In this document: positions 1-64,000 of the stretch, piece by piece
Position numbering within the stretch: the first letter of the stretch is position 1
Layout of the letters: each line of letters opens with the position of its first letter
Sequence record: OP114734.1
DNA from: Escherichia phage vB_ESM-pEJ01
Length of the DNA stretch: 64,000 nt
Reading direction: 5' to 3' (one strand)
Position numbers and translations under genes: made by a program
Notes under the pieces: generated by a model
Databases searched by the model: none
What the model saw: the letters and a program-made list of their open reading frames with translations, nothing else
What the model was told of the DNA's origin: nothing

Positions 1-467
1 TGCACCATTTTAGGCATAGAGTTTTGCACAAATGCCGTAAAGCCATAAGCGCGACCATTGTAATAGTTTACGATTGTAAAGGTGTCAGTGTAGCTATAAG
101 CAGATTTCGCACCTAAACCAAAAGATCCGATATAATCATTAGTCTGGTCTTTGGTTGATTCAAAGTAAACCGTAAACAGTTGTTCTAATTCTTTCTTAGA
201 CGGAATACCAGTACCATAATCACGCACAGAAAAATACGGTTCGATTGCAGTCGGTAAATGAATATCAAACGGACGATCTAAGGTTCCTGCTTCTTTGTGA
301 GTGTCGGTAGCATTACATGAATACTCACGGACGCAAGCACGCTCACAATATTGATAAGTGTTCTTAGAAAGCACCATAAAAGCCTTGCTACTTGCTTTCA
401 GAGAAAAATCAACCGCACCGCTCAAGTCACTGCCAAATACTTCCTCATTATCGATATGCATTTTCAT
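1..467 (-). CDS. rIIA: rIIA protein, N-terminal fragment (gene continues past window start)
   Basis: Minus-strand translation from ATG at 465-467 (MKMHIDNEEVF...) matches remembered T4 rIIA N-terminus incl. GHKL-ATPase-like motifs VRDYGTGIP and GSFGLGAKSAYSYTDTF; SD GAGGA upstream. Confidence 0.8.
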   Translation of the reverse strand, partial: MKMHIDNEEVFGSDLSGAVDFSLKASSKAFMVLSKNTYQYCERACVREYSCNATDTHKEAGTLDRPFDIHLPTAIEPYFSVRDYGTGIPSKKELEQLFTVYFESTKDQTNDYIGSFGLGAKSAYSYTDTFTIVNYYNGRAYGFTAFVQNSMPKMV

Positions 468-481
468 AATATAATCCTCAC

Positions 482-739
482 TTAATTAAAATCTTCTTCG
501 TCCATCTCTGCGTAGATTACATCCCACGCCCATAAATCAATAAACGCATTATATGTCACGGTGCAATCGTTGTCAATCACTTCTTTCGCATATTTCTTGA
601 TGTTTTCGTAGGAAACTTGCGGATCAATTTTGTGTTTACGAAGGTGTGCATATTCATACCTCAAACATTTCATAAACAGGTTCATCGATTTCTTTTCTCG
701 ATGACACTTGGCGATCAGAAAATCAAAACTTCGACTCAT
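482..739 (-). CDS. hypothetical protein (85 aa)
   Basis: ORF track; AAGGAG SD 8 nt upstream of ATG at 739; no recognisable motif. Confidence 0.5.
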   Translation of the reverse strand: MSRSFDFLIAKCHREKKSMNLFMKCLRYEYAHLRKHKIDPQVSYENIKKYAKEVIDNDCTVTYNAFIDLWAWDVIYAEMDEEDFN

Positions 740-749
740 TTTCTACTCC

Positions 750-944
750 TTATACATTTTCAATCACCCATTGCAGATGGGCTTCTGCGTCAACCAGTTC
801 AGCGCGGCTTTTCTCTAAGCACTTGCTGTATTCTTTACGTTCCCAATCAGCAATTTCGTTTTTCAGGACTTCTTCATAGTAAGCAATTACGCCTTTCAGG
901 TCTGAAACTTTACGGCTTGCCAGTTCGATGTAATGGTTACGCAT
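750..944 (-). CDS. hypothetical protein (64 aa)
   Basis: ORF track; AAGGAGAATCAAAATG initiation region; no recognisable motif. Confidence 0.5.
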   Translation of the reverse strand: MRNHYIELASRKVSDLKGVIAYYEEVLKNEIADWERKEYSKCLEKSRAELVDAEAHLQWVIENV

Positions 945-1195
945 TTTGATTCTCCTTTGTTACTAGATAACGAATTTGGTCTTGCATTGCGATCAGTTCC
1001 CAGCGTGCTACTTTCATCATGGAAACCGACTCTTTGAACATAATATTAGCCTTTTCCTTATTCCCTGTCAAGTAGATTTCTGCAATTTTCACAAAATTTT
1101 TGAGTTTCTTCATTCTTAAACGGTTTCATATAAGTCAACCTTTTGTTTTCGATGGGGACATTATGATATATCCCCGATCCAATGTCAACAGATTT

Positions 1196-1495
1196 TTAAT
1201 CTTTTTTCAGTGCATCCATTACTCGCTCTGCGATCAGTTCTCGTAAGCACTGATAACCATGATATTTGATGGCAATGTCACGCAGATCATTAACCAGTTC
1301 CCGTACTTCATGGTCTTTCAGATCGTCTCTGTATTTCGATTTAACCGTGTCTTTAGGTGGATTGTGGATAACCTGAAAACCTTGTTCTGCAATCACTGCG
1401 GCTTCGCGCTGGCGTTCATGTTGTACTGTATTTTTGATCAGGTCTGCTTCCATGAACTTTGCCATACTCATCATCATGTTATTCTTTTTGCTCAT
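1196..1495 (-). CDS. hypothetical protein (about 99 aa)
   Basis: ORF track 1196..1531; start moved to internal ATG at 1495 (MSKKNN...) which has GAGGA SD, whereas the 1531 ATG lies inside promoter hairpin. Confidence 0.5.
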   Translation of the reverse strand: MSKKNNMMMSMAKFMEADLIKNTVQHERQREAAVIAEQGFQVIHNPPKDTVKSKYRDDLKDHEVRELVNDLRDIAIKYHGYQCLRELIAERVMDALKKD

Positions 1496-1518
1496 TATTA
1501 AATCCTCATAAAAGAAAA

Positions 1519-1557
1519 GGGAGACTCCCATTATAGAGAATCTCCCTTGTATGTCAA
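1519..1557 (-). promoter_or_regulatory. sigma70-type early promoter cassette (-35 TTGACA, inverted repeat gggaga/tctccc over -10 region)
   Basis: rc of tgtcaa at 1552-1557; inverted repeat 1519-1546; followed by SD and ATG of downstream gene. Confidence 0.4.
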
Positions 1558-2117
1558 CTAAAATTTAAAGATGCAAACTCCCCGTGATGAATTTTTGCAT
1601 ATTCATCATATGCTCTAGCGGCTTCCTCCTGAGTAGCAAACGATCCTATGTATTTTCTGTATCCGTTTATCCTTATTTGTGCTTGCCACGGTCTTTTGCT
1701 AGATCCTTTGCGATGAGTAACACCATTATATATGCTCGTGCACCCGTCCATTTTCTTTTTATTGTACATGTTTTGTTGTTGTGTTGCCTCCCGTAAATTT
1801 GGTGGATTGTTGTTTTCTGGATTCCCGTCTATGTGGTCTATTACCTTAACCTGTGTTCCATATTCAAGAAACCAGACAATTCTATGTACAAGATATGTAG
1901 ATGTTCTCTTTTTAACCTTATTGTAAACATCTATTGCCAAATGACCGTAATTTAACTTTTTTGTTTTTACTTTATCACCGACTCGGTAGAAATATCCCTC
2001 TGGTAGACCATTAAAAGACGGACTATTTGTTTTGTGATATAGAACACCTTCCGTGTGTTCAAATCTGCGTTTTAATTCCTCTTGAATTTCAGTATTCCAA
2101 AATTTCGCACTTTTCAT
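1554..2117 (-). CDS. HNH homing endonuclease with C-terminal AP2 DNA-binding domain
   Basis: HNH motif LVHRIVWFLEYGTQVKVIDHIDGNPENNNPPNLREATQQQN; AP2-like YNGVTHRKGSSKRPWQAQIRINGYRKYIGSFATQEEAARAYDEYA; start codon directly abuts stop of topoisomerase gene. Confidence 0.8.
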   Translation of the reverse strand: MKSAKFWNTEIQEELKRRFEHTEGVLYHKTNSPSFNGLPEGYFYRVGDKVKTKKLNYGHLAIDVYNKVKKRTSTYLVHRIVWFLEYGTQVKVIDHIDGNPENNNPPNLREATQQQNMYNKKKMDGCTSIYNGVTHRKGSSKRPWQAQIRINGYRKYIGSFATQEEAARAYDEYAKIHHGEFASLNFS

Positions 2118-2118
2118 A

Positions 2119-3942
2119 TTATGACGCCATCCATGCCTTCCTCATGTCTGAATCTTCGCTATAGAGCAAATCGAATAGCTCTTTATAGTTTTCCGGTAAC
2201 GTGATGATCTCCATGACAGGATCGTTGATCACGCGATGATAGTCTGATTCTGTGAGCGATGCTAAACCTTTGATATATCGAATGTTGTAACCTTTGATAT
2301 TATCTCGGTCGTTCTCGAAATCTTCTAGGTCATAATACCATCGAACATCATCACCTTTCTTTGGTTCAGCAATGATAATAGGTGTTTTGATAAACCGGAT
2401 TCGTCCATCTTCGAACAATTCAGGCCAACGTGCAAAGAAAGAGATCAGACTAGGTTTAATAGACCCGATCCCGTCGGTATCAGCGTCTGTCATAATCGCA
2501 ATATTTTTGTATTGCATAACTTCCAATGCATCAACACCAAATTGCAAGCCAGTGATCGCCATGATGTTAAAAATTTCGGCGTTATTAACGATCTTTGCCT
2601 CCGGTTGTTCCCACGTTGTAAGAGTTTTGCCTCGCAACGGGAAACCTCCATGTAAATCTTGATCGCGTACAGAGATCAGATAGTTGATCGCGGAATCACC
2701 TTCCGTCAAAAACAGGGTAGTTTCTGCGTCAGTTCCAATAAGGTTAGCTTTAACGTGTTTTGCCACCTTAGCCCGTTTCGCTGCCTTTGCTGCCTTAGTC
2801 GCTGCCGCTTTATCTGCTGCCTCTTTGCGTGCCAAGACTACAGCAATAATAGGCATGATAATGTTTTCTTTCTTCGCAATGACTTTAGCCAGCTTTTTAA
2901 AATCAAGATCAATATGACGCTTGATATCACCAGTCGGGTTAGTCAAGCGTTCTTTTGTCTGTGAATCAAAACGAAGGTTAGGCAATTCACGAACAATAAG
3001 AATACAGGTCAATCCAGATTTAACCGCAGCTTTAGTAACATCAACCTTATATTCTTTCTTGATTCGTTTTACAATCTCTTCACAAAGATCATCTGTCACA
3101 TAATCAACGTGTGTTCCCCCGTTTTTGGTAAACAGACCGTTAGCAAAGGATACTGATTTAAAACCTTCTCCCTCGACCGCCGGAACTAGGGCAAGTGAAA
3201 AGTTTTTATCTTCAATGACAAACGGATCATCATTGTATAGTTTAGCATAATCCTTGAACTTACTAACAATACGTTTACCATTAAACTTAAACGTGATCTT
3301 AGGAAATATTACGCTCAATGATTGCAGACGATCATGAACAATATCTAAAACAGAGTTGTCCATCATATAACCTTCGAAGTGGTCGAAGTCTGGACAAAAT
3401 GTAACCTTCGTTCCCTTCAATTTTGATGGTTTTGATGACCATGTGACATTTTCAGCACCGTTTGTGCATTGAACGGTCATTTCTGTTTCGCCGTCACAGG
3501 TCACACCAGTAAACCAATCGCTAAAGAAATTTGATAACGACGACCCAACACCGTTCATCCCTTGCGTTAATCGATTGGTATCATCAAAGTTAGACCCTGC
3601 TTTTGTTCGTGTCCATGCGGCTACAGGTTGCGGAATCTGCGTACCCTCTGGGGTAGTAACCATATGTTGAGGAATACCGCGACCATTGTCTGTTACCGTA
3701 ACAATATTGTTTTGGATATCGACGCTAATCACATTGGCAAATTCAAAGTTAGTGCGGATCGCCTCGTCTACAGAGTTGTCGATGATCTCATCAATGATTT
3801 TAACCAGTCCAGGAACGTATGAAATTTTTGTCCATTTACCGAACAGGAAACGTTGATGTTCTTCGTAAGTTGTTGATCCTATATACATTCCTGCACGCTT
3901 AAGGACATGTTCACGATCAGATAAAATGCGAAACTCACTCAT
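2119..3942 (-). CDS. 39: DNA topoisomerase II large subunit, uninterrupted (T4 gp39 plus gp60-equivalent in one 607-aa ORF)
   Basis: N-terminus MSEFRILSDREHVLKRAGMYIGS and GHKL ATPase motifs match T4 gp39; C-terminus NIAIMTDADTDGIGSI...RYIKGLASL matches T4 gp60. Confidence 0.9.
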   Translation of the reverse strand: MSEFRILSDREHVLKRAGMYIGSTTYEEHQRFLFGKWTKISYVPGLVKIIDEIIDNSVDEAIRTNFEFANVISVDIQNNIVTVTDNGRGIPQHMVTTPEGTQIPQPVAAWTRTKAGSNFDDTNRLTQGMNGVGSSLSNFFSDWFTGVTCDGETEMTVQCTNGAENVTWSSKPSKLKGTKVTFCPDFDHFEGYMMDNSVLDIVHDRLQSLSVIFPKITFKFNGKRIVSKFKDYAKLYNDDPFVIEDKNFSLALVPAVEGEGFKSVSFANGLFTKNGGTHVDYVTDDLCEEIVKRIKKEYKVDVTKAAVKSGLTCILIVRELPNLRFDSQTKERLTNPTGDIKRHIDLDFKKLAKVIAKKENIIMPIIAVVLARKEAADKAAATKAAKAAKRAKVAKHVKANLIGTDAETTLFLTEGDSAINYLISVRDQDLHGGFPLRGKTLTTWEQPEAKIVNNAEIFNIMAITGLQFGVDALEVMQYKNIAIMTDADTDGIGSIKPSLISFFARWPELFEDGRIRFIKTPIIIAEPKKGDDVRWYYDLEDFENDRDNIKGYNIRYIKGLASLTESDYHRVINDPVMEIITLPENYKELFDLLYSEDSDMRKAWMAS

Positions 3943-4041
3943 TATTAAACCTCTTCATAACATAACCATAACTTACTGCAACCGCCACAAAGACGGCTGC
4001 AACAATCATATTAAAAATTGAGTGATTGTCAAGTATATGAC

Positions 4042-4215
4042 TCATGACACGCGCACATTTTTATCATAGTACCCGCCATTAATCCCGCGCGGGGCAGTTA
4101 ATCCCTGTTTGCATTCTTTACCACATTCAGGGCATTCTGCCTTTTCACGCTCGGAAATTTTGCGGATTTTCTGAAATTGACCGTGTTCTTCACAAGAATA
4201 ATCATATAATGGCAT
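4042..4215 (-). CDS. small zinc-ribbon protein (FmdB-like CxxC...CxxC)
   Basis: MPLYDYSCEEHGQFQKIRKISEREKAECPECGK; start moved to ATG at 4215 with AAAGGGGA SD (track ORF 4042..4296). Confidence 0.5.
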   Translation of the reverse strand: MPLYDYSCEEHGQFQKIRKISEREKAECPECGKECKQGLTAPRGINGGYYDKNVRVS

Positions 4216-4216
4216 A

Positions 4217-4885
4217 TTATCCCCTTTGTTTCTTAACTGAATTTGGATCTGGATTTTCTGGTAGGTCTTCCAGACCCATAGCATAACGTTGTGCATAGAT
4301 TAGCATAAGAATATCGCGAGCGCAATCATGAATTGCATCATGTGCGATAAAACCATCTAGCGTACCCATTGGTAACGGGCATTCACACATACCACGATGC
4401 ATCAATGTACGCTCAATGGCGGTGCGAACATCTCGGATGTTCCAGAATCGCACAGGTTCAAGATTGAACGTCTCACGGGTATTGTGTGCACGGCGGATCA
4501 TATCAACCAGTAACGGAATATCAAACGCATTACCGCGTGACCACATTACGGATTTAACCGGATCTACTCCTACAGATTCACAGAATGCGTTAAAACGCGC
4601 TAAACCTTCTTTAGTTGATACTTCCGTACCATTTGTGATTAATTGCTTTCTCATGCCTTCTGAGGCGGTATTCTTCCACCATTCAACCACACCATGATCA
4701 AACACCCTTACACCTTTCTGGGAAGGAATATCAAATTTTACCAGAAAGGAATTGTCAACCAGTTCTTTAAATGTAGGTGGGTTGTGCGGATCTTCTTTAA
4801 ATCCGATTGCCGCCATATTGATCACCGCCCCATCAGGCGGATAACCTAAACTTTCAAAGTCAATCATTAAATCCACTGGAAGCAT
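4217..4885 (-). CDS. dexA: DexA-like 3'-5' exonuclease
   Basis: 222-aa ORF in the T4 dexA position between gene 39 and dda; sequence resembles remembered DexA but was not aligned. Confidence 0.65.
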   Translation of the reverse strand: MLPVDLMIDFESLGYPPDGAVINMAAIGFKEDPHNPPTFKELVDNSFLVKFDIPSQKGVRVFDHGVVEWWKNTASEGMRKQLITNGTEVSTKEGLARFNAFCESVGVDPVKSVMWSRGNAFDIPLLVDMIRRAHNTRETFNLEPVRFWNIRDVRTAIERTLMHRGMCECPLPMGTLDGFIAHDAIHDCARDILMLIYAQRYAMGLEDLPENPDPNSVKKQRG

Positions 4886-4886
4886 T

Positions 4887-5192
4887 TTAAATATCCTCCG
4901 CTATATGCCGGAACAACTCCAGATCGTTTTTATCTAGAATGAAACCGCTACAATCAATAATCCCTTTACCGTAATTATCAGTTAACAGTCGGTCCGTTGC
5001 CATGTATGCGCGTACTTTGTTGTTAAAATTAATTACATGTTGTGCATAATCACAATGAATCTTTTGACGGTTCCACGCGACAATTGATTGTAGATGTATT
5101 ACATTAGCCACATTATTAATAACAACCATATCAAAACCCTCGCTTAGTGGAATGTTCTGGCATTTTATTGATACATTCAGCTTGGTAGTCAC
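4887..5192 (-). CDS. hypothetical protein
   Basis: ORF track (GTG start at 5192); alternative ATG at 5129 with GAGGG SD would give about 80 aa. Confidence 0.45.
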   Translation of the reverse strand: MTTKLNVSIKCQNIPLSEGFDMVVINNVANVIHLQSIVAWNRQKIHCDYAQHVINFNNKVRAYMATDRLLTDNYGKGIIDCSGFILDKNDLELFRHIAEDI

Positions 5193-5196
5193 GAGA
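5126..5196 (-). repeat. direct repeat copy 1 (about 70 bp, roughly 80 percent identical to 5302-5372)
   Basis: accatatcaaaaccctcgcttagtggaatgttctggcattttattgatacattcagc... repeated with substitutions at 5302-5372. Confidence 0.6.
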
Positions 5197-5301
5197 TTTT
5201 TTTGACGAATTAAGAGCTACAGCCAAAAATCCTGTAACTGTTCGTTTGTCATTTTTGGCTTACACCGCGTATCTAAACCCTTCGTTCTTCTAGCTTCATT
5301 A

Positions 5302-5372
5302 GCCATATCAAAAACCTCTCTTAGTGAAATGCTCGATCATTTTATTGATACATGCAGCCTCACTATCGCCGG
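5302..5372 (-). repeat. direct repeat copy 2 (partial duplicate of gene start region at 5126-5196)
   Basis: gccatatcaaaaacctctcttagtgaaatgctcgatcattttattgatacatgcagc...; retains SD plus ATG but reading frame closes after 29 codons. Confidence 0.6.
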
Positions 5373-5475
5373 ACACGTTCCAGCCGTATAGACCCCATCT
5401 AAAGCACATGGTAACAGTTCCATTGTGACGGCTTACCGTCACATCATTAAATTCTGGGATACTTCGCATAATCAT
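5308..5475 (-). CDS. small hypothetical protein (55 aa), not in ORF track
   Basis: ATG at 5473-5475 preceded by GAGGAAATTATT SD; MIMRSIPEFNDVTVSRHNGTVTMCFRWGLYGWNVSGDSEAACINKMIEHFTKRGF. Confidence 0.3.
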   Translation of the reverse strand: MIMRSIPEFNDVTVSRHNGTVTMCFRWGLYGWNVSGDSEAACINKMIEHFTKRGF

Positions 5476-5485
5476 AATAATTTCC

Positions 5486-6877
5486 TCAAATATAGTCTAC
5501 TCGATACCTCGCACGGGTAACACCCACATATAATAACTGCATTGCCAATTCAAAGTCAACATTGTCTGTACACATGCAAGGAGTATACAGGAACACGCGG
5601 TCTACGCTGATCCCTTGTGACTTATGAATGGTGCAAGCTGGTAATGCTTTTACATTCAAGAACATACGCTTCATCGTCCAGAATGAATCCCAATCTGGTT
5701 TAAATTTTGGATTCTCTTTCTTCATTTCGCGATATTGTCCGGCGACCGTATTCAGATAGATAGAGAAAATGTTCTTCTGACGTTGTTCTGTCAGAATGTT
5801 GATTTCTACTAAATCTGGTTTATCTGTAGTGATTCCGACTGCATCTAAACCTACTTTCTGATTTAGGATTTCTTTGTCTTCGTCATCATCGACGCTTTCC
5901 ACTTTCAGAGTATATCCTAAAACTGGTTGCGGATCTACCCCCGTGCAACGTAATGTAAATTCACGCGGGATGACCTCTTTAACTCGGATCATCTCACCAT
6001 TGTTAAAAATAACATTGGGAATCTTCTTCCCGCGTTCATCTCGCAGATATTCGATCAATGGTTCCTGAGTAACCAGAATTTCATCTACAATCACTGGTTC
6101 ATCGGTGTTATAAACGCGCTTACGTACAATTTCATTGAGTTTTTCGACGCTCTTGTTAGTGTAGGCCAGAATACGGTTTTCTAGAAGGTCTTCCGGCGTT
6201 TTAACGGTTTCGAAATAATGCTTCATAAACTCCGGCAGAGTTGAGCTATGGAATACACCCTCGTTGCCGCACTGCTTTTCGAATACCCATTTACCATTAC
6301 GGACAGCGGTCGCCACATCAATTATTGGCGCATTAGATCGTTTAATCTCTGTAAGTTCTACATTCTGAAACCTTTCATCGGTGAAGAAAGGAGAGATCGA
6401 CGTTGCACCGCTCGGATCAACTGGTCGTAACTGGTACAGATCACCCACGGCAATAATAACAATTCGACCGTTGATACTCTTCATGAGAATATCAAATAGT
6501 TTCTTATCGACCATACTCGCTTCATCAACAATGATGATCTGAACATCATCTAGCTTAGGAGTATCTTTTTGCTCAAATACTTGAGTATCTTCATAGTTGG
6601 TCGGGTTTAGTCGCAGTAGTGCATGTAAAGTAAATGCTTGACGACCTACCGCTTTACTCAAAACTTTTTTAGCCTGGTGGGTAGGCGTTGCCAAAACCAC
6701 ACCAGTTACACCACGACGGACCATTTCCTGAACAATGAATTTCATCATTGCGGTTTTACCAGTACCCGCCGCACCACGGACAGTTGTATGCTTCTTTTGT
6801 TCAATGCGTTTCATTAGAACATCAAAAGCATGTTTTTGCCCGTCTGTTAACATATCGAAAGTTAATACTCTGCTCAT
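5486..6877 (-). CDS. dda: Dda DNA helicase (SF1)
   Basis: Walker A GAAGTGKT; FTEIKRSNAPIIDVATAVRNGKW and C-terminal LLYVGVTRARYRV match remembered T4 Dda; GAGGA SD. Confidence 0.92.
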   Translation of the reverse strand: MSRVLTFDMLTDGQKHAFDVLMKRIEQKKHTTVRGAAGTGKTAMMKFIVQEMVRRGVTGVVLATPTHQAKKVLSKAVGRQAFTLHALLRLNPTNYEDTQVFEQKDTPKLDDVQIIIVDEASMVDKKLFDILMKSINGRIVIIAVGDLYQLRPVDPSGATSISPFFTDERFQNVELTEIKRSNAPIIDVATAVRNGKWVFEKQCGNEGVFHSSTLPEFMKHYFETVKTPEDLLENRILAYTNKSVEKLNEIVRKRVYNTDEPVIVDEILVTQEPLIEYLRDERGKKIPNVIFNNGEMIRVKEVIPREFTLRCTGVDPQPVLGYTLKVESVDDDEDKEILNQKVGLDAVGITTDKPDLVEINILTEQRQKNIFSIYLNTVAGQYREMKKENPKFKPDWDSFWTMKRMFLNVKALPACTIHKSQGISVDRVFLYTPCMCTDNVDFELAMQLLYVGVTRARYRVDYI

Positions 6878-7191
6878 TATCCTAAAATCCTCACCTTGCG
6901 AACACAGATAGTATTGAGTTCTCGCCGTACCCGTTCTTTTTCATATTCAGGAATTTTATATTCGATACCATCCCGAACAATTTCAGAAGACCGGATTATG
7001 CCAAATTTTCGTTTAGGTACAACCTTGTATTTCGGTTCACCCGCCAATAGACTCTCACAATAATCTATCTGATCACACATTGACGCTAACGCAGCATCAT
7101 GTGTTTCGCAAGTTAGGACGCGACCTTTCGCGTCCACTGAGTATTGAAAGAATCCGTCTTTATCACGATAACATACAGCAAATACATGCAT
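6877..7191 (-). CDS. hypothetical protein (104 aa)
   Basis: ORF track; start overlaps stop of next gene; no recognisable motif. Confidence 0.5.
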   Translation of the reverse strand: MHVFAVCYRDKDGFFQYSVDAKGRVLTCETHDAALASMCDQIDYCESLLAGEPKYKVVPKRKFGIIRSSEIVRDGIEYKIPEYEKERVRRELNTICVRKVRILG

Positions 7192-7946
7192 TATAAACCT
7201 ACCTTCGCTTTCATCAATTCAATCCACGACGCATCAATCGGAAGCCCGTATTTCACGCGTTCTTTTTGTGCTGGCGTTAAGTTCTCATACTTAGAAAGAG
7301 ATTCAATCAAAACGCTGGTATATTTTAGCACGACTTCGGTATTGTTTGCAATAGCCTTAAGTTTTTCTTCTTTCTTGTTGATTTCGCTAAGGGCTTGCTT
7401 GAGATCTGCAATTTTCTGATAACGTTCTTCCATACGGAAGAGAGTATTTTTAATCGCTCGCTCGGCTGCCTCTGCTTTCTCCGGTTCGTTGTGCTTTTTG
7501 TGGCGCTCGATTGCTAACTTCTTTTCTTCGATTGCCATTTCCTGATTTTTGATGCGATTCTCGTTAAGTTCGATCCACTCGATGTACTTCGCACGTAGGG
7601 CAATTTCATCATCAGAAAGTTTACCGTTAGTTCCTAGTTCCTGGATCTCTTTAAGAGATTCGATAGTGTGATTGCCACGGAAAGAATTGTATTTCAGTTT
7701 AACCGGAATTACACTGCCATCAACATATCCTAGATTGCAATCAATGCGCTCTAAGGAGAGTCCATCATCACCTTCACCGAACGCTTCACCGGAATAGGCG
7801 CAATGAGTCTGACGGTAAATGTTGCGCACAGTGACTAAGCTCATAGAGAAGTCTTTGTTGCGACGTGAAGCGCCAGCCATGATAGAGTTCAGACGGAAAA
7901 CAACCAGCGCCAATTCTTCGTTAGATTTAAAAGCAAACAGTTTCAT
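7191..7946 (-). CDS. hypothetical protein with Lys/Glu-rich coiled-coil C-terminal half
   Basis: ORF track 251 aa; AGGAG SD; N-terminal segment HCAYSGEAF...ERIDCNLGYVDGSVIPV weakly HNH-like (uncertain). Confidence 0.5.
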   Translation of the reverse strand: MKLFAFKSNEELALVVFRLNSIMAGASRRNKDFSMSLVTVRNIYRQTHCAYSGEAFGEGDDGLSLERIDCNLGYVDGSVIPVKLKYNSFRGNHTIESLKEIQELGTNGKLSDDEIALRAKYIEWIELNENRIKNQEMAIEEKKLAIERHKKHNEPEKAEAAERAIKNTLFRMEERYQKIADLKQALSEINKKEEKLKAIANNTEVVLKYTSVLIESLSKYENLTPAQKERVKYGLPIDASWIELMKAKVGL

Positions 7947-7975
7947 AATTGATTCTCCTTAGTTGGCATGTGTGT

Positions 7976-8004
7976 ATTATTGTCTATCTGGTTTGTGCTG
8001 TCAA
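7976..8004 (-). promoter_or_regulatory. sigma70-type early promoter (-35 TTGACA at rc 7999-8004)
   Basis: rc of tgtcaa 7999-8004; A/T-rich -10 candidate 17-18 nt downstream; 25 nt before AGGAG SD of gene starting 7946. Confidence 0.35.
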
Positions 8005-8007
8005 CAC

Positions 8008-8511
8008 TTAAATTAAAGAAAATTTGTAAATCTCTATCAGATCGCCATTACACGCGTAAACTTCCTCGATCTCATCAAGGATCATGGTCGTCCCTGTCTT
8101 GTATATGCACTCGCGCTCATCTGCCAACATAGCATACAAAGACAGTCGAGTAGTCGGATTGTCATACTCTTTAGACACCACTCGGTCAATAGCATGTTCG
8201 TAATAATTCATGCAAGGCTTGGTAGGTTTTATTGCAATAATCTTTCCTGTTGCATAAACATCGGTTGCAAAGTCCTCTGCTGTTGATTGCAGTGGCGTAA
8301 AGCTCATAGGACGCTCTACAACGAAAGAATCGCCTACAATTAAGGTATCCAGCTTACGGCCTTCTCTTTTGCTCACACCGCGATACAAGGCTTCATGATG
8401 CACTAACCGCTCAGTCTTTTCAATCAATCCATTAAGGATCGACATATCGATATTTTCTTTAGAGTTCATCACCTCATCAATGATGTTAAGTTCTTCTGGT
8501 GTAAATTGCAT
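8008..8511 (-). CDS. putative mono-ADP-ribosyltransferase (ModA/ModB-like)
   Basis: 167 aa with candidate R-S-E triad: LYRGVS, LQSTAEDF, ADERECIY; syntenic with T4 modA/modB region; start codon uncertain. Confidence 0.4.
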   Translation of the reverse strand: MQFTPEELNIIDEVMNSKENIDMSILNGLIEKTERLVHHEALYRGVSKREGRKLDTLIVGDSFVVERPMSFTPLQSTAEDFATDVYATGKIIAIKPTKPCMNYYEHAIDRVVSKEYDNPTTRLSLYAMLADERECIYKTGTTMILDEIEEVYACNGDLIEIYKFSLI

Positions 8512-8520
8512 AATAAAAAA

Positions 8521-8544
8521 GCCTCCAATCTTTCGACGGGAGGC
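8521..8544 (-). terminator. rho-independent terminator hairpin (gcctcc/gggaggc) followed by U-run on minus transcript
   Basis: rc gives gcctcccgtcgaaagattggaggc then UUUUUUAUUA (8511-8520); lies just 5' of the 8511 start codon. Confidence 0.45.
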
Positions 8545-8574
8545 ATAATAAAACCATGATAGAGTAGTGTCAAC
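8545..8574 (-). promoter_or_regulatory. sigma70-type promoter (-35 TTGACA rc 8569-8574; -10 TATTAT rc 8545-8550)
   Basis: Predicted start falls inside terminator hairpin 8521-8544. Confidence 0.35.
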
Positions 8575-8580
8575 TAATTT

Positions 8581-9105
8581 TTAGTAGCCTCGTTCTTGAC
8601 GGGCGAAGTTTTCAGCATTTTTCAGATAGTACAGAATAAAGAGTTCTTGAGCGTCAATACCCAGCGGGATCATCTTTGACAGAATGAAGTGGATCGCGTC
8701 CACAAATTCAAATTTCACTTCAAGCTGATCTTCCGGTGACAGTTCAGAGAATTTACGCGCTCGCGCTTCTCCGTGGTTCTTTTTCCACATTTTCCAGATT
8801 GCACTTGCATCTTTACCATTGGACATTCCACCCAGCGATGTGTAAAGCTCTCGTGTTTCGTCTGCGATAGCGTCATCCATCCGCTGCATCCAATCCAGCA
8901 TTTCACCGCAAGTCTCTAGCTTAGTTGGATTTGGGACCCAATCAAATTTTTCGGATAATGCAACCTGCAAACCAGTTTGCATTTCGAGCATCACCTGAAA
9001 CGGATCTTTACCTTCTGCAATAGCGTGATGATATGCGGCGATAGCCGCGTTAATATCTTTTTCGTTAACCAGACCAGCACAAGAATTAAATTCTGACATA
9101 TTCAC
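8581..9105 (-). CDS. 56: dCTP pyrophosphatase (dCTPase-dUTPase) gp56
   Basis: DETRELYTSLGGMS, LSPEDQLEVKFE, LYYLKNAENFARQERGY match remembered T4 gp56. Confidence 0.9.
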   Translation of the reverse strand: MNMSEFNSCAGLVNEKDINAAIAAYHHAIAEGKDPFQVMLEMQTGLQVALSEKFDWVPNPTKLETCGEMLDWMQRMDDAIADETRELYTSLGGMSNGKDASAIWKMWKKNHGEARARKFSELSPEDQLEVKFEFVDAIHFILSKMIPLGIDAQELFILYYLKNAENFARQERGY

Positions 9106-9113
9106 CTCATTAA

Positions 9114-10142
9114 TTAAAATTTACAATATTTCATAAACCGCATTTTAGCCATCAGACCTTGTACGGTGTTCTCTTTGATATATTCCATGATCTGGTCGCG
9201 TGTAGCGCCCTCGTCCTGAATCATGGCGTTGACGTCTTTAGAATGCCACGGGCAACGATCCCACAATACAATCTTTTCCCCTGCATTGATAAACTTTTCC
9301 AGTCGGTGCATTGTATCGGCAGACCGTGGTTCCGCATCAAGTACAAACACTCGCTGATCAGGGAAAGGAATTTCATCTAATCCCAAAGTACCGCCAGTAA
9401 TTGCACACCCGTTATCAATAAACAATGAATCGATCGGACCTTCTAAGAAATACACTGGCCTACTCGGATCGGCGCGTTCAAGACCATAGACCTTACTCGC
9501 TAACTCATGAGTTTTAATCGTCATATATTTGGTCTTTCCGTAATCCTTTCTCAATGCTCGCCCCTGAATGGATTCTATCTTGTTCTCGCGGTTAAAGATA
9601 GGAATCACTAAACGCGGTTCAGGTTGTGGATTCTTGAAAGTATCAGCCTTAATGTGATTTGCTACCTTTTGCCATTCTCTCGTGAAATACAGAAGATCCC
9701 ATTTATCGTGGGGAATGCAACGATCACTGACATACTTTATTATAGGATGATTAGCCGGAAGAGTATCTAACCTCTCGCAGAAAGGCAATGTTTGCACTTT
9801 CTTAATCTCCGGCTTTTCTACCTTTTTCAGTGGCTTGAACGTGGTGTTCTTGTGGTCGCCTTGTTCCTTCCGTCGTTCCATAAGCCATTCCCTGAATAGG
9901 TCCGGCTTATATTGTTTAAGAAATTCACCTAACGGCTGATTATAGTTACAGTTGAAGCAACCACAACGCAAACTATCTTTATAGGTATAGATACGGAATC
10001 GCGCTTGAGTATGATTTTTCTTTGAGTCACCGCAGATCGGACAACTACACACCAGCGTAAATGAGCTAGTATGCAACCGTTTAAAATTTCGTTCGCCGTA
10101 TATGGCTTTTTCCGCTATTTCATAATCTGCGTAGTAAATCAT
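9114..10142 (-). CDS. 61: DNA primase gp61
   Basis: 342 aa (same length as T4 gp61); N-terminal zinc-binding cysteines CSCPICGD...CGCFNC; position next to gene 56. Confidence 0.85.
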   Translation of the reverse strand: MIYYADYEIAEKAIYGERNFKRLHTSSFTLVCSCPICGDSKKNHTQARFRIYTYKDSLRCGCFNCNYNQPLGEFLKQYKPDLFREWLMERRKEQGDHKNTTFKPLKKVEKPEIKKVQTLPFCERLDTLPANHPIIKYVSDRCIPHDKWDLLYFTREWQKVANHIKADTFKNPQPEPRLVIPIFNRENKIESIQGRALRKDYGKTKYMTIKTHELASKVYGLERADPSRPVYFLEGPIDSLFIDNGCAITGGTLGLDEIPFPDQRVFVLDAEPRSADTMHRLEKFINAGEKIVLWDRCPWHSKDVNAMIQDEGATRDQIMEYIKENTVQGLMAKMRFMKYCKF

Positions 10143-10151
10143 AATAACCTC

Positions 10152-10355
10152 TTATAGCTCAAATTTCATGAAAGTTCCCACACTTTCATTTTCATTCTCT
10201 CCGTTTTCATCTAAGCCAAATTTGTAGACACTACCATCTGGCGATGTGTAAGAGAATACACGAAAACGGCCTACCGGATCAAGTTCTGTAAATTCATATT
10301 CTTTTCCGGCTTCAAAAAGTGAATATGTGCTTTTAAGACATTTCATCGTGATCAT
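10152..10355 (-). CDS. hypothetical protein (67 aa)
   Basis: ORF track; co-oriented; no motif. Confidence 0.45.
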   Translation of the reverse strand: MITMKCLKSTYSLFEAGKEYEFTELDPVGRFRVFSYTSPDGSVYKFGLDENGENENESVGTFMKFEL

Positions 10356-10618
10356 TTAAGCGCCACCGACAACAGAATGAGAACTACACCAACATACATT
10401 GTGATCTCGGATAACTTTTCTGTTTTTGTTTTGTGTCCAGATAATCCGAAAACAACAACACCGACAATAGCGGACAGCAAGCCAACGATAAACATGATGA
10501 TACTAAGCACCGTCTTTCTCCTTTTTGCGTTTTTCTTTACCCGATATACTAGGTCCACGATTGGTAATAGATCCGCTCGTTTCACCTGCTGCGATCTTCT
10601 CAGGATTGCCGCCAGCAT
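10352..10618 (-). CDS. small membrane protein
   Basis: Two hydrophobic segments (SIIMFIVGLLSAIVGVVVFGL; MYVGVVLILLSVAL); start codon uncertain. Confidence 0.45.
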   Translation of the reverse strand: MLAAILRRSQQVKRADLLPIVDLVYRVKKNAKRRKTVLSIIMFIVGLLSAIVGVVVFGLSGHKTKTEKLSEITMYVGVVLILLSVALK

Positions 10619-10675
10619 CGCCAGCGGTCATATCTTCTTTGAGTTTATTTTCTTCAACAAACTGTTTAAAGCCAA

Positions 10676-11050
10676 TCATAGAATAATCTCTTTCAGTAAG
10701 TCAACAATCTGGTCTTTCGTCAGTTTATCCTGATTCTCTACAATCTTGATAACACAAGCGTTAACATCTTTTCGAGTAACGCGGGAGATCGTTTTAATAC
10801 GATGAAACGGTTCGTAGAAATATACTGCTTCATTATAGAGCGCAGCAATTTTTCGACGCATTTGATCTTTATCAGCCAGAAAAACAATTGCAGTTTTCGG
10901 ATCTACACCAGCCACATCATAAAGTTCGGCGACTCCCCAGCGTCCTTCCGGTTCAACCATCCCAGCGTGTTTACCGTTAATAAAGATAAGAACGTCTCCG
11001 TTATTTGCGGTTTTAAATGCTACATCTTCCGGTGTAATCATATTTTTCAT
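10676..11050 (-). CDS. hypothetical protein (124 aa)
   Basis: ORF track; AGGAG-like SD (aaggagactatattATG). Confidence 0.5.
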   Translation of the reverse strand: MKNMITPEDVAFKTANNGDVLIFINGKHAGMVEPEGRWGVAELYDVAGVDPKTAIVFLADKDQMRRKIAALYNEAVYFYEPFHRIKTISRVTRKDVNACVIKIVENQDKLTKDQIVDLLKEIIL

Positions 11051-11080
11051 AATATAGTCTCCTTAGAGTTTCATTATAGG

Positions 11081-11716
11081 TCAAGCGAACGTAGAAAGCA
11101 AATGTTTTGTTTCTTTCAGTTGTCTTTCAAGATCTTTGCGTTTCTCTTTAAGTTGCATTTTAGCATTATTTCGCTCTCTTGAAACCTCTCTATCAATGCT
11201 CTTAGTCCAATTATCAATATCAGAATAAGTTGGCATACCCAATTCTAAGCCTAATGCGGTTGGATACAGGGTAACAGTCCATAAACCGCTAATCTTCTTA
11301 AATAGGTCGGGGTGTAGTGTACTATCTACATCTTCCGGTGTCAACTCTTTTTCTTCTTTCAGTGGTGGGATCTCGTCATATGGTTCCAGTGCATTTACTT
11401 TAATATCAGATACCTCATCAAAGAATCCGCGTACATCCGCAGGAAATACACAAGCAATTTCCCAACCGTGGTCACGCAGAGAAGTAATATTTTTCACTCC
11501 CCCACCATGTGTGATGATTGATGTGACATTGCCATCAAGGTCCACCGAATTTACGAGAAATGGCTTATCGTCTGTCAGATCATTATAAAACTGTGCTTCG
11601 GCTGTAGTCATCTCCAGAAACAGATCTCGGATCGGACGACCATCAGGTGCGTTACCTTCCTTGAGAGTATAAAAACGACTTACGATCCATTTTGGCGGTA
11701 AAGCATTAGCGATCAT
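11081..11716 (-). CDS. hypothetical protein (211 aa), basic coiled-coil C-terminus
   Basis: ORF track; no confident motif. Confidence 0.5.
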   Translation of the reverse strand: MIANALPPKWIVSRFYTLKEGNAPDGRPIRDLFLEMTTAEAQFYNDLTDDKPFLVNSVDLDGNVTSIITHGGGVKNITSLRDHGWEIACVFPADVRGFFDEVSDIKVNALEPYDEIPPLKEEKELTPEDVDSTLHPDLFKKISGLWTVTLYPTALGLELGMPTYSDIDNWTKSIDREVSRERNNAKMQLKEKRKDLERQLKETKHLLSTFA

Positions 11717-11766
11717 GTTATATCTCCTATCAAATCATTCACCAGCGCCCCGCAGGGCGCATTTTA

Positions 11767-13179
11767 TTAGAAAGTCATGTTATTTGCTAGCTCGTCGAGT
11801 TTTTCTCGTTTCTCGGCTTGCTGTGCGCTTTGTGGTTTAACTTGTGCATTCTCCTGATCTGCGATCTGGTTTGGTACTTCATACCAACGCTGATTGCCTT
11901 TTTTCACACCAACGTTAAACCGTGAATAATAGTTCTTATCACCGTAACGAGACTTGATCTGCTTCATGAGTTGGACGCCCATTTTAGCCAGGTCTTCGGT
12001 TTCGATAACACCCAACATAAAGTCGGCAGTAGCCGGAAGACCTGCCGATTCAGCGGTATCACTCATGTTAAGGTCGGAAGCATCCCAACCCGCGCGGGTA
12101 GTCTGTGCCGCAGTCCAACCAACAACATCCCACTTAACAAAAAATCCTCGCAGTTCTTCCGCAATCGCCTTAACTAGTGTGTAACTATTTTCAGAGTATA
12201 CACGCAAGCGAGACGATGCGCAAATCCCAAGATAGTCAACAATCACAACATCAGGTTTAAACTGTTTCTTGAGTCGCAATTCATTCATTAACGCCTCAAA
12301 GTGATTGGAGTTCGCGCCACCAGTCGGATACTGCTTGATCATCAATTTTCCAACCGGACGATCTCCGATCTTCTTATTCTTAACACGCTTCATACGTGCG
12401 GAATATTCCGCAAAAGAAACATTACCATTATCCAATTCATCTAATGTAATGTCAAGCAAGTTTGCGTCAATACGTTTGGCTACGACATGCTCTGCCATCT
12501 CCATTGAGATATACAATACATCATAACCACATTCCATATAATCCGCAGCAAGAGAACACAGTCCAAGCGATTTGCCAACGTTTACACCAGCAAGCAACAC
12601 GTTTAGCGTTTTTCTTTCCGCCCCTCCTTTCGTGATTTTATTCAACATCGGCAGCTTAAATGGGATCTTATTCGCCTTAGTCTGATATAACAGGAATCGT
12701 TTTTCAAAGTCATTAAACCAGTCATGACCTACATCAGAATCAAACGTAATGGATAGTGCTTCCTGCATAATTTCAGGAATAGCGCCCTCACTAGGCAATT
12801 TCTTATTCTGTTTCTCTTTTGGTAGTTGTGCGTTCGCCTGAATCTCTAGCGCCCGTGACATTGCATTGTACATAGCACGGTCACGAATAAATTTTTCGGT
12901 TTCCTTCATTAACCAATCAAGGTCTTCCGGTGTATTCTCCAGCGAATCGAGAAGAGTTTTAGCCCCTTCATATGTTGTCTGATTGCCTCTCTCCTTGTCT
13001 AAAGCAATCTGTAATGCAGTTGGCGTAGGAATATTGGAATATTCGTCTACGTGCTTTTTAATCAGCTTATAAATCAGTTTTTCTTCGTCTTCGGTGAAGT
13101 AGTCCGCTTTAAGGTGAGGCCATACATTCGTAAAGAATGCGCCATTGTAAATCAACTGTGAAAAGATAGTTTTAATCAT
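11767..13179 (-). CDS. 41: replicative DNA helicase gp41 (DnaB-like)
   Basis: Near-colinear with remembered T4 gp41: LNVLLAGVNVGKSLGLCSLAADY, YISMEMAE, IKSRYGDKN. Confidence 0.93.
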   Translation of the reverse strand: MIKTIFSQLIYNGAFFTNVWPHLKADYFTEDEEKLIYKLIKKHVDEYSNIPTPTALQIALDKERGNQTTYEGAKTLLDSLENTPEDLDWLMKETEKFIRDRAMYNAMSRALEIQANAQLPKEKQNKKLPSEGAIPEIMQEALSITFDSDVGHDWFNDFEKRFLLYQTKANKIPFKLPMLNKITKGGAERKTLNVLLAGVNVGKSLGLCSLAADYMECGYDVLYISMEMAEHVVAKRIDANLLDITLDELDNGNVSFAEYSARMKRVKNKKIGDRPVGKLMIKQYPTGGANSNHFEALMNELRLKKQFKPDVVIVDYLGICASSRLRVYSENSYTLVKAIAEELRGFFVKWDVVGWTAAQTTRAGWDASDLNMSDTAESAGLPATADFMLGVIETEDLAKMGVQLMKQIKSRYGDKNYYSRFNVGVKKGNQRWYEVPNQIADQENAQVKPQSAQQAEKREKLDELANNMTF

Positions 13180-13493
13180 ACGTAGCCCCCAACTACACGC
13201 ATAACAAAGGTCTTGAGTTTATACCAGAAAGTTTCTTTTTTCAACTTTTCTTCTGCTTCTTTGATCTGCGCGGTTAACGCCTTAATGACGTGTGGATATA
13301 CCACATCACGATCTGACGGCGTGGAGTAGTCGACCACAATACCTTTAGTGTCTGGATCGTATTCAACATTATGAATATAGACAATATGATGTTCTCCCTC
13401 TTCATCAACAATTATCAGTTCCTGAATAACTGTCTTCATTGCTTCTTGAATCAAGCTGTGTGCTTCTTCTAAACTTGTTGGTTTCTTATCCAT
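13176..13493 (-). CDS. small acidic protein at the T4 gene-40 position
   Basis: 105-aa ORF between gene 41 and uvsX as in T4; sequence identity not verified. Confidence 0.5.
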   Translation of the reverse strand: MDKKPTSLEEAHSLIQEAMKTVIQELIIVDEEGEHHIVYIHNVEYDPDTKGIVVDYSTPSDRDVVYPHVIKALTAQIKEAEEKLKKETFWYKLKTFVMRVVGGYV

Positions 13494-13534
13494 AATATAA
13501 TCCTCTCAGTCAAAATATCATTTTACTACTTTAA

Positions 13535-14311
13535 TTATTCTATGTCAACAAATTTCCAATTTGGAAAGTCTGGACTCATACAACGACGCCGAACGGTTCC
13601 GCGCTCGTTTCCTAGTACCTTAGATACTTCCGATACAGATTTATAAATCACACCATCAACAAATACAGCCTTTCGGTCTTTCCTGTTTTGGTTTTTGCTC
13701 TTTTCTCTTCTGGCTTCTACGTTATCCGAATCATTCCATTGTCTCTTTGCTGTCTCTCTGGAAGATATTGCCTTTTGTTCTTTAACAATATCTTTAACGA
13801 GTTGTTCTTGTCCTGTTATCTTCGCCCACACATTAACAGACTGGATAGCATTAGCCTCACTCATTCCCCAGCGTTTGCCGGATATATTCTTACGACGCAC
13901 GCGTAGAAATTCGTTAAAGACTTCTTCGCATTGGTGCATATAATCACGAAATCCATATTTCTTAGCCCATGCCTCTTTAATTGCATCAGACATATTTTCG
14001 GCAATACGTCTACGCATCCATGCATACTCCTTATTATTGCGACCGTGACTGGTCATGCACATCATACGCGAAGCCATAATAAGACCCACATGTTTAGGAT
14101 ACATTTTAGCTAAAAGTAGATGTGCTGTAAAGTGTTCCTCTGGAGTCAATGGAACGAGATTTTCGTGGTCATCGGTTCCACCCATACAACGTGGTTTAAC
14201 GTGATGGATCTCTACATATCCGGTCGGCTTCTCGCGGGTTCTTGCTCGTTCAATCAATTTTTTGTAATGTGCTTTGTAGTTCATGTGATCCTCCATATGA
14301 AAAAGGGGCAT
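13535..14311 (-). CDS. HNH homing endonuclease
   Basis: HNH motif GYVEIHHVKPRCMGGTDDHENLVPLTPEEH; basic C-terminal putative DNA-binding region; inserted between gene-40-position ORF and uvsX. Confidence 0.75.
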   Translation of the reverse strand: MPLFHMEDHMNYKAHYKKLIERARTREKPTGYVEIHHVKPRCMGGTDDHENLVPLTPEEHFTAHLLLAKMYPKHVGLIMASRMMCMTSHGRNNKEYAWMRRRIAENMSDAIKEAWAKKYGFRDYMHQCEEVFNEFLRVRRKNISGKRWGMSEANAIQSVNVWAKITGQEQLVKDIVKEQKAISSRETAKRQWNDSDNVEARREKSKNQNRKDRKAVFVDGVIYKSVSEVSKVLGNERGTVRRRCMSPDFPNWKFVDIE

Positions 14312-14335
14312 AACGCCCCTTAACTGTCACTGATA

Positions 14336-15406
14336 TTATGCTAACATATCTTCGATTTCTTTGTCAACTGCTTCGTCGCTGATAATCTGGCCTAACTGAT
14401 AATGATCGTTGATTGCTTTCTGGAAGTGCTCATTGGTCAGTAGAGGTTTCCAGAACTCCACACTGTCAGTGTCTTTTGCACGCACCTTGCGGTCTTCAAC
14501 TTCCATTTCTCCGGTCTCCTCGTTAAGAATAGCGCGAGAATACCAGCCATTTGATGGTTTAACTACCCAACCCAACTCCACCGCAAGATCCAGCAATCCA
14601 GAATAAGGATCGATGCCACCACTAAACGTTACGCTAATCGGGAACTTTGATCCCTCTCTAACCGTTCGTGATTTCTCGGCTTTCAGAATAAAGTCATAAC
14701 CCGTAACCTCGGTTCCTTCTTTCTGCTGGCGACGCCCAATGATGAAAATTTCATTGGAAGAGTAAACGCCACCAGTACCGCCACCCATGATATCTTTCGG
14801 GTAAAGATCCATTGAGCTATAAACGTGGTTAATCGCAATGCACGGAATATCATTCATGGTCAGATACGGCGTAATCATACGGAACAAGCCTTTAAGTGCT
14901 TTAGCTCTCGTCATATCCTGTGCCGATTTCTCATTAATCGCGTCTTCAACTTCTTTTTTACTTGCCAAGTTACCGATTGAGTCAATAAAGATGATCACTT
15001 TATCTTCACGGGTAATTTGCTCAAGCTGGTTCATGATCTCAAATTTAAGTTCTTCGATGTTCTTGATTGGAACGTGCACCACTCGATCAGGATCTACACC
15101 CATAGATGACAGATACGCGGAAGTAATGCCAAATTCTGAATCAAAGAACAAACAAGCCGCATCTGGATTCTGTTTCATGTATGCACTAACACAAGTTAAT
15201 CCCATGTTTGATTTAAAGTGCTTAGACGGACCAGCAAAGAAAATCAGACCAGATTGAAAGCCTTTTTTAAGATCACCAGAAAACGCAATATTCAGCATCG
15301 GGATCTTAGTGCGAGTATTTGTTTTTTCGTTAAAGAAGCTGGATTTAGACAGTACCGCAGTAGTTTTCAGGGTAGAGTTCTTTTTCAGTTTTTCCAGTAC
15401 AGACAT
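14336..15406 (-). CDS. uvsX: UvsX recombinase (RecA-like)
   Basis: KIPMLNIAFSG, GPSKHFKSN (Walker A), FIDSIGNLASKKE match remembered T4 UvsX. Confidence 0.93.
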   Translation of the reverse strand: MSVLEKLKKNSTLKTTAVLSKSSFFNEKTNTRTKIPMLNIAFSGDLKKGFQSGLIFFAGPSKHFKSNMGLTCVSAYMKQNPDAACLFFDSEFGITSAYLSSMGVDPDRVVHVPIKNIEELKFEIMNQLEQITREDKVIIFIDSIGNLASKKEVEDAINEKSAQDMTRAKALKGLFRMITPYLTMNDIPCIAINHVYSSMDLYPKDIMGGGTGGVYSSNEIFIIGRRQQKEGTEVTGYDFILKAEKSRTVREGSKFPISVTFSGGIDPYSGLLDLAVELGWVVKPSNGWYSRAILNEETGEMEVEDRKVRAKDTDSVEFWKPLLTNEHFQKAINDHYQLGQIISDEAVDKEIEDMLA

Positions 15407-15417
15407 TATTAATACCT

Positions 15418-15645
15418 CTATTCAGTTAATCCGTAATACTTTAATTGCTTCATTGTTATTCGATCTTTGTAGTGCTCTTGAATTAACTTTTTCATCACAT
15501 CAACATCGATCGTCACAAATACTTCGTTGCTGTGATTTCCGTGAACTTTCTTGAAATGCTCTATGCCTTCCTCACGTTCACGTTTAATCTTTTCAATGTC
15601 TCTCATAATATATTTCTCACATTGGCGGGTATCGTAACCCAACAC
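15418..15645 (-). CDS. hypothetical protein (75 aa)
   Basis: Only ORF between uvsX and gene 43. Confidence 0.5.
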   Translation of the reverse strand: MLGYDTRQCEKYIMRDIEKIKREREEGIEHFKKVHGNHSNEVFVTIDVDVMKKLIQEHYKDRITMKQLKYYGLTE

Positions 15646-15667
15646 CCGCCATTATACACACTTTATC

Positions 15668-18346
15668 TTAAATGTCAAACAGGTCCGTAAGCGATGCCAC
15701 CTTTTCATATTGCAGCTTTGCAGCCGTGGTAATGTTCTCCAGTGGTTTGACGAAAGTCTTATTAAACAACAAAGGCCAGTCCAACCACTTCAACACCTCT
15801 GATTCAATTTCTGGAGGAATACGAGTACCAGACAACCAACCAAAACAGATTTCTCCAAACGGATTTCGATCTTTAAGCGGTACAATCATAACCTTCTCGC
15901 CTTCACGAATCGGATCTAGTCCGAATTTTCGAGCATTACGATTATAACACAATACACTCTTAACCGCATACGGACAACCCTTAATCGGATACCCGTTTGA
16001 ATCGCTGTATTTCTGTAGGTTGTTTGCAGATGATACCGCAGCAACATCAAGATAGTCAAGTTTTCTAAATTCTTGCTCAAAAATACCGTAGTATTCCTGC
16101 AATGACTCTTCACCTTCCTGCAACATACGGCGAATACATTCTTTCAGTGATTTCTGACATGCTTTAGGGGTGGAGCTACGTTGCGTTTCCAAGCCCATGA
16201 TTTTTAGCTTAGGTTCAGCAAAGCGCGTTCCTTCCATATCCCAAACATTAAGAGCATAACGCTTTTTGCCAGTCCAGAATCCACCGATACCCGCAGATTT
16301 CAACGGAGGACCAGCAATTGCCTCACGGTCCATAAACATCAAGTGCTCATAGTTGTTCATGTACTCGCATAACTCGCGATATCCCTTGTCGATAATAGGT
16401 TCCATTCGATGTTTACCGAAATTATCAAGGAAGTCAACAAGTTTTTCGGTATCGTCGAAACGATCTTCCCCGCCAACCTTATCAACAACATTGTTAACCA
16501 GCACATAAACGGAGTCAGTATCACAATAACGAACATATGCAAAATCGGTTGTTCCGCAAAGCTCGTTTAAGTATTCGTTAATCTTACGCTCAATCCACTG
16601 AATTGCAAGCTGACCGAACAGTGTGATCGCACTAGCGTTACGGAGATCATAAAAACGGAATTTAGGATTCCCCAACGCACCATAAAGTGAGTTGATCAAA
16701 ACTTTTCGAGAAAGCTGGTTTGTATTGCACAAGATCGACTCGTCTTTACATTCTTCCAGCAATTTCTCTAAGGTATCTTTGCTTAATTCAGAAAGCATCG
16801 ATTTAAACGCTTCATCGAAGTCGTGACGCACTTCAACGCTATAGCTAATGGTTCCCCCATAAACATGATTTTCATCGTGTAGAATCGCTTTACATAGTTC
16901 AGCATTGCGATCACATGCCAACATCATGTTTTTGTACTGCTTACGCTGATCGAATACCTTTTTAATCTCAATCGGTACGATACCATGAATATCTTTTCTA
17001 TACATCCATCCGTTAGGCGAGCAAGAATACTCATCACTCGGACGTGGTGCAGTTTTATTGATATACTCGTGCATCGGTGCAGCATCAAAAGATCCAGCGA
17101 TTGTTTCAGGAGAAATATTAACCTGTCGAATAATAGATGGGTACAGACTTGTTAAGTCAAAGCTCATCATCCAACGGTAAGCATTTGGCACAGGTTCTTT
17201 TACAAATGCGCCTGGATACGTCTGCTTAGGCTGTATCTTATTTTCCGGTACTACTTTACCCTCAGCTTTCAGAGATCCGAAGATAATAGCATCCCATACT
17301 TTCATCGGGTTATAAACATGGTTAAATTTAATCTTTGCATAGAAACATAGACTATACACAAGATCGATAAATCCACGCTTTTTATCAATCGCCAGCACAC
17401 GATCAACGTCGCCGATGTTATAATCGATGTAAAGTTGATGGTTGTCATCACGCAATTTCTTTAACGGACCATCATAATCAACCTTACCGATTCCTGTCTC
17501 ATATTCAGCAACATAATCTAACGCATATGTTGGTTGAGTCGTAAAGCTAAATTTCTTGTACAGGTCAATATAATCAAGGCTTTCGATCCCCATGATCGTA
17601 AATGCTTCACGCTCGTTGCCAAAATCATCCTGTGAGATTCTGGATTTAATCTTACCGCACGGGCTTAGACGGTTAGCGGTTCTACTTCCGAACTTATTAC
17701 TGATACGTTTAATGATATATGGAATATCGAATGTTTCTGTGTTCCAGCCAGTGAAACCAACGGGTCGGTTTTCCTCAAAGAATCGGATGTATTCTAACAG
17801 CAATTCATCTTCTGTGTCATAGACGTTATAAACAACGCGCTCTACAATATCAGGTCGAAGAATAGACTTGCTTGCTTCCCAGATTTCACCGTTTTTTCCT
17901 TTCAAATCAAATACAAAGAAACGATCATGTACGGAATCATAATGCGTAATTGCATCGATAGGATATTTCGCTTCTTCTGGTTTAGGAAATTCTGGGGCAG
18001 TGACCTCAATATCAACCCATGCTACACGGATTTTATTTCGGTCATATCGAATCTCGCCTTTATACGTATCAGACAGATAGGAGATGATAAAATCATCCAT
18101 CCCTAGTGCCTCCTGCCCCATTTCTCCCATCTTTTTACGCCATTTGTTGGCCTCGTTCATAGATGGGAATTTTTTAGCAATGCAAGGCTTGCCATAGATA
18201 TCTTTATAATTCGTAACCATACCAGGCGCGGCATGATGAAATAATGTTGGCGTATATTCAACGTAACGCTCTTGTTCTTGTCCAGCATCATCAATATAAC
18301 GCTCGTAGATCTTATCACCTACTCGCTCACATGACAGAAAATACAT
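15668..18346 (-). CDS. 43: DNA polymerase gp43 (family B)
   Basis: Colinear with remembered T4 gp43 (YGKPC, SFDLTSLYPSIIRQVNISPET, YCDTDS); start set to ATG at 18344-18346 with AAGGAG SD (track starts at upstream GTG 18376). Confidence 0.95.
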   Translation of the reverse strand: MYFLSCERVGDKIYERYIDDAGQEQERYVEYTPTLFHHAAPGMVTNYKDIYGKPCIAKKFPSMNEANKWRKKMGEMGQEALGMDDFIISYLSDTYKGEIRYDRNKIRVAWVDIEVTAPEFPKPEEAKYPIDAITHYDSVHDRFFVFDLKGKNGEIWEASKSILRPDIVERVVYNVYDTEDELLLEYIRFFEENRPVGFTGWNTETFDIPYIIKRISNKFGSRTANRLSPCGKIKSRISQDDFGNEREAFTIMGIESLDYIDLYKKFSFTTQPTYALDYVAEYETGIGKVDYDGPLKKLRDDNHQLYIDYNIGDVDRVLAIDKKRGFIDLVYSLCFYAKIKFNHVYNPMKVWDAIIFGSLKAEGKVVPENKIQPKQTYPGAFVKEPVPNAYRWMMSFDLTSLYPSIIRQVNISPETIAGSFDAAPMHEYINKTAPRPSDEYSCSPNGWMYRKDIHGIVPIEIKKVFDQRKQYKNMMLACDRNAELCKAILHDENHVYGGTISYSVEVRHDFDEAFKSMLSELSKDTLEKLLEECKDESILCNTNQLSRKVLINSLYGALGNPKFRFYDLRNASAITLFGQLAIQWIERKINEYLNELCGTTDFAYVRYCDTDSVYVLVNNVVDKVGGEDRFDDTEKLVDFLDNFGKHRMEPIIDKGYRELCEYMNNYEHLMFMDREAIAGPPLKSAGIGGFWTGKKRYALNVWDMEGTRFAEPKLKIMGLETQRSSTPKACQKSLKECIRRMLQEGEESLQEYYGIFEQEFRKLDYLDVAAVSSANNLQKYSDSNGYPIKGCPYAVKSVLCYNRNARKFGLDPIREGEKVMIVPLKDRNPFGEICFGWLSGTRIPPEIESEVLKWLDWPLLFNKTFVKPLENITTAAKLQYEKVASLTDLFDI

Positions 18347-18428
18347 AATATAAACTCCTTCATTTACGAAAGACACTCATTATAGGGGAATCGACCTAGT
18401 TTGTCAATACCCCTATCCCATCAGTATC

Positions 18429-18791
18429 TTAGCGTCCGATCTGATATTTCTCGATCAGCGTCCACTCTTCTTTCTGTTTGAAAGACAGTACACGGAAATT
18501 ATTAACTTCGGTAGTTTCAAAATCACTATCAATCAGGGTACACAGATTCCACTGCGCCAGAAGTTTTGCAATGTTATTACGGCGTAATTCATCTTCCCAC
18601 GTCATTTTAACACTACGACCATCTAATTTCAACAACTCCTTGAAATGAACGATGTAATAGCGCCCCTTCTTCTGGAGAATATGACAAGACTGATACAGTG
18701 TCTTGTCTCGATTGTTGGCAATGCCGCAGCGGGTTAAAGTCTCCTTAATTTTAAGGAAGTTTTCAGGACTAATCAAATTAATTTCAATCAT
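18429..18791 (-). CDS. regA: RegA translational repressor
   Basis: MIEINL...KETLTRCGIANNRDKTLYQSCHILQKKGRYYIVHFKE matches remembered T4 RegA. Confidence 0.9.
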   Translation of the reverse strand: MIEINLISPENFLKIKETLTRCGIANNRDKTLYQSCHILQKKGRYYIVHFKELLKLDGRSVKMTWEDELRRNNIAKLLAQWNLCTLIDSDFETTEVNNFRVLSFKQKEEWTLIEKYQIGR

Positions 18792-18792
18792 T

Positions 18793-19371
18793 TTACCACC
18801 TTTCTATAATCTTTTTAAGTCGTTTCCTTTCTGTCTGATTCTTAGTAACACCCGCCAAAAGTTCATCGGTCGCATACGGTTTAATGTGCTTCAATAACTT
18901 GTCCATATATCCCTTTTCATTAGCCAAATCGAGATAAAACCGGGCGTCATCCATATTTACACAATATGCTTTCGCCACTGCCATTAAAACCAATTTTTGG
19001 TCCAATTCTTCTGTTAGTTTAGCCCATTTACCGTATCGTTTCCCCTTAGAAATACTCTGTAAGAGATAATCAAAATGCATTTGATCTGGGAGGCCATGAC
19101 CGATTAAATTCATCACATACGCGCTATATAGGCAATCTGCGTGCTGGGAAAGAGCGGTGTTAATCCATCTCTGGTTATATGCAGAATTGTTTCCCACATT
19201 AACGCGCTGTTTATCTAAGGTGATATGATCCATCAGAGCAAATAATGCATTGTCGGTTTTCTCGGTGAATGTATCCGCTAATTCAGACACCTTTTCCCAA
19301 TCACGAGAACGCCATGCAATTTCATGCTCGTTTAATTGTGTATCATCTTCACCGAAAAATTGACCTAACAT
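18793..19371 (-). CDS. 62: clamp-loader subunit gp62
   Basis: QLNEHEIAW...RYGKWAKL match remembered T4 gp62; start overlaps gene 44 stop (TAATG). Confidence 0.85.
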   Translation of the reverse strand: MLGQFFGEDDTQLNEHEIAWRSRDWEKVSELADTFTEKTDNALFALMDHITLDKQRVNVGNNSAYNQRWINTALSQHADCLYSAYVMNLIGHGLPDQMHFDYLLQSISKGKRYGKWAKLTEELDQKLVLMAVAKAYCVNMDDARFYLDLANEKGYMDKLLKHIKPYATDELLAGVTKNQTERKRLKKIIERW

Positions 19372-20345
19372 TATACGAACTCCAATTCAACCATTAATTG
19401 CATTAACAAAAAGACAATGTGAATCTCTTTATCAGCCGCGTGCGCAAACATCTGATTATTTTCACCGATAATCTCGGTCAGACGAATAATAGAAGCTGGC
19501 TTAACTTGAGTATACAACTCATTATAAAGTTTCTTGACAAATTGAGCGTATGTATTGGTATAGCGTGGTGCGAGTTTACGCACATTAGCAAACTGTTTAG
19601 TTTTAAGTGCTTCCACCACATCGGTTACTTCGGTATTGCTACTTTCGATAACCATGCTCAATACGCCAGCATCAATTTTACCATGTTTAGCGTAGCGGTC
19701 CAAAAGTTTCATTACGCGTCGGAAGTCTGGGAAGTTCTGCTTAACCAATTCCGCTAATACGCGCATTTCTTCTACTGGCACACCTTCTTTATCAAGAATT
19801 GCTTTACACCGGACGATCATTTCTTTCATCATGCGAAGCTGATCATCTTTAGTCGGAGATCCAAACGTGATGGGGTCAAATCGAGATCGTAACGCTGGGA
19901 TAATACCTTCTAGATCGTTTGCTGTGATAATGAATGTCACGTTGTTTGAGTATGCCTCAGAGAAACTACGCAAGTGTCTTTGAGCATCAGCTAGCCCCGC
20001 TCGGTCATACTCATCGATAATAACAACTTTGCCTTTTTCTCGTTTTTCTTCATCGAGTGATACACTCTGCGCAAAGCGTGTAATCTCATCGCGGATAAAA
20101 TCAATCTTACAATCTGCGCCGTTAACAAACAGATAATCAACACCCACATCTTCGCAAAGCGCCTTAGCAACGGTTGTTTTACCAGTACCCGGCGATGGGC
20201 TATGCAGTATCATAGAAGGGATTCGGCCTTGCTTAACAATCTGCGCGAAGATCTTTTTATCTGCTTCCGGCAGAATACATTCAGAAATTGATTTCGGACG
20301 GTATTTCTGTTCCCACTGAAACTCATTTTCATTAACACTCAGCAT
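19371..20345 (-). CDS. 44: clamp-loader ATPase gp44 (AAA+)
   Basis: LHSPSPGTGKTTVAKAL, IIDEYDR, NFPDFRR match remembered T4 gp44; start set to ATG at 20345 (MLSVNE...), track begins at upstream GTG. Confidence 0.93.
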   Translation of the reverse strand: MLSVNENEFQWEQKYRPKSISECILPEADKKIFAQIVKQGRIPSMILHSPSPGTGKTTVAKALCEDVGVDYLFVNGADCKIDFIRDEITRFAQSVSLDEEKREKGKVVIIDEYDRAGLADAQRHLRSFSEAYSNNVTFIITANDLEGIIPALRSRFDPITFGSPTKDDQLRMMKEMIVRCKAILDKEGVPVEEMRVLAELVKQNFPDFRRVMKLLDRYAKHGKIDAGVLSMVIESSNTEVTDVVEALKTKQFANVRKLAPRYTNTYAQFVKKLYNELYTQVKPASIIRLTEIIGENNQMFAHAADKEIHIVFLLMQLMVELEFV

Positions 20346-20410
20346 ATAATCACCTCTCACAAATTACATCATTAAAACGGGGAGTATTTACACTCCCCAC
20401 AAACATTATA

Positions 20411-21097
20411 TTAGTCGGTGTAGCTGGAGTCAAGGTCACACGCGATCATATAAGATACGGTTTCACTTGCCAGCCATACAGCCTTACGGCGAGTGAAGCT
20501 CAGTTTGTAATCGCCGAAGTCAGTAGCAACCAGTTTCATGTTATCTTTACGAATAAAGAAATGGAAGTCTGCGGTTCCGGTATATTCGCCCATATCAAGA
20601 CAAAACATCTCATTCGGATTATTTTTGTCAATCTCTTCCCAGCCTTTGATCATCAGACGACCATCAATCGGAAGAAATTCAAGGCGATCCACTTTAAGCT
20701 GATTGCTCATTTTCATAAGCTGTTTCAGATCGTCGTTGCTCAGTTCGTAATCTACATCGCTTGCAGGTGGAGTAACTCGGCCTTTCGGTGATACGATAGC
20801 AGCAGCACTAGCACCAGGATAATTAATTTTCAGACGATCATTAGACACACGAATGTTTCCGGTGCGGTCATCAACCGTAATATCTGCTTCATCGCCTACC
20901 AGATTCAGAATACCCAGGAAAGAGTTAAGATCATAGATCCCAATTTCGTGTTCCAGTTCTTGATTCAGAGTCGCTTCACCATATACAACGTTTGTCATGT
21001 TTTTGGTGATCAGGACGTTTCCTTTTTTCAGGATGATACCTGGGTTAATAGCGGAAAAGTTTTTCAGGGTAGCAATGGTTTCTTTAGTCAGTTTCAT
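20411..21097 (-). CDS. 45: sliding clamp gp45
   Basis: MKLTKETIATLKNF...IYDLNSFLGIL resembles T4 gp45 N-terminus; rest divergent; start at ATG 21097 with AAGGTGA SD. Confidence 0.8.
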   Translation of the reverse strand: MKLTKETIATLKNFSAINPGIILKKGNVLITKNMTNVVYGEATLNQELEHEIGIYDLNSFLGILNLVGDEADITVDDRTGNIRVSNDRLKINYPGASAAAIVSPKGRVTPPASDVDYELSNDDLKQLMKMSNQLKVDRLEFLPIDGRLMIKGWEEIDKNNPNEMFCLDMGEYTGTADFHFFIRKDNMKLVATDFGDYKLSFTRRKAVWLASETVSYMIACDLDSSYTD

Positions 21098-21127
21098 CAA
21101 ATCACCTTTATCATGTTAATCAATTAA

Positions 21128-21526
21128 TTACGGGTTTACTGCGTGTTCGTTACGAATCTTGAGCATTTTGTTTTGAAAGTTTTCCGCAGCTTGCTCATCA
21201 ATAGCATGAGTATACTTAAATCCAATGTATGCTGTCAAGTATTGTTGCAGAGCATAGACAGTAACAGGATTCTTTGCGGTCTTCTTGCCTTCGAGATATA
21301 TCAGATCACCACGAACATCAAACGCAAGTTTACGACGAATCACATTATCAACAAACTCATCAACAACAAAATGCCAAATGTTGCTATCGGTTCCAATATC
21401 AAAATTAATCACAAATCCTTGTTTGACATAATCAAACGGTATCGGGAATAGTTTATAGTCAAGTTCGATAAACATTAATTGTTCTTTTAGGCTCATACGT
21501 TTCATTCTATCACTTCCCATCAGCAA
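21128..21526 (-). CDS. hypothetical protein at the T4 rpbA position
   Basis: 132-aa ORF immediately downstream of gene 45 as rpbA in T4; identity not verified. Confidence 0.5.
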   Translation of the reverse strand: MLMGSDRMKRMSLKEQLMFIELDYKLFPIPFDYVKQGFVINFDIGTDSNIWHFVVDEFVDNVIRRKLAFDVRGDLIYLEGKKTAKNPVTVYALQQYLTAYIGFKYTHAIDEQAAENFQNKMLKIRNEHAVNP

Positions 21527-21902
21527 TTGCGATCAGACGAGTTACTACTACGCTAGCGGCTTCAATCAGCAGTTCATCAGTGTCAATCTGATAACCTTTT
21601 TCGAGAATATCTTTACCTCGAATAGTTTTAGCGCCTTTAGCAATTGAATCATCGTAATACTTGCGCATTGCAGCGATCCATTCTTTTTGCACCATATCAT
21701 CAATATGCGCGTACAGTTCAAAGCGTGCTTGCTGCGGGATAACCTTCATTTTAGCTTTCTCGCTTTCTGGCATTTGTAGTACCCACGCTTTACGGATCTT
21801 GTTCATTGCTCGGTCAAATTCGAGGCTGGTTTTCTTGTTCTGAATGTCTGCTACAGTAATTTTAGCCAGGTTTGCGGAAGTAGTCATAATATTAATCTCC
21901 AA
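21510..21902 (-). CDS. hypothetical protein (130 aa)
   Basis: ORF track. Confidence 0.5.
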   Translation of the reverse strand: MEINIMTTSANLAKITVADIQNKKTSLEFDRAMNKIRKAWVLQMPESEKAKMKVIPQQARFELYAHIDDMVQKEWIAAMRKYYDDSIAKGAKTIRGKDILEKGYQIDTDELLIEAASVVVTRLIAIADGK

Positions 21903-21917
21903 AATAAAATCAGTATA

Positions 21918-22148
21918 TCACGTTCTAAAGTTTGTTGCAACCCCAGCATCAGGGTAATCAAGTTTATCAAAGTTGGGGACCAGCATAAACTCATGATGAC
22001 GACAAGACAACATTTTTGTTATGTCTGCATCGCTGTATATGCTGTTTTTCATATCCCCCATACTAACTACATATTCTTCACCGGAATATAGATTGATTAA
22101 GGTATACAATTCTAACTCCGGCTGCGTTACTCTGTCAAATGTTAACAT
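21918..22148 (-). CDS. hypothetical protein (76 aa)
   Basis: ORF track. Confidence 0.45.
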   Translation of the reverse strand: MLTFDRVTQPELELYTLINLYSGEEYVVSMGDMKNSIYSDADITKMLSCRHHEFMLVPNFDKLDYPDAGVATNFRT

Positions 22149-23817
22149 TCATTTCAGTGAATCGCCCACGTTTAACCATCTTGAGATGACGGCTAAAATC
22201 ATCAGGGTTATGGTCACGATGGCTGATAATATACACGTTATCATCTAACTTGTCAATGATGGAATCAAGTGCTTTTACGCCTTGAACGTCCGTAGCCCCA
22301 TCATAAATTTCGTCGAGTACCAACAAAGAAATATTAGTACCAGATACTTTACCAGCAACATCACGCCATGTAAAGAGCATCGCAAGGTCAATACGTGCCT
22401 TTTCGCCTTGACTGAACGATGTATACGAAAACGATTCACGCCCCCGTGATTTGATTGTTTCGTTAAACTCTTCATCTAGCGTAAAGATATAATCCGCTTC
22501 CATGATATCAAGATAATACGCAATCCGATCATTGAAATATGGAATATATTTCTTGACGATAGACGCCTTAACACCGGAATCCTTCAACATTTCTGTTACA
22601 AATCCACGGTGATATTTTTCAAGAACTAGCTTTGATTTTTCATTAGTAATCTCTACCAGTTCGTGTTCCAGTTTAGCAAGTTCTTCGGAATTGTCAACCC
22701 TTTCTTTTTGTAATTCCTGAATTGCTTTCTGGATCTGTTTAGCCCGACCTACAGATGCCGTTAAATTCGCTCTCTGTGACTCTATAGCGCGTTTAATTTC
22801 CAAGACCTTAGTTTGTGCTGTCTGGAAAGAATTGGCTTTCTCTGCGTATTCTACGCGTTTCTCGTCAATCAGAGACAGTTTATGTTCCGCTTGTGCTTTT
22901 TGTTCGCGTACAGCCTGATCATTACCCTGAATGATCGGTTGTGTGCACGTAGGACAGATCCCGCCTTTCTCATGCATATGAATAACACGGTCAAAGTTCT
23001 GGATCTGCGCACCAATCTGTGCGATAGCCGTATTAATTTTAGCCAATGCCGCGCTAGGATCTTCCGGCATAACAACAGCCAATAGCTCATCGGTCAAGCG
23101 CGTTTCTTCGGCTTTAAACGCTTTAGCTGATTCTACTTCTTTCTCGTACATATTCTGCAAACGCTGTAGATTCTCGGCACTCGCCTTGCTAGCGTCTTCT
23201 ATGTACTTTTTATGAGTGTTGATTTGTTGCTGAACGTGATTAGCTTTCATTTCCTGCATTTGGATATTCTGGGTAATCTCGCGCACATACGCTTTATTCA
23301 GTTTATCCATTTCGCCTAGCGTAGCAATATCAAGCAAATCCTCAACCAGTTTACGGCGACCCGCTGCCGGAAGACTCATAAACGGAACATAACCAGCAGT
23401 ACCTAAAACAACGATCTGTTTAAAGCTGGCTAGGTTCATGCCTATGATACCTTCAAAATATTCCTGAAAGTCTTTGGTGCTTGCGCTCTCGTCGATCTTT
23501 TGACCGTCGCGATGCACTTCGAATACTTCCGGTTTTTGACCACGTTTGATATAAAACTCTTTCCCGTCCAGTTCAAACCAGACTTCGACTAACAGTTTCT
23601 TTTTGTTGACGCTGTTAATCAATTGGCCTTTCTTGATACTACGAAACGGTTTACCGAACAACACAAAGCAAAGCGCCTCGATCATTGTTGATTTACCAGC
23701 ACCGTTAACACCAGTGATTAGTGTCTTTTTGAATCCGTCTAGCTGAATCTCAACAGGTTCAGCACCCACGCTCATTATATTTTGATAGCGCAAGGTTTTA
23801 AAATTTAACTTTGCCAT
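22135..23817 (-). CDS. 46: recombination endonuclease subunit gp46 (Rad50/SbcC-like ATPase)
   Basis: KTLITGVNGAGKSTMIEAL, GGICPTC zinc hook, C-terminal LLVLDEIYDG match remembered T4 gp46; start at ATG 23817 with GGAG SD (track starts at TTG 23832). Confidence 0.92.
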   Translation of the reverse strand: MAKLNFKTLRYQNIMSVGAEPVEIQLDGFKKTLITGVNGAGKSTMIEALCFVLFGKPFRSIKKGQLINSVNKKKLLVEVWFELDGKEFYIKRGQKPEVFEVHRDGQKIDESASTKDFQEYFEGIIGMNLASFKQIVVLGTAGYVPFMSLPAAGRRKLVEDLLDIATLGEMDKLNKAYVREITQNIQMQEMKANHVQQQINTHKKYIEDASKASAENLQRLQNMYEKEVESAKAFKAEETRLTDELLAVVMPEDPSAALAKINTAIAQIGAQIQNFDRVIHMHEKGGICPTCTQPIIQGNDQAVREQKAQAEHKLSLIDEKRVEYAEKANSFQTAQTKVLEIKRAIESQRANLTASVGRAKQIQKAIQELQKERVDNSEELAKLEHELVEITNEKSKLVLEKYHRGFVTEMLKDSGVKASIVKKYIPYFNDRIAYYLDIMEADYIFTLDEEFNETIKSRGRESFSYTSFSQGEKARIDLAMLFTWRDVAGKVSGTNISLLVLDEIYDGATDVQGVKALDSIIDKLDDNVYIISHRDHNPDDFSRHLKMVKRGRFTEMNVNI

Positions 23818-24061
23818 TAATCCACTCCGCAATCACACATTCCATAATATTAAATGCTAACACATCTTCATCAATATTGTAAACACTTGCCGCCTTCACT
23901 TTAACTAATGTGTCTCTGCGATCTGGCAACATGATCACATAATCCAGTGTCGCAGGATCATATGTCATAAAGGGATCAACATAAATCCCTTTATTCAATG
24001 CCAGATATTCGCGAAGACCTTCTATAACCCTGTGTCTAAGGTAGGTCATCGATAGAATCAT
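23798..24061 (-). CDS. hypothetical protein (87 aa)
   Basis: ORF track. Confidence 0.45.
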   Translation of the reverse strand: MILSMTYLRHRVIEGLREYLALNKGIYVDPFMTYDPATLDYVIMLPDRRDTLVKVKAASVYNIDEDVLAFNIMECVIAEWINGKVKF

Positions 24062-24654
24062 TTTAGTTTATGTTCCTCTAAAAATTCTTCAATTTCACCT
24101 TGCAGGTCTTCCGCTTGTTGTTCCAGAATATCGCGAAATTCACCTACAGTCAAGCGATAATCACACTTCACCAGTCGATGTGGGAGAATATACCCTTTAT
24201 ACATCGTCTCTGACGCTTCCAGGAATACCCCACTATGCATGACAGAGATCCAACCTGTTAGCGTCAATGGAGTATTCGGAAAATAATACTTGCTGGATTG
24301 TTTCCACTGGACGAAAGCACCATATACAATCGGATTATATTCACCAACCACACTCTTAATAATGGATTCTACTTTGTCTTTTACAAAGTCGCCAATGCCC
24401 ATAGTCACCATCAACTCTTGTGGGTGAATCACTTTAAGGTAACGACGGTAGCCGTCATCATACCACAGCTTAACCACTGGATGGCCCCACATTTTAGCAA
24501 TACGCGCTTTCAGATAACCATAGATCGGATTCTTGTAATATGATTGTTTTATTGTGTATGCGTGCACCAATTCAATAAAATATTCCATTGCTATCGAATC
24601 AGGATCAGCCGCGACCATAGTCGTATTCATAATATGTTCCTCGTTCAATTTCAT
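24058..24654 (-). CDS. hypothetical protein (198 aa or shorter)
   Basis: ORF track; overlaps upstream ORF by 50 nt so true start may be an internal ATG (24630 or 24618). Confidence 0.5.
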   Translation of the reverse strand: MKLNEEHIMNTTMVAADPDSIAMEYFIELVHAYTIKQSYYKNPIYGYLKARIAKMWGHPVVKLWYDDGYRRYLKVIHPQELMVTMGIGDFVKDKVESIIKSVVGEYNPIVYGAFVQWKQSSKYYFPNTPLTLTGWISVMHSGVFLEASETMYKGYILPHRLVKCDYRLTVGEFRDILEQQAEDLQGEIEEFLEEHKLK

Positions 24655-24925
24655 ATTGTTTCAGGTCTTCTAAAAGTTCATCCACTGCTTGTTTCAGCAC
24701 ATGACGCAGCGTAAAGTAATAGCTTTCATCAAATTCTATTTCCGCGCGAGGAATAGAGCGAAACTTACACTTAACAGTAGTATCGGTGAGTCGCTTTTCG
24801 ACCATCATCCGAACTTCTTCATGCTCTTTGGAATACCATACATCAACGGAGATTCCCTTACGGCGAGCGAACATAGGCAACGCTGCATTAAATTCCATTA
24901 CTTTTTGTGTAAGTGTTTTCATCAT
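24605..24925 (-). CDS. hypothetical protein (106 aa)
   Basis: ORF track. Confidence 0.45.
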   Translation of the reverse strand: MMKTLTQKVMEFNAALPMFARRKGISVDVWYSKEHEEVRMMVEKRLTDTTVKCKFRSIPRAEIEFDESYYFTLRHVLKQAVDELLEDLKQYEIERGTYYEYDYGRG

Positions 24926-25182
24926 ACAGACCCCATAGATCCACGCGCAATAACATTCTGGGTAATATCAGCAACCTTACGGGATACGATGTTTGTTAGC
25001 CCCTCTTTGGTGATATTTTCACGATCAAATGGGATTTCGTCATGAGTCCACAAACCATAGTTAGACCGAAATGATAGCATATACTGACCATCTCGCACAA
25101 CCTCAAATACATGGATCTTAGTGAATTTCGATAAACCTTCGTTGATTTCTTTCAGTGCATTAGTAATCATAACAACCTCCAA
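24922..25182 (-). CDS. hypothetical protein (86 aa)
   Basis: ORF track. Confidence 0.45.
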   Translation of the reverse strand: MEVVMITNALKEINEGLSKFTKIHVFEVVRDGQYMLSFRSNYGLWTHDEIPFDRENITKEGLTNIVSRKVADITQNVIARGSMGSV

Positions 25183-25224
25183 TCAATTTTTAGAGAGTAT
25201 AACGGGGATTTCTCCCCGCGTCAA

Positions 25225-26250
25225 CTAACTTTTTGCGTTATTTACTTCGGCTAAAAGTTCATCAGAAATACGCTTGACCGCCGCAAGTTCTTCCGGTTCT
25301 AGGTTTTGTTCTTCCAGATATTCATAGACCATCTGAATAGTGCTTTTAACTTCAATAACACCTGTTTCCTGTGATGCGCTACTCTCCAGTTTATGGACCA
25401 CCTTTAGCTTGTGTACAACGGCCTCTAACGCGCTTTCTAACTTAGTTAACCCATTATCAGCGACCGTTGCGATAAGACGCACACTAAGCCCTTTAAAGCG
25501 TTCGACATCGATTTTATCGTCTGACGGGTAAGTGATACGCACATGATAAGTTTTGTCATTCTGAATAAACTCTTTTTTGTGTGTATCGGTATCGAATACC
25601 CAAAAACCACGCGGATCGTTTTCGTCACCCGCCGTTAGTGTGTATGGTGTACCAATATACGTTACGTTACCGCCATCACTGATAGTATGAAAGTGACCCG
25701 AAAACACTTCACGGTATTTCTTGAGGAAGTCCGCGCTATAACCTTCGGATTTTAGCCCTTTATAGAAATAGTAACCGGACAATTCCCAATGGCCTACACA
25801 ATATTCGCTGAATGAGTTTTGAATAAACTCTAAAATCTCTGATTTATTGTCATCACAAAACCACGGGAACAGATCAAATGATACACCATCAAAGGTAACT
25901 GTTTCCGGTTTATCGATAACCTTAATGCAATCATACTGGCTTAACACTTCACGCGGTGCGTTAGGCTGGATCTTGTTTCGTTTAAACATATCATGATTCC
26001 CGACCGTGGTATAACAAGTAATATCAGCCTCTTCCAGTAACGGGATGACCTTAGTACGGTTAAATTTCATGGTTTCATGGGTAATTGCTTTTCGGCAATC
26101 AAACCAATCCCCTGTTTGAATCCATGTCTTAATATTATGCTCTTTGGAGTATTCAACCGCTTTCTTGATGGTATCAAGAATATACTCATGCACCCACGGA
26201 TCATCGCCACCGATACCAGTATGCAGATCACCTAAAAGCAAAATTTTCAT
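25225..26250 (-). CDS. 47: recombination endonuclease subunit gp47 (Mre11/SbcD-like)
   Basis: MKILLLGDLHTG, GNHDM, GHFH phosphoesterase motifs; GAGGAAG SD. Confidence 0.92.
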   Translation of the reverse strand: MKILLLGDLHTGIGGDDPWVHEYILDTIKKAVEYSKEHNIKTWIQTGDWFDCRKAITHETMKFNRTKVIPLLEEADITCYTTVGNHDMFKRNKIQPNAPREVLSQYDCIKVIDKPETVTFDGVSFDLFPWFCDDNKSEILEFIQNSFSEYCVGHWELSGYYFYKGLKSEGYSADFLKKYREVFSGHFHTISDGGNVTYIGTPYTLTAGDENDPRGFWVFDTDTHKKEFIQNDKTYHVRITYPSDDKIDVERFKGLSVRLIATVADNGLTKLESALEAVVHKLKVVHKLESSASQETGVIEVKSTIQMVYEYLEEQNLEPEELAAVKRISDELLAEVNNAKS

Positions 26251-26302
26251 AGTCTCTTCCTCTCTTCGTTTTCGATGCTCTCACTATATCACAGAAAAAT
26301 AA

Positions 26303-26318
26303 AAAGGGAAACCCCTTT
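26303..26318 (-). terminator. putative rho-independent terminator (aaaggg/cccttt hairpin plus U-run)
   Basis: Hairpin followed on minus transcript by UUAUUUUUC; just 3' of ORF 26341..26628. Confidence 0.35.
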
Positions 26319-26340
26319 CAGAGTCTCCCTTATAAAGCCA

Positions 26341-26628
26341 TTACAGCATACTTAATACCGTTTGCCGTGTACTAATCCACATAGCAGAAAGCAGTTCTGG
26401 CGTGTGTGGCTGTTTGTAGATATCACGTAATTTTCCGATAGCGTAGATATACGCATCACGATTATCATCGATGATAGCTTGTTCAGCCCACCGCTTAAGG
26501 CGTGCAATCTCTCGCGAGTTCTTACGCAAGATCTTTTCCGCTTTCTTAGCGGCTTTAGCCTCTAGTTCTGCTTGTACTTTGTCTACTTCATTCACTGCAA
26601 TCTGGTCATGCTGTTCATCGTAAGTCAT
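26341..26628 (-). CDS. hypothetical protein (95 aa)
   Basis: ORF track. Confidence 0.5.
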   Translation of the reverse strand: MTYDEQHDQIAVNEVDKVQAELEAKAAKKAEKILRKNSREIARLKRWAEQAIIDDNRDAYIYAIGKLRDIYKQPHTPELLSAMWISTRQTVLSML

Positions 26629-26629
26629 G

Positions 26630-26863
26630 TTATTTTCCTTCTGGGATATAGTCGATGATTAAAGAAAATTCATCTTCTGATACATTATAGCTATGTGAGA
26701 TTGTACCCGTAAAGACCTCAAGATCCGGTGATTTGATATTGCACGGATCGATAATCACCGGAACGCCGCAATCTCTCAAAAATAATTTGGCGAAATACGG
26801 CACGAGGTCAGTTTCAAACTCTGCTTCTTCCAGCAAACGGGAAATGTTAATTTTCAATCTCAT
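26630..26863 (-). CDS. hypothetical protein (77 aa)
   Basis: ORF track. Confidence 0.45.
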
Positions 26864-27380
26864 AAAATTGGTCCAGGCTAGGCAATTCCTCGGTCAATAC
26901 ATCTTCAACCTTTGGCGCTTTCGGTTTATTGACCGATTCCTCGTAGTTGTTGATTTTATCGTAAATGTCCTGTATGAATGCCTCATCAGCAATCTGGCAC
27001 ATATCAGCGTCGCGTTCGTCATATACATGATGCACAAAATATTTGTATTTTGCGGCTGTCGCTGTTCTCTCTTTTTTAATGCGCTGTACAAAAGCATTAA
27101 AGCACGCTTGCGTGATGTAAGCATGAGGATTTTTATACTTTGTCTCGTCAAAATTAATCAAACCCTTGACCGCCGCTTCGATTCCGTCGTCGATCATTTC
27201 TTCGCGCCATGTTTGACTATAACCAGAAAAGTTAAAACGACGTGATAGATTTTTAGAGATTTGCATAATTGCTAGGCCGATTTGATCGCTCATTGGAACT
27301 TGCCGACCTTCTGCTGCAATTTGTTGTTTCCAACGGCAAATTTCTTCGTAAAGCTCTTTATTGTTTACATAATCAGACAC
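26847..27380 (-). CDS. 55: late-transcription sigma factor gp55
   Basis: [50 protein letters not shown] match remembered T4 gp55. Confidence 0.9.
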
Positions 27381-27420
27381 TTCGCACCCTCGCTATTATT
27401 TAGGAAATAACCCTTTCGGG

Positions 27421-28890
27421 CTATTCCCCATTGCCATTATACTTTCTTTGCTTAGTTATCCACACTCTAACCATCTCTACTGATTCACCGTCAGACGGAT
27501 CAAGAGTTTTTCCTTTTTTCTTCATGCGGTACTTAAATCCGTTAAATCTTGCATTCTCTTGCTCGTTAAAGTCGAACATCTTTTTAAATGATTTTCGCCC
27601 TTTACGCTCACCACATTCTAGCGGAATCATTCGGTCTGTTATTACATTGGCATTAGGTAGAAACGTTTTTAGATAATCCACCAACGCCCAATCAGGAACA
27701 TATAGATTAACATTCTCCTTGCTCTCGTTGTCTCTCAGGTTACAACGCAAACATAATTGAAATGCTGGTTCCAGATAATCAGACACATGACGCGCTTTCA
27801 AAAACTCATTTGTCGGGAGATCACAACTATTAGCAAGACCTTTTAAAATATCAATCTCCCATCGTTGAGGGTTAAAGCTGAACATCACAGCAACATTTTT
27901 ATGATGAATGTAAGAGTTAAGACCATAAGATCCGTAAGGTATCCGCTCACCAATACCATTTGTACACGCTTCACGGTCCCGATTCACGGTATAAATGAAG
28001 TCATCACCACATTCATTTTTAACCATATCAACAAGACGTTCAAAGGTATTGTTTGTTTCTGACTGGTGACGCGACCATCGTTCGGAGTCCGTCATGAGGA
28101 TGATATTAACTCTATCTGTATTTTTATACTCTTTGAAATATAGTCGGGATTCTAGCGCACTCGGAACAAAATCGCAATTTTCATAGTATCGTAGATACTT
28201 CCCGCTATATGTATCAAAGAGATTTGCACATGCTATCGTAACCTTTTTAAAGTCTCCCCACGTACCGTGTTTGTTATCGTTCAAGAAAACAATTTTCGAC
28301 CCGTTCTTCCGGTGTCCTTCGTTATGTTTTACCATAACGTTGATTTTCTTCTCTAATAACGCCTCATAAAGCCCTCTAAGAGAAGAATCGATCATATCAG
28401 TACCATCCTTTGCACTTTCTATCTTTTCTTTGATAGCGGCCTTCTCAGAGTCTTTTAGAACTAAGTTCTGTAGGCATTCCGATTCGTCGGCGATTGGTTC
28501 GCAATGCTTCGTGATAAGTTCAAGATTAGACTTAAACGGATACTCATTAAATTCAACCAGTTGAGGAACTTCATCAATGTAAAGAGCATATTCACCAAAC
28601 ATTTTTGAACGTTCCATATTAGATAACGCTGTATGTGTAATGAATATCACATCAGCACCATCTTTAACTGATTGCATTATCGACGCTTGCACTGTCTTAA
28701 GGCTTCTTAGTCTTGTGCTATCAATCAAGACAGCACGACCGCCCATTCTTTTAAACTTATTGTAAGATTGTTCACTTAAAACACGAGATGGCGAAGCAAT
28801 AACCGCTTTTTCTTTTGTCTCTAGGACGTGGGAAAGTATAGCATCAGTTTTCCCCGCCGCTGGCAATGCGATTAATGTTTCAATCTTCAT
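27421..28890 (-). CDS. P-loop NTPase of unknown function (489 aa)
   Basis: Walker A LPAAGKT near N-terminus; candidate Walker B ALYIDEV about 95 aa later; large unassigned C-terminal region; sits where T4 carries alpha-gt. Confidence 0.6.
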   Translation of the reverse strand: MKIETLIALPAAGKTDAILSHVLETKEKAVIASPSRVLSEQSYNKFKRMGGRAVLIDSTRLRSLKTVQASIMQSVKDGADVIFITHTALSNMERSKMFGEYALYIDEVPQLVEFNEYPFKSNLELITKHCEPIADESECLQNLVLKDSEKAAIKEKIESAKDGTDMIDSSLRGLYEALLEKKINVMVKHNEGHRKNGSKIVFLNDNKHGTWGDFKKVTIACANLFDTYSGKYLRYYENCDFVPSALESRLYFKEYKNTDRVNIILMTDSERWSRHQSETNNTFERLVDMVKNECGDDFIYTVNRDREACTNGIGERIPYGSYGLNSYIHHKNVAVMFSFNPQRWEIDILKGLANSCDLPTNEFLKARHVSDYLEPAFQLCLRCNLRDNESKENVNLYVPDWALVDYLKTFLPNANVITDRMIPLECGERKGRKSFKKMFDFNEQENARFNGFKYRMKKKGKTLDPSDGESVEMVRVWITKQRKYNGNGE

Positions 28891-29177
28891 TAGAAACCCT
28901 TACGTCGTGCTTTCTGGCATTTCTTGATCATTTTATCAGAAATTTCGCGCTTAGGTGCAATCTCTTTCACACCGAAAGCACTAATGCCAAATTCAGAGAG
29001 AATATATTCAACTAACAATTCACGCACACGCGCTTTACCGATATTCACGCCGTTATTTTTCAGATATGTCTGACCTTCGACTTGCATCAGATCTAAATCT
29101 GCGTCGGTAATATTGATTTCTTCCATGCGCCCAAATCGAGAATAAACCATGTGTGCGATTGCATTGTGTACTAACAT
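28890..29177 (-). CDS. hypothetical protein (about 95 aa)
   Basis: Track ORF 28890..29195 begins at TTG; ATG at 29177 has GAGGA SD. Confidence 0.5.
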   Translation of the reverse strand: MLVHNAIAHMVYSRFGRMEEINITDADLDLMQVEGQTYLKNNGVNIGKARVRELLVEYILSEFGISAFGVKEIAPKREISDKMIKKCQKARRKGF

Positions 29178-29198
29178 AATATATTCCTCACTCAAGAA

Positions 29199-29357
29199 TT
29201 ACTTAATGATACTTACTTTACCAGATCCGTGACAATGAGCGCAACACCCATCACCACGCAATCCTGTTCCGTTACAGTGTTTACACTTCTTCAACGGTAA
29301 AGCCATTATAGCAAATAAAGCAATAATGAATACCGAAACTAAATTCTCAATAATCAT
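29199..29357 (-). CDS. small membrane-anchored protein with DnaJ-type zinc finger (52 aa), not in ORF track
   Basis: MIIENLVSVFIIALFAIMALPLKKCKHCNGTGLRGDGCCAHCHGSGKVSIIK: one hydrophobic helix then two CxxCxGxG repeats; GAGGG SD. Confidence 0.4.
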   Translation of the reverse strand: MIIENLVSVFIIALFAIMALPLKKCKHCNGTGLRGDGCCAHCHGSGKVSIIK

Positions 29358-29616
29358 AAATCGCCCTCAGTTCTTTATAGCCTCCAATGTGCTCGTTGTC
29401 AATGAATATCTGGGGGTATACAAACCGGAGGCTCTTTGAGTTTAGCCTCCCCGCCAGTTCTTCAATCATATCACGGTCGGGAATAATGTCAACCCCGACC
29501 TGCTTGAATACTGGTTTAAGTGTATACGGAATACCCAGATCATCCAGTAGCTTCATTGCACTAATACAACCATAACAATGATAAGCCTCTTTCGGTATAC
29601 CGTATATCTCGATCAT
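29347..29616 (-). CDS. glutaredoxin/NrdH-like redoxin
   Basis: CxxC active site YHCYGC near N-terminus, 89 aa. Confidence 0.7.
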   Translation of the reverse strand: MIEIYGIPKEAYHCYGCISAMKLLDDLGIPYTLKPVFKQVGVDIIPDRDMIEELAGRLNSKSLRFVYPQIFIDNEHIGGYKELRAIYDY

Positions 29617-30089
29617 TTCTCAGCCTTTAATCTTTCTAGTTCTTCTTCCAGTTCCTTGATCCGTTGGTCGCGTTCAAAGTCACGCTGTAACTTAGTGGCG
29701 AATACTCGTTTAAACTGATTGTAATCATCGATTTTAAACACTTCTTCTTCGCCATAGCGACGCACAGAAACTTCGTAGTTATTGAAGAATTGTTGCATCA
29801 TTGCTTCGGATGATAGTTCTGCTGATACTACTTTAAAATATTGATCTTCTGTAGGCGAAAACCAATTACAAGCATAAAGATAAACCTTTTCATTGTCTGG
29901 ACACTGGTAAGCCTTACCATCGATTTCAATCACAGAAACATATTCAGGTATACTAGATGAATCAATAGCTAAGACTTTAAACGCACGGTCCCCGATAAAC
30001 TCGGAGATCACACGATTCGCATCACTGGTTGCAAATGCTTTACGCGCTTGTTCGTTTTTCCACTGATAGGTCATACCAACAACAAACAT
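29613..30089 (-). CDS. modular paralog family member (one N-terminal beta-domain plus conserved C-terminal helical module)
   Basis: VGMTYQWKNEQARKAF...FKVLAID...IEIDGKAY...WF; start set to ATG 30089 (GAGGA SD); paralogous to neighbours. Confidence 0.55.
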   Translation of the reverse strand: MFVVGMTYQWKNEQARKAFATSDANRVISEFIGDRAFKVLAIDSSSIPEYVSVIEIDGKAYQCPDNEKVYLYACNWFSPTEDQYFKVVSAELSSEAMMQQFFNNYEVSVRRYGEEEVFKIDDYNQFKRVFATKLQRDFERDQRIKELEEELERLKAEK

Positions 30090-30090
30090 A

Positions 30091-30915
30091 TTACCATCCT
30101 CGCTCTTTACCAATCAAAAATTCAACTTCACGACGTTTAATGTCTTCTTGAAGGTCTTTAATCTTCTGGCGATCTTGCATGATTTCATCCATCTTGTCAA
30201 GTGCCGCAATGAAATCATCGAAACGTTCAAAGGTTTTACCTTCATTTGCTTCGCCAAATTTAACCATTGTCAGGCCGTAACGACTACTAAACAGACGTTT
30301 CAACTGTCCAACGATTTTAGAATCAGTGGTTATAACTTCCAATTCTTCTACTTCACGAAAGAATTTTCTATCAGAATCAATAAACCAGCTAGTTCCTTTA
30401 TGGTCTCTATCTTCGGTTGCGCTCATTAGAGTATGGTCTTTACCATCAATTTCAATTACATCAATTTGCCCACATGGACTAACATTTTTAACAGTAAAAG
30501 GTCTATAATTTATTGCTCGTGCAATAACATAATTAAGGTTAGATACGTTTTCAGCATAATGGCAGAAGTCGGTCATAGCATTCGCATCTTTCCAAGTATA
30601 AGTTTTACCAACTTCCCATTTCTGGGGAACTTCTTCAACTTCACGAAAGAATTTTCTATCGAATGGACTAAAGAAATATGTTGCCGTCCAAATGTCTTTT
30701 CCTGTAGCAGTTTTCGCCGTATGATAAACACCGTCTAGCTCTATTGCATAAATCCAACCGTTACCATCGATCTCGATGATGGTAAATGGCTTGTCACCAA
30801 TAGCTGCACTAATATCGCTGTTAAGTGGAGAAAGAACACCTTCTCCGTTAGTAATAAACTCAGTTTTAGCGTTTTCGTCTTTCCAGGTGTAAGTTTTACC
30901 AATTTCCCATTTCAT
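30091..30915 (-). CDS. modular paralog family member with two tandem N-terminal domains
   Basis: MKWEIGKTYTWKDENAKTEF... and QKWEVGKTYTWKDANAMTDF..., both ending DRKFFREVEE; DNA repeat cttcacgaaagaattttctatc at 30351 and 30639. Confidence 0.6.
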   Translation of the reverse strand: MKWEIGKTYTWKDENAKTEFITNGEGVLSPLNSDISAAIGDKPFTIIEIDGNGWIYAIELDGVYHTAKTATGKDIWTATYFFSPFDRKFFREVEEVPQKWEVGKTYTWKDANAMTDFCHYAENVSNLNYVIARAINYRPFTVKNVSPCGQIDVIEIDGKDHTLMSATEDRDHKGTSWFIDSDRKFFREVEELEVITTDSKIVGQLKRLFSSRYGLTMVKFGEANEGKTFERFDDFIAALDKMDEIMQDRQKIKDLQEDIKRREVEFLIGKERGW

Positions 30916-30927
30916 AATATATTCCCC

Positions 30928-31395
30928 TTAACCGATTTTATCAAGTTCGTTTAATGCTTTCTCTGCTTCCTGTATAGCTTGCACCCTTTCCGGCATTTTG
31001 TCAAGAAAATCTTTCAACTCTTCAAAACTGGAGATATGACGCAAGGCGTTAGCACCGATAGCCGCATGTGATTTGCATTCAAAGCGGATTTTATAATTAT
31101 CCATCGCCAACTTGAGAAGATCAATTAATTTAGATTCTTCTGGAATAATAATAATTTCTTCAAATCTGCTACGGTCATGATCCAGAAACCAACAAGATAG
31201 ACCTACATCGGTTGAACTCATATAAGTTCCATCATGAAGATAAACAGATCGCACGTATCCTTTTTTCGCATCAACCGACGCAACTTTAAACGGTAATCGC
31301 AGATATTTCAAATAATCAACATCATACCATTTAAAAAATTGGTTTGCATCTTTTACATCTTTCCACGCATAGGTCTTACCAACTTCCCATTTCAT
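30928..31395 (-). CDS. modular paralog family member
   Basis: MKWEVGKTYAWKD...FKVASVD; start set to ATG 31395. Confidence 0.55.
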   Translation of the reverse strand: MKWEVGKTYAWKDVKDANQFFKWYDVDYLKYLRLPFKVASVDAKKGYVRSVYLHDGTYMSSTDVGLSCWFLDHDRSRFEEIIIIPEESKLIDLLKLAMDNYKIRFECKSHAAIGANALRHISSFEELKDFLDKMPERVQAIQEAEKALNELDKIG

Positions 31396-31399
31396 AATA

Positions 31400-31927
31400 T
31401 CATCTCTCATTTTTGATACGTGATTCTAATTGGATCATACGGTCGCGCGTTTGTTTGTATTCTCGGATAGCACCGATCCGGCTAGGCATACCATCCAGTA
31501 CGCTCTTAATACCTTCTAGGGTAGTAATTTTGGCAATGCTATTATGTAACCCCATCTTATCGATCAACTGAATGTCGTAGGCTTCCATAAGCAGACCCAG
31601 ACGTTCTAAAGTTAGGTCTTCTTCTTTTTCTTTCGATTCTGGAATCTTAGGTTCAATAGTAACTTCGGTAAAGAAACGACGCTCACCAGCCCAAAACCAC
31701 ACACCATAACAATTGATAGAAGATTCTTTTAACGTCATCGGCTCGGTATCTTCACCGATAATGGTAATTTCACTAACATCACCATCAGCATCAAGTGCTT
31801 CTACCTTAAACGAACGACCGTTCAACAGGTCAATAATCATACTGTTAATGGATGACGAAAATTTAGTCAGTTCAGCTTTTGATATTTCACACTTAATGTT
31901 GTAGATCTTACCTACTTCCCATTCCAT
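31400..31927 (-). CDS. modular paralog family member
   Basis: MEWEVGKIYNIK...FKVEALD...RRFFTEV; start set to ATG 31927 (GAGGTGA SD). Confidence 0.55.
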   Translation of the reverse strand: MEWEVGKIYNIKCEISKAELTKFSSSINSMIIDLLNGRSFKVEALDADGDVSEITIIGEDTEPMTLKESSINCYGVWFWAGERRFFTEVTIEPKIPESKEKEEDLTLERLGLLMEAYDIQLIDKMGLHNSIAKITTLEGIKSVLDGMPSRIGAIREYKQTRDRMIQLESRIKNER

Positions 31928-31937
31928 AATAATCACC

Positions 31938-32447
31938 TCAAATAATTTTCACTGGAATACTATTAACAATCTTGTATTGTACTTGATTGTCAGACCCCCG
32001 CCACGGCTTCTTCGTTGGCATATCTTTAATATAACGCCCATCGATGAACATGTCAACTGATTCTACAATTTTTCTTTGCTCATCATTCAATTGGTCAAGG
32101 GTATAACCAGACCATAGCCAAATATCTTTATTTGGCATCCATGATTTTACTTCATCGATGATCCGCTGTACACCCTTTAAATTGCGTTTATACAGTGGAT
32201 CGCCACCTAAGAATGTTAGCCCCTGAATAAAATCAGGTCTAAGCAGGTCCAGAATCAATCCCATTGTATCATCGGTGAATGGTTCCCCGTTCTTAGGATT
32301 GAGTAGGCTAGCATTAAAGCAACCATCACATGCGTGTGAACATCCGGTAACGTAAAGGGAGACTCTCACTCCCTCACCGTTAACCATATCACAATCTTTA
32401 ATATCGGCATAGCGTAGTTTGCCGTATGTATCAGAACTCATATTCAA
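31938..32447 (-). CDS. nrdG: anaerobic ribonucleotide reductase activating protein NrdG (radical SAM)
   Basis: CSHACDGC radical-SAM cysteine cluster; about 160 aa. Confidence 0.88.
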   Translation of the reverse strand: MNMSSDTYGKLRYADIKDCDMVNGEGVRVSLYVTGCSHACDGCFNASLLNPKNGEPFTDDTMGLILDLLRPDFIQGLTFLGGDPLYKRNLKGVQRIIDEVKSWMPNKDIWLWSGYTLDQLNDEQRKIVESVDMFIDGRYIKDMPTKKPWRGSDNQVQYKIVNSIPVKII

Positions 32448-32658
32448 TTACCCCGAACTCGTTTACAATCTGCGCTTTATAGTAACCACCGCGAGATGCT
32501 AATAGATAAGCTGGGCTTAGGTATTCGTATTCACGGATTTCTACTTGTGCGTTTTCAGTTTCCCAAATCAGTAAAGTCCACATATTTGATTCTCCTGTAA
32601 AGTTGTATCTCGTCTTGATGAATATAGTATAGGGGATCTCGCGATCCCCGTCAAGCAT
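32431..32658 (-). CDS. hypothetical protein (75 aa)
   Basis: ORF track. Confidence 0.4.
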   Translation of the reverse strand: MLDGDREIPYTIFIKTRYNFTGESNMWTLLIWETENAQVEIREYEYLSPAYLLASRGGYYKAQIVNEFGVIEYEF

Positions 32659-33207
32659 TTATTTTAAATTTTTTCGAATGTATTCAGACCATTCCTTCCC
32701 TGTCATTTCGGACCCGTTCTGGAAACTGAAATATTCATACGGCATCGAGTCAAGATAAAACAGGATCATACATCGCGCCATATAATACCAATCACGATTA
32801 AAGTAAACTACGTTATCACCAGTACCATCAACCCCTTTATCATAACCATCGCGGGTACGGGCGACCCATTGAATAGTATCATTTTTCTCGCGGATCGTAA
32901 CAGGTTCCCAATATCCAGCACATCCAGCATGACCACACGAACAAGTCAGGAAATATTGACCTTTTGCTTTGTTGTCATCCCATTCACGATGGATTGGTTC
33001 GATCTCGTGAAACAGTGCTAAGCAATCATGATTATGCAACACTGGCTTACCATCAATCAATGCATGGAATGTATACAAACGACCAGTAGACAAATAGCTA
33101 TCCTCACGCTCAACCAGTTCAATAGCAATCTTTTTAGCTCGTTCTTTGTGTCGTTGTGCTTTACGCTTACGGTTTAATGATTTCATATTCACCTCACACA
33201 TTATCAA
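32659..33207 (-). CDS. hypothetical protein (182 aa), Cys/His-rich
   Basis: ORF track; LTCSCGHAGCAGYW. Confidence 0.5.
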   Translation of the reverse strand: MIMCEVNMKSLNRKRKAQRHKERAKKIAIELVEREDSYLSTGRLYTFHALIDGKPVLHNHDCLALFHEIEPIHREWDDNKAKGQYFLTCSCGHAGCAGYWEPVTIREKNDTIQWVARTRDGYDKGVDGTGDNVVYFNRDWYYMARCMILFYLDSMPYEYFSFQNGSEMTGKEWSEYIRKNLK

Positions 33208-33614
33208 AGGTCGCGATATAGTACATTATGAAAATGAGAACTTGCATTACCAATATTGTAGATAATAAATTCTTCATCCGGCGCTTGCGCTACAAATTGA
33301 GTATGAGCAACCGCCACAACCTTAAAAATACGATCCGTGATCTTGTGTTTAATTTCGGCTCCTACTTCCATAGGAACATATTCATGTGTTTCTGTTTCAG
33401 TCGCAAAACAGCCATCTTCTTCATAAGCACGAACAAATCGATCGCAATCAGTACGCTTAACAAATTCAAGAGTATACAATTCTCGTGAATTGTCGGTATA
33501 GACTAATACAGAATTATTCTGATAGCGAATCACATACAGGTTATTATCATCGTCAATTACGCAAAAGCTACGGATTTGTGTTCCTTCGCCTTTACTCCAG
33601 CAGATATTAACCAC
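33204..33614 (-). CDS. hypothetical protein (136 aa)
   Basis: ORF track; overlaps 33557..33751 ORF, start uncertain. Confidence 0.45.
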   Translation of the reverse strand: MVNICWSKGEGTQIRSFCVIDDDNNLYVIRYQNNSVLVYTDNSRELYTLEFVKRTDCDRFVRAYEEDGCFATETETHEYVPMEVGAEIKHKITDRIFKVVAVAHTQFVAQAPDEEFIIYNIGNASSHFHNVLYRDL

Positions 33615-33751
33615 AGTTCCTCTAATAAAAAACTTTCCTTTAAATTAAAACTAGCCAATGTGCTAGCGTGCATTTTAACAACAACACCATCGCCAATTTC
33701 CAGTTTACGAAGTTTAACTTCTTTGCTCAGTACACAAAACATCATCATCAT
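33557..33751 (-). CDS. small hypothetical protein (64 aa)
   Basis: ATG run at 33740-33751 with GAGAGGA SD directly downstream of promoter 33781-33808; overlaps next ORF (possible frameshift or alternative start). Confidence 0.35.
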   Translation of the reverse strand: MMMMFCVLSKEVKLRKLEIGDGVVVKMHASTLASFNLKESFLLEELWLISAGVKAKEHKSVAFA

Positions 33752-33780
33752 GTTGTCCTCTCGTTGTTTTCGATGTGAGC

Positions 33781-33808
33781 ATTATACATTAGCTAATCAT
33801 GTTGTCAA
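33781..33808 (-). promoter_or_regulatory. sigma70-type early promoter (-35 TTGACA rc 33803-33808; -10 TATAAT rc 33781-33786; 16-nt spacer)
   Basis: Perfect consensus hexamers on minus strand. Confidence 0.5.
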
Positions 33809-33824
33809 CACCCCAAAACGAAAA

Positions 33825-33846
33825 AGCCGACCCTTTCGGATCGGCT
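33825..33846 (-). terminator. rho-independent terminator 3' of nrdD
   Basis: rc hairpin agccgatccgaaagggtcggct followed by UUUUCGUUUU. Confidence 0.5.
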
Positions 33847-33851
33847 GAAAT

Positions 33852-35714
33852 TTACATGTGCTTAACGCGGTTTACCATCTCGGAGTGTTTCCCGTGGTTA
33901 AATGGACGCAGATCAACAGATCCAAGATATCCACTAACGCGACGGATAACATTCATCTTTTCCAGATTGTCATTGCCGCAATCAGGACAAACAAAACCAG
34001 ACTCGGTTGCTCTCATTTCCTTAGTAGATCCGCATACATGACATACATCAGAAGGAGTATTAACACCGAAGTAGTGCAATTTATCCATTGCATAGTCTAC
34101 TACAGTTTCAAGACCTTTCAGGTTGTTTTTCATGTCTGGGAACTCAACATAAGAGATCATGCCACCGGACGCCAGCCAGTGATAATCTTTCTCAAAGTCG
34201 ATTTTCTCAAATGGAGTGACTTTCCGGTCTACGTCAAGGTGGAATGAGTTGGTGTACCAGTCTTTATCGGTAGCACCCTTAACAATACCAAATTTCTCTC
34301 TGTCCAGTCGATTAAATCGATAGCAAAGACTCTCGGCTGGCGTACCGTAAAGACTAAACCCAAGTCCGGTTTCGTCCTTCCATTTTTCAGTATAATGACG
34401 CAAGATCTTAAGAATATGTTTACCGTATCGCTGCGCATCTTCCGAATCAAACGGATGAACACCAAACAGGACGCTCAATACCTCATGTAAACCAATATAT
34501 CCAAGAGAGATACTAGCGCGACCATCTTTCAACACTTCCAAAATTTCATCGTTTTGATGAATACGGAAAAATGCACCTTCGGTATACAGTACAGGAGCAA
34601 CATTGGCTTTAGCCCCTTTTAAAGCGTCTACGCGACTCATAAGCGCATCAAAACAAATAGGCAGACGATTCGCTAGCTCTTGTTCGAATAGCTCAATTCT
34701 GCGCATTACAGACTCTTTACCAGCACGACGCGCGGCAATAAGGGCAATACGCGGAAGATTCAGAGTCACAACACCTAAGTTATTACGTCCGTCTAATACT
34801 TCTTCGCCTTTCTCATTATGCCACACACCCAGGAAGCTACGACAACCCATCGGGCTAACCGGAACACTAGATCCAGTGATGCTACGGTTATTCTTCGCAG
34901 AGATATAATCAGGGTAAAGACGCTTACTCGAACATTCCAATGCAAGTTGCTTAATGTCGTAGTTCGGATCTTCCGGTTTAAGGTTTAATCCTTCTTCTAA
35001 GAACATCACCAGCTTAGGAAACACCGGAGTTATACCGTCTTTACCTAAACCTTTAGTTCGAACTTTCAGGATCGCTTTCTGAATCAGTTTTTCTTCCCAG
35101 CTAGTACCCATACCAAAGGTTAAAGTCACAAAAGGCGTTTGACCGTTGGTGGAGAACAAAGTGTTGATTTCATATTCCAACGCTTGATACCCGTCTAAAG
35201 TTTCTTTTTCTGTCTTCTCTTGTGCATAGAGAGTATCAGCTTTGATTCCGTAGGTTTCGGCATCAGCAAGGTGTTTATGATATGTTTTCTCAACGTATGG
35301 CGCTAAAACCTGATCGATGTTTGCGATTGTGGTCCCGCCATATTGATGACTTGCCACCTGTGCGATAATTTGAGCGGTTACAGCACAAGCAACGCCGATT
35401 GATTTCGGACTTTCGATTTGTGCGCTACCCAATTTAAAACCATTCTCTAACATGTCTTTGAGATTAACAAGACAGCAGTTAGTAAACGGCATAGCGGGTG
35501 CATAATCCATATCATGATAATGAATGTCACCGTCTACATGCGCTTTATAGATGTGCTCAGGTAACACGGTTTTAGCAATCTGTTTAGACACAGCACCAGC
35601 AATCAGATCTCGACGTGTCGGGAATGTTCGCGCGTCTTTGTTCGCGTTCTCTTTGCTTACTTCGTTTTCTTTACCCGTTGCGATCTCTGTAATGTCTTTG
35701 ATTAGTTTTTCCAT
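33852..35714 (-). CDS. nrdD: anaerobic ribonucleoside-triphosphate reductase NrdD (glycyl radical enzyme), uninterrupted
   Basis: 620 aa; C-terminal glycyl-radical motif RRVSGYLGS and Zn-ribbon CHVCG...CPDCG. Confidence 0.93.
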   Translation of the reverse strand: MEKLIKDITEIATGKENEVSKENANKDARTFPTRRDLIAGAVSKQIAKTVLPEHIYKAHVDGDIHYHDMDYAPAMPFTNCCLVNLKDMLENGFKLGSAQIESPKSIGVACAVTAQIIAQVASHQYGGTTIANIDQVLAPYVEKTYHKHLADAETYGIKADTLYAQEKTEKETLDGYQALEYEINTLFSTNGQTPFVTLTFGMGTSWEEKLIQKAILKVRTKGLGKDGITPVFPKLVMFLEEGLNLKPEDPNYDIKQLALECSSKRLYPDYISAKNNRSITGSSVPVSPMGCRSFLGVWHNEKGEEVLDGRNNLGVVTLNLPRIALIAARRAGKESVMRRIELFEQELANRLPICFDALMSRVDALKGAKANVAPVLYTEGAFFRIHQNDEILEVLKDGRASISLGYIGLHEVLSVLFGVHPFDSEDAQRYGKHILKILRHYTEKWKDETGLGFSLYGTPAESLCYRFNRLDREKFGIVKGATDKDWYTNSFHLDVDRKVTPFEKIDFEKDYHWLASGGMISYVEFPDMKNNLKGLETVVDYAMDKLHYFGVNTPSDVCHVCGSTKEMRATESGFVCPDCGNDNLEKMNVIRRVSGYLGSVDLRPFNHGKHSEMVNRVKHM

Positions 35715-35758
35715 TGTATCACCTATGAAAAAGCGGGATTTCTCCCGCTCGTTGATAG

Positions 35759-36253
35759 TTATTTTACCAGTTCTGCTAATTCTTTTTCTTTAGCTTCTAG
35801 TTCAGCTTTAAGCTGTTTAATCTCTTGTCGCTTCTTATTAGCGGCTTCTTGCTTACTATTTCGGATAACCTGATCTAGATACAACTCCCAATCCTGAATA
35901 TTTTTGATAATGTAACCGTCAACATTAATTGGTCGGAGATTCAGTACAGCTTCCAGTTTAGTTGCAAAAACTTTAATTGCTGGTGTGAAGTATTCATACT
36001 CGTTATCTTCAAACCAATAACCTAGACTTGCATTCTCAATACGAAGATGAAGTTTAAGATCAAGGTCTTTATCTTCGGTGTAAAGATCTTTCACCTGACC
36101 CAGCGAACTAACAACAACTTTAAAACGAATTTTATCTACACCACCAAACACATCAGTAAGTATACCAGCAATTGAGCTATTAGCGCAAGATTGGTCGCTG
36201 AATGCGTCAAGGTTTTCTTTAGTTACAGTATACCAAACATCTTGTACCCACAT
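35759..36253 (-). CDS. hypothetical protein (164 aa), coiled-coil C-terminus
   Basis: ORF track. Confidence 0.5.
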   Translation of the reverse strand: MWVQDVWYTVTKENLDAFSDQSCANSSIAGILTDVFGGVDKIRFKVVVSSLGQVKDLYTEDKDLDLKLHLRIENASLGYWFEDNEYEYFTPAIKVFATKLEAVLNLRPINVDGYIIKNIQDWELYLDQVIRNSKQEAANKKRQEIKQLKAELEAKEKELAELVK

Positions 36254-36307
36254 AATATAATCCTCTCATTGTTAAGTGGGAGTATTATAGCATACTCCCT
36301 TCGCATG

Positions 36308-37486
36308 TCAAGCACTAACTTTTTTCTTTACTGCTTTCACCTTCTGGCGAATTGCTCGAATCTCTTCGATCTCTTTTTCAGTCTCTTTAACAATTTCTTT
36401 GCGATTCTGAATATCTGTATCTAGATTATCATCAAGTTTAGGCAGCATGTCAATCAAGAACTTTTTAAAGTCTTTCAGGTTTCGGATAACAGCACCTTCA
36501 CCCATTACCGCCACGCCTACACCATCCGGCAGATCACCAAACAGCTTAACCAGTTCAGACAGATGATCATGATCTTCTAGTGCTTCTTCCGGTTCAGATG
36601 GCAGTTCAACAAAGTTATAACGTTCATCATTGCTGATCAAGTGATACCAGCAAAGCCCGAAAGATTTCGGTGTATATTCTACACCATCAATTTCAACCGC
36701 GTCAACACTTCCATAATCATCTACTTTAGTTACCTTAAATCCTTGTCCCAGCTTTTGAACAATTTCAACAACATGACTTGATACAGTTTCAGCGGTAAAC
36801 CAATATGGCAAATTATGCTGATTTGGTTTGTAGCGTTCACCTACTTTAAATCTCTGACCATCCGCTTGCATAGAATGAAATTGTTGTTTCGTGATTTCCG
36901 CGAAGTATTCAAATTCGCTACCGTCAAACAAGCAATTCCATTGATCACAAAAACGATCTGCCTTAACAGTTTCACCTTTCGCGGTGATCATGGTAGCTGA
37001 TCCGTGCAATTCTTCTTCAACTAAAAAGCCATATTCGACAAAATCAACAAGTTTCATAGCTTCTTTGTGATCTGGATCATGCTCTCCCCAGAATCGCTTA
37101 AATTCTTGCAAACCTTCTGGGGTAAACGAATAACATTTACCTTTTTCAAAGTAAGTCGGCATTGCATCCTCTTTCTTGTTCATCGCTTCGTATGCCTCTT
37201 TTGAGATACGTTTAAAGAATTTACGCTCATCGTGCATAATCATAGTAGCCCAATAATAAACGATATCCTCAGCGGAATAAACTACATCTCCAGCTTCAAT
37301 AGTAATAACATGACCGTGGTCATCTTTTTCTAATACTTTAAAGCCCTTTTCTACGATTTCAGCAACCCGAATATGACCACGGCGCGAAGCATCGGTCAGA
37401 ATAATTGAATAGCGAGAAAAGTCTAGAAACTCATCTTTACCGCCTTCACGGAATGCATAGTAATGACCTTCAAAGAATTTAGCCAT
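36308..37486 (-). CDS. modular paralog family member with three tandem N-terminal domains
   Basis: Three repeats (...GFKVLEKDDHGHVITIE...; ...GFLVEEELHG...; ...GFKVTKVDDYGSVDAVEIDG...) plus C-terminal LSELVKLFGDLP helical module; GAGGATTATATTATG start. Confidence 0.6.
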   Translation of the reverse strand: MAKFFEGHYYAFREGGKDEFLDFSRYSIILTDASRRGHIRVAEIVEKGFKVLEKDDHGHVITIEAGDVVYSAEDIVYYWATMIMHDERKFFKRISKEAYEAMNKKEDAMPTYFEKGKCYSFTPEGLQEFKRFWGEHDPDHKEAMKLVDFVEYGFLVEEELHGSATMITAKGETVKADRFCDQWNCLFDGSEFEYFAEITKQQFHSMQADGQRFKVGERYKPNQHNLPYWFTAETVSSHVVEIVQKLGQGFKVTKVDDYGSVDAVEIDGVEYTPKSFGLCWYHLISNDERYNFVELPSEPEEALEDHDHLSELVKLFGDLPDGVGVAVMGEGAVIRNLKDFKKFLIDMLPKLDDNLDTDIQNRKEIVKETEKEIEEIRAIRQKVKAVKKKVSA

Positions 37487-37542
37487 AATATAATCCTCTC
37501 GTTGTTTAGACGGGAGTATCTTACTACTCCCGTTTCATCATG

Positions 37543-38109
37543 TCAAGCGTTAAATGACTTTTGGATCTCTTTCAGTTCAGCTACTTTATCGGCGCTGAAT
37601 TTAGCGTAGGTATCATGTCGAATAATTTCACTTTCAAGAAAGGTTTCCAGCCGAGATCTATTTTCAATAAGGAACTCTTTCAGGTCTTCTGCGTTCTTGA
37701 TAAAGATTTTATTGTCGGTAATGTCATCTTCAATCGCAAAGGAGATAGAGCGAACTTTACCAAACAAGTTAATCAAATCTTCCAGTGATTCTTCTTTCTT
37801 AACTGGTTTCATTTCTTCAAACTGCTTTTTAGTGATGCGTTTAAAGTATTTGCGCTCGCTTGCGTCAATCATGATTGACGCGCCCTCATAATCATGAGTT
37901 TCTACCAAATATACTTTACCCATAACATTAACCGTAAGAACTTTAAAGCCCTTGTGAAGCACACCATACAGGAACGTGTTATGTTGTGGATAGCGTTTAA
38001 CAAATTCCTCTGCGGACTCAGCATTACGGAAAGTGTAATAACGACCTCGTTCAAAAACAGCATCATTTGAAGACTTAGCCGGATACAATTTATACGTTTT
38101 CTGTACCAT
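37543..38109 (-). CDS. modular paralog family member
   Basis: MVQKTYKLY...GFKVLTVNVMGKVYLVE...RKYFKRI; C-terminal LEDLINLFGKV module; start at ATG 38109. Confidence 0.55.
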   Translation of the reverse strand: MVQKTYKLYPAKSSNDAVFERGRYYTFRNAESAEEFVKRYPQHNTFLYGVLHKGFKVLTVNVMGKVYLVETHDYEGASIMIDASERKYFKRITKKQFEEMKPVKKEESLEDLINLFGKVRSISFAIEDDITDNKIFIKNAEDLKEFLIENRSRLETFLESEIIRHDTYAKFSADKVAELKEIQKSFNA

Positions 38110-38123
38110 AATATAATCCTCTA

Positions 38124-38396
38124 TCATTTCACTAATTGAACAGCACGGAACAGAATGCGCTCACACGGAAGCAGCATAAATTCCCAACGCGGATCAAAGT
38201 CTTTAGCGGTGTATGTTTTCCCATCAACCGAGATTTCACTTACATAACCAACAGGTGACACTTTAAGAACAGTAAACCCATTCTTGATGACTTCGTAGGT
38301 ATCTTTCACCCCTTCGTATTCATCATCTAAGAAGTCTTTATGTGCTTGCTCAGATTTAAAAACATAGGCAACACCGGATTTAAACATCTTACGCAT
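38124..38396 (-). CDS. modular paralog family member (single N-domain, no C-terminal module)
   Basis: MRKMFKSGVAYVFKSEQAHKDF...GFTVLKVSPVGYVSEISVDGKTY; start at ATG 38396 with AGGAGAATC SD. Confidence 0.5.
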   Translation of the reverse strand: MRKMFKSGVAYVFKSEQAHKDFLDDEYEGVKDTYEVIKNGFTVLKVSPVGYVSEISVDGKTYTAKDFDPRWEFMLLPCERILFRAVQLVK

Positions 38397-38427
38397 TGTT
38401 GATTCTCCTTCTTGATTAGATGGGAGT

Positions 38428-38456
38428 ATTTTACTACTCCCATTTCTTATTGTCAA
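38428..38456 (-). promoter_or_regulatory. sigma70-type early promoter (-35 TTGACA rc 38451-38456; -10 TAAAAT; inverted repeat gggagta/tactccc)
   Basis: 17-nt spacer; IR 38422-38441 overlaps -10. Confidence 0.45.
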
Positions 38457-38459
38457 CTA

Positions 38460-38933
38460 CTATCTTAATCTTTGTATAAATTGTTTCTTATACTTCTTCG
38501 TGATCTCTTCTCTTGTATCAGCGTCACAATAATCGAAACCTTCTGCGTCCATAATAGCAACCATCTCCGCGCGTGTCAAGCGTGAAAATCGTTTTACTTT
38601 ATCAACAGCATATTGAGGATGTAAATGATTGTTGGTGTAGTCTCCTTTGATGTAATTAACATAGTTTGTAGCCCAAACAACGAAATCAGCACCTAAAGCA
38701 CCAACACCAAACCGTTTAAAGTCTCCGGTCAACGATCCTTCTAGGCGGTTGCAACACGAATGAAGCAATCCCCTTACGCGGCCTTGCCCTTTCCCATCTA
38801 GATCGTGGTCGTGGTCAAGATGGTTTTTGCTCATATCCTCAAAAAGTGGCAATTGACAAAGGGGGCAAATGCCCCCCTGTTTTTCGAATAGTTCTTGTTT
38901 GTACTCTTTAGCACTCTTAGCAGTCAGTAACAT
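38460..38933 (-). CDS. 49: endonuclease VII (Holliday junction resolvase) gp49
   Basis: GGICPLCQ...NHLDHDHDLDG...VRGLLHSCCN...NHLHPQY match remembered T4 EndoVII; start at ATG 38933 (GGAGGG SD). Confidence 0.88.
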   Translation of the reverse strand: MLLTAKSAKEYKQELFEKQGGICPLCQLPLFEDMSKNHLDHDHDLDGKGQGRVRGLLHSCCNRLEGSLTGDFKRFGVGALGADFVVWATNYVNYIKGDYTNNHLHPQYAVDKVKRFSRLTRAEMVAIMDAEGFDYCDADTREEITKKYKKQFIQRLR

Positions 38934-38957
38934 AAATTCACCCTCCAAAGAAGGTAT

Positions 38958-39239
38958 TTAACCATTAATCTTGTTTTTGACTACAAAGGATCTGAACTCA
39001 TCAAAACCACCTATATAATCACCATTATAGAAAATCTGCGGCATGGTGGCAATAACTTCTACCCCTGCGCGATCCTGAATGTCGGCAATGATAGAATCAA
39101 TCTTTACCGGACGACCGTTTTCGTCTACACCATCATTAACCGGAATGTAGATGTAAGGGATCTTACGCGATTCACAAAGGCGCTTTGCATTCTGGCAATA
39201 CTTACAGTTGTAACCTTCAAAACCAAAAATTTCTACCAT
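38958..39239 (-). CDS. nrdC: NrdC-like glutaredoxin/thioredoxin
   Basis: CKYCQNAKRL CxxC site and C-terminal TMPQIFYNGDYIGGFDEF resemble T4 NrdC; start at ATG 39239. Confidence 0.8.
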   Translation of the reverse strand: MVEIFGFEGYNCKYCQNAKRLCESRKIPYIYIPVNDGVDENGRPVKIDSIIADIQDRAGVEVIATMPQIFYNGDYIGGFDEFRSFVVKNKING

Positions 39240-39240
39240 G

Positions 39241-39996
39241 TTATACCTCATTCAGTTCTATATCAAGTTCATTTTCAATAATATAGGCATTAACTGCCCG
39301 TGCCGCATCATCTTCTGTGTCAAATCTTCCTATATACACACCGCGAACTTTAGCACCGTAATTACCTTGTTTTGGTACTTTGTAAACGTATCTATGACGG
39401 GAACTTGCTGCTTTTTGGAGCTTCTTGCCATATTCAGACTTTGCATATTCTATATCATCAATCTCGTTTATACAAGACCTATCACCAAAATGTTTCAACG
39501 CTGCAAGATTATATGCATAAGCCGCACCGATCTCGGAGGGAAAATATCCTAAATGTATAGACTTCCCATCCAACATTATTGCACCAGTCCAATAACCTTT
39601 ATTCTTATTAAACGACACACCTTTATACTTCGAATATGTTTTGCATTTGGTCTTGCTCATATTCATATTATTTTGTTTGCTTGTCGTCTCTCTAAGGTTT
39701 TCAATGCGGCTATTATAACGATCTCGGTCTTTATGATCTATATACTTAGGACAATGACCATGAAACATATGATAGATAACACGGTGCATACGTTCGTATC
39801 GCTCGCCAGTCCATACAATACGATACCCATCGGGGGTATCACTTCCAGCTAATCCGTTTATAACACCTTTTCGGTGCGGGTGAATCTTCCACCTAAGAAA
39901 ACCATCATCATAATAAAACCGTGAATGATATAAATCATACAAACGTTTATCTTCTGGAGTCTTGTGTATAACCTCATATTTTAACATTGGTGACAT
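39241..39996 (-). CDS. HNH homing endonuclease with two AP2-type DNA-binding domains
   Basis: HNH HRVIYHMFHGHCPKYIDHKDRDRYNSRIENLRETTSKQN; AP2-like YKGVSFNKNKGYWTGAIM...AAYAYN and YGAKVRGVYIGRFDTEDDAARAVN. Confidence 0.8.
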   Translation of the reverse strand: MSPMLKYEVIHKTPEDKRLYDLYHSRFYYDDGFLRWKIHPHRKGVINGLAGSDTPDGYRIVWTGERYERMHRVIYHMFHGHCPKYIDHKDRDRYNSRIENLRETTSKQNNMNMSKTKCKTYSKYKGVSFNKNKGYWTGAIMLDGKSIHLGYFPSEIGAAYAYNLAALKHFGDRSCINEIDDIEYAKSEYGKKLQKAASSRHRYVYKVPKQGNYGAKVRGVYIGRFDTEDDAARAVNAYIIENELDIELNEV

Positions 39997-40789
39997 AAAC
40001 TTCCTTAGTATCGGATTTTTTACCCCCGCTACGGTCTAAACAATATGTTTTATCCAGTTCAACAACAGAAATATCATTACGTTCGATAAAATCAAGCAAA
40101 TGGTTGTTAACTTTCCCTTTGTGGTGAGTAACATTGCTTAATCCAAACTTAGTACCGCTAGACATTAATGATTCTATCCACATGTAGAATTTAATCTCTT
40201 CTTCTTCACTCCAGAACTTATTATATTCTGCCGACGTGATCCAATATGGCGGATCAAGGAAAACGAAATCACCTGGCAAGATCTCGATCTCATCATAACG
40301 ACCAGACGTAAAACTGATTCGACCGTCTTTGTTTTCTTCCTTAAAATTCAGGACACGCTCTACCGCGTTTTCGTTAAAAGTCCGTCGGCCAAAATTAGCA
40401 TTAAATTCGCCCTTCCGGTTGTGGCGGTTAATGTTGCTAAAACTATGCTGAATCAACACAAACAGCGATAACGGATCTGGATTCTCGTTATACTTCTTAC
40501 GGAATGTCATGTAAGCGTCTTTATCTTCGCGAGACAAACCATTTTCGGCAATAATACGCTTGATCGTAGAAACCGGATCAGGACACTCGTCAATCGCTTT
40601 GTACGCGTCAATTAAGCGGTGATCATAGTCATTAGCCAGCACATCCCCTTCGACGTACAGAGACACGCTCAAGCCGCCACAGAAGGCATCAACAAAGCGG
40701 TTATAGTGCTTAGGGAAATACTTACTAACACTTGGCAATAACTTTTCCTTATTCCCAGTATAGGGAATTAAACCTAATGCTTTCTTCAT
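39974..40789 (-). CDS. dam: DNA adenine methyltransferase (Dam)
   Basis: FVDAFCGGLSVSL (SAM binding) and FVFLDPPYWIT (DPPY catalytic motif); resembles remembered T4 Dam. Confidence 0.88.
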   Translation of the reverse strand: MKKALGLIPYTGNKEKLLPSVSKYFPKHYNRFVDAFCGGLSVSLYVEGDVLANDYDHRLIDAYKAIDECPDPVSTIKRIIAENGLSREDKDAYMTFRKKYNENPDPLSLFVLIQHSFSNINRHNRKGEFNANFGRRTFNENAVERVLNFKEENKDGRISFTSGRYDEIEILPGDFVFLDPPYWITSAEYNKFWSEEEEIKFYMWIESLMSSGTKFGLSNVTHHKGKVNNHLLDFIERNDISVVELDKTYCLDRSGGKKSDTKEVYVTNVKI

Positions 40790-41220
40790 TATCCCTTCCT
40801 CAAATAAGTTCGCTCAATCTCTACCAGTTCGAAAAATTCTTGCCAATCACACGGAAAATTGCAGTTTCCGAAATGATCCTCTTTGTAAAGTTCTTTACCG
40901 GATGGCAGCTTAATATCTGTTACGCTGTAGTATCCACAACAATCGCAATCACCCTCTGTATATTCTGTTTTAGTCGGAATATCCATCATTGCCAGATACA
41001 AAGGTACATCGTCTTGCTCAAAGTTCATGTAACCTTCATGGTCGAATGAAACAAAGTTATCATCACCACCGAAAGGGATATAATGGTCATAATCTGTTAC
41101 AGGTTGACCGTGTAATTCCCATTCTACAATTTTAACATTACCGCTAAACTTGATACCCATAATGTCAACAAGAAAATGAGTATCGTCAATGTAAATCTTA
41201 CTAGGAGTTGGATAAACCAT
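40789..41220 (-). CDS. hypothetical protein (143 aa)
   Basis: ORF track. Confidence 0.5.
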   Translation of the reverse strand: MVYPTPSKIYIDDTHFLVDIMGIKFSGNVKIVEWELHGQPVTDYDHYIPFGGDDNFVSFDHEGYMNFEQDDVPLYLAMMDIPTKTEYTEGDCDCCGYYSVTDIKLPSGKELYKEDHFGNCNFPCDWQEFFELVEIERTYLRKG

Positions 41221-41230
41221 TATATAATCC

Positions 41231-41527
41231 TCATATCTCAGAGAATAGAATCTCTGTTAATCGCACTGACTGCTCTCTGAATGTTAGCGTATACTCGAAA
41301 GGAAAGTCAACACCTAATTTCAAAAGAGAATAGCCTACCGCCTCTTTATGCTTATCAGTTAGGGCGATCCTAACCAATTCCCGTTGAATCTCTTTAGGCG
41401 GTGAATGGATAGTAACACGGGTATCATGTAATGTCCAGTCACCATTTCGAATTAAGATTAACGGTTTATCGTCATTGAAGATCACCGACCCCTTTCCGGT
41501 CGGTGAGTGTTTTATACTAATCATCAA
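41231..41527 (-). CDS. hypothetical protein (98 aa)
   Basis: ORF track. Confidence 0.45.
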   Translation of the reverse strand: MMISIKHSPTGKGSVIFNDDKPLILIRNGDWTLHDTRVTIHSPPKEIQRELVRIALTDKHKEAVGYSLLKLGVDFPFEYTLTFREQSVRLTEILFSEI

Positions 41528-41738
41528 ATTCTAAGAAATATTCTGGAACGATATACCCGTTAAAGTCATTGCACTTATAAAAATGTGGTGCATTTAATGC
41601 TGGATGAGCATTAGTAAAGAGTTTACCCTCTAGAAACAGAATGTAATTAATAGGTCTAATACCTACAGAATCAGGGTCTAAACCTTTTTCTTTCAGTTCA
41701 GCCAGCGTTAAAACTCGTCCAGATCGTAACTTAGCCAT
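41517..41738 (-). CDS. hypothetical protein (73 aa)
   Basis: ORF track. Confidence 0.45.
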   Translation of the reverse strand: MAKLRSGRVLTLAELKEKGLDPDSVGIRPINYILFLEGKLFTNAHPALNAPHFYKCNDFNGYIVPEYFLEFDD

Positions 41739-42024
41739 GATTTACCCCTAATTCATCAAGATTATGTCGCAGCATTTCAGAGTATTTTTCTACTTCCTTG
41801 ATCTTAGTGTGGATCTCCACGATCTCATCTTCACTATCAGATAGTTTAATGGCAATCGCGAGCGTGCTTTTACCAGCTTTCATAGTCTCTTTCCGTTCAA
41901 CCAATAGATCCGCGTGTTTCAATAGCAATTCCTCACGTCGAACATAAGCGACGGTCAAAGCCTCATCAGCGATTTCTAAAGCATTTTCAGCGACACCAAC
42001 AACCATTTTACGAGTAGACAGCAT
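41731..42024 (-). CDS. hypothetical protein (97 aa)
   Basis: ORF track. Confidence 0.45.
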   Translation of the reverse strand: MLSTRKMVVGVAENALEIADEALTVAYVRREELLLKHADLLVERKETMKAGKSTLAIAIKLSDSEDEIVEIHTKIKEVEKYSEMLRHNLDELGVNHG

Positions 42025-42038
42025 AAATTCACCTCACA

Positions 42039-42383
42039 TTATTTCACGTTAACGCCGTTATCAATCCAGCCGACGCTATTTGGTTTAACAGTTTTACCAT
42101 AGGATGCATACTTAATCAAGCATGGTTTAACATTGTTATCAAATCTTCCTAAGCGTACTCCCAAATCAGGAATATCCATGTATGCGGCTTTATATCCCCA
42201 TGTACCGTATTCAGAATCAATCTCAACCGGACGGCCTTTAAAAGCATACACTACACCGTGACGGTCAACGATAACATAGCGATAGCCAGCCGGAAGATAC
42301 ACAGTTTCGCCGTAAACTTTAACTGGAGTAGCAGAAGAGATAAACATAATATAATCCTCACATCGTTCATTTGATGCGGTCAT
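42039..42383 (-). CDS. hypothetical protein (114 aa or shorter)
   Basis: ORF track. Confidence 0.45.
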   Translation of the reverse strand: MTASNERCEDYIMFISSATPVKVYGETVYLPAGYRYVIVDRHGVVYAFKGRPVEIDSEYGTWGYKAAYMDIPDLGVRLGRFDNNVKPCLIKYASYGKTVKPNSVGWIDNGVNVK

Positions 42384-42417
42384 TATATGATAACCGCATT
42401 TTCATGTCAACAGTTTT

Positions 42418-42840
42418 TTAAAAATCTTCTTCCGGTTTATATCGACCGTCATCGACTGGTTTTGGACTGAATCCTTTATGCGTGCGCGGCTTCGCTTCCG
42501 GTTTACCAGCAATCATCAAACCAAAACATTTCATTCCCTTATAACACATAACAATATCAACCACGGTCCACGTTATAGGCCATACGATTGCAGCAATACA
42601 AAATGCTCCTGTATCGACCTCTTTGGTGTCCTTGTCGAATCTGGCGTACAAGCAGAATACTAGATACGAGATCATTGCACCAGTAGTCCAGATATAAAGC
42701 ACATTAACAATATCTTGTGTTGTCACATTATCCTCCTTACATGTCTTGCAGTGCATAAAAGCATTTTTCTTCATAGTCATAGAAAATGTCAAAGTATGCT
42801 TTTTCCACATACTCGCCATTAATCCAAGCGGCAGTAACAA
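42418..42840 (-). CDS. membrane protein (140 aa)
   Basis: Hydrophobic segments (YIWTTGAMISYLVFCLY; FCIAAIVWPITWTVVDIVM); start uncertain. Confidence 0.45.
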   Translation of the reverse strand: MLLPLGLMASMWKKHTLTFSMTMKKNAFMHCKTCKEDNVTTQDIVNVLYIWTTGAMISYLVFCLYARFDKDTKEVDTGAFCIAAIVWPITWTVVDIVMCYKGMKCFGLMIAGKPEAKPRTHKGFSPKPVDDGRYKPEEDF

Positions 42841-43015
42841 TCAGAGTGGTCCAGGTAGATCCGCTCTCAACGGTAAAGGTTTTAATACCCAGCTTCGCTG
42901 CCAAGTCGAACGCAAACCGGACGCAACCACGACAGGAAGTGATGTTGGAAGTTTTGATTTTAAAGCCACCGCGAGTTTTAGAAATTTCTACTTTAGCGAA
43001 AGACAGGTTGCTCAT
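42737..43015 (-). CDS. hypothetical protein (92 aa)
   Basis: ORF track; AGGAGAATCAAAATG initiation region. Confidence 0.5.
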   Translation of the reverse strand: MSNLSFAKVEISKTRGGFKIKTSNITSCRGCVRFAFDLAAKLGIKTFTVESGSTWTTLIVTAAWINGEYVEKAYFDIFYDYEEKCFYALQDM

Positions 43016-43094
43016 TTTGATTCTCCTTAAGAAAGTGTGTTTCGTTTTGATGTGTGTAGTATAGGGGATACGTGATCCCCTGTCAACAATTTTT

Positions 43095-43424
43095 TTATGA
43101 TTTTAGTGAATTAACCACTACATCAAAATGATGTACAGAGCACACCTTACGAAACACATATTCATCATGTTTCGGAATCGCCCCCAACCGCTTTATTTCG
43201 CTCGCTGACACGATAAACCGTTTATCAGGTGCATTTACCTTATATGCTTCAACAACGCACGGAAAACGCGTTTTAGAGAGTTCGGGATAGTTTTCTGACT
43301 CCATCAGGACAATGAATACCCTATTACATTGATTGTAGAATCCGGTTTTTGATTTCATCAAGTTTTCTTCTCTGTGAAATTCGTGCAATCTTCCTTTCAT
43401 GATTTCGTTGGTTCCTGTCTTCAT
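43095..43424 (-). CDS. hypothetical protein (start uncertain)
   Basis: ORF track; overlaps next ORF by about 100 nt so an internal start is likely. Confidence 0.35.
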   Translation of the reverse strand: MKTGTNEIMKGRLHEFHREENLMKSKTGFYNQCNRVFIVLMESENYPELSKTRFPCVVEAYKVNAPDKRFIVSASEIKRLGAIPKHDEYVFRKVCSVHHFDVVVNSLKS

Positions 43425-43665
43425 AGTCTACCCACTCAACAAGATCTTTACCTAACTCGAAAGCCCATTCTCGGTCCTGCTTTACGTTTTGTAGGTATGG
43501 ACTTTCCGACACTCGACGAAGTGATCCTGTCGTAACAAGAATGATCCCAGGAATGTTCGGATGTTCCTTTCCATATACAATGGGACGCGAGTCACTATCA
43601 ATACCCTGTAAGAAGGTGTATCCTGAATCACTTAGGATCATATACATTTTCATTTCATCCATCAC
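43324..43665 (-). CDS. hypothetical protein (113 aa)
   Basis: ORF track. Confidence 0.45.
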   Translation of the reverse strand: MMDEMKMYMILSDSGYTFLQGIDSDSRPIVYGKEHPNIPGIILVTTGSLRRVSESPYLQNVKQDREWAFELGKDLVEWVDYEDRNQRNHERKIARISQRRKLDEIKNRILQSM

Positions 43666-43922
43666 AGTTTCCTCAACCAGTTATTAAAGCGAGTAAACCA
43701 TGATGCTTTTCGTGCTTCTTTTACTTTATATGCACGCAAACCACTGAAACACCATTCATAATCATCACTGAAACATGATTCAACAGGAACACCCGCATTT
43801 CGTAGTTCTCTGGTCTTTATCATAAAAAATCCTTGACATAAGGGGCGACCTTCAACAATGATAGGAAGTTTAACTTTTTCCATGAAAGTATACCCAGCAC
43901 GGTCAATAATTTCAATCTTCAT
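43662..43922 (-). CDS. hypothetical protein (86 aa)
   Basis: ORF track. Confidence 0.45.
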   Translation of the reverse strand: MKIEIIDRAGYTFMEKVKLPIIVEGRPLCQGFFMIKTRELRNAGVPVESCFSDDYEWCFSGLRAYKVKEARKASWFTRFNNWLRKL

Positions 43923-44166
43923 TTACATTATCTCCATAGATCTTTCCAGCAATATCAATTTCACCAGCGCGAACATCTAGGATAAGATGCGGTAGGTGTA
44001 TGCAGTTTTCCCACCCCACTCGCTTCATTTCTGAAACAGTGACGTAAGCCCATCCGTTCGCTGTAATAAAGTCTACTTCAACCTTGAGAGGAAAGCAAGA
44101 CTTTTCTATGTCTTCAAATCCGATAATGTGTTTTGTCGTTGAATATGGAATATATCCGGTGATCAT
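43912..44166 (-). CDS. hypothetical protein (84 aa)
   Basis: ORF track. Confidence 0.45.
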   Translation of the reverse strand: MITGYIPYSTTKHIIGFEDIEKSCFPLKVEVDFITANGWAYVTVSEMKRVGWENCIHLPHLILDVRAGEIDIAGKIYGDNVNED

Positions 44167-44624
44167 TTTGTGATCTCCTTATACTCAACACACCATAAGC
44201 AGGTAGCCCATGATAAACGCTCATAACGCTGGCAGAAATCGGACCATAGATATTGTGCACCGTTCGGCATAGTTGAAATATGCGTTTTCTCTCCAACTTT
44301 CACGAAAGAAGTATTCGATTTTGTGATCTCGACCGGAGTATATCCGAAAGCGGGTTCCAACTCAACATCTGAACTAAATGCCAATTTAACAGAATTTGTT
44401 TTTCTGACCGCTGTCCGGTTTCCTTCTGGGTACAGCACAGCAGGTTTAGCGCCTAAGCGGATAAACTCAGTATTTTTAATGAACAGAATATCATGATAAC
44501 CGTCATATTCCGACACTTCCATAGTAACAGGAAAATCGATATGTGCTAAACCTGGTAGATCTCGCATATCATGAAATGTAGCCATAATCTTTTTCATTCT
44601 ATATTCCTCACTCTTCTGTTTCAT
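44163..44624 (-). CDS. hypothetical protein (153 aa)
   Basis: ORF track. Confidence 0.5.
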   Translation of the reverse strand: MKQKSEEYRMKKIMATFHDMRDLPGLAHIDFPVTMEVSEYDGYHDILFIKNTEFIRLGAKPAVLYPEGNRTAVRKTNSVKLAFSSDVELEPAFGYTPVEITKSNTSFVKVGEKTHISTMPNGAQYLWSDFCQRYERLSWATCLWCVEYKEITK

Positions 44625-44844
44625 TTCTTTTATATGGTACTATAACAGGATTAATACAGCAAGCACCAATTACGTTATGAGCACCACAATTTAAACATTT
44701 ATAGTCATGGAACTTATTAAGGAATCGACCAAACTCATAGCCGACTAACGCCGCATGTACTTGAGTCTCGATCTCATCCATATCAGCCAATGTTTTAACC
44801 TTCATAATATAATCCTCAAATTGTAGTTTTGCGAAGATGGTCAT
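44608..44844 (-). CDS. hypothetical protein (78 aa), Cys-containing
   Basis: ORF track; CLNCGAHNVIGACC. Confidence 0.45.
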   Translation of the reverse strand: MTIFAKLQFEDYIMKVKTLADMDEIETQVHAALVGYEFGRFLNKFHDYKCLNCGAHNVIGACCINPVIVPYKRNETEE

Positions 44845-45106
44845 TACATGCTTTTAATGCATCGGTCGCGGTGTCATAGCGAGTATTATCATAGCACCAA
44901 TAACCATCTGTCAACTGATAAATTAATCCATCCTTTTTAGCTTCGATGAAAGACAATTCTTTGAAAGTTTCTACTTTCTTTGCTGATACTCCACGGTCAC
45001 GGCGCTTATAGAGTTTAGCCAAAATGCGTTCAGCTTGTTCCTCTTTATCGCCAGACAGATCCCAGATGATGTTTCTGATATGCTTGATTAATTGTTCAGT
45101 GGTCAT
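44816..45106 (-). CDS. hypothetical protein (96 aa)
   Basis: ORF track. Confidence 0.45.
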   Translation of the reverse strand: MTTEQLIKHIRNIIWDLSGDKEEQAERILAKLYKRRDRGVSAKKVETFKELSFIEAKKDGLIYQLTDGYWCYDNTRYDTATDALKACNDHLRKTTI

Positions 45107-45135
45107 ATTTGATTATCCTTAGTTGGTATGCGTGC

Positions 45136-45163
45136 ATTATAGCATTGTGATTATCTTTGTCAA
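45136..45163 (-). promoter_or_regulatory. sigma70-type early promoter (-35 TTGACA rc 45158-45163; -10 TATAAT rc 45136-45141)
   Basis: Consensus hexamers, 16-nt spacer, followed by SD and ATG at 45106. Confidence 0.5.
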
Positions 45164-45180
45164 CACCCAAAAACAAAAAA

Positions 45181-45200
45181 GGCTACCCCGAAGGATAGCC
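45181..45200 (-). terminator. rho-independent terminator 3' of glycine-rich gene
   Basis: Hairpin ggctaccccgaaggatagcc followed on minus transcript by UUUUUUGUUUUU. Confidence 0.45.
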
Positions 45201-45207
45201 CATAAAA

Positions 45208-45984
45208 TTACACGCGAGCACCGTAGATCGTGCCTACTTTATCCCAGCGTGGAGCATTACCAGTAACAGCCTTACCAGCAGCACCGCCGTTATATTCTGT
45301 ACCGTTACCTTGAGTATTACATCTTCCTCCAGCAGCACCGACATTACCACCCGAACCGCCTGTATATGCACTAAGAGACCCCTCACCAACAGATCCTTTA
45401 CCAGGAGCGGAAATAGTACCAGCAGTTGCACCGGAACTCATATGAGAGGAAGACCCACCAGCACCGAATGGGCGACCACCGCCGCCGCCAAATACTAGTC
45501 GACCCCTGTTACCGCCGCCACCGCCGCCACCGCCGCCAGCGATAGCACCGTTATTTGTAATTCGTAGACGTGTACCGATAGCGTTATTGATTGCGTTTCC
45601 ACCAGCAGCGCCAGCAGCGTTACTACCACCATTACCCCCACGTCCGTAGACAGTCACATCGGAGTTGATGATCAGTGTTACATACTCGTTTGTTAACGAG
45701 CTAGGGAAGTCAAGACAAGGAACGCCAGTAGATTGGGAAACAATATTACCTGTGATAGTAATTACTACAGGAGTAGATCCTTGTGCTTTCATCCAGTTAA
45801 TAAGAGTGTCTTTATTGTAAGAGTTACTAGCACCAATGCTATAATGAATCTCTTTAGAGCGTCCGACCATTGCCGACATATACGCCGGACGACCTAAGCG
45901 TACAGCTTGCATTGCGGCGCTCATCCACCGTTGACCAGTCTCGGACACAGCAGATGATCCTACCCATCCAGAAGATATTGCCAT
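45208..45984 (-). CDS. glycine-rich protein (258 aa) with poly-Gly tracts
   Basis: C-terminal half about 45 percent Gly incl. GGGGGGGGG and GGGGG runs (ccg/cca triplet repeat 45511-45537); ordered N-terminal domain. Confidence 0.55.
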   Translation of the reverse strand: MAISSGWVGSSAVSETGQRWMSAAMQAVRLGRPAYMSAMVGRSKEIHYSIGASNSYNKDTLINWMKAQGSTPVVITITGNIVSQSTGVPCLDFPSSLTNEYVTLIINSDVTVYGRGGNGGSNAAGAAGGNAINNAIGTRLRITNNGAIAGGGGGGGGGNRGRLVFGGGGGRPFGAGGSSSHMSSGATAGTISAPGKGSVGEGSLSAYTGGSGGNVGAAGGRCNTQGNGTEYNGGAAGKAVTGNAPRWDKVGTIYGARV

Positions 45985-46038
45985 AAAATTTCCTCACAAG
46001 AAAAGCCCCATTTAAGGGGCATTGATTGATAATATTAC

Positions 46039-46260
46039 TTAGATGATCTCTGCTTCACCATTCAGGAAGAAAGACCATGTTTTGTTAGGATAGCGAAGCG
46101 CCCATGATTCAGCGGTTTTAACACCAGCTTCGAACAATTGACGGCTGGTTACTTTCGCCATACCATCTTCAATGTCAACGTTTTCAATAATCATCGGGTA
46201 CTTAGCGCCACGCATGAAACCGAAGCCAGCGGAAGATTTGATAATTTTAACAGTTGCCAT
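46039..46260 (-). CDS. hypothetical protein (about 73 aa)
   Basis: Track ORF 46039..46332; ATG at 46260 (MATVKIIK...) has AGGAGAATCAAAATG initiation region and promoter upstream. Confidence 0.5.
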   Translation of the reverse strand: MATVKIIKSSAGFGFMRGAKYPMIIENVDIEDGMAKVTSRQLFEAGVKTAESWALRYPNKTWSFFLNGEAEII

Positions 46261-46300
46261 TTTGATTCTCCTAGAAAGTGTATCTCGTTTCGATGGGTAT

Positions 46301-46329
46301 ATTATGCAATAACACCGGATCGCTGTCAA
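46301..46329 (-). promoter_or_regulatory. sigma70-type early promoter (-35 TTGACA rc 46324-46329; -10 CATAAT; 17-nt spacer)
   Basis: Part of recurring promoter-leader cassette. Confidence 0.45.
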
Positions 46330-46349
46330 CACTTTCTAAGAAAAAATTT

Positions 46350-46634
46350 TTAAACTAATCGAATATAGCCCAGAATTTCAGCACCTTTAGCCAAACCTAA
46401 AACTTCCCATTCAAGGTCGCCGTATTCGTAATTTGCAACCATCAACTGACCATTTTTCATGCAGCATTCATGAGAGAAAATTTGCCCCGCATAAACCACG
46501 ATAGTAATAAACTTTCCTGATTCTGGAGGTATGGAAGACAAAGCGACCATATGACCATTCAGCTTAGTCACCAGTGATGGAACAATAAAATTCGGGCTTA
46601 CCTGAATACCTTTAAATTCGTTTGTGTCTTTCAT
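46350..46634 (-). CDS. hypothetical protein (94 aa)
   Basis: ORF track. Confidence 0.45.
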   Translation of the reverse strand: MKDTNEFKGIQVSPNFIVPSLVTKLNGHMVALSSIPPESGKFITIVVYAGQIFSHECCMKNGQLMVANYEYGDLEWEVLGLAKGAEILGYIRLV

Positions 46635-46981
46635 GCCAGACCTCGCAAAACACTAATAGCATAATCATGCTGGTTATTCATAATATCAATTGCATTGTGA
46701 TAACGAGCTAAACCATCAAGGATAAATTCTTGTTTATCCTGTTTCAGTTTGGTATCACGCGCAGCCATAAGAGCATCAAGAACAGGTCCAAAGTGATTAT
46801 CTAATTCATCTTCGGTTGCAATGTTTCCTATTGCCTCGTCGATCCGTGATTCTAATGCTTGCTTTTCGTTGATCACTTGCTGGGTATATTCCAACACATC
46901 AAGAATATCGCGGGTAACGTCGCCATGATAAGGTATTCCCGCATGAAGATGATCAATTAATCGCTGAATATCAATGTTCAT
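46631..46981 (-). CDS. hypothetical protein (116 aa)
   Basis: ORF track. Confidence 0.45.
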   Translation of the reverse strand: MNIDIQRLIDHLHAGIPYHGDVTRDILDVLEYTQQVINEKQALESRIDEAIGNIATEDELDNHFGPVLDALMAARDTKLKQDKQEFILDGLARYHNAIDIMNNQHDYAISVLRGLA

Positions 46982-47316
46982 TTGTAACCCTCCTCTGAAA
47001 GCACATCCCAGATCGTTGAGTCAAGGTGCATTAAATTCCACATAATAGAGTCATAACTACCGAAGCCAGAAGTAAAAATTACATCACACTGGCGATAGGT
47101 CTTATGAAAATCGGTGGCTGTCTCTGCATCAATCGGCATATCGTCACCTGAAAGCACCAGACATTTAAGAATCATAACTCTGTTAGCCGTTGGCGCTTGC
47201 TTAGTCTTTTCAGCATATTTTTCGATGATCTGTTTTGCCTTTTCTTCTTTGATACGTCCAGACCAAATCCGGTTTCGGTATTGATTCATAATAATTTCAA
47301 TCACATCATTTTGCAT
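46978..47316 (-). CDS. hypothetical protein (112 aa)
   Basis: ORF track. Confidence 0.45.
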   Translation of the reverse strand: MQNDVIEIIMNQYRNRIWSGRIKEEKAKQIIEKYAEKTKQAPTANRVMILKCLVLSGDDMPIDAETATDFHKTYRQCDVIFTSGFGSYDSIMWNLMHLDSTIWDVLSEEGYK

Positions 47317-47515
47317 TCTTCACGGTCTCCATAATTGTTTTGTAAGCCAGCTTAAGATGATCACCGAAAAACTTTGCAGTGTTACCCTTCGGATCGCGGA
47401 GCATGGTTTCTACGATCTCATCGGCAGTAACAATTTCTCCTTTCTTTGCTGCATGTTCTACCATATACTTCAAAGTTTCTTCGGAGGCAAGTGCTGCGGC
47501 CACTGGATTAATCAT
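47306..47515 (-). CDS. hypothetical protein (69 aa)
   Basis: ORF track; AGGAGAATCAAAATG initiation region. Confidence 0.5.
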   Translation of the reverse strand: MINPVAAALASEETLKYMVEHAAKKGEIVTADEIVETMLRDPKGNTAKFFGDHLKLAYKTIMETVKNAK

Positions 47516-47542
47516 TTTGATTCTCCTTTGTTGTCGATGTGT

Positions 47543-47571
47543 GCATTATGCTATACCCTATTCCGGTTGTC
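47543..47571 (-). promoter_or_regulatory. sigma70-type early promoter (-35 TTGACA rc 47566-47571; -10 CATAAT)
   Basis: 17-nt spacer; recurring cassette. Confidence 0.45.
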
Positions 47572-47588
47572 AACACCTAAAAACGAAA

Positions 47589-47608
47589 AAGCCACCCTTT
47601 CGGATGGC
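47589..47608 (-). terminator. rho-independent terminator
   Basis: rc hairpin agccatccgaaagggtggct followed by UUUUCGUUUU. Confidence 0.5.
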
Positions 47609-47842
47609 TTTTGATTATATTTTATTCACGTCCATTTGTATAGTAGTGTTTGAATCGACCTTTGCTAAACTAGTTAAACATAGTAACCAATTCACCATCC
47701 CTTTCCAATGATAACCCTTCCTCGTCTTAGACGGGTCTTCCGATTCGGCAGTAATTGAACACGCGAAAGTATGAGGAAGCCAAATAGTTGTGTTAATGCT
47801 AGTATTCTTTTACTTCTGGTATGCATCCCACGGTGACTAACA

Positions 47843-48241
47843 TTAAGACAGTCGAGTGAGTTTATAAATTGTTTTAAAACATAGAGCTTTGATATCGTCT
47901 AAAACGCTCTGTAACGAGCTATCAACATCATTATAAATCTCACTAGCCATTTGCGTTAACTCTTGCAAATAGGCAATTTCGCTAATCTCCTTGCGGACGA
48001 CCAACGTTGGCTGATAACGACCAGTGATCCCAATATTGGTTTCAGTGAAATCATCAACCAATTCTTGCATTTCAAGATAGAACTCTTCTAGAGCCTTATG
48101 TTTTGCATAAGATCCAGGACCAGTTACCCCAAAATGCGCAGAATGCATATAAGTAACACTCATCAGACATTCACCGATAAAGCGGTCAACTTTATTATCT
48201 TTTCCCTCTTCGGACGTCTTTCGAAAATCACTGAATTTCAT
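47843..48241 (-). CDS. possible ferritin/Dps-like four-helix-bundle protein (about 132 aa)
   Basis: MSVTYMHSAHFGVTGPGSYAKHKALEEFYLEMQELVDDFTE loosely resembles Dps HWNVxG...HE motif; start at ATG 48241 (track ORF begins 48340). Confidence 0.35.
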   Translation of the reverse strand: MKFSDFRKTSEEGKDNKVDRFIGECLMSVTYMHSAHFGVTGPGSYAKHKALEEFYLEMQELVDDFTETNIGITGRYQPTLVVRKEISEIAYLQELTQMASEIYNDVDSSLQSVLDDIKALCFKTIYKLTRLS

Positions 48242-48530
48242 GTTCTCGATTCTCCATATTATGCAACATAACAAACTGTTGTGCGGCATATTCCCCCATA
48301 ATAAAACACTGCTTAGAATCCATACATTTACTACGAGCATACATCTTCATAATATGGGCATGAAATTTCTGGCTGGTTTCAATGGAAGGAGATATTTTGT
48401 TTACATATACTATCATTGCACCGTCGAAATAATCAGTAAAGTCACCAGTTGGATCATATTGATCAGCACTGACACTTCCGACCGCAGTCAAGCATATTGC
48501 CGCTGTTAGAGTTTTACGAATAAATGACAT
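48228..48530 (-). CDS. secreted/periplasmic protein with signal peptide
   Basis: N-terminal MSFIRKTLTAAICLTAVGSVSA signal-peptide-like; TATAAATA late-promoter-like motif (rc about 48568-48577) 40 nt upstream. Confidence 0.5.
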   Translation of the reverse strand: MSFIRKTLTAAICLTAVGSVSADQYDPTGDFTDYFDGAMIVYVNKISPSIETSQKFHAHIMKMYARSKCMDSKQCFIMGEYAAQQFVMLHNMENREHEIQ

Positions 48531-48598
48531 AAGTCATTCCCCCAGATTAAAAATATTCAGTTATATTTATAATCTGGGGCTTTATTTATGATTAACTC

Positions 48599-49195
48599 TT
48601 ATTTGGTAGTACCGTCAATAAAATGTTTACGGCACACAGAGACATATTTATCCTCTGCACCAACTTCTATTTGAGCACCATCGCGAATAACATTACCCTC
48701 TTTATCTACACGAAGGACCATTGTTGCTTTCTTGCCACAATGACAAATACCCTTCATTTCGACCAGTTTATCAGCAAATGCCATTAATGCCGCAGATCCT
48801 TCAAATAGATTGCCCTGAAAGTCGGTGCGAAGGCCATAGCACAGTACAGGGATATTTGCATCATCGACAAGCGCACACAAGCCTAAAACATGCTCTTTAG
48901 TCATAAATTGGGCTTCATCTACAAATACAGCATCAGGACGCCATCGATCCGGTCTACGCTTACCTAACGATTCACGATAAACCAAATCGAAAAGATCATC
49001 CGATTCAGTGAAGGTGATCGCTGGAGCACTTAGGCCAATTCGGGAAACAACTTCACTTTCTGAATCTCGATTATCAATCGCTGGCTTAAGAATTAATACT
49101 CGCATATCACGTTCGGTATAGTTATAAGCACTTTGTAACAGAGAAGTTGATTTGCCAGCGTTCATAGATGCATAGTAGAAATATAGTTGCGCCAT
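48599..49195 (-). CDS. tk: thymidine kinase
   Basis: Walker A YASMNAGKS, VDEAQF, C-terminal zinc ribbon CHCGKKAT...VCRKH. Confidence 0.9.
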   Translation of the reverse strand: MAQLYFYYASMNAGKSTSLLQSAYNYTERDMRVLILKPAIDNRDSESEVVSRIGLSAPAITFTESDDLFDLVYRESLGKRRPDRWRPDAVFVDEAQFMTKEHVLGLCALVDDANIPVLCYGLRTDFQGNLFEGSAALMAFADKLVEMKGICHCGKKATMVLRVDKEGNVIRDGAQIEVGAEDKYVSVCRKHFIDGTTK

Positions 49196-49488
49196 TAATT
49201 AATCTCCAAAAATCCAGCAAGACCTAAACCGATATAAGTCCAGATACAAAGGAAAAAGAAGCAAACACCCATAGCAAAGATAAATCCGCGTAGTGTCTTT
49301 GGATAACCTACCCAATATTCCCGACCATCTTCTAACCGGATCAGCTTATTTCCTTGAGAGTCCATATCAATTACAACATGTTTATTTCTGGATTGTAACA
49401 GATATTGCTTGACAATCTCAATACCCGCCACAATAACAATAACGAAATTGAAAGTCCACATAACAAGATTAATGATAGTCTCAAGCAT
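49195..49488 (-). CDS. small membrane protein (97 aa)
   Basis: Two hydrophobic helices. Confidence 0.45.
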   Translation of the reverse strand: MLETIINLVMWTFNFVIVIVAGIEIVKQYLLQSRNKHVVIDMDSQGNKLIRLEDGREYWVGYPKTLRGFIFAMGVCFFFLCIWTYIGLGLAGFLEIN

Positions 49489-49723
49489 TTTCTATCACCT
49501 CCACCCAATCAGGTGTTTCCTGAAAGACTCCTTCGCCTTCATGATGGTCGCAACCTTTATTGCTACAATACATCCACCAATCCCACATTCCCCACGGTAA
49601 ACGCTGCATATCGTCGTTACAGCAAGTGAAGATGATAGGCCAACCACATCTAACACATCGGCAGTTTTCTTTCATGTGAGCGGTATTAGGCTTCTTCATA
49701 GATGACTCCAATATAATCGACAT
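49481..49723 (-). CDS. Cys-rich small protein (80 aa)
   Basis: CRCVRCGWPIIFTCCN...CSNKGCDHH. Confidence 0.45.
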   Translation of the reverse strand: MSIILESSMKKPNTAHMKENCRCVRCGWPIIFTCCNDDMQRLPWGMWDWWMYCSNKGCDHHEGEGVFQETPDWVEVIENA

Positions 49724-49926
49724 TTACATTTAGGGCAATGCGGTTCTTTAATATAATACCCGTCTGTCTTTGGAACACTAACAGGAGCGGTTTTTATATT
49801 GTATTCGGTGAAACAACGAAAACAAGTTACGTTTTCTACAGACTGACGTTTCACCCAATAACCGGAATAGAGGTCATTTTTATTTGTCATATTCCACCAC
49901 CACAATGTTAATGTCTGGAGTAGCAA
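49696..49926 (-). CDS. zinc-ribbon small protein (76 aa)
   Basis: CFRCF...CPKCKC. Confidence 0.45.
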   Translation of the reverse strand: MLLQTLTLWWWNMTNKNDLYSGYWVKRQSVENVTCFRCFTEYNIKTAPVSVPKTDGYYIKEPHCPKCKCRLYWSHL

Positions 49927-50335
49927 TATTAATGATTTCTTCTACACATTCCAACTCAAGGCCACCGATACCGCAACCGATTTTAGGGATATAGAAAGGC
50001 TGTATAGCACCTTCAAAAACATCATTGAGAGTCTCAAATCCTTTCAGGATAGCACCATATTCAGCATTTGGACCCGGTCGGAATTGGGTATAGAGATTCA
50101 CCCCGCACCAGTTATAACCATTAACTTGATGCGTCCAGACACTAAACCCACCCAACTTTTCTACCTTACCGCGAGAAGTTTGCTTGTCAATCTCTAACGC
50201 TTGCGGGAACTCTTTCGCGATATCCGCAGCAATACCAGCGCCCATAGTATGAAAACAATTACAACCATGAATTAAATGACCGTTTCCTTGTTTAAACAGG
50301 GCGATGAGATCGCCCTTTACAGTATCAATAATCAT
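49880..50335 (-). CDS. Macro domain protein (ADP-ribose binding / ADP-ribosyl hydrolase-like)
   Basis: IHGCNCFHTMGAGIAADIAKEF and IPKIGCGIGGLELECV match the two conserved glycine-rich macrodomain motifs; 151 aa. Confidence 0.6.
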   Translation of the reverse strand: MIIDTVKGDLIALFKQGNGHLIHGCNCFHTMGAGIAADIAKEFPQALEIDKQTSRGKVEKLGGFSVWTHQVNGYNWCGVNLYTQFRPGPNAEYGAILKGFETLNDVFEGAIQPFYIPKIGCGIGGLELECVEEIINIATPDINIVVVEYDK

Positions 50336-50350
50336 AATATAAACCTCTCA

Positions 50351-50710
50351 TTAGTCACGGGAAGACAACCCAGCCATAAAACGGCTTAACAGTGTGTCGC
50401 GATAAGCAAAGCATAATTGCTTATCAGGGGCAGTATCACACAGGTTACGTTTTGTTTTAGCAAAGCTGGCAATACTCAGATCCCACGCTCGATTTTTTCG
50501 TTTTTCGTCTCGACCTTGTTTGTATGCTTCATCAAGTTCGAGCGCGATAAAATCACTACACATGTTATCATCATCACAGAAAGTTTTAATGATCTTTTTG
50601 TTGATCTCAAATCCTTTGTATTCGAACTTTGGATAAGGGCGCTCATTACTAGCAAGCGAACCAGCAGAGAACATCATAACAATCATAGCAATTATTGTCA
50701 ACTTTTTCAT
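50351..50710 (-). CDS. secreted protein with signal peptide (119 aa)
   Basis: MKKLTIIAMIVMMFSAGSLASN signal-peptide-like; 4 Cys. Confidence 0.5.
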   Translation of the reverse strand: MKKLTIIAMIVMMFSAGSLASNERPYPKFEYKGFEINKKIIKTFCDDDNMCSDFIALELDEAYKQGRDEKRKNRAWDLSIASFAKTKRNLCDTAPDKQLCFAYRDTLLSRFMAGLSSRD

Positions 50711-50717
50711 ATATTCC

Positions 50718-51308
50718 TCAATAGCGTTTAGTCTTAAGAATGCCTTTACTCTTTAGATGGTTAGCCTTTTTTAGTACGTCATCAGCATAACCTAATCCGG
50801 CTTTATAGTTCCATCCAGCATTGTAAGAAGCTAGCGCGAGTCGGATATTACCGTTTCGAACATCCAGCCAGTATGCTAACTCATCCATCGCGTAGAATGC
50901 AGAAACCTCGCGATTCATGATAAAGTTGATAGTCTGGCGATCACTCATTTTAACACCGAGCTTTGCATTTTTCGCTTTCACCGTTTTAAGGTAATTTTGA
51001 AACAATCCATAAGCATGATGATTTTTCTTTGGTGCTAAGTTTGCACCCGCGCTTGATTCTTGCCATGCGATACCCGCCAGGATGTGGCCTAAACCCTTTC
51101 CGTTATAGCGAATATTCGGATGGTCCTTTTTCAACTTACCGCTTTTCTCGAATTGCTCGCCGTATTGATAGGCGAAATGTAAATTATCTAGTTGGTGTGC
51201 TGTAAAGTTGTCTATCGGCGCTTTTTTGATCGGTGCGCTAGTCGATGCGTGTGTAGCACCAACGGCTAGTGACAGACTCAATACTATCGCTTTTAGAACT
51301 TTTAACAT
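50718..51308 (-). CDS. secreted lytic transglycosylase (SLT domain) with signal peptide
   Basis: Signal peptide MLKVLKAIVLSLSLAVGATHA; SLT catalytic region GIAWQESSAG...YGLFQ. Confidence 0.5.
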   Translation of the reverse strand: MLKVLKAIVLSLSLAVGATHASTSAPIKKAPIDNFTAHQLDNLHFAYQYGEQFEKSGKLKKDHPNIRYNGKGLGHILAGIAWQESSAGANLAPKKNHHAYGLFQNYLKTVKAKNAKLGVKMSDRQTINFIMNREVSAFYAMDELAYWLDVRNGNIRLALASYNAGWNYKAGLGYADDVLKKANHLKSKGILKTKRY

Positions 51309-51393
51309 TAATTTCTCCTGTTTGGCTTAACTTTCTGATTCCATAATATAGCCCTATCACCAGAAAGTCAAGCATTAATTTAACCAATTTCCA

Positions 51394-51816
51394 TTATTGG
51401 TCTACCTTCAAAACAACCGCCGACATTTTACCCGCCAGTCGTTTTGGATTCTCTATAATCATTCGGCAGCATAGACCGTGATATGGCTTACCCTCTTCGA
51501 TTAGATCTACTGTCATCCCGATCCACATGTTACCATCAGTAATTTCTAATCGATTAGGTCGGTCTTCCATTTTCAGGAAGTCGAAGATCTCCGGCAAACG
51601 AGTTTCTATCTTATTGAATAGTTCCATTGTCTTATGTTCATCGATATGACGATCGGTTAGACGGTCGATCATATGCGGACTAAAGCGAATGAAAATATAC
51701 TCACCGTAACCATCATTCAAGCACTTTTCTTTGATCTGCGCATTGGTTTTGCGCATTTCGGTTTCGAAGAATCTACGCAGCTTACTACGGCGAACATGTA
51801 CGTTAATTGTTTCCAT
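51394..51816 (-). CDS. regB: RegB endoribonuclease
   Basis: INVHVRRSKLRRFFE...NRLEITDGNMWIGMTV...CRMII resembles remembered T4 RegB; start at ATG 51816 (AAGGA SD). Confidence 0.8.
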   Translation of the reverse strand: METINVHVRRSKLRRFFETEMRKTNAQIKEKCLNDGYGEYIFIRFSPHMIDRLTDRHIDEHKTMELFNKIETRLPEIFDFLKMEDRPNRLEITDGNMWIGMTVDLIEEGKPYHGLCCRMIIENPKRLAGKMSAVVLKVDQ

Positions 51817-51820
51817 TTTA

Positions 51821-52156
51821 TTATCCTTTCTTAAACAAATTGCGAAGCCAGTATACAAACGGGATTTCTTTAAACTTGAATTTCTCTATAGTTAATTCTT
51901 TAGTAGCAAGATGAATACCATAAGCATCATGTGTCACGATATGCCATTTTCTATAGTCCAAATGTGAACAACCGTCTGGATCTAGGTTAATAAGAGTTTC
52001 TCGCTCACTAGGATTATTTTTCCACAATTTTGTAATAGGATCGCACATAATTCGACCTAGCGTACCATGAATAATCTCACAACGGTAAAGTTTTCCAGCA
52101 GTGAGATAGGCGCACCCGTCATAGTCGGTATAAACAAACACTTCTTTAACACTCAT
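51821..52156 (-). CDS. small paralog family protein (member 1 of 3)
   Basis: DPDGCSHLDYRKWHIV motif shared with next two ORFs; start at ATG 52156 (AAGGAG SD, promoter upstream). Confidence 0.5.
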   Translation of the reverse strand: MSVKEVFVYTDYDGCAYLTAGKLYRCEIIHGTLGRIMCDPITKLWKNNPSERETLINLDPDGCSHLDYRKWHIVTHDAYGIHLATKELTIEKFKFKEIPFVYWLRNLFKKG

Positions 52157-52184
52157 TTTAATACTCCTTTGTTTCGATGGGGGT

Positions 52185-52213
52185 ATATTACTACCCCCGT
52201 TTTGTTGTGTCAA
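52185..52213 (-). promoter_or_regulatory. sigma70-type early promoter (-35 TTGACA rc 52208-52213; -10 TAATAT; IR gggggta/taccccc)
   Basis: 17-nt spacer; IR 52180-52199. Confidence 0.45.
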
Positions 52214-52474
52214 CTACTTTTTCAAGATTTTTTTAATTGCGTTCCAAAGACCTTTATTCTCAGGTTGTTTTGGTTCTTCGATTAGTGTCCATGTTCGACC
52301 GTCTAAGTGTGCACAATTTTTAAGACAAATAAAAATCTGGTGTCCCTTATCATCACGGATATAACCACTATTCGCAAATCTTTCATGTGGTGTATATTCA
52401 TACAGTGTATTTGGTGTAATATACTTGCGGTTACTATAAGGTGTCATCACATACATCATGGTACTAACTCCCAT
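52214..52474 (-). CDS. small paralog family protein (member 2 of 3)
   Basis: YEYTPHERFANSGYIRDDKGHQIFICLKNCAHLDGRTWTL; start uncertain. Confidence 0.45.
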   Translation of the reverse strand: MGVSTMMYVMTPYSNRKYITPNTLYEYTPHERFANSGYIRDDKGHQIFICLKNCAHLDGRTWTLIEEPKQPENKGLWNAIKKILKK

Positions 52475-52650
52475 TTATCACCGCGAAGATGAGAACATCC
52501 ACCATCAAGAAGTATCGTAATACGATAACCTATATCATCTTTGATGTAACCGATTGTCGGTGGATTTTCGTCGTCTCGTGTCGGGGTAAAATCATACATC
52601 TTTCCGGGCGTAATATCTTGTCCTTTATTGCTATTGGTATAAACTTTCAT
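52456..52650 (-). CDS. small paralog family protein (member 3 of 3)
   Basis: YDFTPTRDDENPPTIGYIKDDIGYRITILLDGGCSHLRGDKWEL. Confidence 0.45.
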   Translation of the reverse strand: MKVYTNSNKGQDITPGKMYDFTPTRDDENPPTIGYIKDDIGYRITILLDGGCSHLRGDKWELVP

Positions 52651-52671
52651 TTTCTTAATCTCCTATATTAA

Positions 52672-53370
52672 CTAACCACGGGTATAGTGTTCCAGAACAA
52701 CTGTCAGATGAATATATTCTAATAGATCTTTCCAAAAGTCAACATCTGGTTCTTCCGGCATACCGTTTTTCTTTGCCTCTTCACGCGCGAGTTTAACACG
52801 TTCGTAGAGATCTTTCAATTCTTCCCGCACATTATCAAAGGTTCTTTCTCCTAACTTACACGCTAAAATAGAAGAACGTCGCGCGAGCGGGAATTGTAGA
52901 TCACCTGTCTGATAGATTTCAAGTAGCTGATAACCAACACGCAGAGCATGAGAAAGATCTTTCCAGTTACTGAAATACTTTTCAGATTTGGCTACCTGTT
53001 TCTTGAGATAACCAGACAAACCCCACATCCCAACATGATAGAATTTATCGCGATGTGTTCGGATGTATTCCCATTCTCTGGAGGATTCAATCAACATGTT
53101 ACTAGGCGCGTGCACCATGTCAATAGCGCCGATATCACCTTTACATGCCAGATTGATAAACCGTTTTAGACTAAACATATTAACGTCAATATCGTCTTTG
53201 GTGTTCTTGATACCTTGACCGCTAGTGCTTTGGTCATAGTGTTCTTTCATCGATCCTAAGATAATTTCTTTCGCAGTCGGAACAAAGATACCACGATAAT
53301 CTTTATCTGAATTTTCAGTATCAAGGCCGTATAAGTGAGATCCGAAGACCATTTTAACCATTGTATGCAT
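52672..53370 (-). CDS. minimal nucleotidyltransferase (Pol-beta superfamily fold)
   Basis: hG[GS]-x(n)-DhD signature FGSHLYGLDTENSDKDY near N-terminus; 232 aa with helical C-terminal half. Confidence 0.5.
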   Translation of the reverse strand: MHTMVKMVFGSHLYGLDTENSDKDYRGIFVPTAKEIILGSMKEHYDQSTSGQGIKNTKDDIDVNMFSLKRFINLACKGDIGAIDMVHAPSNMLIESSREWEYIRTHRDKFYHVGMWGLSGYLKKQVAKSEKYFSNWKDLSHALRVGYQLLEIYQTGDLQFPLARRSSILACKLGERTFDNVREELKDLYERVKLAREEAKKNGMPEEPDVDFWKDLLEYIHLTVVLEHYTRG

Positions 53371-53388
53371 AATTAAACCCTCAGTTGA

Positions 53389-53982
53389 TTAAACGTATTC
53401 AGCAACAACATTATGTTTAAAATTACCGCTCCTTTTTGGATTTGGATTTTTCAATCGACTATGTATTAAATTTTTGTTGTATCCGGTTGCTTTAGACGCT
53501 TCGCCAATACTTTGATAAACAACACCATTAACACGAATCGGACGAGACTTATTAAACAGTTTATTCAATCCGGCATCATATGCATGGTTTTGGTTTTCTT
53601 GCCTCGTTGCGATCTCAAGATTCCAAACACAATTACAAGATTTTACCCCACTTTTATGATTAATTTCAAGACCTTCACAATCACCTATAAAGTGTTCAGC
53701 AACTAGTCTATGAATATAGCGATATTTCTTACTTTCCCCATCATGCAAGCATACATTATAATAACCATCACCAGCGCGTTTAGGTCGGAGTAGTTTACCT
53801 TTAACACGTTTTATAGTAGGGAACTCACCAAATTGATTTCTCTGGATAAACGGAATCTCGCGGTCTAATGAACGGATTCGACCATAGTTAGACACTTGAT
53901 AAAAACTTTCATATCCTTTAATTGGCTTCCATATCTCAGGGATTTCTACACCATCAATAACAACAAGTTTAAATTCTTCCAT
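53389..53982 (-). CDS. HNH homing endonuclease (NUMOD4-like N-terminus plus HNH)
   Basis: IKGYESFYQVSNYGRIRS (NUMOD4-like); YIHRLVAEHFIG...INHKSGVKSCNCVWNLEIATRQENQNH (HNH). Confidence 0.75.
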   Translation of the reverse strand: MEEFKLVVIDGVEIPEIWKPIKGYESFYQVSNYGRIRSLDREIPFIQRNQFGEFPTIKRVKGKLLRPKRAGDGYYNVCLHDGESKKYRYIHRLVAEHFIGDCEGLEINHKSGVKSCNCVWNLEIATRQENQNHAYDAGLNKLFNKSRPIRVNGVVYQSIGEASKATGYNKNLIHSRLKNPNPKRSGNFKHNVVAEYV

Positions 53983-54001
53983 ATTTCACCTCATAAAAAT
54001 A

Positions 54002-54025
54002 AAGCCAACCCTTTCGGATTGGCTT
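54002..54025 (-). terminator. rho-independent terminator 3' of GrcA-like gene
   Basis: rc hairpin aagccaatccgaaagggttggctt followed by UAUUUUUAU. Confidence 0.45.
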
Positions 54026-54030
54026 GTTGA

Positions 54031-54444
54031 TTACATAGATTCCGTAAAGGTACGGGTGATAATATCAAGTTGTTGTTCGCGTGTCAAGGCGTTGAAGCGG
54101 GTAGCATAACCACTGATTCGAATTGTAAGCTGCGGGTACTTCTCAGGATGTTCAACCGCATCAAGAAGAGTCTCCCGACGCAGTACATTCGCGTTGAGAT
54201 GATGACCCGCGTTACTATTTACCCCGTTATCAATTGCTAAAGGACGGAAGCTAGTTGTGTGCAGTTCCAGCGAATCGACGTCTTCTGCGGTGATCACATG
54301 ATCTTCTGCGAAAGTTTTACTAACAATTACTTTAGCGCCGATCAGTGCTTTCGGTTCGGATACCAGAATCATAGGCGCGAAATGTCCACCGATAATAGTA
54401 CCTTTATGCTCACCTTTCATGATTTGAATTGCTTTAAATTCCAT
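54031..54444 (-). CDS. GrcA/YfiD-like autonomous glycyl radical cofactor protein
   Basis: C-terminal [58 protein letters not shown] closely matches remembered E. coli GrcA incl. glycyl-radical RxSGY motif. Confidence 0.7.
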
Positions 54445-54579
54445 AATTCACCTCTTATAGATCAGGACGTTCGTCATTAATTTTACCAACCAAAACCCCA
54501 TAGAGTTTATCAGGTTGGACTTTACGATTCTTATTGATTGTAGCACGGAATCGACGAGCCACGCTATCTTTATTTTTCA

Positions 54580-55071
54580 TTAGTTGATACCTAAGCCAAT
54601 GAAAATAGGTTGGTCTTCTACATTACCCATCCCAACACTAAGTCGATTCAATTCTAAAAACTGCAATACGCTGTCAGTAAATCCGCGCATGGTAGTATCT
54701 AGGATAAAAATTGTTTTGTCAAGACTACGACCTCGCCATGTGATCGGATTCAGGAAAGTTCGGATAGACGTACAATCTACATTTGAAATATTTACATTTT
54801 CACCGCGACCGCGATCTCGGATCGTTTTGGCATGTTCTCGCGTCGTTGAAACGATAAAGACACTATAGCCCTTTCGCGTATAATGGTCATATAACTTGAT
54901 TGTAGCGTCTGTATGCCCTGTCTGACGGCCTAAATTGATTGAGACAATGGAATCTAGGTCATCAGCAAAATTGCGTCGCTTACGGCGTTCTATGATGCCA
55001 TTTACGGCAGAAATACACGCAGCATAAATCAAATCTTTACTTTCTAATTCTAAATCAATGTCAATATTCAT
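54580..55071 (-). CDS. hypothetical protein (163 aa)
   Basis: ORF track. Confidence 0.5.
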   Translation of the reverse strand: MNIDIDLELESKDLIYAACISAVNGIIERRKRRNFADDLDSIVSINLGRQTGHTDATIKLYDHYTRKGYSVFIVSTTREHAKTIRDRGRGENVNISNVDCTSIRTFLNPITWRGRSLDKTIFILDTTMRGFTDSVLQFLELNRLSVGMGNVEDQPIFIGLGIN

Positions 55072-55133
55072 GGTAAAGTCTCCAGTGAACGGGGAGAGAT
55101 CCTTAGATTGTCTCCCCGTTGATGGTTAATATT

Positions 55134-55708
55134 TTATTTTGGATCTGGGAAATTCAATAGAGCATATTCTCCATAAAATTTCCTAGCTGCATTATCATAA
55201 GCGATTGCAGCTTCGATTTCTGTGTCATATTGTCCAAGAACATGTCTTTGTAGGTTGACCATTATACTAGCTCTCCATTTCTTACGCAAATCCTTCCTGT
55301 TACACTTACTAACACCCTTATACACACTAGAAAACTTTTAGACTTCTTCTTTCTATTATGTTGATTTTGCGCGTCGGTTGCCTCCATAAGATTTGGAGGA
55401 TTGTTATTAGCAGGATTACCGTCAATATGATCAATTAATCTAACTTGCGTCCCATGTTCTAGAAACCAAACAACCCTATGCACGAATAGATGAACTCTAG
55501 GAAGACCGTCATCTCTACTATGCCAAAATCTAAGATGACCATCTTTATTTGTTCTGACTTTAACTAAATCGCCGTGTTTATATCTACTCCCTAATGGTCG
55601 TCCTTTGATAGCTTTACTATCGACTCTATAATATAAGATACCCTCTATATGAGCATATCTAAGTTTTATCTCGTTTTGTAGGGATTCATCCCAATATTTA
55701 AAAGCCAT
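55134..55708 (-). pseudogene. HNH-AP2 homing endonuclease split by a frameshift at an A-run (or sequencing error)
   Basis: 55262..55708 carries HNH (LFVHRVVWFLEHGTQVRLIDHIDGNPANNNPPNL); AP2 domain (YKGVSKCNRKD...AAIAYDNAARKFYGEYA) continues in -1 frame as ORF 55134..55325; shift near aaaag at about 55318-55326. Confidence 0.55.
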
Positions 55709-55753
55709 TTTATAATCCTCACAAAGCCAGCGATTAAGCTGGCTTTATTTTAG

Positions 55754-56143
55754 TTATACCGGGTCTGGATATACCTTTTTATCGAGTTCCATATGCGGTC
55801 CGTCTTTAAAAGTAACCCAATCAACACCGCAGATAACAGGAACACCCAATTCTCGACCAGCTTGTTTAAATGCATCAGCGATCATGCGGTAATATTTCAT
55901 GTTCCATGTATCCTTATCTTTCGGATACGCTACAACGTCAACCGCGAAACCGTGAAGATGACGAGATTTCATAGTCTTAGATTTACCTTCCGCAACATAT
56001 TTCTTTTGCGTTTCTAGACTACGCACACCTTCCGTAATACCAAAATCGACCGGAGTCAGTTCTAATGCACGATGAACGACTTTTACCAGGTCTGGATGTA
56101 CACCAACAAGCCGATCTTTGCTTCTTTGAGATAATTTAAACAT
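55754..56143 (-). CDS. peptidase M15-like cell-wall hydrolase (candidate endolysin)
   Basis: Zn-binding signature SRHLHGFAVDV and later GPHMELD; 129 aa, no signal peptide. Confidence 0.5.
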   Translation of the reverse strand: MFKLSQRSKDRLVGVHPDLVKVVHRALELTPVDFGITEGVRSLETQKKYVAEGKSKTMKSRHLHGFAVDVVAYPKDKDTWNMKYYRMIADAFKQAGRELGVPVICGVDWVTFKDGPHMELDKKVYPDPV

Positions 56144-56171
56144 TATTCACCCCCTTTGTGAGTGATAATAT

Positions 56172-56363
56172 TTAGATTCCTGTGATCCTGCATAGAGTTC
56201 TTGTATTAGCACCAATCAGGATCGCATTAACAGCAACCATTCCCCAATCAACCCACGGATCATTATAAATGCTAAATCCGTTTGCAAGACCAAATACAAG
56301 CATTCCGGTACACATACTCAGAGCAATAATCAACATCACGGTAAAACCAAATGCAAATCTCAT
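56172..56363 (-). CDS. small membrane protein (63 aa)
   Basis: Two hydrophobic helices. Confidence 0.45.
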   Translation of the reverse strand: MRFAFGFTVMLIIALSMCTGMLVFGLANGFSIYNDPWVDWGMVAVNAILIGANTRTLCRITGI

Positions 56364-56364
56364 A

Positions 56365-56631
56365 TTATTTTCCTTTTCTCTGTTTACGTTTATAAAAGTA
56401 ATACATTACCTCATCTCGTCCGGTGACCCAACATGCTAGGGCGGTAAACAGGTTTACAATTCCCAACACACCTACGGATGCGGCGCTATCAACAGACATA
56501 GGAACAGTAAAGGCCATAGCTAACATAGCAACGCCACAAATGACATTAAGCACCATTATAATAAGACCGAAGAAAACCATTGTCAATCCTCCCAAATAAG
56601 AAAACCAACAATCACGCCAGTGATAAGACAT
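56365..56631 (-). CDS. small membrane protein (88 aa)
   Basis: Hydrophobic helices; basic C-terminus. Confidence 0.45.
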   Translation of the reverse strand: MSYHWRDCWFSYLGGLTMVFFGLIIMVLNVICGVAMLAMAFTVPMSVDSAASVGVLGIVNLFTALACWVTGRDEVMYYFYKRKQRKGK

Positions 56632-56774
56632 GATGCGCCGCTAATAAGACAACCCGCGCCAAGTGATTCCCACCAGATCAGAGAAGCGACAATAACACAG
56701 AATCCCCATACTACCGCAATCACAACATAGGCAAGGGTCGCCCAAAACATATATTTGTTCATAATAAATCCCAT
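56583..56774 (-). CDS. small membrane protein (63 aa)
   Basis: Two hydrophobic helices. Confidence 0.45.
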   Translation of the reverse strand: MGFIMNKYMFWATLAYVVIAVVWGFCVIVASLIWWESLGAGCLISGASCLITGVIVGFLIWED

Positions 56775-56947
56775 TCACCAAACAAATAAGAAAAAAGCCA
56801 TATCAACAGAAACGAGGCAATTGATCCGGCAAGCAAAATGATATTAGAGAATCCGCCGTCTATCCAGGCGACAAAACAGAATACGCCAGTATAGAAGCAT
56901 AAACCCAGTACAAAGCATACTATAAGCAACCATAGACAAAACGCCAT
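56759..56947 (-). CDS. small membrane protein (62 aa)
   Basis: Two hydrophobic helices. Confidence 0.45.
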   Translation of the reverse strand: MAFCLWLLIVCFVLGLCFYTGVFCFVAWIDGGFSNIILLAGSIASFLLIWLFSYLFGEWDLL

Positions 56948-57171
56948 AGAAAGCCCTCCAGTGAGCTAATTTAGTGCGGGTAGTACATTACCCTACCCGT
57001 ATTGTTAATCATCGCAGAGCTTCTTCTAGCGCGATCCAAAACCATCCACAAACAACGCCCATACAGACAGCTACAAGAAGATTCATTCTCTCTTTAGGGA
57101 TCATTGCAATCATAACAACAACCATACAGAAAGCCACATTACCATTGAAGTTAACATTTGTTCAACCATTA

Positions 57172-57510
57172 TCACACCTTTAAAGTCATAGACGCATAAA
57201 CATTAATGCCAGGCCAGTTAGGATCGCAATTATACTCAACATCCCACAAATAAAGCGGTTTAGATGTATCAGCCAAGTTTTTAAAATCTTCTACCCACAT
57301 TTCAAGGCTATATGATGGATAAACTAGGCTATCATATCCGCCGTAACGTTGGCCTACTGGTCGGTCAGTAAAAACTACCTCAAGATCCGGTAATTCTTTT
57401 TCAAGGATAACCGCCAGCGCATAAATCAGACGGTCTTCCTTGTTACGCTGCCGAAGGACCGTTGTCAGTTGGTTTTTCTGGTTCACTAGCAAGCACCTCC
57501 ACATTTTCAC
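57172..57510 (-). CDS. hypothetical protein (possibly 3' part of a frameshifted gene)
   Basis: Overlaps upstream ORF by 68 nt; no ATG after the overlap until residue 71. Confidence 0.35.
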   Translation of the reverse strand: MKMWRCLLVNQKNQLTTVLRQRNKEDRLIYALAVILEKELPDLEVVFTDRPVGQRYGGYDSLVYPSYSLEMWVEDFKNLADTSKPLYLWDVEYNCDPNWPGINVYASMTLKV

Positions 57511-57763
57511 AGAATGAAATTTTCACAGACACAATTTTACCATAAGTGAAGAATGAATATACATTATCGAGATATTCAACGTCACCTACAATCACATCAA
57601 ACTGCGGATCAGCAACCGCCGCAACATATTCTACCAGTTCATCAAGAGAATGCAACTTAATTTCATCAATTCGGCTGTATTTGGTTGCATCTTTAATTTT
57701 AAAACCACGTTCTTTCAGTTTGTCAATCAGAATTTCACGCGGAGTTTCAAACAGTTTGCTCAT
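57443..57763 (-). CDS. hypothetical protein (106 aa)
   Basis: GAGGATTATATTATG initiation region. Confidence 0.5.
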   Translation of the reverse strand: MSKLFETPREILIDKLKERGFKIKDATKYSRIDEIKLHSLDELVEYVAAVADPQFDVIVGDVEYLDNVYSFFTYGKIVSVKISFCENVEVLASEPEKPTDNGPSAA

Positions 57764-57784
57764 AATATAATCCTCACATTAAAT

Positions 57785-57985
57785 CTAAAATTTGTTAACG
57801 ACGAATTGCATAATTAGACTAATCACAAACATTGCAAACCAAGTATAAATGCAACAGATAAAAGCTACATACAATTCAATCTGGTCAGAGAATACACCGG
57901 GTAAAAGCATTAGCAAAATAACAACAGTAAAGACGCTAGCGATACCCGCAACAAAACCAATATCATTTTTACTAATCGTCATCAA
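57785..57985 (-). CDS. small membrane protein (66 aa)
   Basis: Two hydrophobic helices. Confidence 0.45.
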   Translation of the reverse strand: MMTISKNDIGFVAGIASVFTVVILLMLLPGVFSDQIELYVAFICCIYTWFAMFVISLIMQFVVNKF

Positions 57986-58191
57986 GTCACCGTTTTGTAA
58001 AGAAACACAATAAAATCCAAGACAAGAAAGACAGTGTAAATGATCATCGTCAAGACAGTAAACACTGTCAAATTTTCATCGTTAGTTAATTCATAGTCGC
58101 CCATCCATACAATCACAAGATATAGCATTGAAAGAATGGAAGCACCTACGAAGTTAAAAAACATATTCTTGAGCGTCATATTAACAACCAT
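57982..58191 (-). CDS. small membrane protein (69 aa)
   Basis: Two hydrophobic helices. Confidence 0.45.
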   Translation of the reverse strand: MVVNMTLKNMFFNFVGASILSMLYLVIVWMGDYELTNDENLTVFTVLTMIIYTVFLVLDFIVFLYKTVT

Positions 58192-58363
58192 CGCGGCTTA
58201 AGTCAACAGCAATTGCATACAGCATAATGAATATGCTAGCAGATCCGAGAATCAATACACCCTCACATTTTGAAACTCGCTCATCAAAATGTAACATTAT
58301 CCATCCGAGGATGTTAAAGGCGCAGACCGCGCCTATGTTCGCTAACCAATTAATCTTTTTCAT
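58181..58363 (-). CDS. small membrane protein (60 aa)
   Basis: Hydrophobic helices. Confidence 0.45.
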   Translation of the reverse strand: MKKINWLANIGAVCAFNILGWIMLHFDERVSKCEGVLILGSASIFIMLYAIAVDLSRDGC

Positions 58364-58371
58364 AATATACC

Positions 58372-58698
58372 TTAGAAAGAAACAGTTTTCAAGAAATCCA
58401 GATTTTCAGTACCGAAAAAGGAAAAGTAGTGTTTTCCTTTTTCGGTTTTAGAGAAAGCGATTGTCTTCTCTACATGGTGACGGAAGCCAGACAGACGATC
58501 ACCCAGGTCAAGGCGGCAAGCGTAAGTAGTGCCGTTTTCGAAAGTAACCTCGATTTGAGTTTTGTCATATTCGCTTTCATAGGCTTTTGCTGCCGCGTCC
58601 TGTGCTTTACGCTCGAAGTCTTCGAAGTGGAATACTTCGTTTGCGTTAGCGAATACAGAAGATTCAGAGAAGATAACTTTAACAGATACTGGTTTCAT
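58372..58698 (-). CDS. hypothetical protein (108 aa)
   Basis: Promoter-leader cassette upstream; AGGAGTATCAAAATG. Confidence 0.5.
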   Translation of the reverse strand: MKPVSVKVIFSESSVFANANEVFHFEDFERKAQDAAAKAYESEYDKTQIEVTFENGTTYACRLDLGDRLSGFRHHVEKTIAFSKTEKGKHYFSFFGTENLDFLKTVSF

Positions 58699-58740
58699 TT
58701 TGATACTCCTTAGTAGTTCGTGTTTCGTTTCGATGGGTGT

Positions 58741-58769
58741 ATTATGCTATACACCCTCTCGCGTGTCAA
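58741..58769 (-). promoter_or_regulatory. sigma70-type early promoter (-35 TTGACA rc 58764-58769; -10 CATAAT; IR gggtgtat/atacaccc)
   Basis: 17-nt spacer; recurring cassette. Confidence 0.5.
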
Positions 58770-58777
58770 CAACTTTT

Positions 58778-58966
58778 TTAGTCTTTTTTCATAATTTCTA
58801 GAGCAGTTTCTACAGCACCTTTCCAACCTTCCCACATAATGGACATAGTAAGGAAGTTAAAGCACCCGCAGGAATCAACCTTTTTAGAGATAAACCATTC
58901 TACAAACGCTTCGCTCATACCATGCTCTTTAGCGGATTCGCGTAATTGTTCAATTTGGTCTTCCAT
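58778..58966 (-). CDS. hypothetical protein (62 aa)
   Basis: ORF track. Confidence 0.45.
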   Translation of the reverse strand: MEDQIEQLRESAKEHGMSEAFVEWFISKKVDSCGCFNFLTMSIMWEGWKGAVETALEIMKKD

Positions 58967-58975
58967 AGTATCACC

Positions 58976-59176
58976 TCAACACTTAACATTATTCAAACGA
59001 TTTTGAAAGTACATATAGCAAGCATAATTTTGTTTTGGCTGTACCGTATCAGATAAGCACGCTTTTACAGCCTCGCGGTCCGATGGATCTACGCCCTCAG
59101 CGTTAAGCAATGCTAAGATCTGATAATAGCGTACTCTCAGTTGCGTTAATGGTTTCTCTCCCATAAAACCCTCCAA
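58976..59176 (-). CDS. hypothetical protein (66 aa)
   Basis: ORF track. Confidence 0.45.
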   Translation of the reverse strand: MEGFMGEKPLTQLRVRYYQILALLNAEGVDPSDREAVKACLSDTVQPKQNYACYMYFQNRLNNVKC

Positions 59177-59404
59177 TTAAAGTTGTTCTGCAATGTATGC
59201 GGTGCATTTACGGAGTTTAGCCATAGCACTACCTTTCATGTCGCTTGCGCCTACAATGTTCATGATCTCTAAGCGATCAGCCGGATTCAGTCTAGTAGCC
59301 CAGATCTGGTTAGCCAGTTCCATTTTACCCATCTGCGGTTCCATCTCAAACATTTCACGCTCAAAGTCGATAATTTCTTTTGCTGCGTCTTTAAAGTTAA
59401 TCAT
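59177..59404 (-). CDS. hypothetical protein (75 aa)
   Basis: ORF track; SD GGGAGGACCAAAATG. Confidence 0.45.
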   Translation of the reverse strand: MINFKDAAKEIIDFEREMFEMEPQMGKMELANQIWATRLNPADRLEIMNIVGASDMKGSAMAKLRKCTAYIAEQL

Positions 59405-59470
59405 TTTGGTCCTCCCGTTTCGTTGATGGTTGTATTGTAGGGGAGTTATCCTCCCCTGTCAACAATTTTA

Positions 59471-59656
59471 TCAGAAATATGCAATATAGTTTGCCAGTCC
59501 TACAGAGTCATCATTCGGCATTGCTTTTACCGCCAGTTCAAACCCTTCTTCAACTTTCTGTTTAGCGGATTCTTCGTTATAACCCCAGATGACCAGAATA
59601 GCTACTACGTTTTCTTTGCTTACTGCTTTCAGTGCTTTAGTGATGCGACGTGCCAT
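59471..59656 (-). CDS. hypothetical protein (61 aa)
   Basis: Promoter-leader cassette upstream. Confidence 0.45.
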   Translation of the reverse strand: MARRITKALKAVSKENVVAILVIWGYNEESAKQKVEEGFELAVKAMPNDDSVGLANYIAYF

Positions 59657-59702
59657 AATTTGATTCTCCGTTTAAGAAAGTGTGTTTCGTTTCGATGGGT
59701 GT

Positions 59703-59731
59703 ATTATGCTATAGGCGTGATCTGGTGTCAA
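59703..59731 (-). promoter_or_regulatory. sigma70-type early promoter (-35 TTGACA rc 59726-59731; -10 CATAAT)
   Basis: 17-nt spacer; recurring cassette. Confidence 0.5.
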
Positions 59732-59763
59732 CAACTTTTTTAAAAAATTTTAGGCAATAAAAA

Positions 59764-59785
59764 AGCCACTCCGAAGAGTGGCTTA
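59764..59785 (-). terminator. rho-independent terminator
   Basis: Hairpin agccactc-cgaa-gagtggct followed on minus transcript by UUUUUUAUU. Confidence 0.5.
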
Positions 59786-59786
59786 T

Positions 59787-59932
59787 AGGGAAGGTAGCGA
59801 ATCTTCCTTGTCTCCAACCTGCTAGCGGCCTAGCAAGTGAATGCTTTAGCGTACCGGATCACCCCATACGCTGTAATAAATGCGGCTAGGTGACGTCCAA
59901 ATCATTCTAACCGCGCTGTCTTTAGTTCACTA
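59787..59932 (-). ncRNA. candidate structured non-coding RNA / long 3' UTR (about 145 nt between stop codon and terminator)
   Basis: Several short hairpins (ggaag/cttcc, gctag/ctagc, gcgta/tacgc, gcggctag/ctaaccgc); no ORF; no tRNA cloverleaf found. Confidence 0.25.
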
Positions 59933-60151
59933 TTATTTATATCGCTTTCTCTCGCGACGTTTTTGATCTTCTTCCTTGATAGAGTTAAACGCATCAAAAA
60001 GACACATGACACTGATAATGAACATAACCGTATTTTCTACGATATCCCACGGCTTCGCATCAGTACAGATCCCCCAAACGGTAAGAAATGCAAATAGTGC
60101 AGAAGAGATCACAAGCATGATACTTGCTAAGATATAAAAAGTCATTTTCAT
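59933..60151 (-). CDS. small membrane protein (72 aa)
   Basis: Hydrophobic helices; basic C-terminus. Confidence 0.45.
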   Translation of the reverse strand: MKMTFYILASIMLVISSALFAFLTVWGICTDAKPWDIVENTVMFIISVMCLFDAFNSIKEEDQKRRERKRYK

Positions 60152-60342
60152 GGTTTTACCTCAATTCTTCGATATTCATCACACATCCACGCAGTAAGCA
60201 AGAATCCCAGCACATAAGCAACAAAATACGTTAATGCTTCTTCTGGTTTCGTGCTATGTATCATCAGTAAACCAGCGAGAACGGTCTTAACAATTACATT
60301 TAAAATAACTAGCCACGCAAATAATTTCATCGTTTGCCCCAT
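60148..60342 (-). CDS. small membrane protein (64 aa)
   Basis: Hydrophobic helices. Confidence 0.45.
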   Translation of the reverse strand: MGQTMKLFAWLVILNVIVKTVLAGLLMIHSTKPEEALTYFVAYVLGFLLTAWMCDEYRRIEVKP

Positions 60343-60566
60343 TTCGGTCGAGTCTTTTCAAACTTATACATTCCGTAACAATCTCGAATCATCCACGTAA
60401 CAAGAGCACCAGTCAACACAGACAATACACAGAAGAAGTAAAACGGTCCGGTTGCATTATCAACATGAGCAAGCCATGTAAAGAAAACACATGCAAGGAA
60501 CGTGAAGAACATCATAAAGCACAAGAAAGCAAAATATTTTATACTACTCATAGCGCCACCATACAA
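60327..60566 (-). CDS. small membrane protein (79 aa)
   Basis: Hydrophobic helices. Confidence 0.45.
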   Translation of the reverse strand: MYGGAMSSIKYFAFLCFMMFFTFLACVFFTWLAHVDNATGPFYFFCVLSVLTGALVTWMIRDCYGMYKFEKTRPKWGKR

Positions 60567-60654
60567 CAGATCATAAGAAACCCCAACGCAATAAGAATTG
60601 CGTCAAATTTAGTGAACTCAGGTCCACCTATCAACATCATTCGTTCTATTTCGT

Positions 60655-60897
60655 TCATAGCGTACAAAGCCATTTAAAAGCACCACATAAAGCGAGCAGA
60701 ATACTAGGTATAAACGAGATCATAACAAGTTTGCAAAAATCATCTAAGGTAACGCCGGAATAGCTACCTACTGTAACAACACCGATCATCAGACACAGAA
60801 AGAAAACAAATGCAACCAGAAACAAAGTATTGCTAAACAGTTTAGTGATCATTAGACACCCCACGACGATCAATTTCAAAAACTTTTTTACCATCAA
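60655..60897 (-). CDS. small membrane protein (start uncertain)
   Basis: Hydrophobic helices; overlaps upstream ORF by 56 nt. Confidence 0.4.
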   Translation of the reverse strand: MMVKKFLKLIVVGCLMITKLFSNTLFLVAFVFFLCLMIGVVTVGSYSGVTLDDFCKLVMISFIPSILLALCGAFKWLCTL

Positions 60898-61045
60898 CGA
60901 AGCATGTCACAACTGCCTCGTTGACTTCCGCAAATTGTTGTGTTACCCACTTAAGGTCAGAGCGAAACAATGTTCTATTAATAACAAATGTTTTACCGCT
61001 CTTATCCTTACCCATAAATTTTGCTTTAACCATATCCAATTCCAT
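60842..61045 (-). CDS. possible Dmd-like antitoxin (67 aa)
   Basis: MELDMVKAKFMG...QQFAEVNEAVVTCFVDGKKVFEIDRRG resembles my recollection of T4 Dmd (not verifiable here); not in the T4 dmd position. Confidence 0.35.
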   Translation of the reverse strand: MELDMVKAKFMGKDKSGKTFVINRTLFRSDLKWVTQQFAEVNEAVVTCFVDGKKVFEIDRRGVSNDH

Positions 61046-61054
61046 ATTATCACC

Positions 61055-61213
61055 TTATTTGCTAATCGCTAAACCCAATCCGAAGAGAGCACCCGATGCT
61101 ACAGTATACCCGAAAGTTTCAAATGCAGTAAAGATATCTAAGCCACCAGCTAACAGAGTTGCAGTAAACAGAGTACCAGCTACGAACATAAAAGTTTTAC
61201 CGATGAATTTCAT
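61055..61213 (-). CDS. small membrane protein (52 aa), not in ORF track
   Basis: MKFIGKTFMFVAGTLFTATLLAGGLDIFTAFETFGYTVASGALFGLGLAISK; AGGAGAATCAAAATG initiation region and promoter directly upstream. Confidence 0.5.
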   Translation of the reverse strand: MKFIGKTFMFVAGTLFTATLLAGGLDIFTAFETFGYTVASGALFGLGLAISK

Positions 61214-61244
61214 TTTGATTCTCCTTTCGTTTGTTTGTGGGGGT

Positions 61245-61273
61245 ATCTTACTACCCCCGTTTCATGTTGTCAA
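61245..61273 (-). promoter_or_regulatory. sigma70-type early promoter (-35 TTGACA rc 61268-61273; -10 TAAGAT; IR gggggta/taccccc)
   Basis: 17-nt spacer; IR 61240-61259. Confidence 0.45.
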
Positions 61274-61279
61274 CTATTT

Positions 61280-61654
61280 TTAAGAATATTTTACTTCGTC
61301 TACAATGTCTTTCATGACATTGATTTCCATTCCGGTCAGAACACGTTGGAACATGTGCTGCACATACGCTTTCAGGTATTCATTTGATGGCTTACTATCG
61401 AAAGTCTTTTTAGTGTAGTAGTCATCACCGAAAGCTACTGTAATTACATTTTCGTCGTCGCTCCAAGCGATATAAGCAAATTTGCCGTTATCCCAGAAGC
61501 GAGCACTAATTGCTACTTTTGTTGAATCGAATCCTACTTCGCTGTGAGATTCAAGAACTACTTGTGTGCCAGTTTCTTTATGAATGTAGTAGCGGGATAC
61601 TAAGTCAAAGTTACGGGTGTAGTGACATTCGAATTTATCTTTAAACATCATCAT
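61280..61654 (-). CDS. hypothetical protein (124 aa)
   Basis: Promoter-leader cassette upstream. Confidence 0.5.
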   Translation of the reverse strand: MMMFKDKFECHYTRNFDLVSRYYIHKETGTQVVLESHSEVGFDSTKVAISARFWDNGKFAYIAWSDDENVITVAFGDDYYTKKTFDSKPSNEYLKAYVQHMFQRVLTGMEINVMKDIVDEVKYS

Positions 61655-61692
61655 TTTTGATTCTCCTAAGTGTGTTTCGTTTCGATGTGTGC

Positions 61693-61721
61693 ATTATGCT
61701 ATAGTCGTTTATGGTTGTCAA
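61693..61721 (-). promoter_or_regulatory. sigma70-type early promoter (-35 TTGACA rc 61716-61721; -10 CATAAT)
   Basis: 17-nt spacer; recurring cassette. Confidence 0.5.
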
Positions 61722-61738
61722 CACATAAAAACAAAAAA

Positions 61739-61757
61739 CCCCGAAAAATTTTCGGGG
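61739..61757 (-). terminator. rho-independent terminator 3' of the 2H phosphoesterase gene
   Basis: Hairpin ccccgaaaa/ttttcgggg followed on minus transcript by UUUUUUGUUUUU. Confidence 0.5.
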
Positions 61758-61764
61758 TATAAAA

Positions 61765-62235
61765 TTACAGTTTGGACGTCCACTCCAGGTCTAGATCTTC
61801 GACATACTCATGAGATCGGACAATCTCTAAATCGAACTCTAGGTCAGTGCCAAATTTACGCGCACCAACATCATAAGAAAGCGTGATATGCGGTACATAT
61901 TCAGGATAATCCCACGTCGCGCCTAAAGCAGTGCCTATATCGTGTCTGAATTGCATGTAGTCGCTTTCAAATGCCAACACAAGCGCATTAGTACCGGATT
62001 GAGTTTCAAACACTTTAAGATGGCATAGAGAGCCTAAGAACTTTTCACCCTCTTCTGGTATAAACGGAACATAGACACGAGAATATAAGATAGTGCTATG
62101 CAGTTTATCACGAGGAACGGCATTAGGCAGATCGTAGAACTCCTGCAATTTTTCAATGCGGTCTAGTGTATCCTCAGTGAATTTAACCGCCGCATATGTA
62201 CCTTTAACGGATTCTCTAAACGGGGTCATAATCAA
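61765..62235 (-). CDS. 2H phosphoesterase, Acb1-like (T4 57B position; candidate anti-CBASS cyclic-nucleotide phosphodiesterase)
   Basis: Two H-x-T/S motifs (HSTILYS and HITLSYD) about 90 aa apart; about 155 aa; adjacent to 57A-like gene. Confidence 0.55.
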   Translation of the reverse strand: MIMTPFRESVKGTYAAVKFTEDTLDRIEKLQEFYDLPNAVPRDKLHSTILYSRVYVPFIPEEGEKFLGSLCHLKVFETQSGTNALVLAFESDYMQFRHDIGTALGATWDYPEYVPHITLSYDVGARKFGTDLEFDLEIVRSHEYVEDLDLEWTSKL

Positions 62236-62558
62236 GCCTCCGTGATCAGTTCTACTTCCTCTTCTGCGTCTTCCTCTTCTGCGTCTTCCTCTTCTGCGTC
62301 TTCCTCTTCTGCGTCTTCCTCTTCTGCGTCTTCCGCTGCTTCGTCTTTAGGGAGAAGTGCTTTCACTTCTTCGACAATAGCATCAAGGGAAACAGTGCCG
62401 TTTTCGTCTGGCTGAATACCAAGAATGCGTACCAGTTCCATCAATACACGCTCACGATCTTTCAGTTGGCCTTCTAAGAATGCGGCCTTTTCTTGAGTGT
62501 CAAACAGACGTACTTTCAGGACATTAATCATTTGTTCATGCTGATTGGACATATTCAC
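62232..62558 (-). CDS. 57A: gp57A-like tail-fibre assembly chaperone with acidic repeat tail
   Basis: N-terminal coiled-coil; position upstream of gene 1 as in T4; C-terminal (DAEEE)n encoded by 15-nt tandem repeat. Confidence 0.55.
   Translation of the reverse strand: MNMSNQHEQMINVLKVRLFDTQEKAAFLEGQLKDRERVLMELVRILGIQPDENGTVSLDAIVEEVKALLPKDEAAEDAEEEDAEEEDAEEEDAEEEDAEEEVELITEA
62261..62335 (-). repeat. 15-nt tandem repeat cttctgcgtcttcct x about 5 (codes EDAEE repeats)
   Basis: Direct tandem copies at 62261, 62276, 62291, 62306, 62321. Confidence 0.85.
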
Positions 62559-62584
62559 ATCTCCTACTTGTTGATAACTTTTTA

Positions 62585-63241
62585 TTAAATGTTCGCGAGA
62601 ATCGCGCTTTCAAATTCTTCTAATGTACCATTATTTATGATGATGGTTTCACCGTCAATAGGCAAAATTCCTTTTTCGGTGGAGTGAGTCGATACAATAC
62701 CAGTATCACGCTGAATATGCAACACCTTAGCACCCATAGCACGCATGAGAGCAATTTCAATAGGCTGACGCACATCAACCACTACAAAATACCCTTCTTC
62801 ATTTTTGCGCTTCATAAACTCATCCACAAAGAGATTACACCAATAAAGCGGATTGATCAAGTTAACCATTATATCAGTACCGAGAGTGGTTAACATGAGA
62901 CGAATAGACCAGACGTTATTATGTTTTTCGCCGATCTCATTAACGACCTTGTAAATCTCAGCCAGACGATCACAAGTAAAGGAACTACCGCCATACTTCG
63001 AATCTAGCATAAGCAGACACTGAATAAACCACTTATGCGCGGTATAGGTATCAATACCTAGATCGGCTTCTCTGTCACGCCCTAACCCGTCAAAGTCAAG
63101 ATAAGTCAGACCTAAGTCTGGTTGACATTCGCATAAGATTTCTTTGATCGGTGCTGCCAGTTGATAACTATGTCCATCAATGATTAACGCGGCAGTGTCT
63201 TTTCCTACTCGCTTTTTACCACAAAGTGCAATCAATTTCAT
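62585..63241 (-). CDS. 1: deoxynucleoside monophosphate kinase gp1
   Basis: MKLIALCGKKRVGKDT P-loop; YQLAAPIK, TTLGTDIMVN, VVVDVRQ resemble remembered T4 gp1. Confidence 0.88.
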   Translation of the reverse strand: MKLIALCGKKRVGKDTAALIIDGHSYQLAAPIKEILCECQPDLGLTYLDFDGLGRDREADLGIDTYTAHKWFIQCLLMLDSKYGGSSFTCDRLAEIYKVVNEIGEKHNNVWSIRLMLTTLGTDIMVNLINPLYWCNLFVDEFMKRKNEEGYFVVVDVRQPIEIALMRAMGAKVLHIQRDTGIVSTHSTEKGILPIDGETIIINNGTLEEFESAILANI

Positions 63242-63256
63242 TATATAAGCCTCTTA

Positions 63257-63847
63257 TTACTTTCTAAAAGCAGGGTGCATAGCTTTAATACCTTCCACCC
63301 GCTGACGATCCGCCGCCTGAATTGCTGGGCGAGGAACGATCAGTTGACCATCACGTTCAATGCTCATTGTTTTAAAGGGAAGAATTGCAGTACACACCAG
63401 AGATTCATGCATATCATCGGTGTATGTTAACTCAAGTTCCCCCAATTGTGAACACCAACAACCATAAAAGTTAAAAGTGCACACAATGTTACGTCGTTCG
63501 TTGTCCATCATGTGAACTTGAACGGCTTCCGGCATTGAATCCTTCCACGCAGTGGAGTTACCGTTATTGTAGTCTACTATAGAAAGCATCCATGTGTAAA
63601 GGTTTAGATAGCTTTCCAAATGCTCATCGACAATAAACCGGACTACCAACGGGTCAAACTCCACATGACTAGACGGATAATCAGCGACCGCCAAACCATA
63701 TTGACCAGCAACTTGCTTAGTCGGTGGAATGGTTATAGCAGGAAGTGTAACACCTTGAGCATTTAAAGTAAAGCCTTTTGTTAGTTGTCCATCTGGAATA
63801 TTGATCTGCCAGTTGCTAGGGTTAGCATAGTTAAAGAGATTAGACAT
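63257..63847 (-). CDS. 3: probable tail completion/sheath stabiliser protein (T4 gp3 position)
   Basis: 196-aa ORF immediately upstream of gene 1 as gene 3 in T4; sequence not verified. Confidence 0.5.
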   Translation of the reverse strand: MSNLFNYANPSNWQINIPDGQLTKGFTLNAQGVTLPAITIPPTKQVAGQYGLAVADYPSSHVEFDPLVVRFIVDEHLESYLNLYTWMLSIVDYNNGNSTAWKDSMPEAVQVHMMDNERRNIVCTFNFYGCWCSQLGELELTYTDDMHESLVCTAILPFKTMSIERDGQLIVPRPAIQAADRQRVEGIKAMHPAFRK

Positions 63848-64000
63848 TACTGATTCCTCAAATGAAAATATTTATTAACAATTGTCGCTTTGCGACGTGC
63901 CTACGGCACTGACTACTTTTTAACCGAAACAAATTTTTATTATTCTAAAGATCTTTCTTCGTTTTGGTTATGTTTTAACCAATAACTATATTTTTATACA

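Follow-up and report, generated by a model that had tools for sequence, protein, structure and literature searches.

Composite regulatory elements that combine a promoter with a stem-loop have been described as repeated motifs in the phages phi1 and RB49, where they were named PeSLs, for "promoter-early stem-loop" (Arbiol et al., 2010; PMC2839356). Their parts are an upstream stop codon lying in an AT-rich region, -35 and -10 elements of sigma70 consensus, a stem-loop, a Shine-Dalgarno sequence and a start codon, and 52 such elements were counted in phi1 and 51 in RB49 (PMC2839356). The stem-loop often consists of a polyG followed by a polyC and can occupy five different positions with respect to the promoter, most commonly between -35 and -10 or overlapping the -10 (PMC2839356).

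Several of these elements have been studied functionally. PeSL193/192 and PeSL206/205, whose hairpins both sit between -35 and -10, displayed very strong promoter activity in vivo, and the stem-loop of PeSL211/210 cut lacZ expression about as much as the terminator rrnB T1 (PMC2839356). The hairpin of PeSL211/210 is likewise placed between -35 and -10, is followed by TTATAAT, and is the sole stem-loop tested for termination in the main text of that paper. PCR and sequencing data indicate that minicircles arise by recombination between PeSLs, and PeSLs are found on both sides of gene 43 (PMC2839356). The stem-loops have been proposed to attenuate upstream transcription, and the elements as a whole are considered recombination hot-spots (PMC2839356; PMC4122927). 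Our literature search found no transcript-end mapping for RB49-like phages.

Related arrangements exist in other phages. The PeSL concept was extended to T4/PST and KVP40/nt-1 (Comeau et al., 2014; PMC4122927), and the PeSL-like elements of these pairs and of the T-even internal-protein loci likewise join an early promoter to a stem-loop and flank hypervariable small genes. Their authors nonetheless regard them as analogues and not as homologues, as they use T4-type early promoters and have weaker, AT-rich stems in which the G-run and C-run are absent. Phage morons (Hendrix et al., 2000, as cited in PMC2839356) are also small accessory genes with their own promoter and transcription stop, but their regulatory sequences differ from one copy to the next and are not believed to play a part in mobility, whereas PeSLs are repeats of conserved sequence that serve as linkers in recombination.

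Here we analyze a 64,000-nucleotide stretch of DNA from Escherichia phage vB_ESM-pEJ01 (OP114734.1; hereafter the window), in which a promoter-leader cassette recurs on the minus strand, with the copy at 61211-61298 as the focal example. This focal element is almost certainly a PeSL, and the roughly 25 other cassettes of the window are PeSLs too, that is, composite regulatory cassettes as known from RB49-like T4-type phages. The PeSLs of RB49 and phi1 come from the same phage group (96-99% DNA identity) and have identical parts in an identical order. Both sets favour small ORFs of unknown function and both flank gene 43, the counterparts in the window being cassettes 18402 (5' of an 892-aa ORF) and 15673; there is no essential difference between them. 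The cassettes represent a rediscovery of an element described in 2010 and no new element. What we add to its description is the absence of a U-tract in the subclass whose hairpin overlaps the -10, the mutual exclusivity of core hairpins and upstream terminators, and a right hairpin arm that ends at the inferred -1 position.

Cassette Census and Promoter Architecture

The 4-kb stretch around the focal site shows 97.7-98.7% identity to the best-matching complete Krischvirus genomes (the RB49-like T4-type coliphages PTE-Eco09, G5211, kvi, GEC-3S and ECD7), and a 25-kb stretch is about 96% identical to RB49, phi1, JSE and GEC-3S. The minus strand carries nearly all genes of the window as well as 57 of its 64 TTGACA hexamers. 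Orthologues of RB49p125 and RB49p124 flank the focal site, an orthologue of gene 49 (endonuclease VII) is present in the region, and in the GEC-3S record the site orthologous to the focal cassette bears an annotated promoter, including its -35 and -10 signals. An Rfam search of the whole window returned zero matches at the gathering threshold.

Cassettes were searched for as a -35 separated by 16-18 nt from a -10, and were retained if they were intergenic and had a ribosome-binding site and an ORF downstream. This yielded 26 curated cassettes (Table 1), in agreement with the more than 20 intergenic promoter-leader sites proposed by the first-pass annotation of this DNA, in which the element was not recognized as one already described. 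An exact TTGACA is present in 22 of the 26, the 25 nt upstream have a mean A+T content of 70% as compared to 60% window-wide, and the downstream ORFs mostly encode 50-200 aa. The TTGACA coordinates listed in the annotation all correspond to the minus strand, although one of them, 47566, is really 47568. Both leader motifs that it had singled out occur in the window far more often than expected by chance, with eight copies of AGGAGAATCAAAATG at no more than two mismatches (0.3 expected) and 16 copies of GAGGATTATATTATG (0.2 expected); a longer leader, CATCGAAACGAAACAC, is present in five copies at no more than three mismatches.

The location of the hairpin is more diverse than the annotation had assumed. 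An inverted repeat over the -10, which it took to be common to all sites, occurs in only nine of the 26 cassettes, eight of them with a 6-nt loop and one (1552) with a longer hairpin. The hairpin fills the spacer between -35 and -10 in four cases, spans the -35 in one and lies in the leader in three. Five further cassettes are devoid of a core hairpin and have an ordinary hairpin-plus-T-run terminator 5' of the -35, and the last four have neither a G-run/C-run hairpin nor an upstream terminator. All five stem-loop positions published for PeSLs are represented in the window. Six of the eleven examples named in the annotation (33803, 45158, 46324, 47568, 59726, and 61716) consequently fall outside the -10-overlapping class, five of these six having an upstream terminator, and the GGGGAT/ATCCCC arms that it cited for such overlap belong to cassette 43081, where the repeat lies between -35 and -10. 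The cassettes display at least nine distinct arm sequences in several registers, displaced by at least 2 nt with respect to the -10. Polarity is uniform: in all 26 core hairpins examined in the window and phi1 the 5' arm holds the G-run and the 3' arm the C-run, a count that treats paralogous copies that exchange sequence as if they were independent.

Table 1. Parts of the focal cassette (61268) and positions of the other PeSL cassettes in the window, grouped by hairpin location.
Cassette	Feature	Positions	Strand	Basis or remark
61268	Stop codon TAA of upstream ORF 61280-61654 (124 aa)	61280..61282	-	6 nt 5' of -35
61268	A/T-rich tract, UP-element-like, 5' of -35, overlapping stop codon	61274..61298	-	sequence
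61268	-35 hexamer TTGACA	61268..61273	-	sequence; consensus scan; promoter annotated at GEC-3S orthologous site
61268	Left hairpin arm GGGGGTA, within 17-nt spacer	61252..61258	-	folding vs shuffles
61268	-10 hexamer TAAGAT; bases 1-5 in 6-nt loop, final T begins right arm	61245..61250	-	
61268	Right hairpin arm TACCCCC; last base = -1 of predicted transcript	61239..61245	-	folding vs shuffles
61268	Predicted transcription start A, 7 nt past -10	61238	-	A at equivalent position in 19/26 cassettes
61268	Leader with AGGAGAATCAAA (Shine-Dalgarno) and ATG of 52-aa ORF 61055-61213	61211..61237	-	
58764	Hairpin over -10 (GGGTGTAT/ATACACCC)	58696..58794	-	
52208	Hairpin over -10 (GGGGGTA/TACCCCC)	52154..52238	-	
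42405	Hairpin over -10 (ATGCGGTTAT/ATGACCGCAT, one G.U)	42345..42435	-	class-2 ribosome-binding site
38451	Hairpin over -10 (GGGAGTA/TACTCCC)	38394..38481	-	
37541	Hairpin over -10 (CGGGAGTA/TACTCCCG)	37484..37571	-	class-2 ribosome-binding site
36306	Hairpin over -10 (GGGAGTAT/ATACTCCC), 16-nt spacer	36251..36336	-	class-2 ribosome-binding site
1183	Hairpin over -10 (GGGGATAT/ATGTCCCC, one G.U), 6-nt loop	1127..1213	-	
1552	Long hairpin over -10 (GGGAGATTCTC...GGGAGTCTCCC), then T-run	1493..1582	-	terminator-like, sense strand
59457	Hairpin filling -35/-10 spacer (GGGGAG/CTCCCC)	59402..59487	-	
43081	Hairpin between -35 and -10 (GGGGAT/ATCCCC)	43013..43111	-	
32649	TTGACG; hairpin between -35 and -10 (GGGGATC/GATCCCC)	32581..32679	-	adjoins segment replaced in Makalu3, SSG23
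25219	TTGACG; hairpin between -35 and -10 (CGGGGA/TCCCCG)	25168..25249	-	
18402	Inverted repeat across -35 (ATAGGGG...CCCCTAT)	18344..18432	-	5' of 892-aa ORF (DNA polymerase gene 43 position)
20428	TTGACT; terminator-like leader hairpin (GGGGAGT...ACTCCCC + TTTT)	20343..20458	-	
15673	Leader hairpin (GGCGGGT...ACCCGCC)	15604..15703	-	
8568	Leader hairpin + T-run (GCCTCC...GGAGGC TTTTTT)	8509..8598	-	
61716	No core hairpin; ordinary terminator (61758-61738 + T-run) 5' of -35	61652..61760	-	
59726	No core hairpin (left arm decayed, variable); ordinary upstream terminator 59784-59763	59654..59786	-	
47568	No core hairpin; ordinary upstream terminator 47612-47587	47513..47614	-	adjoins indel in phi1, SSG23
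45158	No core hairpin; ordinary upstream terminator 45201-45180	45104..45203	-	
33803	No core hairpin; ordinary upstream terminator	33749..33860	-	
51366	TTGACT; no G-run/C-run hairpin	51306..51396	-	other weak fold, p=0.033 vs shuffles
46324	Degenerate repeat only	46258..46354	-	
13543	No hairpin	13491..13573	-	class-2 ribosome-binding site
7999	No hairpin	7944..8029	-	

The Focal Cassette

The layout that had been proposed for 61201-61290 is exact in all its parts, from the -35 and the 17-nt spacer through the hairpin containing the -10 to AGGAG (61225-61221) and ATG (61213-61211, minus strand). The spacer ends in GGGGGTA-G, and the -10 is followed by ACCCCC and then by A. The resulting stem has seven pairs, five of them G-C, closes a loop of 6 nt and folds with -14.0 kcal/mol (z=-5.45 vs shuffles). 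The leader is unstructured, and folding of the entire 61201-61300 segment gives one hairpin, the same as the core-promoter fold. At the 3' end of the cassette AGGAGAATCAAAATG (61225-61211) provides the Shine-Dalgarno sequence and the start codon, and the leader sequence AGGAGAATCAAA matches the strong RegB site GGAGRAYARAA at 10 of 11 positions.

From this arrangement the focal copy is predicted to be an active promoter, with transcription probably starting at A61238. In 19 of the 26 cassettes an A is located 7 nt past the -10, for the most part flanked as C-A-T, which suggests that the right arm finishes at -1 and that the cassette's own transcript would be without the hairpin. The focal hairpin, which has no U-tract, may instead act on read-through RNA.

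Conservation and Covariation of the Hairpins

Each core promoter was folded and compared to 300 shuffles in which both hexamers were held fixed; 15 of the 26 fall at or below the 5% tail of the shuffles, and the mean z is -2.45. For covariation, the -10-overlapping copies of the window were aligned with further copies from the 112-132 kb region of phi1. In register A, where G-C and A-U pairs are exchanged, 90.5% of cells pair as compared to 38-59% with the partner slid by 1-3 columns; in register B the corresponding values are 86.7% and 32-57%, and three pairs (seven cells) are changed on both sides, which none of 500 shuffles reaches. These values (overall 87-90% in register vs 32-59% slid) confirm the earlier claim that the arms co-vary while pairing is kept, but they derive from small samples of paralogues that exchange sequence, by which independent events are over-counted.

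Comparison of ten hairpin-bearing cassettes with three to six orthologues each (from RB49, phi1, Makalu_003, SSG23, GEC-3S, ECD7 and one IMG/VR contig) points in the same direction. Only 6 of 155 stem columns are variable, as opposed to 22 of 74 columns in the non-stem spacer plus loop, which amounts to an approximately eight-fold lower variability in the stems (Fisher p=1e-7). The -35 hexamer varies in 2 of 60 columns, the -10 bases outside stems in 0 of 48 and the leader in 3 of 172. Three of the six stem changes merely swap U-A and U-G. Pairing is lost in the ECD7 orthologue of cassette 37541, and the hairpin is therefore dispensable at least there. The orthologues were drawn from GenBank phage records; in IMG/VR, two scans that used conserved coding 26-mers as anchors gave just two Krischvirus contigs, and for a degenerate PeSL pattern almost all of the matches listed were at chance level. 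Altogether, the hairpins are real and go beyond chance, and the covariation of their arms implies selection for structure.

Proposed Action on Read-Through RNA

Taken as a whole, PeSLs are probably best explained as a strong sigma70 early promoter combined with a hairpin on read-through RNA and a recombination substrate. Host sigma70 holoenzyme would start early transcription from the A-rich tract, the consensus -35, a spacer of 16-17 nt and the -10, and each cassette promoter would drive a short, conserved and unstructured leader with the Shine-Dalgarno sequence and ATG of a small gene. As the cassette's own transcript would begin just past the right arm, the hairpin would be excluded from it and be present only in RNA that reads through from the upstream gene. 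On such RNA it would most likely attenuate the read-through and/or protect the 3' end of the upstream message, which would insulate each small gene cassette. The conserved cassettes of about 90 bp would in addition serve homologous recombination and thereby shuffle the small genes that they flank.

Several features of the cassettes speak for a hairpin that acts on the RNA of the upstream gene. A core hairpin accompanies an ordinary upstream terminator in 0 of 5 window cassettes, whereas it is present in 14 of the remaining 21 (one-sided p=0.012); with 14 cassettes from phi1 112-132 kb added, the proportions become 0 of 6 and 26 of 34 (p=0.0008), the same over-counting of related copies applying to both comparisons. 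In core-hairpin cassettes the stop codon and the -35 either overlap by a few nt or leave a gap of 0-8 nt (18402, with 21 nt, is the exception), and the gap measures 41-44 nt in four of the five cassettes with an upstream terminator. Such a tight gap would make the embedded hairpin the first structure available to read-through RNA. In cassette 59726, which has an upstream terminator, the left arm is decayed and varies between phages, and the right arm is kept as promoter-proximal sequence. Together, the exclusivity, the short gaps and the decay at 59726 lend support, at the level of sequence, to the published proposal of a hairpin acting on upstream-gene RNA. An RNA hairpin on read-through transcripts, with attenuation as its effect, was among the roles considered in the first-pass annotation and is also what the literature proposes (PMC2839356); it fits well with the mutual exclusion of core hairpins and ordinary upstream terminators.

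How the -10-overlapping hairpins would achieve this is less evident. They resemble intrinsic terminators in being G+C-rich and in following directly upon the upstream stop codon, where five other cassettes have an ordinary terminator, but hairpins of the focal class differ from these in that they are sited inside a promoter and have no sense-strand U-tract. Their sense tail is AUCGAAAC or ACAAACAA, with 0-2 T in 8 nt; the focal tail, ACAAACAA, contains no T and hence no U-rich tract of the kind that defines an intrinsic terminator. The missing U-tract makes the -10-overlapping hairpins poor or weak candidates for canonical intrinsic termination. For this subclass we consider the prospects of a role in read-through attenuation or as a 3' structure to be evenly balanced. 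Folding energies do not single out one strand, as the sense strand folds better than the antisense strand in 12 cases and worse in 12 (Wilcoxon p=0.73), and this even split means that sequence alone is no proof of an RNA-level role; in the five cases with the largest strand difference (2.2-7.5 kcal/mol), internal G.U pairs give the sense strand the more stable fold. It is possible, but rather unlikely, that the subclass does not comprise terminators and serves instead as a protective RNA structure at 3' or 5' ends, in concert with the processing of polycistronic early RNA by RegB or RNase E, as the target of a recombination protein, or as a terminator for the opposite strand.

Alternative Functions of the Hairpin

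A function at the DNA level was raised by Arbiol et al., who considered a protein that recognizes GGGG...CCCC, and one RB49 crossover was mapped within a hairpin loop (PMC2839356). The hairpin could accordingly be a signal for a recombination or nuclease protein, for instance endonuclease VII, whose gene 49 orthologue lies in the region, or a binding protein, that promotes cassette exchange; the invariable location of the G-run in the 5' arm (26 of 26) and the nearly equal folding of both strands would be in line with this. The arms, the stem length and the placement relative to the promoter all vary, however, which leaves no common sequence-specific site. Furthermore, homology over about 90 bp alone suffices for recombination, and a DNA signal would leave the absence of hairpins from precisely the cassettes with an upstream terminator unexplained, so that we judge this possibility improbable. 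Arms of 7-8 bp with loops of 4-6 nt are also short for cruciform extrusion, and a role as DNA cruciform is unlikely. If the inverted repeat were the binding site of a dimeric repressor, from phage or host, that silences early promoters, its overlap with the core promoter would be the expected location. Yet the copies share no common half-site, their register relative to the -10 moves by at least 2 nt, G.U-type changes are tolerated and a quarter of the cassettes are without any repeat. A single-regulator operator, which the first-pass annotation had also put forward, is unlikely given that the arm sequences differ between copies, and we regard a repressor site of this type as extremely improbable.

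The hairpins could, alternatively, terminate antisense transcription from the plus strand and thus shield the early genes from convergent transcripts. In a consensus scan, 61237-61260 and 52176-52201 come out as terminator-like on the plus strand, their tails being TTCATGTTGT and TTGTTGTGTC, and on the sense strand the left arm of register-A copies has GAAAC, AAAAC or GAAAT on its 5' side; it is the GAAAC flank that renders the focal hairpin terminator-like on the plus strand only. Two intergenic plus-strand terminators annotated in the Makalu3 record, in its own coordinates, probably correspond to PeSL hairpins as well. But the tail holds just three consecutive U, the flank is missing from register-B copies and from the spacer hairpins, and the scan yields 13 terminator-like sites by chance in the stretch; with nearly all window genes on the minus strand there is, moreover, no evident source of plus-strand transcripts, which makes such a function very unlikely. 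Complementarity of the arms might even be functionless, a by-product of promoter preferences for a G-rich spacer and a C-rich discriminator along with copying among paralogous cassettes. The right arm (ACACCC, ACCCCC) is indeed retained without a left arm in cassette 59726 and in phi1 194/193 and 197/194 and may therefore be conserved as a promoter part, and ECD7 tolerates the loss of pairing at one site. The spacer of sigma70 promoters is normally unconstrained in sequence. The spacer stems are, in contrast, conserved while no positions of the cassette vary more than the neighbouring spacer bases, differing right arms each come with a matching left arm through changes on both sides, and composition-keeping shuffles seldom fold as well; a mere by-product is therefore highly doubtful. 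The combination of an early promoter with a hairpin on read-through RNA remains our preferred explanation.

Recombination Around the Cassettes

The cassettes border indels and replacements and exchange sequence with each other, as PeSLs do. At 47660-47732, adjoining cassette 47568, SSG23 carries an additional 2 kb and phi1 an additional 153 nt, and a replacement of about 470 nt is located at 32677-33141, next to cassette 32649. In Makalu3 and SSG23 the orthologues of cassette 52208 have a spacer that resembles that of cassette 61268. The three largest window-only insertions are HNH homing-endonuclease genes with no bordering cassettes and are unrelated to the PeSLs.

Implications

The present finding is the re-identification of PeSLs in one more RB49-like genome, and the question it leaves is a narrow one, namely the function of a hairpin without U-tract that is embedded in the -10 region. 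PeSLs matter beyond this genome as very compact promoter-plus-insulator parts and as a concrete mechanism for the modular shuffling of genes in large lytic phages.

Antisense calls and natural loss of the hairpin

A consensus scan returned plus-strand (antisense) terminator-like calls on two hairpins of the promoter-early stem-loop (PeSL) cassettes (61237-61260 and 52176-52201), which arise because GAAAC or AAAAC stands just 5' of the left arm on the sense strand. In the record of the RB49-like relative Makalu_003, plus-strand terminators are annotated at two intergenic sites, and these two annotations probably match PeSL hairpins. One cassette hairpin is lost naturally in one phage, ECD7, where the orthologue of the cassette with its -35 at 37541 retains an intact left arm, but carries the right arm TACTACAA instead of TACTCCCA or TACTCCCG.

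GATC, a Dam site, recurs 2-4 nt past the -35 element in the spacers of cassettes 59726, 46324, 43081, 32649, and 1183, and many phi1 cassettes have it at the same distance; some hairpins bear it in both arms (GGGGATC...GATCCCC). The phage encodes a dam gene in the same region. The recurrence of GATC in the spacers could be explained by shared descent.

Rearrangement borders and insertions

When the window is compared with other Krischvirus genomes, replacement and indel borders directly adjoin PeSL cassettes at 32677-33141, by cassette 32649, and at 47660-47732, by cassette 47568, where SSG23 carries a 2-kb insertion. These borders are consistent with the published PeSL-mediated shuffling. Three further segments of the window have no counterpart in RB49, phi1, Makalu_003 or SSG23, and each holds one ORF with an HNH_3 domain, accompanied by AP2 in one and by NUMOD4 in another, and standing alone in the third; no PeSL cassette lies at the borders of these three segments. 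The three ORFs look like free-standing homing-endonuclease genes.

Part of 58000-62000 is also matched by Cronobacter, Klebsiella, and Enterobacter phage records. Some matches to this interval lie at 90-95% nucleotide identity, and a 36-61 kb query gave no match to phage records of these three genera. A segment within 58000-62000 may be shared locally between genera.

Window-only segments and example sites of the second ribosome-binding motif
Feature	Position	Strand	Counterpart in RB49, phi1, Makalu_003, SSG23
Segment, one HNH_3 ORF	39250-40073	minus (ORF)	none
Segment, one HNH_3 ORF	53392-53991	minus (ORF)	none
Segment, one HNH_3 ORF	55149-55793	minus (ORF)	none
Second motif	465-479	minus	
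Second motif	13491-13505	minus	
Second motif	36251-36265	minus	
Second motif	38107-38121	minus	
Second motif	44803-44817	minus	
Second motif	57761-57775	minus	

Leader sequences and proposed post-transcriptional control

The class-1 leader GGAGAATCAAA, present at 61211-61225 and at seven further sites, agrees at 10 of 11 positions with GG*AGRAYARAA, the strong RegB/S1 cleavage consensus (PMC3014915), and the phage carries a regB gene at about 51.4-51.9 kb. RegB probably cleaves inside the Shine-Dalgarno sequence and thereby inactivates class-1 early messages. The second ribosome-binding motif, GAGGATTATATTATG, occurs at 16 minus-strand sites in the window, with nine copies identical across 15 nt; some genes downstream of it lack a PeSL promoter. 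Conservation of this kind, running through the spacer to the AUG, leads us to speculate that the motif is a shared translational operator, possibly of the RegA type.

Follow-up and report, generated by a model that had tools for sequence, protein, structure and literature searches.

Organization of the locus and start codon of the gene

We analysed a 64,000-nt stretch of DNA from Escherichia phage vB_ESM-pEJ01 (OP114734.1), hereafter called the window. A megablast search with positions 61000-64000 of the window retrieved 74 phage records, among which the best relatives, 98-99% identical, were Escherichia phage kaaroe, GoldenSnicker, Krischvirus RB49, JSE and GEC-3S. Judged by these nucleotide matches, the phage is a Krischvirus (RB49-like, T4-type, Straboviridae). 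The gene studied here lies beside 57A and gene 1, at the place of T4 gene 57B, as a sequence-only reading of the window made by a model had already recognized, and the order 3 - 1 - 57A - 57B is that of T4 and RB49 (Table 1). In the RB49 record (AY343333), where these genes follow each other on one strand, it is annotated as '57B, gp57B conserved hypothetical protein'; in T4, the start of 57B overlaps the end of 57A. The match of the upstream neighbour to Pfam GP57 (26.8 bits) is slightly below the 27-bit cut-off, and its assignment as 57A is based on the evidence given in Table 1.

Table 1. Genes, motifs and signals around the putative acb1 gene, in coordinates of the window
Feature	Position	Strand	Basis or remark
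Terminator-like hairpin ACCCCGAAAA/TTTTTCGGGGT, then TTTTTTGTTTT	61738..61758	-	Terminator scan; directly after the acb1 TAA
Putative acb1 (gene 57B ortholog), 154 aa + stop codon	61765..62229	-	ORF, start/stop context, Pfam, PDB, AlphaFold2
C-terminal lid, residues 148-154 (LEWTSKL), with putative stacking W150	61768..61788	-	Aligns to T4 lid 145-152 and W147
Second catalytic motif, H114-I115-T116 (codons CAT ATC ACG)	61882..61890	-	Equivalent to T4 H113/T115
First catalytic motif, H44-S45-T46 (codons CAT AGC ACT)	62092..62100	-	Equivalent to T4 H44/T46
GGAGG ribosome-binding site of acb1	62237..62241	-	Inside the last 57A codons; read from the sequence
Gene 57A, tail-fibre assembly chaperone	62232..62552	-	PHROG 1002, E 6e-26; aligned to RB49/T4/FBB1 57A
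Gene 1, dNMP kinase	62585..63241	-	PF21448, E 4.5e-68; RB49 annotation
Gene 3, tail completion protein (gp3/gp19-type tail protein)	63257-63847		Synteny

The open reading frame list gives the gene as a 156-aa ORF opening at a TTG (61765..62235, minus strand), and this was the length retained by the sequence-only reading, which had given no strand. On the coding strand, the junction between 57A and acb1 reads ...ACG GAG GCT TGA TT ATG ACC CCG..., with the ATG (62229-62227) placed 7 nt past the Shine-Dalgarno motif GGAGG and 2 nt past the 57A stop codon TGA (62234-62232). The TTG at 62235 overlaps this stop codon. We consider that the ATG at 62229 is most likely the true start of acb1, because of the Shine-Dalgarno spacing and because the orthologs are deposited as proteins of 154 aa; the length has thus to be corrected from 156 to 154 aa. 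The TTG, which is the mechanical longest start, was ruled out on the same two grounds. Indeed, 154 aa is the deposited length of RB49 gp57B, of the vB_EcoM_G2494 ortholog and of UYE95424.1, the vB_ESM-pEJ01 protein itself, which is identical in sequence and labelled 'hypothetical protein' in GenBank. No gene was accepted among the plus-strand ORFs that overlap this one (e.g. 61689-61886, 65 aa), since homology and coding signal are both confined to the minus strand.

Expression signals around the gene

The layout of the junction predicts that acb1 is translationally coupled to 57A. At the other end of the gene, the terminator-like hairpin (minus strand, 61758-61738) is read as ACCCCGAAAATTTTTCGGGGT, then TTTTTTGTTTT, and the record of phage G2494 lists the same hairpin as an ARNOLD terminator. 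The acb1 gene is the last cistron of a putative 3-1-57A-57B transcription unit, whose end is marked by this predicted intrinsic terminator. A search for the T4-type late promoter TATAAATA found none in the 61-64 kb region and two in the whole window, which is below chance expectation.

A near-consensus sigma-70-type promoter was found at 61693-61721 on the minus strand (TTGACA, a 17-nt spacer and CATAAT; 11 of 12 matches). It is placed past the acb1 terminator and ahead of a gene encoding a 124-aa protein, and presumably serves this next gene. Because this promoter comes directly after the terminator, the genes downstream of acb1 seem to be transcribed early and as a unit of their own.

We also observed that 57A contains a 15-bp tandem repeat (62255-62347, 6.2 copies), which is translated as five consecutive acidic AEEED units and lengthens gp57A by 20 aa in comparison to RB49 (106 vs 86 aa). 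All 30 Krischvirus records among the matches listed span 441 nt of the 501-nt query, and are thus without the 60 nt of the repeat. Either the C-terminal tail of the chaperone has undergone a strain-specific, in-frame expansion of the repeat, or the expansion is an assembly artefact.

The protein matches the Acb1 family

The protein matches the Pfam family Acb1 (PF23474) over profile positions 1-143 of 144, with 174.4 bits for a cut-off of 27 and an E value of 1.4e-51. When the PDB was searched with phmmer, the sole solved structures matched by sequence were those of the Acb1 protein of phage FBB1 (7T26/7T27; E 1.5e-43, residues 10-153). In pairwise comparisons, identity is 48% with T4 57B, 51% with FBB1 Acb1 and 99% with RB49 gp57B. 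From 5.8 billion proteins searched we obtained 64 homologs; PF23474 is present in every one of them, and some bear the UniRef name 'Anti-CBASS protein Acb1'. A copy with at least 99% protein identity is encoded in 52 phage records.

We then compared the gene with its closest orthologs at the nucleotide level. It differs from that of RB49 at 7 of 465 nucleotides, and six of the seven changed codons are synonymous, the exception being S152T; from G2494 it differs at 11 nucleotides, with nine of the eleven changed codons synonymous and two not. Such a pattern (6:1 and 9:2 in favour of synonymous changes) fits with purifying selection acting on a gene that is functional. Since the match to Pfam Acb1 reaches 174 bits and the changes are mostly synonymous, the ORF is not due to chance.

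Catalytic and substrate-binding residues and predicted fold

In T4 Acb1, the HxT/HxT catalytic tetrad consists of H44, T46, H113 and T115, and the aromatic residues Y12, W74, F107 and W147 stack on the bases of the ligand (Hobbs et al. 2022, PMC9117128). E141 touches the adenine N6, and residues 145-152 form a C-terminal lid (Hobbs et al. 2022, PMC9117128); the contact of this glutamate with N6 accounts for the adenosine requirement of the enzyme. The lid was reported to be needed for catalysis (Doherty et al. 2025, bioRxiv 10.1101/2025.08.21.671373). Comparison with the T4 sequence established that the residue numbering used by Hobbs et al. is that of T4.

Both motifs put forward by the sequence-only reading, HSTILYS and HITLSYD, are present in the translation; they contain H44-S-T46 and H114-I-T116, and both are strictly of the HxT form. 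Alignment to T4 Acb1, which had been proposed as a check, gave the 48% identity mentioned above, and the catalytic and substrate-binding residues are all accounted for: Y12 corresponds to Y12 of T4, H44/T46 to H44/T46, H114/T116 to H113/T115, E144 to E141 and W150 to W147. At the two remaining stacking positions, W74 of T4 is replaced by F74 and F107 by Y108. Both are swaps between aromatic residues and both are also found in the FBB1 enzyme, which was crystallized with bound cGAMP. Residues 148-154 align to the lids of T4 and FBB1, a feature of membership in the family.

Conservation was examined in a family alignment of 62 homologs. The four catalytic residues H44, T46, H114 and T116 are invariant (62 of 62), and Y12 is kept in all homologs except one (61/62). 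Position 74 is occupied by F in 41 of the 62 sequences and by W in the other 21, while position 108 accommodates F, Y, H or W. At position 144 a glutamate is found in 56/62 homologs, and at position 150 a tryptophan in 47/62.

A model of the protein was then computed from the family alignment with AlphaFold2 (mean pLDDT 91.5, pTM 0.84). Low confidence is limited to residues 1-5 and 151-154, and in the last four residues this is as expected of a flexible lid. When the model was compared with the PDB by Foldseek, the top match was 7T26 (E 2e-16, TM of 0.97 by target length, rmsd 0.9 Å, 52% identity), followed by 7T27 (TM of 0.93 by target length). The next matches, with a TM of about 0.7 and 16-18% identity, were those of a Burkholderia phage BCSR5 phosphodiesterase (9Q2Y/9Q2G). 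The predicted model thus shows the compact 2H fold of 7T26/7T27, with about 150 aa and a U-shaped beta-sheet pocket.

Acb1 and the label 'RNA ligase'

The protein also matches PHROG 755 (E 1.2e-54), which is named 'RNA ligase', a label shared by many phage records. Taken at its word, this label would make the protein a LigT-type 2'-5' RNA ligase or a 2',3'-cyclic phosphodiesterase for RNA/tRNA repair. Acb1 and LigT indeed belong to one 2H superfamily, sharing its fold and the HxT/S dyad chemistry, and E. coli LigT structures are distant Foldseek matches of our model (E ~4e-4). However, the LigT models of Pfam and NCBIfam stay below their thresholds, with 19.3 bits for PF13563 (cut-off 27), 14.0 bits for PF02834 (cut-off 23.3) and 11.6 bits for the LigT equivalog TIGR02258 (cut-off 65.7). 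The LigT structures 5LDI, 5LDM and 4QAK superpose on the model with a TM around 0.5 (0.46-0.58), an rmsd of 4.5-7.7 Å and 10-13% identity, a likeness at the superfamily level only. In addition, LigT is a larger protein (~170-180 aa) without the C-terminal Trp lid, with ~11% identity to pEJ01 Acb1, whereas the Acb1-specific ligand-binding residues Y12, E144 and the W150 lid are present here. As for the name of PHROG 755, it is older than the 2022 characterization of T4 57B, and T4 57B itself is still labelled 'RNA ligase' in NC_000866. With the LigT models so far below threshold, we regard the label as a superfamily-level misnomer, and a LigT or RNA ligase identity was rejected as having almost no probability. 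A LigT-type protein devoid of Acb1 substrate residues was also the outcome that the sequence-only reading had named as contrary to its proposal; what we found is the reverse, sub-threshold LigT models together with the Acb1 residues.

The claim of an Acb1-like 2H phosphoesterase is therefore borne out by the Pfam match, the FBB1 match, the superposition of the folds and the functional residues, all of which agree. On the basis of its sequence and modelled structure, we conclude that the gene is very probably the RB49-type ortholog of T4 Acb1 (gp57B), a compact and metal-independent 2H phosphoesterase.

Comparison with known Acb1 proteins

The closest relatives are the Krischvirus orthologs. 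RB49 gp57B (AAQ15381.1) is identical at 153 of 154 positions and G2494 QBO63089.1 at 152 of 154; both have the same length and position, after 57A in RB49, and the same downstream terminator. The only differences are at residue 152, which is S in the pEJ01 protein instead of T, and, for G2494, at residue 129, where pEJ01 has D instead of N. The name given in these records is 'hypothetical protein', with or without 'conserved', or 'RNA ligase', and not Acb1.

Among the matches, two versions are shorter. In phage Cognac (MZ504877.1), the acb1 equivalent (217-680) has lost 1 nt from a homopolymer of T, at about codon 64 of the gene in the window, and the record gives two ORFs in its place, one of 64 and one of 82 aa; the version of phage vB_Eco_TB34 has 143 aa. 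The explanation is either that homopolymers were misread in sequencing or that some Krischviruses have naturally lost Acb1.

FBB1 Acb1, known from the structures 7T26 (apo) and 7T27 (with 3'3'-cGAMP), shares the HxT/HxT tetrad, the F74/Y108 variants, the glutamate and the lid tryptophan. The gene order dNMP kinase - 57A-like gene - acb1 is also the same, although the phage belongs to another genus, Roskildevirus, and infects Erwinia. T4 Acb1 (gp57B, NP_049750.1) is the founding member of PF23474, and the catalytic and ligand positions are conserved between the two proteins or replaced conservatively by aromatic residues. In comparison to both T4 and FBB1, pEJ01 Acb1 carries two inserted residues in the last of the predicted beta-strands, within a segment aligned around 132-133; one further inserted residue, near position 81, distinguishes it from T4 and is common to FBB1. 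These insertions, like the differing downstream neighbourhood, touch no residue known to matter.

Both the gene and its family are already known: it is the catalogued 57B/Acb1 of RB49-type phages and a member of a curated Pfam family. The finding is an ordinary one, because the gene is the RB49-type copy of a well-described Acb1. Its practical value lies in the annotation, since the product called 'hypothetical protein' in GenBank and 'RNA ligase' in PHROGs-derived annotation should be named anti-CBASS protein Acb1; beyond this better product name it has little general importance.

Proposed mechanism and substrate range

The activity that characterizes the Acb1 family is a metal-independent cleavage of 3'3'-cGAMP, cUA, cAAA and cAAG, 3' of adenosine, by which cGG and cA4 are left intact. 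T4 Acb1 and nine further homologs were tested by Hobbs et al. 2022 (PMC9117128), and all ten cleave both 3'3'-cGAMP and cAAA. The lysate screen of the same study (Hobbs et al. 2022, PMC9117128) took in vB_EcoM-G2494 ('RB49'), the phage whose protein shares 152 of 154 residues with that of pEJ01. In T4, deletion of acb1 causes a plating defect of more than 300-fold on a CBASS host. In the library of papers searched, no text names Acb1 together with RB49 or Krischvirus.

By homology with the T4 and FBB1 enzymes, the pEJ01 protein would act as follows. After infection, the host CBASS cyclase (CD-NTase) would make cyclic di- or trinucleotides such as 3'3'-cGAMP, cUA, cAAA and cAAG. Acb1 would bind the ring of those signals that hold at least one adenosine in its U-shaped beta-sheet pocket, where Y12, F74, Y108 and W150 would stack on the bases, E144 would read the adenine N6 and the C-terminal lid would shut over the ligand. 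With the H44/T46 and H114/T116 tetrad, the 2'-OH of the adenosine would then attack the 3'-5' phosphodiester of the strained ring, giving through a 2',3'-cyclic phosphate intermediate, and without metal, a linear product with a 3'-phosphate. The CBASS effector would stay inactive and abortive infection would be avoided.

What can be seen in this gene directly is its sequence, the conservation of its residues, its synteny, the mark of purifying selection and, as a prediction, its fold; what homology strongly predicts is the enzymatic activity of an Acb1 and, with it, the substrates on which the protein would act and the protection from CBASS that it would give in vivo. RB49-type coliphages carry an intact and conserved Acb1, and because of this they are expected to resist CBASS signalling with adenine-containing cyclic di- or trinucleotides.

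Few viral 2H phosphodiesterases are as promiscuous as T4 Acb1, which sets off the Panoptes decoy system when it cleaves 2'3'-c-di-AMP (Doherty et al. 2025, bioRxiv 10.1101/2025.08.21.671373). By analogy with the T4 enzyme, this liability probably applies to pEJ01 Acb1 too; by the same promiscuity, RB49-type coliphages may be vulnerable to Panoptes and other systems that rely on decoy signals.

A true Acb1 could nevertheless have a substrate range shifted from that of T4, for example one that spares 2'3'-c-di-AMP, so that Panoptes is avoided, or one that prefers trinucleotides. The core of 2H phosphodiesterases governs their specificity, substrate and product profiles can differ among structurally close members, and a related phage phosphodiesterase leaves 2'3'-c-di-AMP intact and escapes Panoptes (Doherty et al. 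2025, bioRxiv 10.1101/2025.08.21.671373). Moreover, pEJ01 Acb1 is only 48% identical to T4 Acb1, has F74/Y108 for W74/F107 and carries the 2-residue insertion around 132-133. However, F74 and Y108 are also the residues of FBB1 Acb1, for which binding and cleavage of 3'3'-cGAMP were seen in the crystal, and F predominates at position 74 of the family (41/62). The ten homologs tested by Hobbs et al. all cleaved cGAMP as well as cAAA, and none of the binding-pocket residues named in the literature is altered in character. The remark of the sequence-only reading that substrate range varies is a reasonable one, but nothing in the sequence points to a changed range. We therefore consider a shifted range very unlikely. 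To the same slight degree only would we credit the Krischvirus lineage of Acb1 with a profile that differs from T4 in an immunologically meaningful manner, e.g. evading Panoptes while defeating CBASS.

Genes downstream of acb1

In T4, the gene that follows 57B is ipI, an anti-defence gene (anti-GmrSD). In pEJ01, by contrast, acb1 is followed by an RB49ORF125c-type gene, a 52-aa ORF and dmd. The first one (61280-61654, minus strand) encodes the 124-aa protein mentioned above, which matches PHROG 15253 and has a weak Gp30.7-like match; the 52-aa ORF (61055-61213, minus strand) is hydrophobic and lies between this gene and dmd. The dmd gene itself (60842-61045, minus strand; PF17587, E 7.8e-15), about 0.7 kb downstream of acb1, encodes an antitoxin against the RnlA/LsoA toxins. 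This suggests that the stretch from acb1 to dmd is a lineage-specific anti-defence islet, in which the two uncharacterized genes between them could be candidates.

Further along the same strand, positions 59933-60897 hold a run of at least five consecutive and partly overlapping small ORFs (41-80 aa), strongly hydrophobic and membrane-like, which correspond to RB49ORF118c-122c; the four that were scanned gave no significant Pfam match. In the same early-gene block, a 61-aa ORF (59471-59656, minus strand) encodes a conserved phage protein of unknown function, with a full-length match to Pfam DUF7421 (E 4.6e-39).

Follow-up and report, generated by a model that had tools for sequence, protein, structure and literature searches.

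A five-copy tandem repeat in the acidic tail of the tail-fibre chaperone gene 57A of Escherichia phage vB_ESM-pEJ01

Introduction

Towards the end of a small chaperone gene, Escherichia phage vB_ESM-pEJ01 carries a perfect tandem array of a 15-nt unit. Is this array one state of a length-variable locus that could tune the chaperone, as an earlier note on this DNA had proposed, or is it an isolated insertion that the protein tolerates? The phage is a productive lytic Krischvirus (RB49-like) deposited as OP114734 (PMC11767321), and the paper describing it, supplements included, makes no mention of 57A or of a fibre chaperone for this ORF (PMC11767321). In T4, gp57A is required for the trimerisation of gp12, gp34 and gp37 (PMC3004832). 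It is a small, highly helical protein present as a mixture of coiled-coil trimers, hexamers and dodecamers (PMC3004832, PMC5899706), and it has been proposed to prevent the non-specific aggregation of fibre monomers (PMC3004832). We analysed a stretch of 64,000 nt from the pEJ01 record (hereafter referred to as the window), and compared the array and its gene with those of related phages and of the wider protein family.

Results

The repeat array

The array was the highest-scoring of the three tandem repeats detected by TRF in the 64-kb window, and was delimited by this program at 62255-62347 (period 15, 6.2 copies, 96% matches, score 165). The initial description was borne out: GAAGACGCAGAAGAG occurs five times without a mismatch, and in codon phase these copies read (EDAEE)5. 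The position first given for them, 62261-62335, corresponds to the same array but is 2 nt out of codon phase (Table 1). Nor does the repeat form the very C-terminus of the protein, as had been stated: eight further residues, EVELITEA, and the stop codon come after it. No other copy of GAAGACGCAGAAGAG was present in the window, and no match to this unit was obtained in 100 dinucleotide-preserving shuffles, so the array is real and far beyond chance expectation. In single-copy alleles, the four bases directly after the unit, GAAG, are the same as those with which it begins; this is why the perfect run extends over 80 rather than 75 nt. Four of the five units are extra with respect to all relatives, amounting to an in-frame insert of 60 nt, or 20 amino acids. 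An ORF of 57 aa on the plus strand (SSSASS..., 62242-62415) was rejected as a mechanical antisense by-product of the repeat.

Table 1. Coordinates of the repeat array, gene 57A and neighbouring features in the window.
Feature	Position	Strand	Description
Gene 57A, tail-fibre assembly chaperone gp57A	62232..62552	minus	106 aa + TGA; assigned from PHROG 1002, Pfam GP57 and gene order
gp57A conserved core, residues 1-68	62349..62552	minus	family-invariant L12, K13 and D18; near-invariant R15; predicted helices
Hypervariable acidic linker of the tail	62259..62345	minus	codons 70-98 here, 70-78 in single-copy relatives; E, D, A, S and K only
Maximal perfect period-15 run	62255..62334	.	80 nt = 5.33 units
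Five-copy array of GAAGACGCAGAAGAG	62259..62333	minus	head to tail, 0 mismatches; gene 57A codons 74-98 = (EDAEE)x5
57A terminal codons EVELITEA and stop	62232..62258	minus	invariant in the DNA of 13 relatives; rare protein variants exist
Gene 57B, Acb1-family anti-CBASS protein	61765..62229	minus	154 aa; PF23474, E=1.4e-51
Terminator-like hairpin	61738..61758	minus	9-bp GC-rich stem + T-run, directly past the 57B stop; closes the 57A-57B stretch

Another perfect coding repeat in the window served as an internal control. It consists of 3.1 copies of ACCGCCGCC at 45511-45538, within the ORF at 45208-45984 (minus strand), where it gives rise to nine consecutive glycines in a gp38-type tail-fibre adhesin (PF05268, E=1.2e-72). 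No change in length was found for this repeat: all 12 of the relatives listed matched the full 777 nt, and TB34, the sole record in which the ACCGCCGCC repeat is annotated, also has 3.1 copies. The gp38 repeat contrasts in this respect with that of 57A. The remaining repeat was weak, with a 21-nt period (37255-37294; 1.9 copies, 78% matches), and lies in an ORF of 392 aa (36308-37486, minus strand).

Identity and start of gene 57A

The protein matched the PHROG 1002 profile (“tail fiber chaperone”) with E=6.2e-26, residues 3-79 aligning with profile positions 4-80 of 81. The match to Pfam GP57 (PF17594), obtained with the ORF of 108 aa, had an E-value of 4.5e-6 and a score of 26.8 bits, just below the 27-bit cut-off; for single-copy relatives of the pEJ01 protein, a precomputed PF17594 match is present. 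The order of genes in the window is that of a gene 3-like tail completion protein, the dNMP kinase gene 1 (PF21448, 4.5e-68), 57A and 57B. RB49 and JSE have an identical order, with 57A explicitly annotated, and 57A also adjoins the dNMP kinase gene in Aeromonas and Klebsiella phages. The two profiles and the position between gene 1 and 57B confirm the suggestion that the repeat-bearing gene encodes a 57A-like chaperone. The GenBank product name of the corresponding protein (UYE95425.1), “tail fiber”, is therefore imprecise.

We placed the start of 57A at the ATG at 62552, which is preceded at a spacing of 8 nt by GGAG (62564-62561; predicted anti-Shine-Dalgarno pairing energy -7.5 kcal/mol) and matches the annotated start in most of the relatives read. 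The GTG at 62558 proposed by the ORF finder was rejected: it lies two codons upstream of this ATG, too near the Shine-Dalgarno (SD) sequence. The Skers record annotates the start of 57A at the position equivalent to this GTG.

The layout of the pEJ01 protein is MSNQ...VKALLPKDEAA-(EDAEE)x5-EVELITEA. The motif LK.R.FD is present; in an alignment of 39 sequences including the window protein, L12, K13 and D18 were invariant and R15 was at least 90% conserved. An AlphaFold2 monomer model, with the family alignment as input, predicted helices at residues 2-44 and 56-66. Block-mean pLDDT values were 84-94 for residues 1-40, fell to 73 by residues 61-70 and were 51-57 over the tail. T4 gp57A is oligomeric, whereas the model is that of a monomer, and low pLDDT is a mere proxy for disorder. 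With a pTM of 0.44, the model defines little beyond one long helix. A search for a solved structure of any gp57A relative found none, the best match having an E-value of 0.57. At 106 aa, the protein lies outside the size range of the family (73-93 aa; 79 aa in T4), but the 20-aa insert accounts exactly for the excess, and the core has the usual length. Small size describes gp57A proteins without defining them, so the size of the pEJ01 protein is no argument against its membership of the family.

Copy number in related phages

The exact 106-aa sequence was found in a single record, UYE95425.1, from the 166,422-bp sequence of vB_ESM-pEJ01 itself. A 1601-nt query around 57A retrieved 58 Krischvirus records other than OP114734, with 96-99% identity, the best being FL15 (99.1% identical over 1.6 kb). 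Every one of these matches spanned 1530-1546 nt, some 60 nt less than the query itself. The gene was read in 13 relatives. In 11 of them it was 261 nt long, with a single unit, and the unit of FL15, kaaroe and KFS-EC was exactly GAAGACGCAGAAGAG (EDAEE), while that of RB49 encoded EDAKE. The other two relatives had a 252-nt gene resulting from two different 9-nt deletions at the same spot.

The same picture was obtained with larger collections. All 29 homologous clusters in a collection of 5.8 billion protein clusters were 83-88 aa long, and when 1.84 billion representatives (50% identity) were searched exhaustively with HMMER, every gp57A family member retrieved had 73-93 aa; this search also matched three long coiled-coil proteins, which were set aside as not belonging to the family. 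With a single unit, the backbone of the pEJ01 protein (P0080) occurs on 76 contigs. Exact look-ups, in which one substitution would hide a match, found neither this backbone with two, three, four, six or seven units nor the two-unit forms of three other gp57A backbones. The 30-nt DNA pattern formed by two tandem units had no match in the viral contigs of IMG/VR or in the genomes of GTDB.

Eight metagenome loci from JGI and ENA did match this 30-nt pattern. They were rejected as gp57A alleles, since tblastn with gp57A or its core gave no match to them at a threshold as permissive as E=10; as they encode unrelated acidic-repeat proteins without similarity to gp57A, the match reflects convergent low complexity. 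On the JGI contigs Ga0194129, Ga0194123, Ga0255221, Ga0194118, Ga0255211 and Ga0194113, a protein with long acidic repeats of the forms (DAEEE)n and (EEEPK)n contains a 30-nt string identical to two pEJ01 units, and beyond the repeat it does not resemble gp57A.

The five-copy array is a private expansion from one to five copies, and does not belong to a polymorphic series of alleles: a multi-copy array was absent from every relative examined, which indicates a single private jump rather than a graded polymorphism in copy number. The expectation of length variation was thus borne out in part. The site does vary in length within the genus, where alleles encode 83, 86 or 106 aa, but the number of repeats does not vary in a graded manner. 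The earlier note had added that a repeat absent from all relatives would be no more than lineage-specific low complexity. This is what was found, whether relatives were assessed by span (58 records), by reading (13 records), through the 29 clusters and the family representatives or by exact look-up, and by that note's own criterion the array is therefore lineage-specific low complexity. The expansion is also recent, since the five copies are identical and, once the 60 nt are removed, the pEJ01 gene differs from that of kaaroe by one synonymous base.

Constraint and composition of the tail

The segment in which the insert lies evolves differently from the rest of the gene. Among 11 single-copy alleles, 12 of the 27 nucleotides of codons 70-78 were variable, mostly non-synonymously and with E, D, A, S and K as the only residues, as against 13 of 234 nucleotides in the remainder of 57A, 12 of these being synonymous (Fisher's exact test, P=2.6e-7). 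At least two distinct 9-nt deletions also map to codons 70-78, and all changes in this segment leave it acidic. Codons 70-78 are thus the hot spot of the gene for substitutions and indels alike, with acidity retained and sequence weakly constrained, and the core is under strong purifying selection.

The same tendency is apparent across the family. The tails of all 38 family members aligned carry a net negative charge, although their sequences cannot be aligned; they are 3-22 aa long (median 13 aa), with a net charge of -1 to -9 (median -5). The pEJ01 tail, by comparison, has 38 aa and a charge of -24, whereas that of sister alleles has 18 aa and a charge of -6 to -8. For the whole protein, the charge at pH 7 is about -12 when one unit is present and about -28 when there are five. 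The insert leaves intact the helical core, EVELITEA, the ribosome-binding site of 57B and the open reading frame.

The junction with 57B and the downstream region

The ATG of 57B (62229) lies 2 nt past the stop codon of 57A, and its Shine-Dalgarno sequence, GGAGG (62241-62237; predicted anti-SD pairing -9.5 kcal/mol), is located within the last 57A codons (T-E-A). With the SD inside the end of 57A and a gap of only 2 nt, the extreme tail of the gene (62227-62241) doubles as the translation-initiation region of 57B; in the Makalu records, a ribosome-binding site is annotated in the terminal 57A segment. The last 27 nt of 57A contained no variable site, versus about 1.6 expected from the synonymous rate elsewhere. 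As this deficit is not significant, we make no claim of nucleotide-level constraint imposed by the ribosome-binding site.

In many related phage records, 57B is labelled “RNA ligase” (after PHROG 755) or “hypothetical protein”. The Makalu records annotate a terminator at the position homologous to that of the hairpin following 57B. Just downstream of this hairpin, on the same strand, is a near-consensus sigma-70-like promoter (TTGACA, 17-nt spacer, CATAAT; 61721-61693). Further on, the stretch at 59933-61213 (minus strand) is occupied by back-to-back small ORFs of 41-80 aa with overlapping starts and stops, the products of which are strongly hydrophobic and membrane-like.

Discussion

Origin and tolerance of the expansion

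The array is probably best explained as a recent, lineage-private slippage expansion that is tolerated, and nearly neutral, in a disordered acidic tail of gp57A. The GAAG that follows the unit in single-copy alleles would provide a 4-nt microhomology from which a first duplication might be seeded, through slipped-strand mispairing or unequal recombination, and once two 15-nt copies were present, further gains by slippage would be easy. The tail itself may be an unstructured polyanionic extension through which chaperone oligomers, and the complexes they form with unfolded fibre chains, stay soluble and repel one another. In such an entropic bristle or charge shield, composition would count and exact length would not, and this role would account both for the drift of the segment and for the viability of a lytic phage that carries 20 extra residues there.

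The origin and uniqueness of the expansion are much firmer elements of this explanation than its neutrality. The grounds for near-neutrality are two, the relaxed constraint on the segment and the viability of the phage, and a tail of 38 aa and -24, far beyond the family maxima of 22 aa and -9, could have a phenotype. As for the proposal that the repeat tunes the chaperone, nothing in these data shows tuning: the insert sits in the one segment of the gene that is weakly constrained in sequence, and this location argues for tolerance instead.

Alternative explanations

Adaptive tuning, in which the longer polyanionic tail changes the function of gp57A, is unlikely. Charge repulsion could shift the equilibrium between trimers, hexamers and dodecamers, the T4 protein being just such a mixture (PMC3004832). 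Alternatively, by analogy with Hfq, the tail could act as a longer tether or a stronger autoinhibitor folding onto the basic LK.R motif; the core does have a family-invariant K13 and a near-invariant R15, and acidic disordered tails autoregulate Hfq, another oligomeric chaperone (PMC5606850). The pEJ01 tail is also an extreme outlier in length and charge, and tuning might suit the distal tail fibre of this phage, the subunit of which is unusually divergent (43.8-78.1% identity; PMC11767321). However, the five-copy allele is known from a single genome, neither the more than 300 contig observations nor the wider family include an intermediate or convergent expansion, the insert lies where 57A is least constrained, and the perfect identity of the copies is a sign of recency, not of selection. 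A more specific version, in which a subunit charge more than doubled and a longer tether to EVELITEA retune the oligomer equilibrium or the grip on unfolded fibres, and so help in the assembly of the divergent distal fibre and in broadening the host range, is very unlikely. If this version were true, fibre assembly would be under the control of an evolvable trait, the length of the gp57A tail, which might contribute to the broad host range of pEJ01 on E. coli and Salmonella.

An artefact of assembly or library preparation, with a real copy number that is lower or otherwise different, is improbable. The genome was assembled with an old version of SPAdes (3.4.1) from Illumina HiSeq X reads only, obtained from a TruSeq Nano library, the preparation of which includes PCR (PMC11767321). 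De Bruijn assembly of short reads or library PCR could thus have altered the array, which, at 80 nt, is longer than the smaller k-mer sizes, and the single record has no independent counterpart in Logan or ENA assemblies. Against this, reads of about 150 nt, typical of the platform, would span the 80-nt array together with unique flanking sequence, and tandem repeats are usually collapsed rather than expanded by assemblers. Moreover, the insert consists of exactly four in-frame units, in a clean ORF with the downstream ribosome-binding site intact.

It is also highly improbable that the repeat acts at the level of the mRNA. Each unit adds an SD-like AGAGGAAG, with a predicted anti-SD pairing of -6.0 kcal/mol, versus -7.5 for the SD of 57A and -9.5 for that of 57B, and the four extra sites, which lie 30-90 nt upstream of the start of 57B (Acb1), would change ribosome pausing or standby loading and thereby the expression of 57A or 57B. 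The location of the 57B SD inside the 57A tail and the 2-nt gap between the two genes are in favour of such an effect. The unit contains no ATG, GTG or TTG, and the repeat therefore creates no new start; the SD of 57B is already much stronger, one such SD-like site is already present in the single-copy allele, and comparison with relatives gives no signal of an effect. Whether internal SD-like motifs influence elongation is itself disputed, which also counts against this explanation. Finally, a contingency locus, that is a hypermutable repeat kept by selection for high-frequency switching or diversification of the chaperone, is effectively refuted by the comparative data and hardly credible, despite the perfect coding array at a local indel hot spot of the genus, as a 15-nt unit is a multiple of three and changes in copy number cannot switch the frame, all other relatives examined in the genus and wider family have one unit or none, and an array must already exist in a lineage to serve as such a locus.

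Significance

On present evidence, the expansion of 57A matters little and is an ordinary curiosity within the known gp57A family. It does show that a viable phage tolerates a gp57A acidic tail doubled in length, with its net charge tripled to quadrupled, and it is in this sense a small natural experiment on a chaperone for which there is no solved structure. Codons 70-78 would be a safe site for the insertion of tags or linkers in Krischvirus gp57A. Were the five-copy allele found to alter the assembly of fibres, the mechanism of gp57A could be approached through it in a simple way. The array is also a practical flag, as a perfect 80-nt repeat within an assembly based on short reads only.

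Comparison with known systems

The pEJ01 protein belongs to the gp57A family of T4-like phages. It shares an identical 68-residue core and EVELITEA with P0080, the common Krischvirus allele, and, with the 86-aa gp57A of Krischvirus (RB49, JSE, KFS-EC), the gene order (gene 3, the dNMP kinase gene 1, 57A, 57B), residues L12, K13, R15 and D18, and an acidic tail. It differs from the rest of the family in its four extra EDAEE units, which give it 106 aa as against 73-93, and a tail of 38 aa and -24 as against medians of 13 aa and -5.

The array resembles in-frame, minisatellite-type repeats generated by slipped-strand mispairing, being perfect, with a unit divisible by three, flanking microhomology and a location in a low-complexity region. 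Unlike polymorphic coding minisatellites, 57A has one known expanded allele and no series.

The C-terminal domain of Hfq, with its autoregulation by an acidic tip (PMC5606850), offers a parallel of another kind: a small oligomeric chaperone with an acidic disordered extension, variable in length and poorly conserved, as the gp57A tail would seem to be. The two proteins are not homologous; the clients of Hfq are RNAs, and its tail competes with nucleic acid for basic patches on the rim. The likeness is one of analogy only.

A further parallel may lie with entropic bristles and charged solubility tags (PMC11066018, PMC7503639), which, like the gp57A tail, are of low complexity, strongly charged and predicted to be unstructured. 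The tail has the properties by which such bristles are recognised, in that composition is kept while sequence and length drift, and a role in the solubility of an aggregation-prone complex is, by this analogy, plausible. Those tags are mostly engineered or long eukaryotic sequences, whereas the gp57A tail is a natural appendage of a phage chaperone, 3-22 aa long across the family and 38 aa in one isolate.
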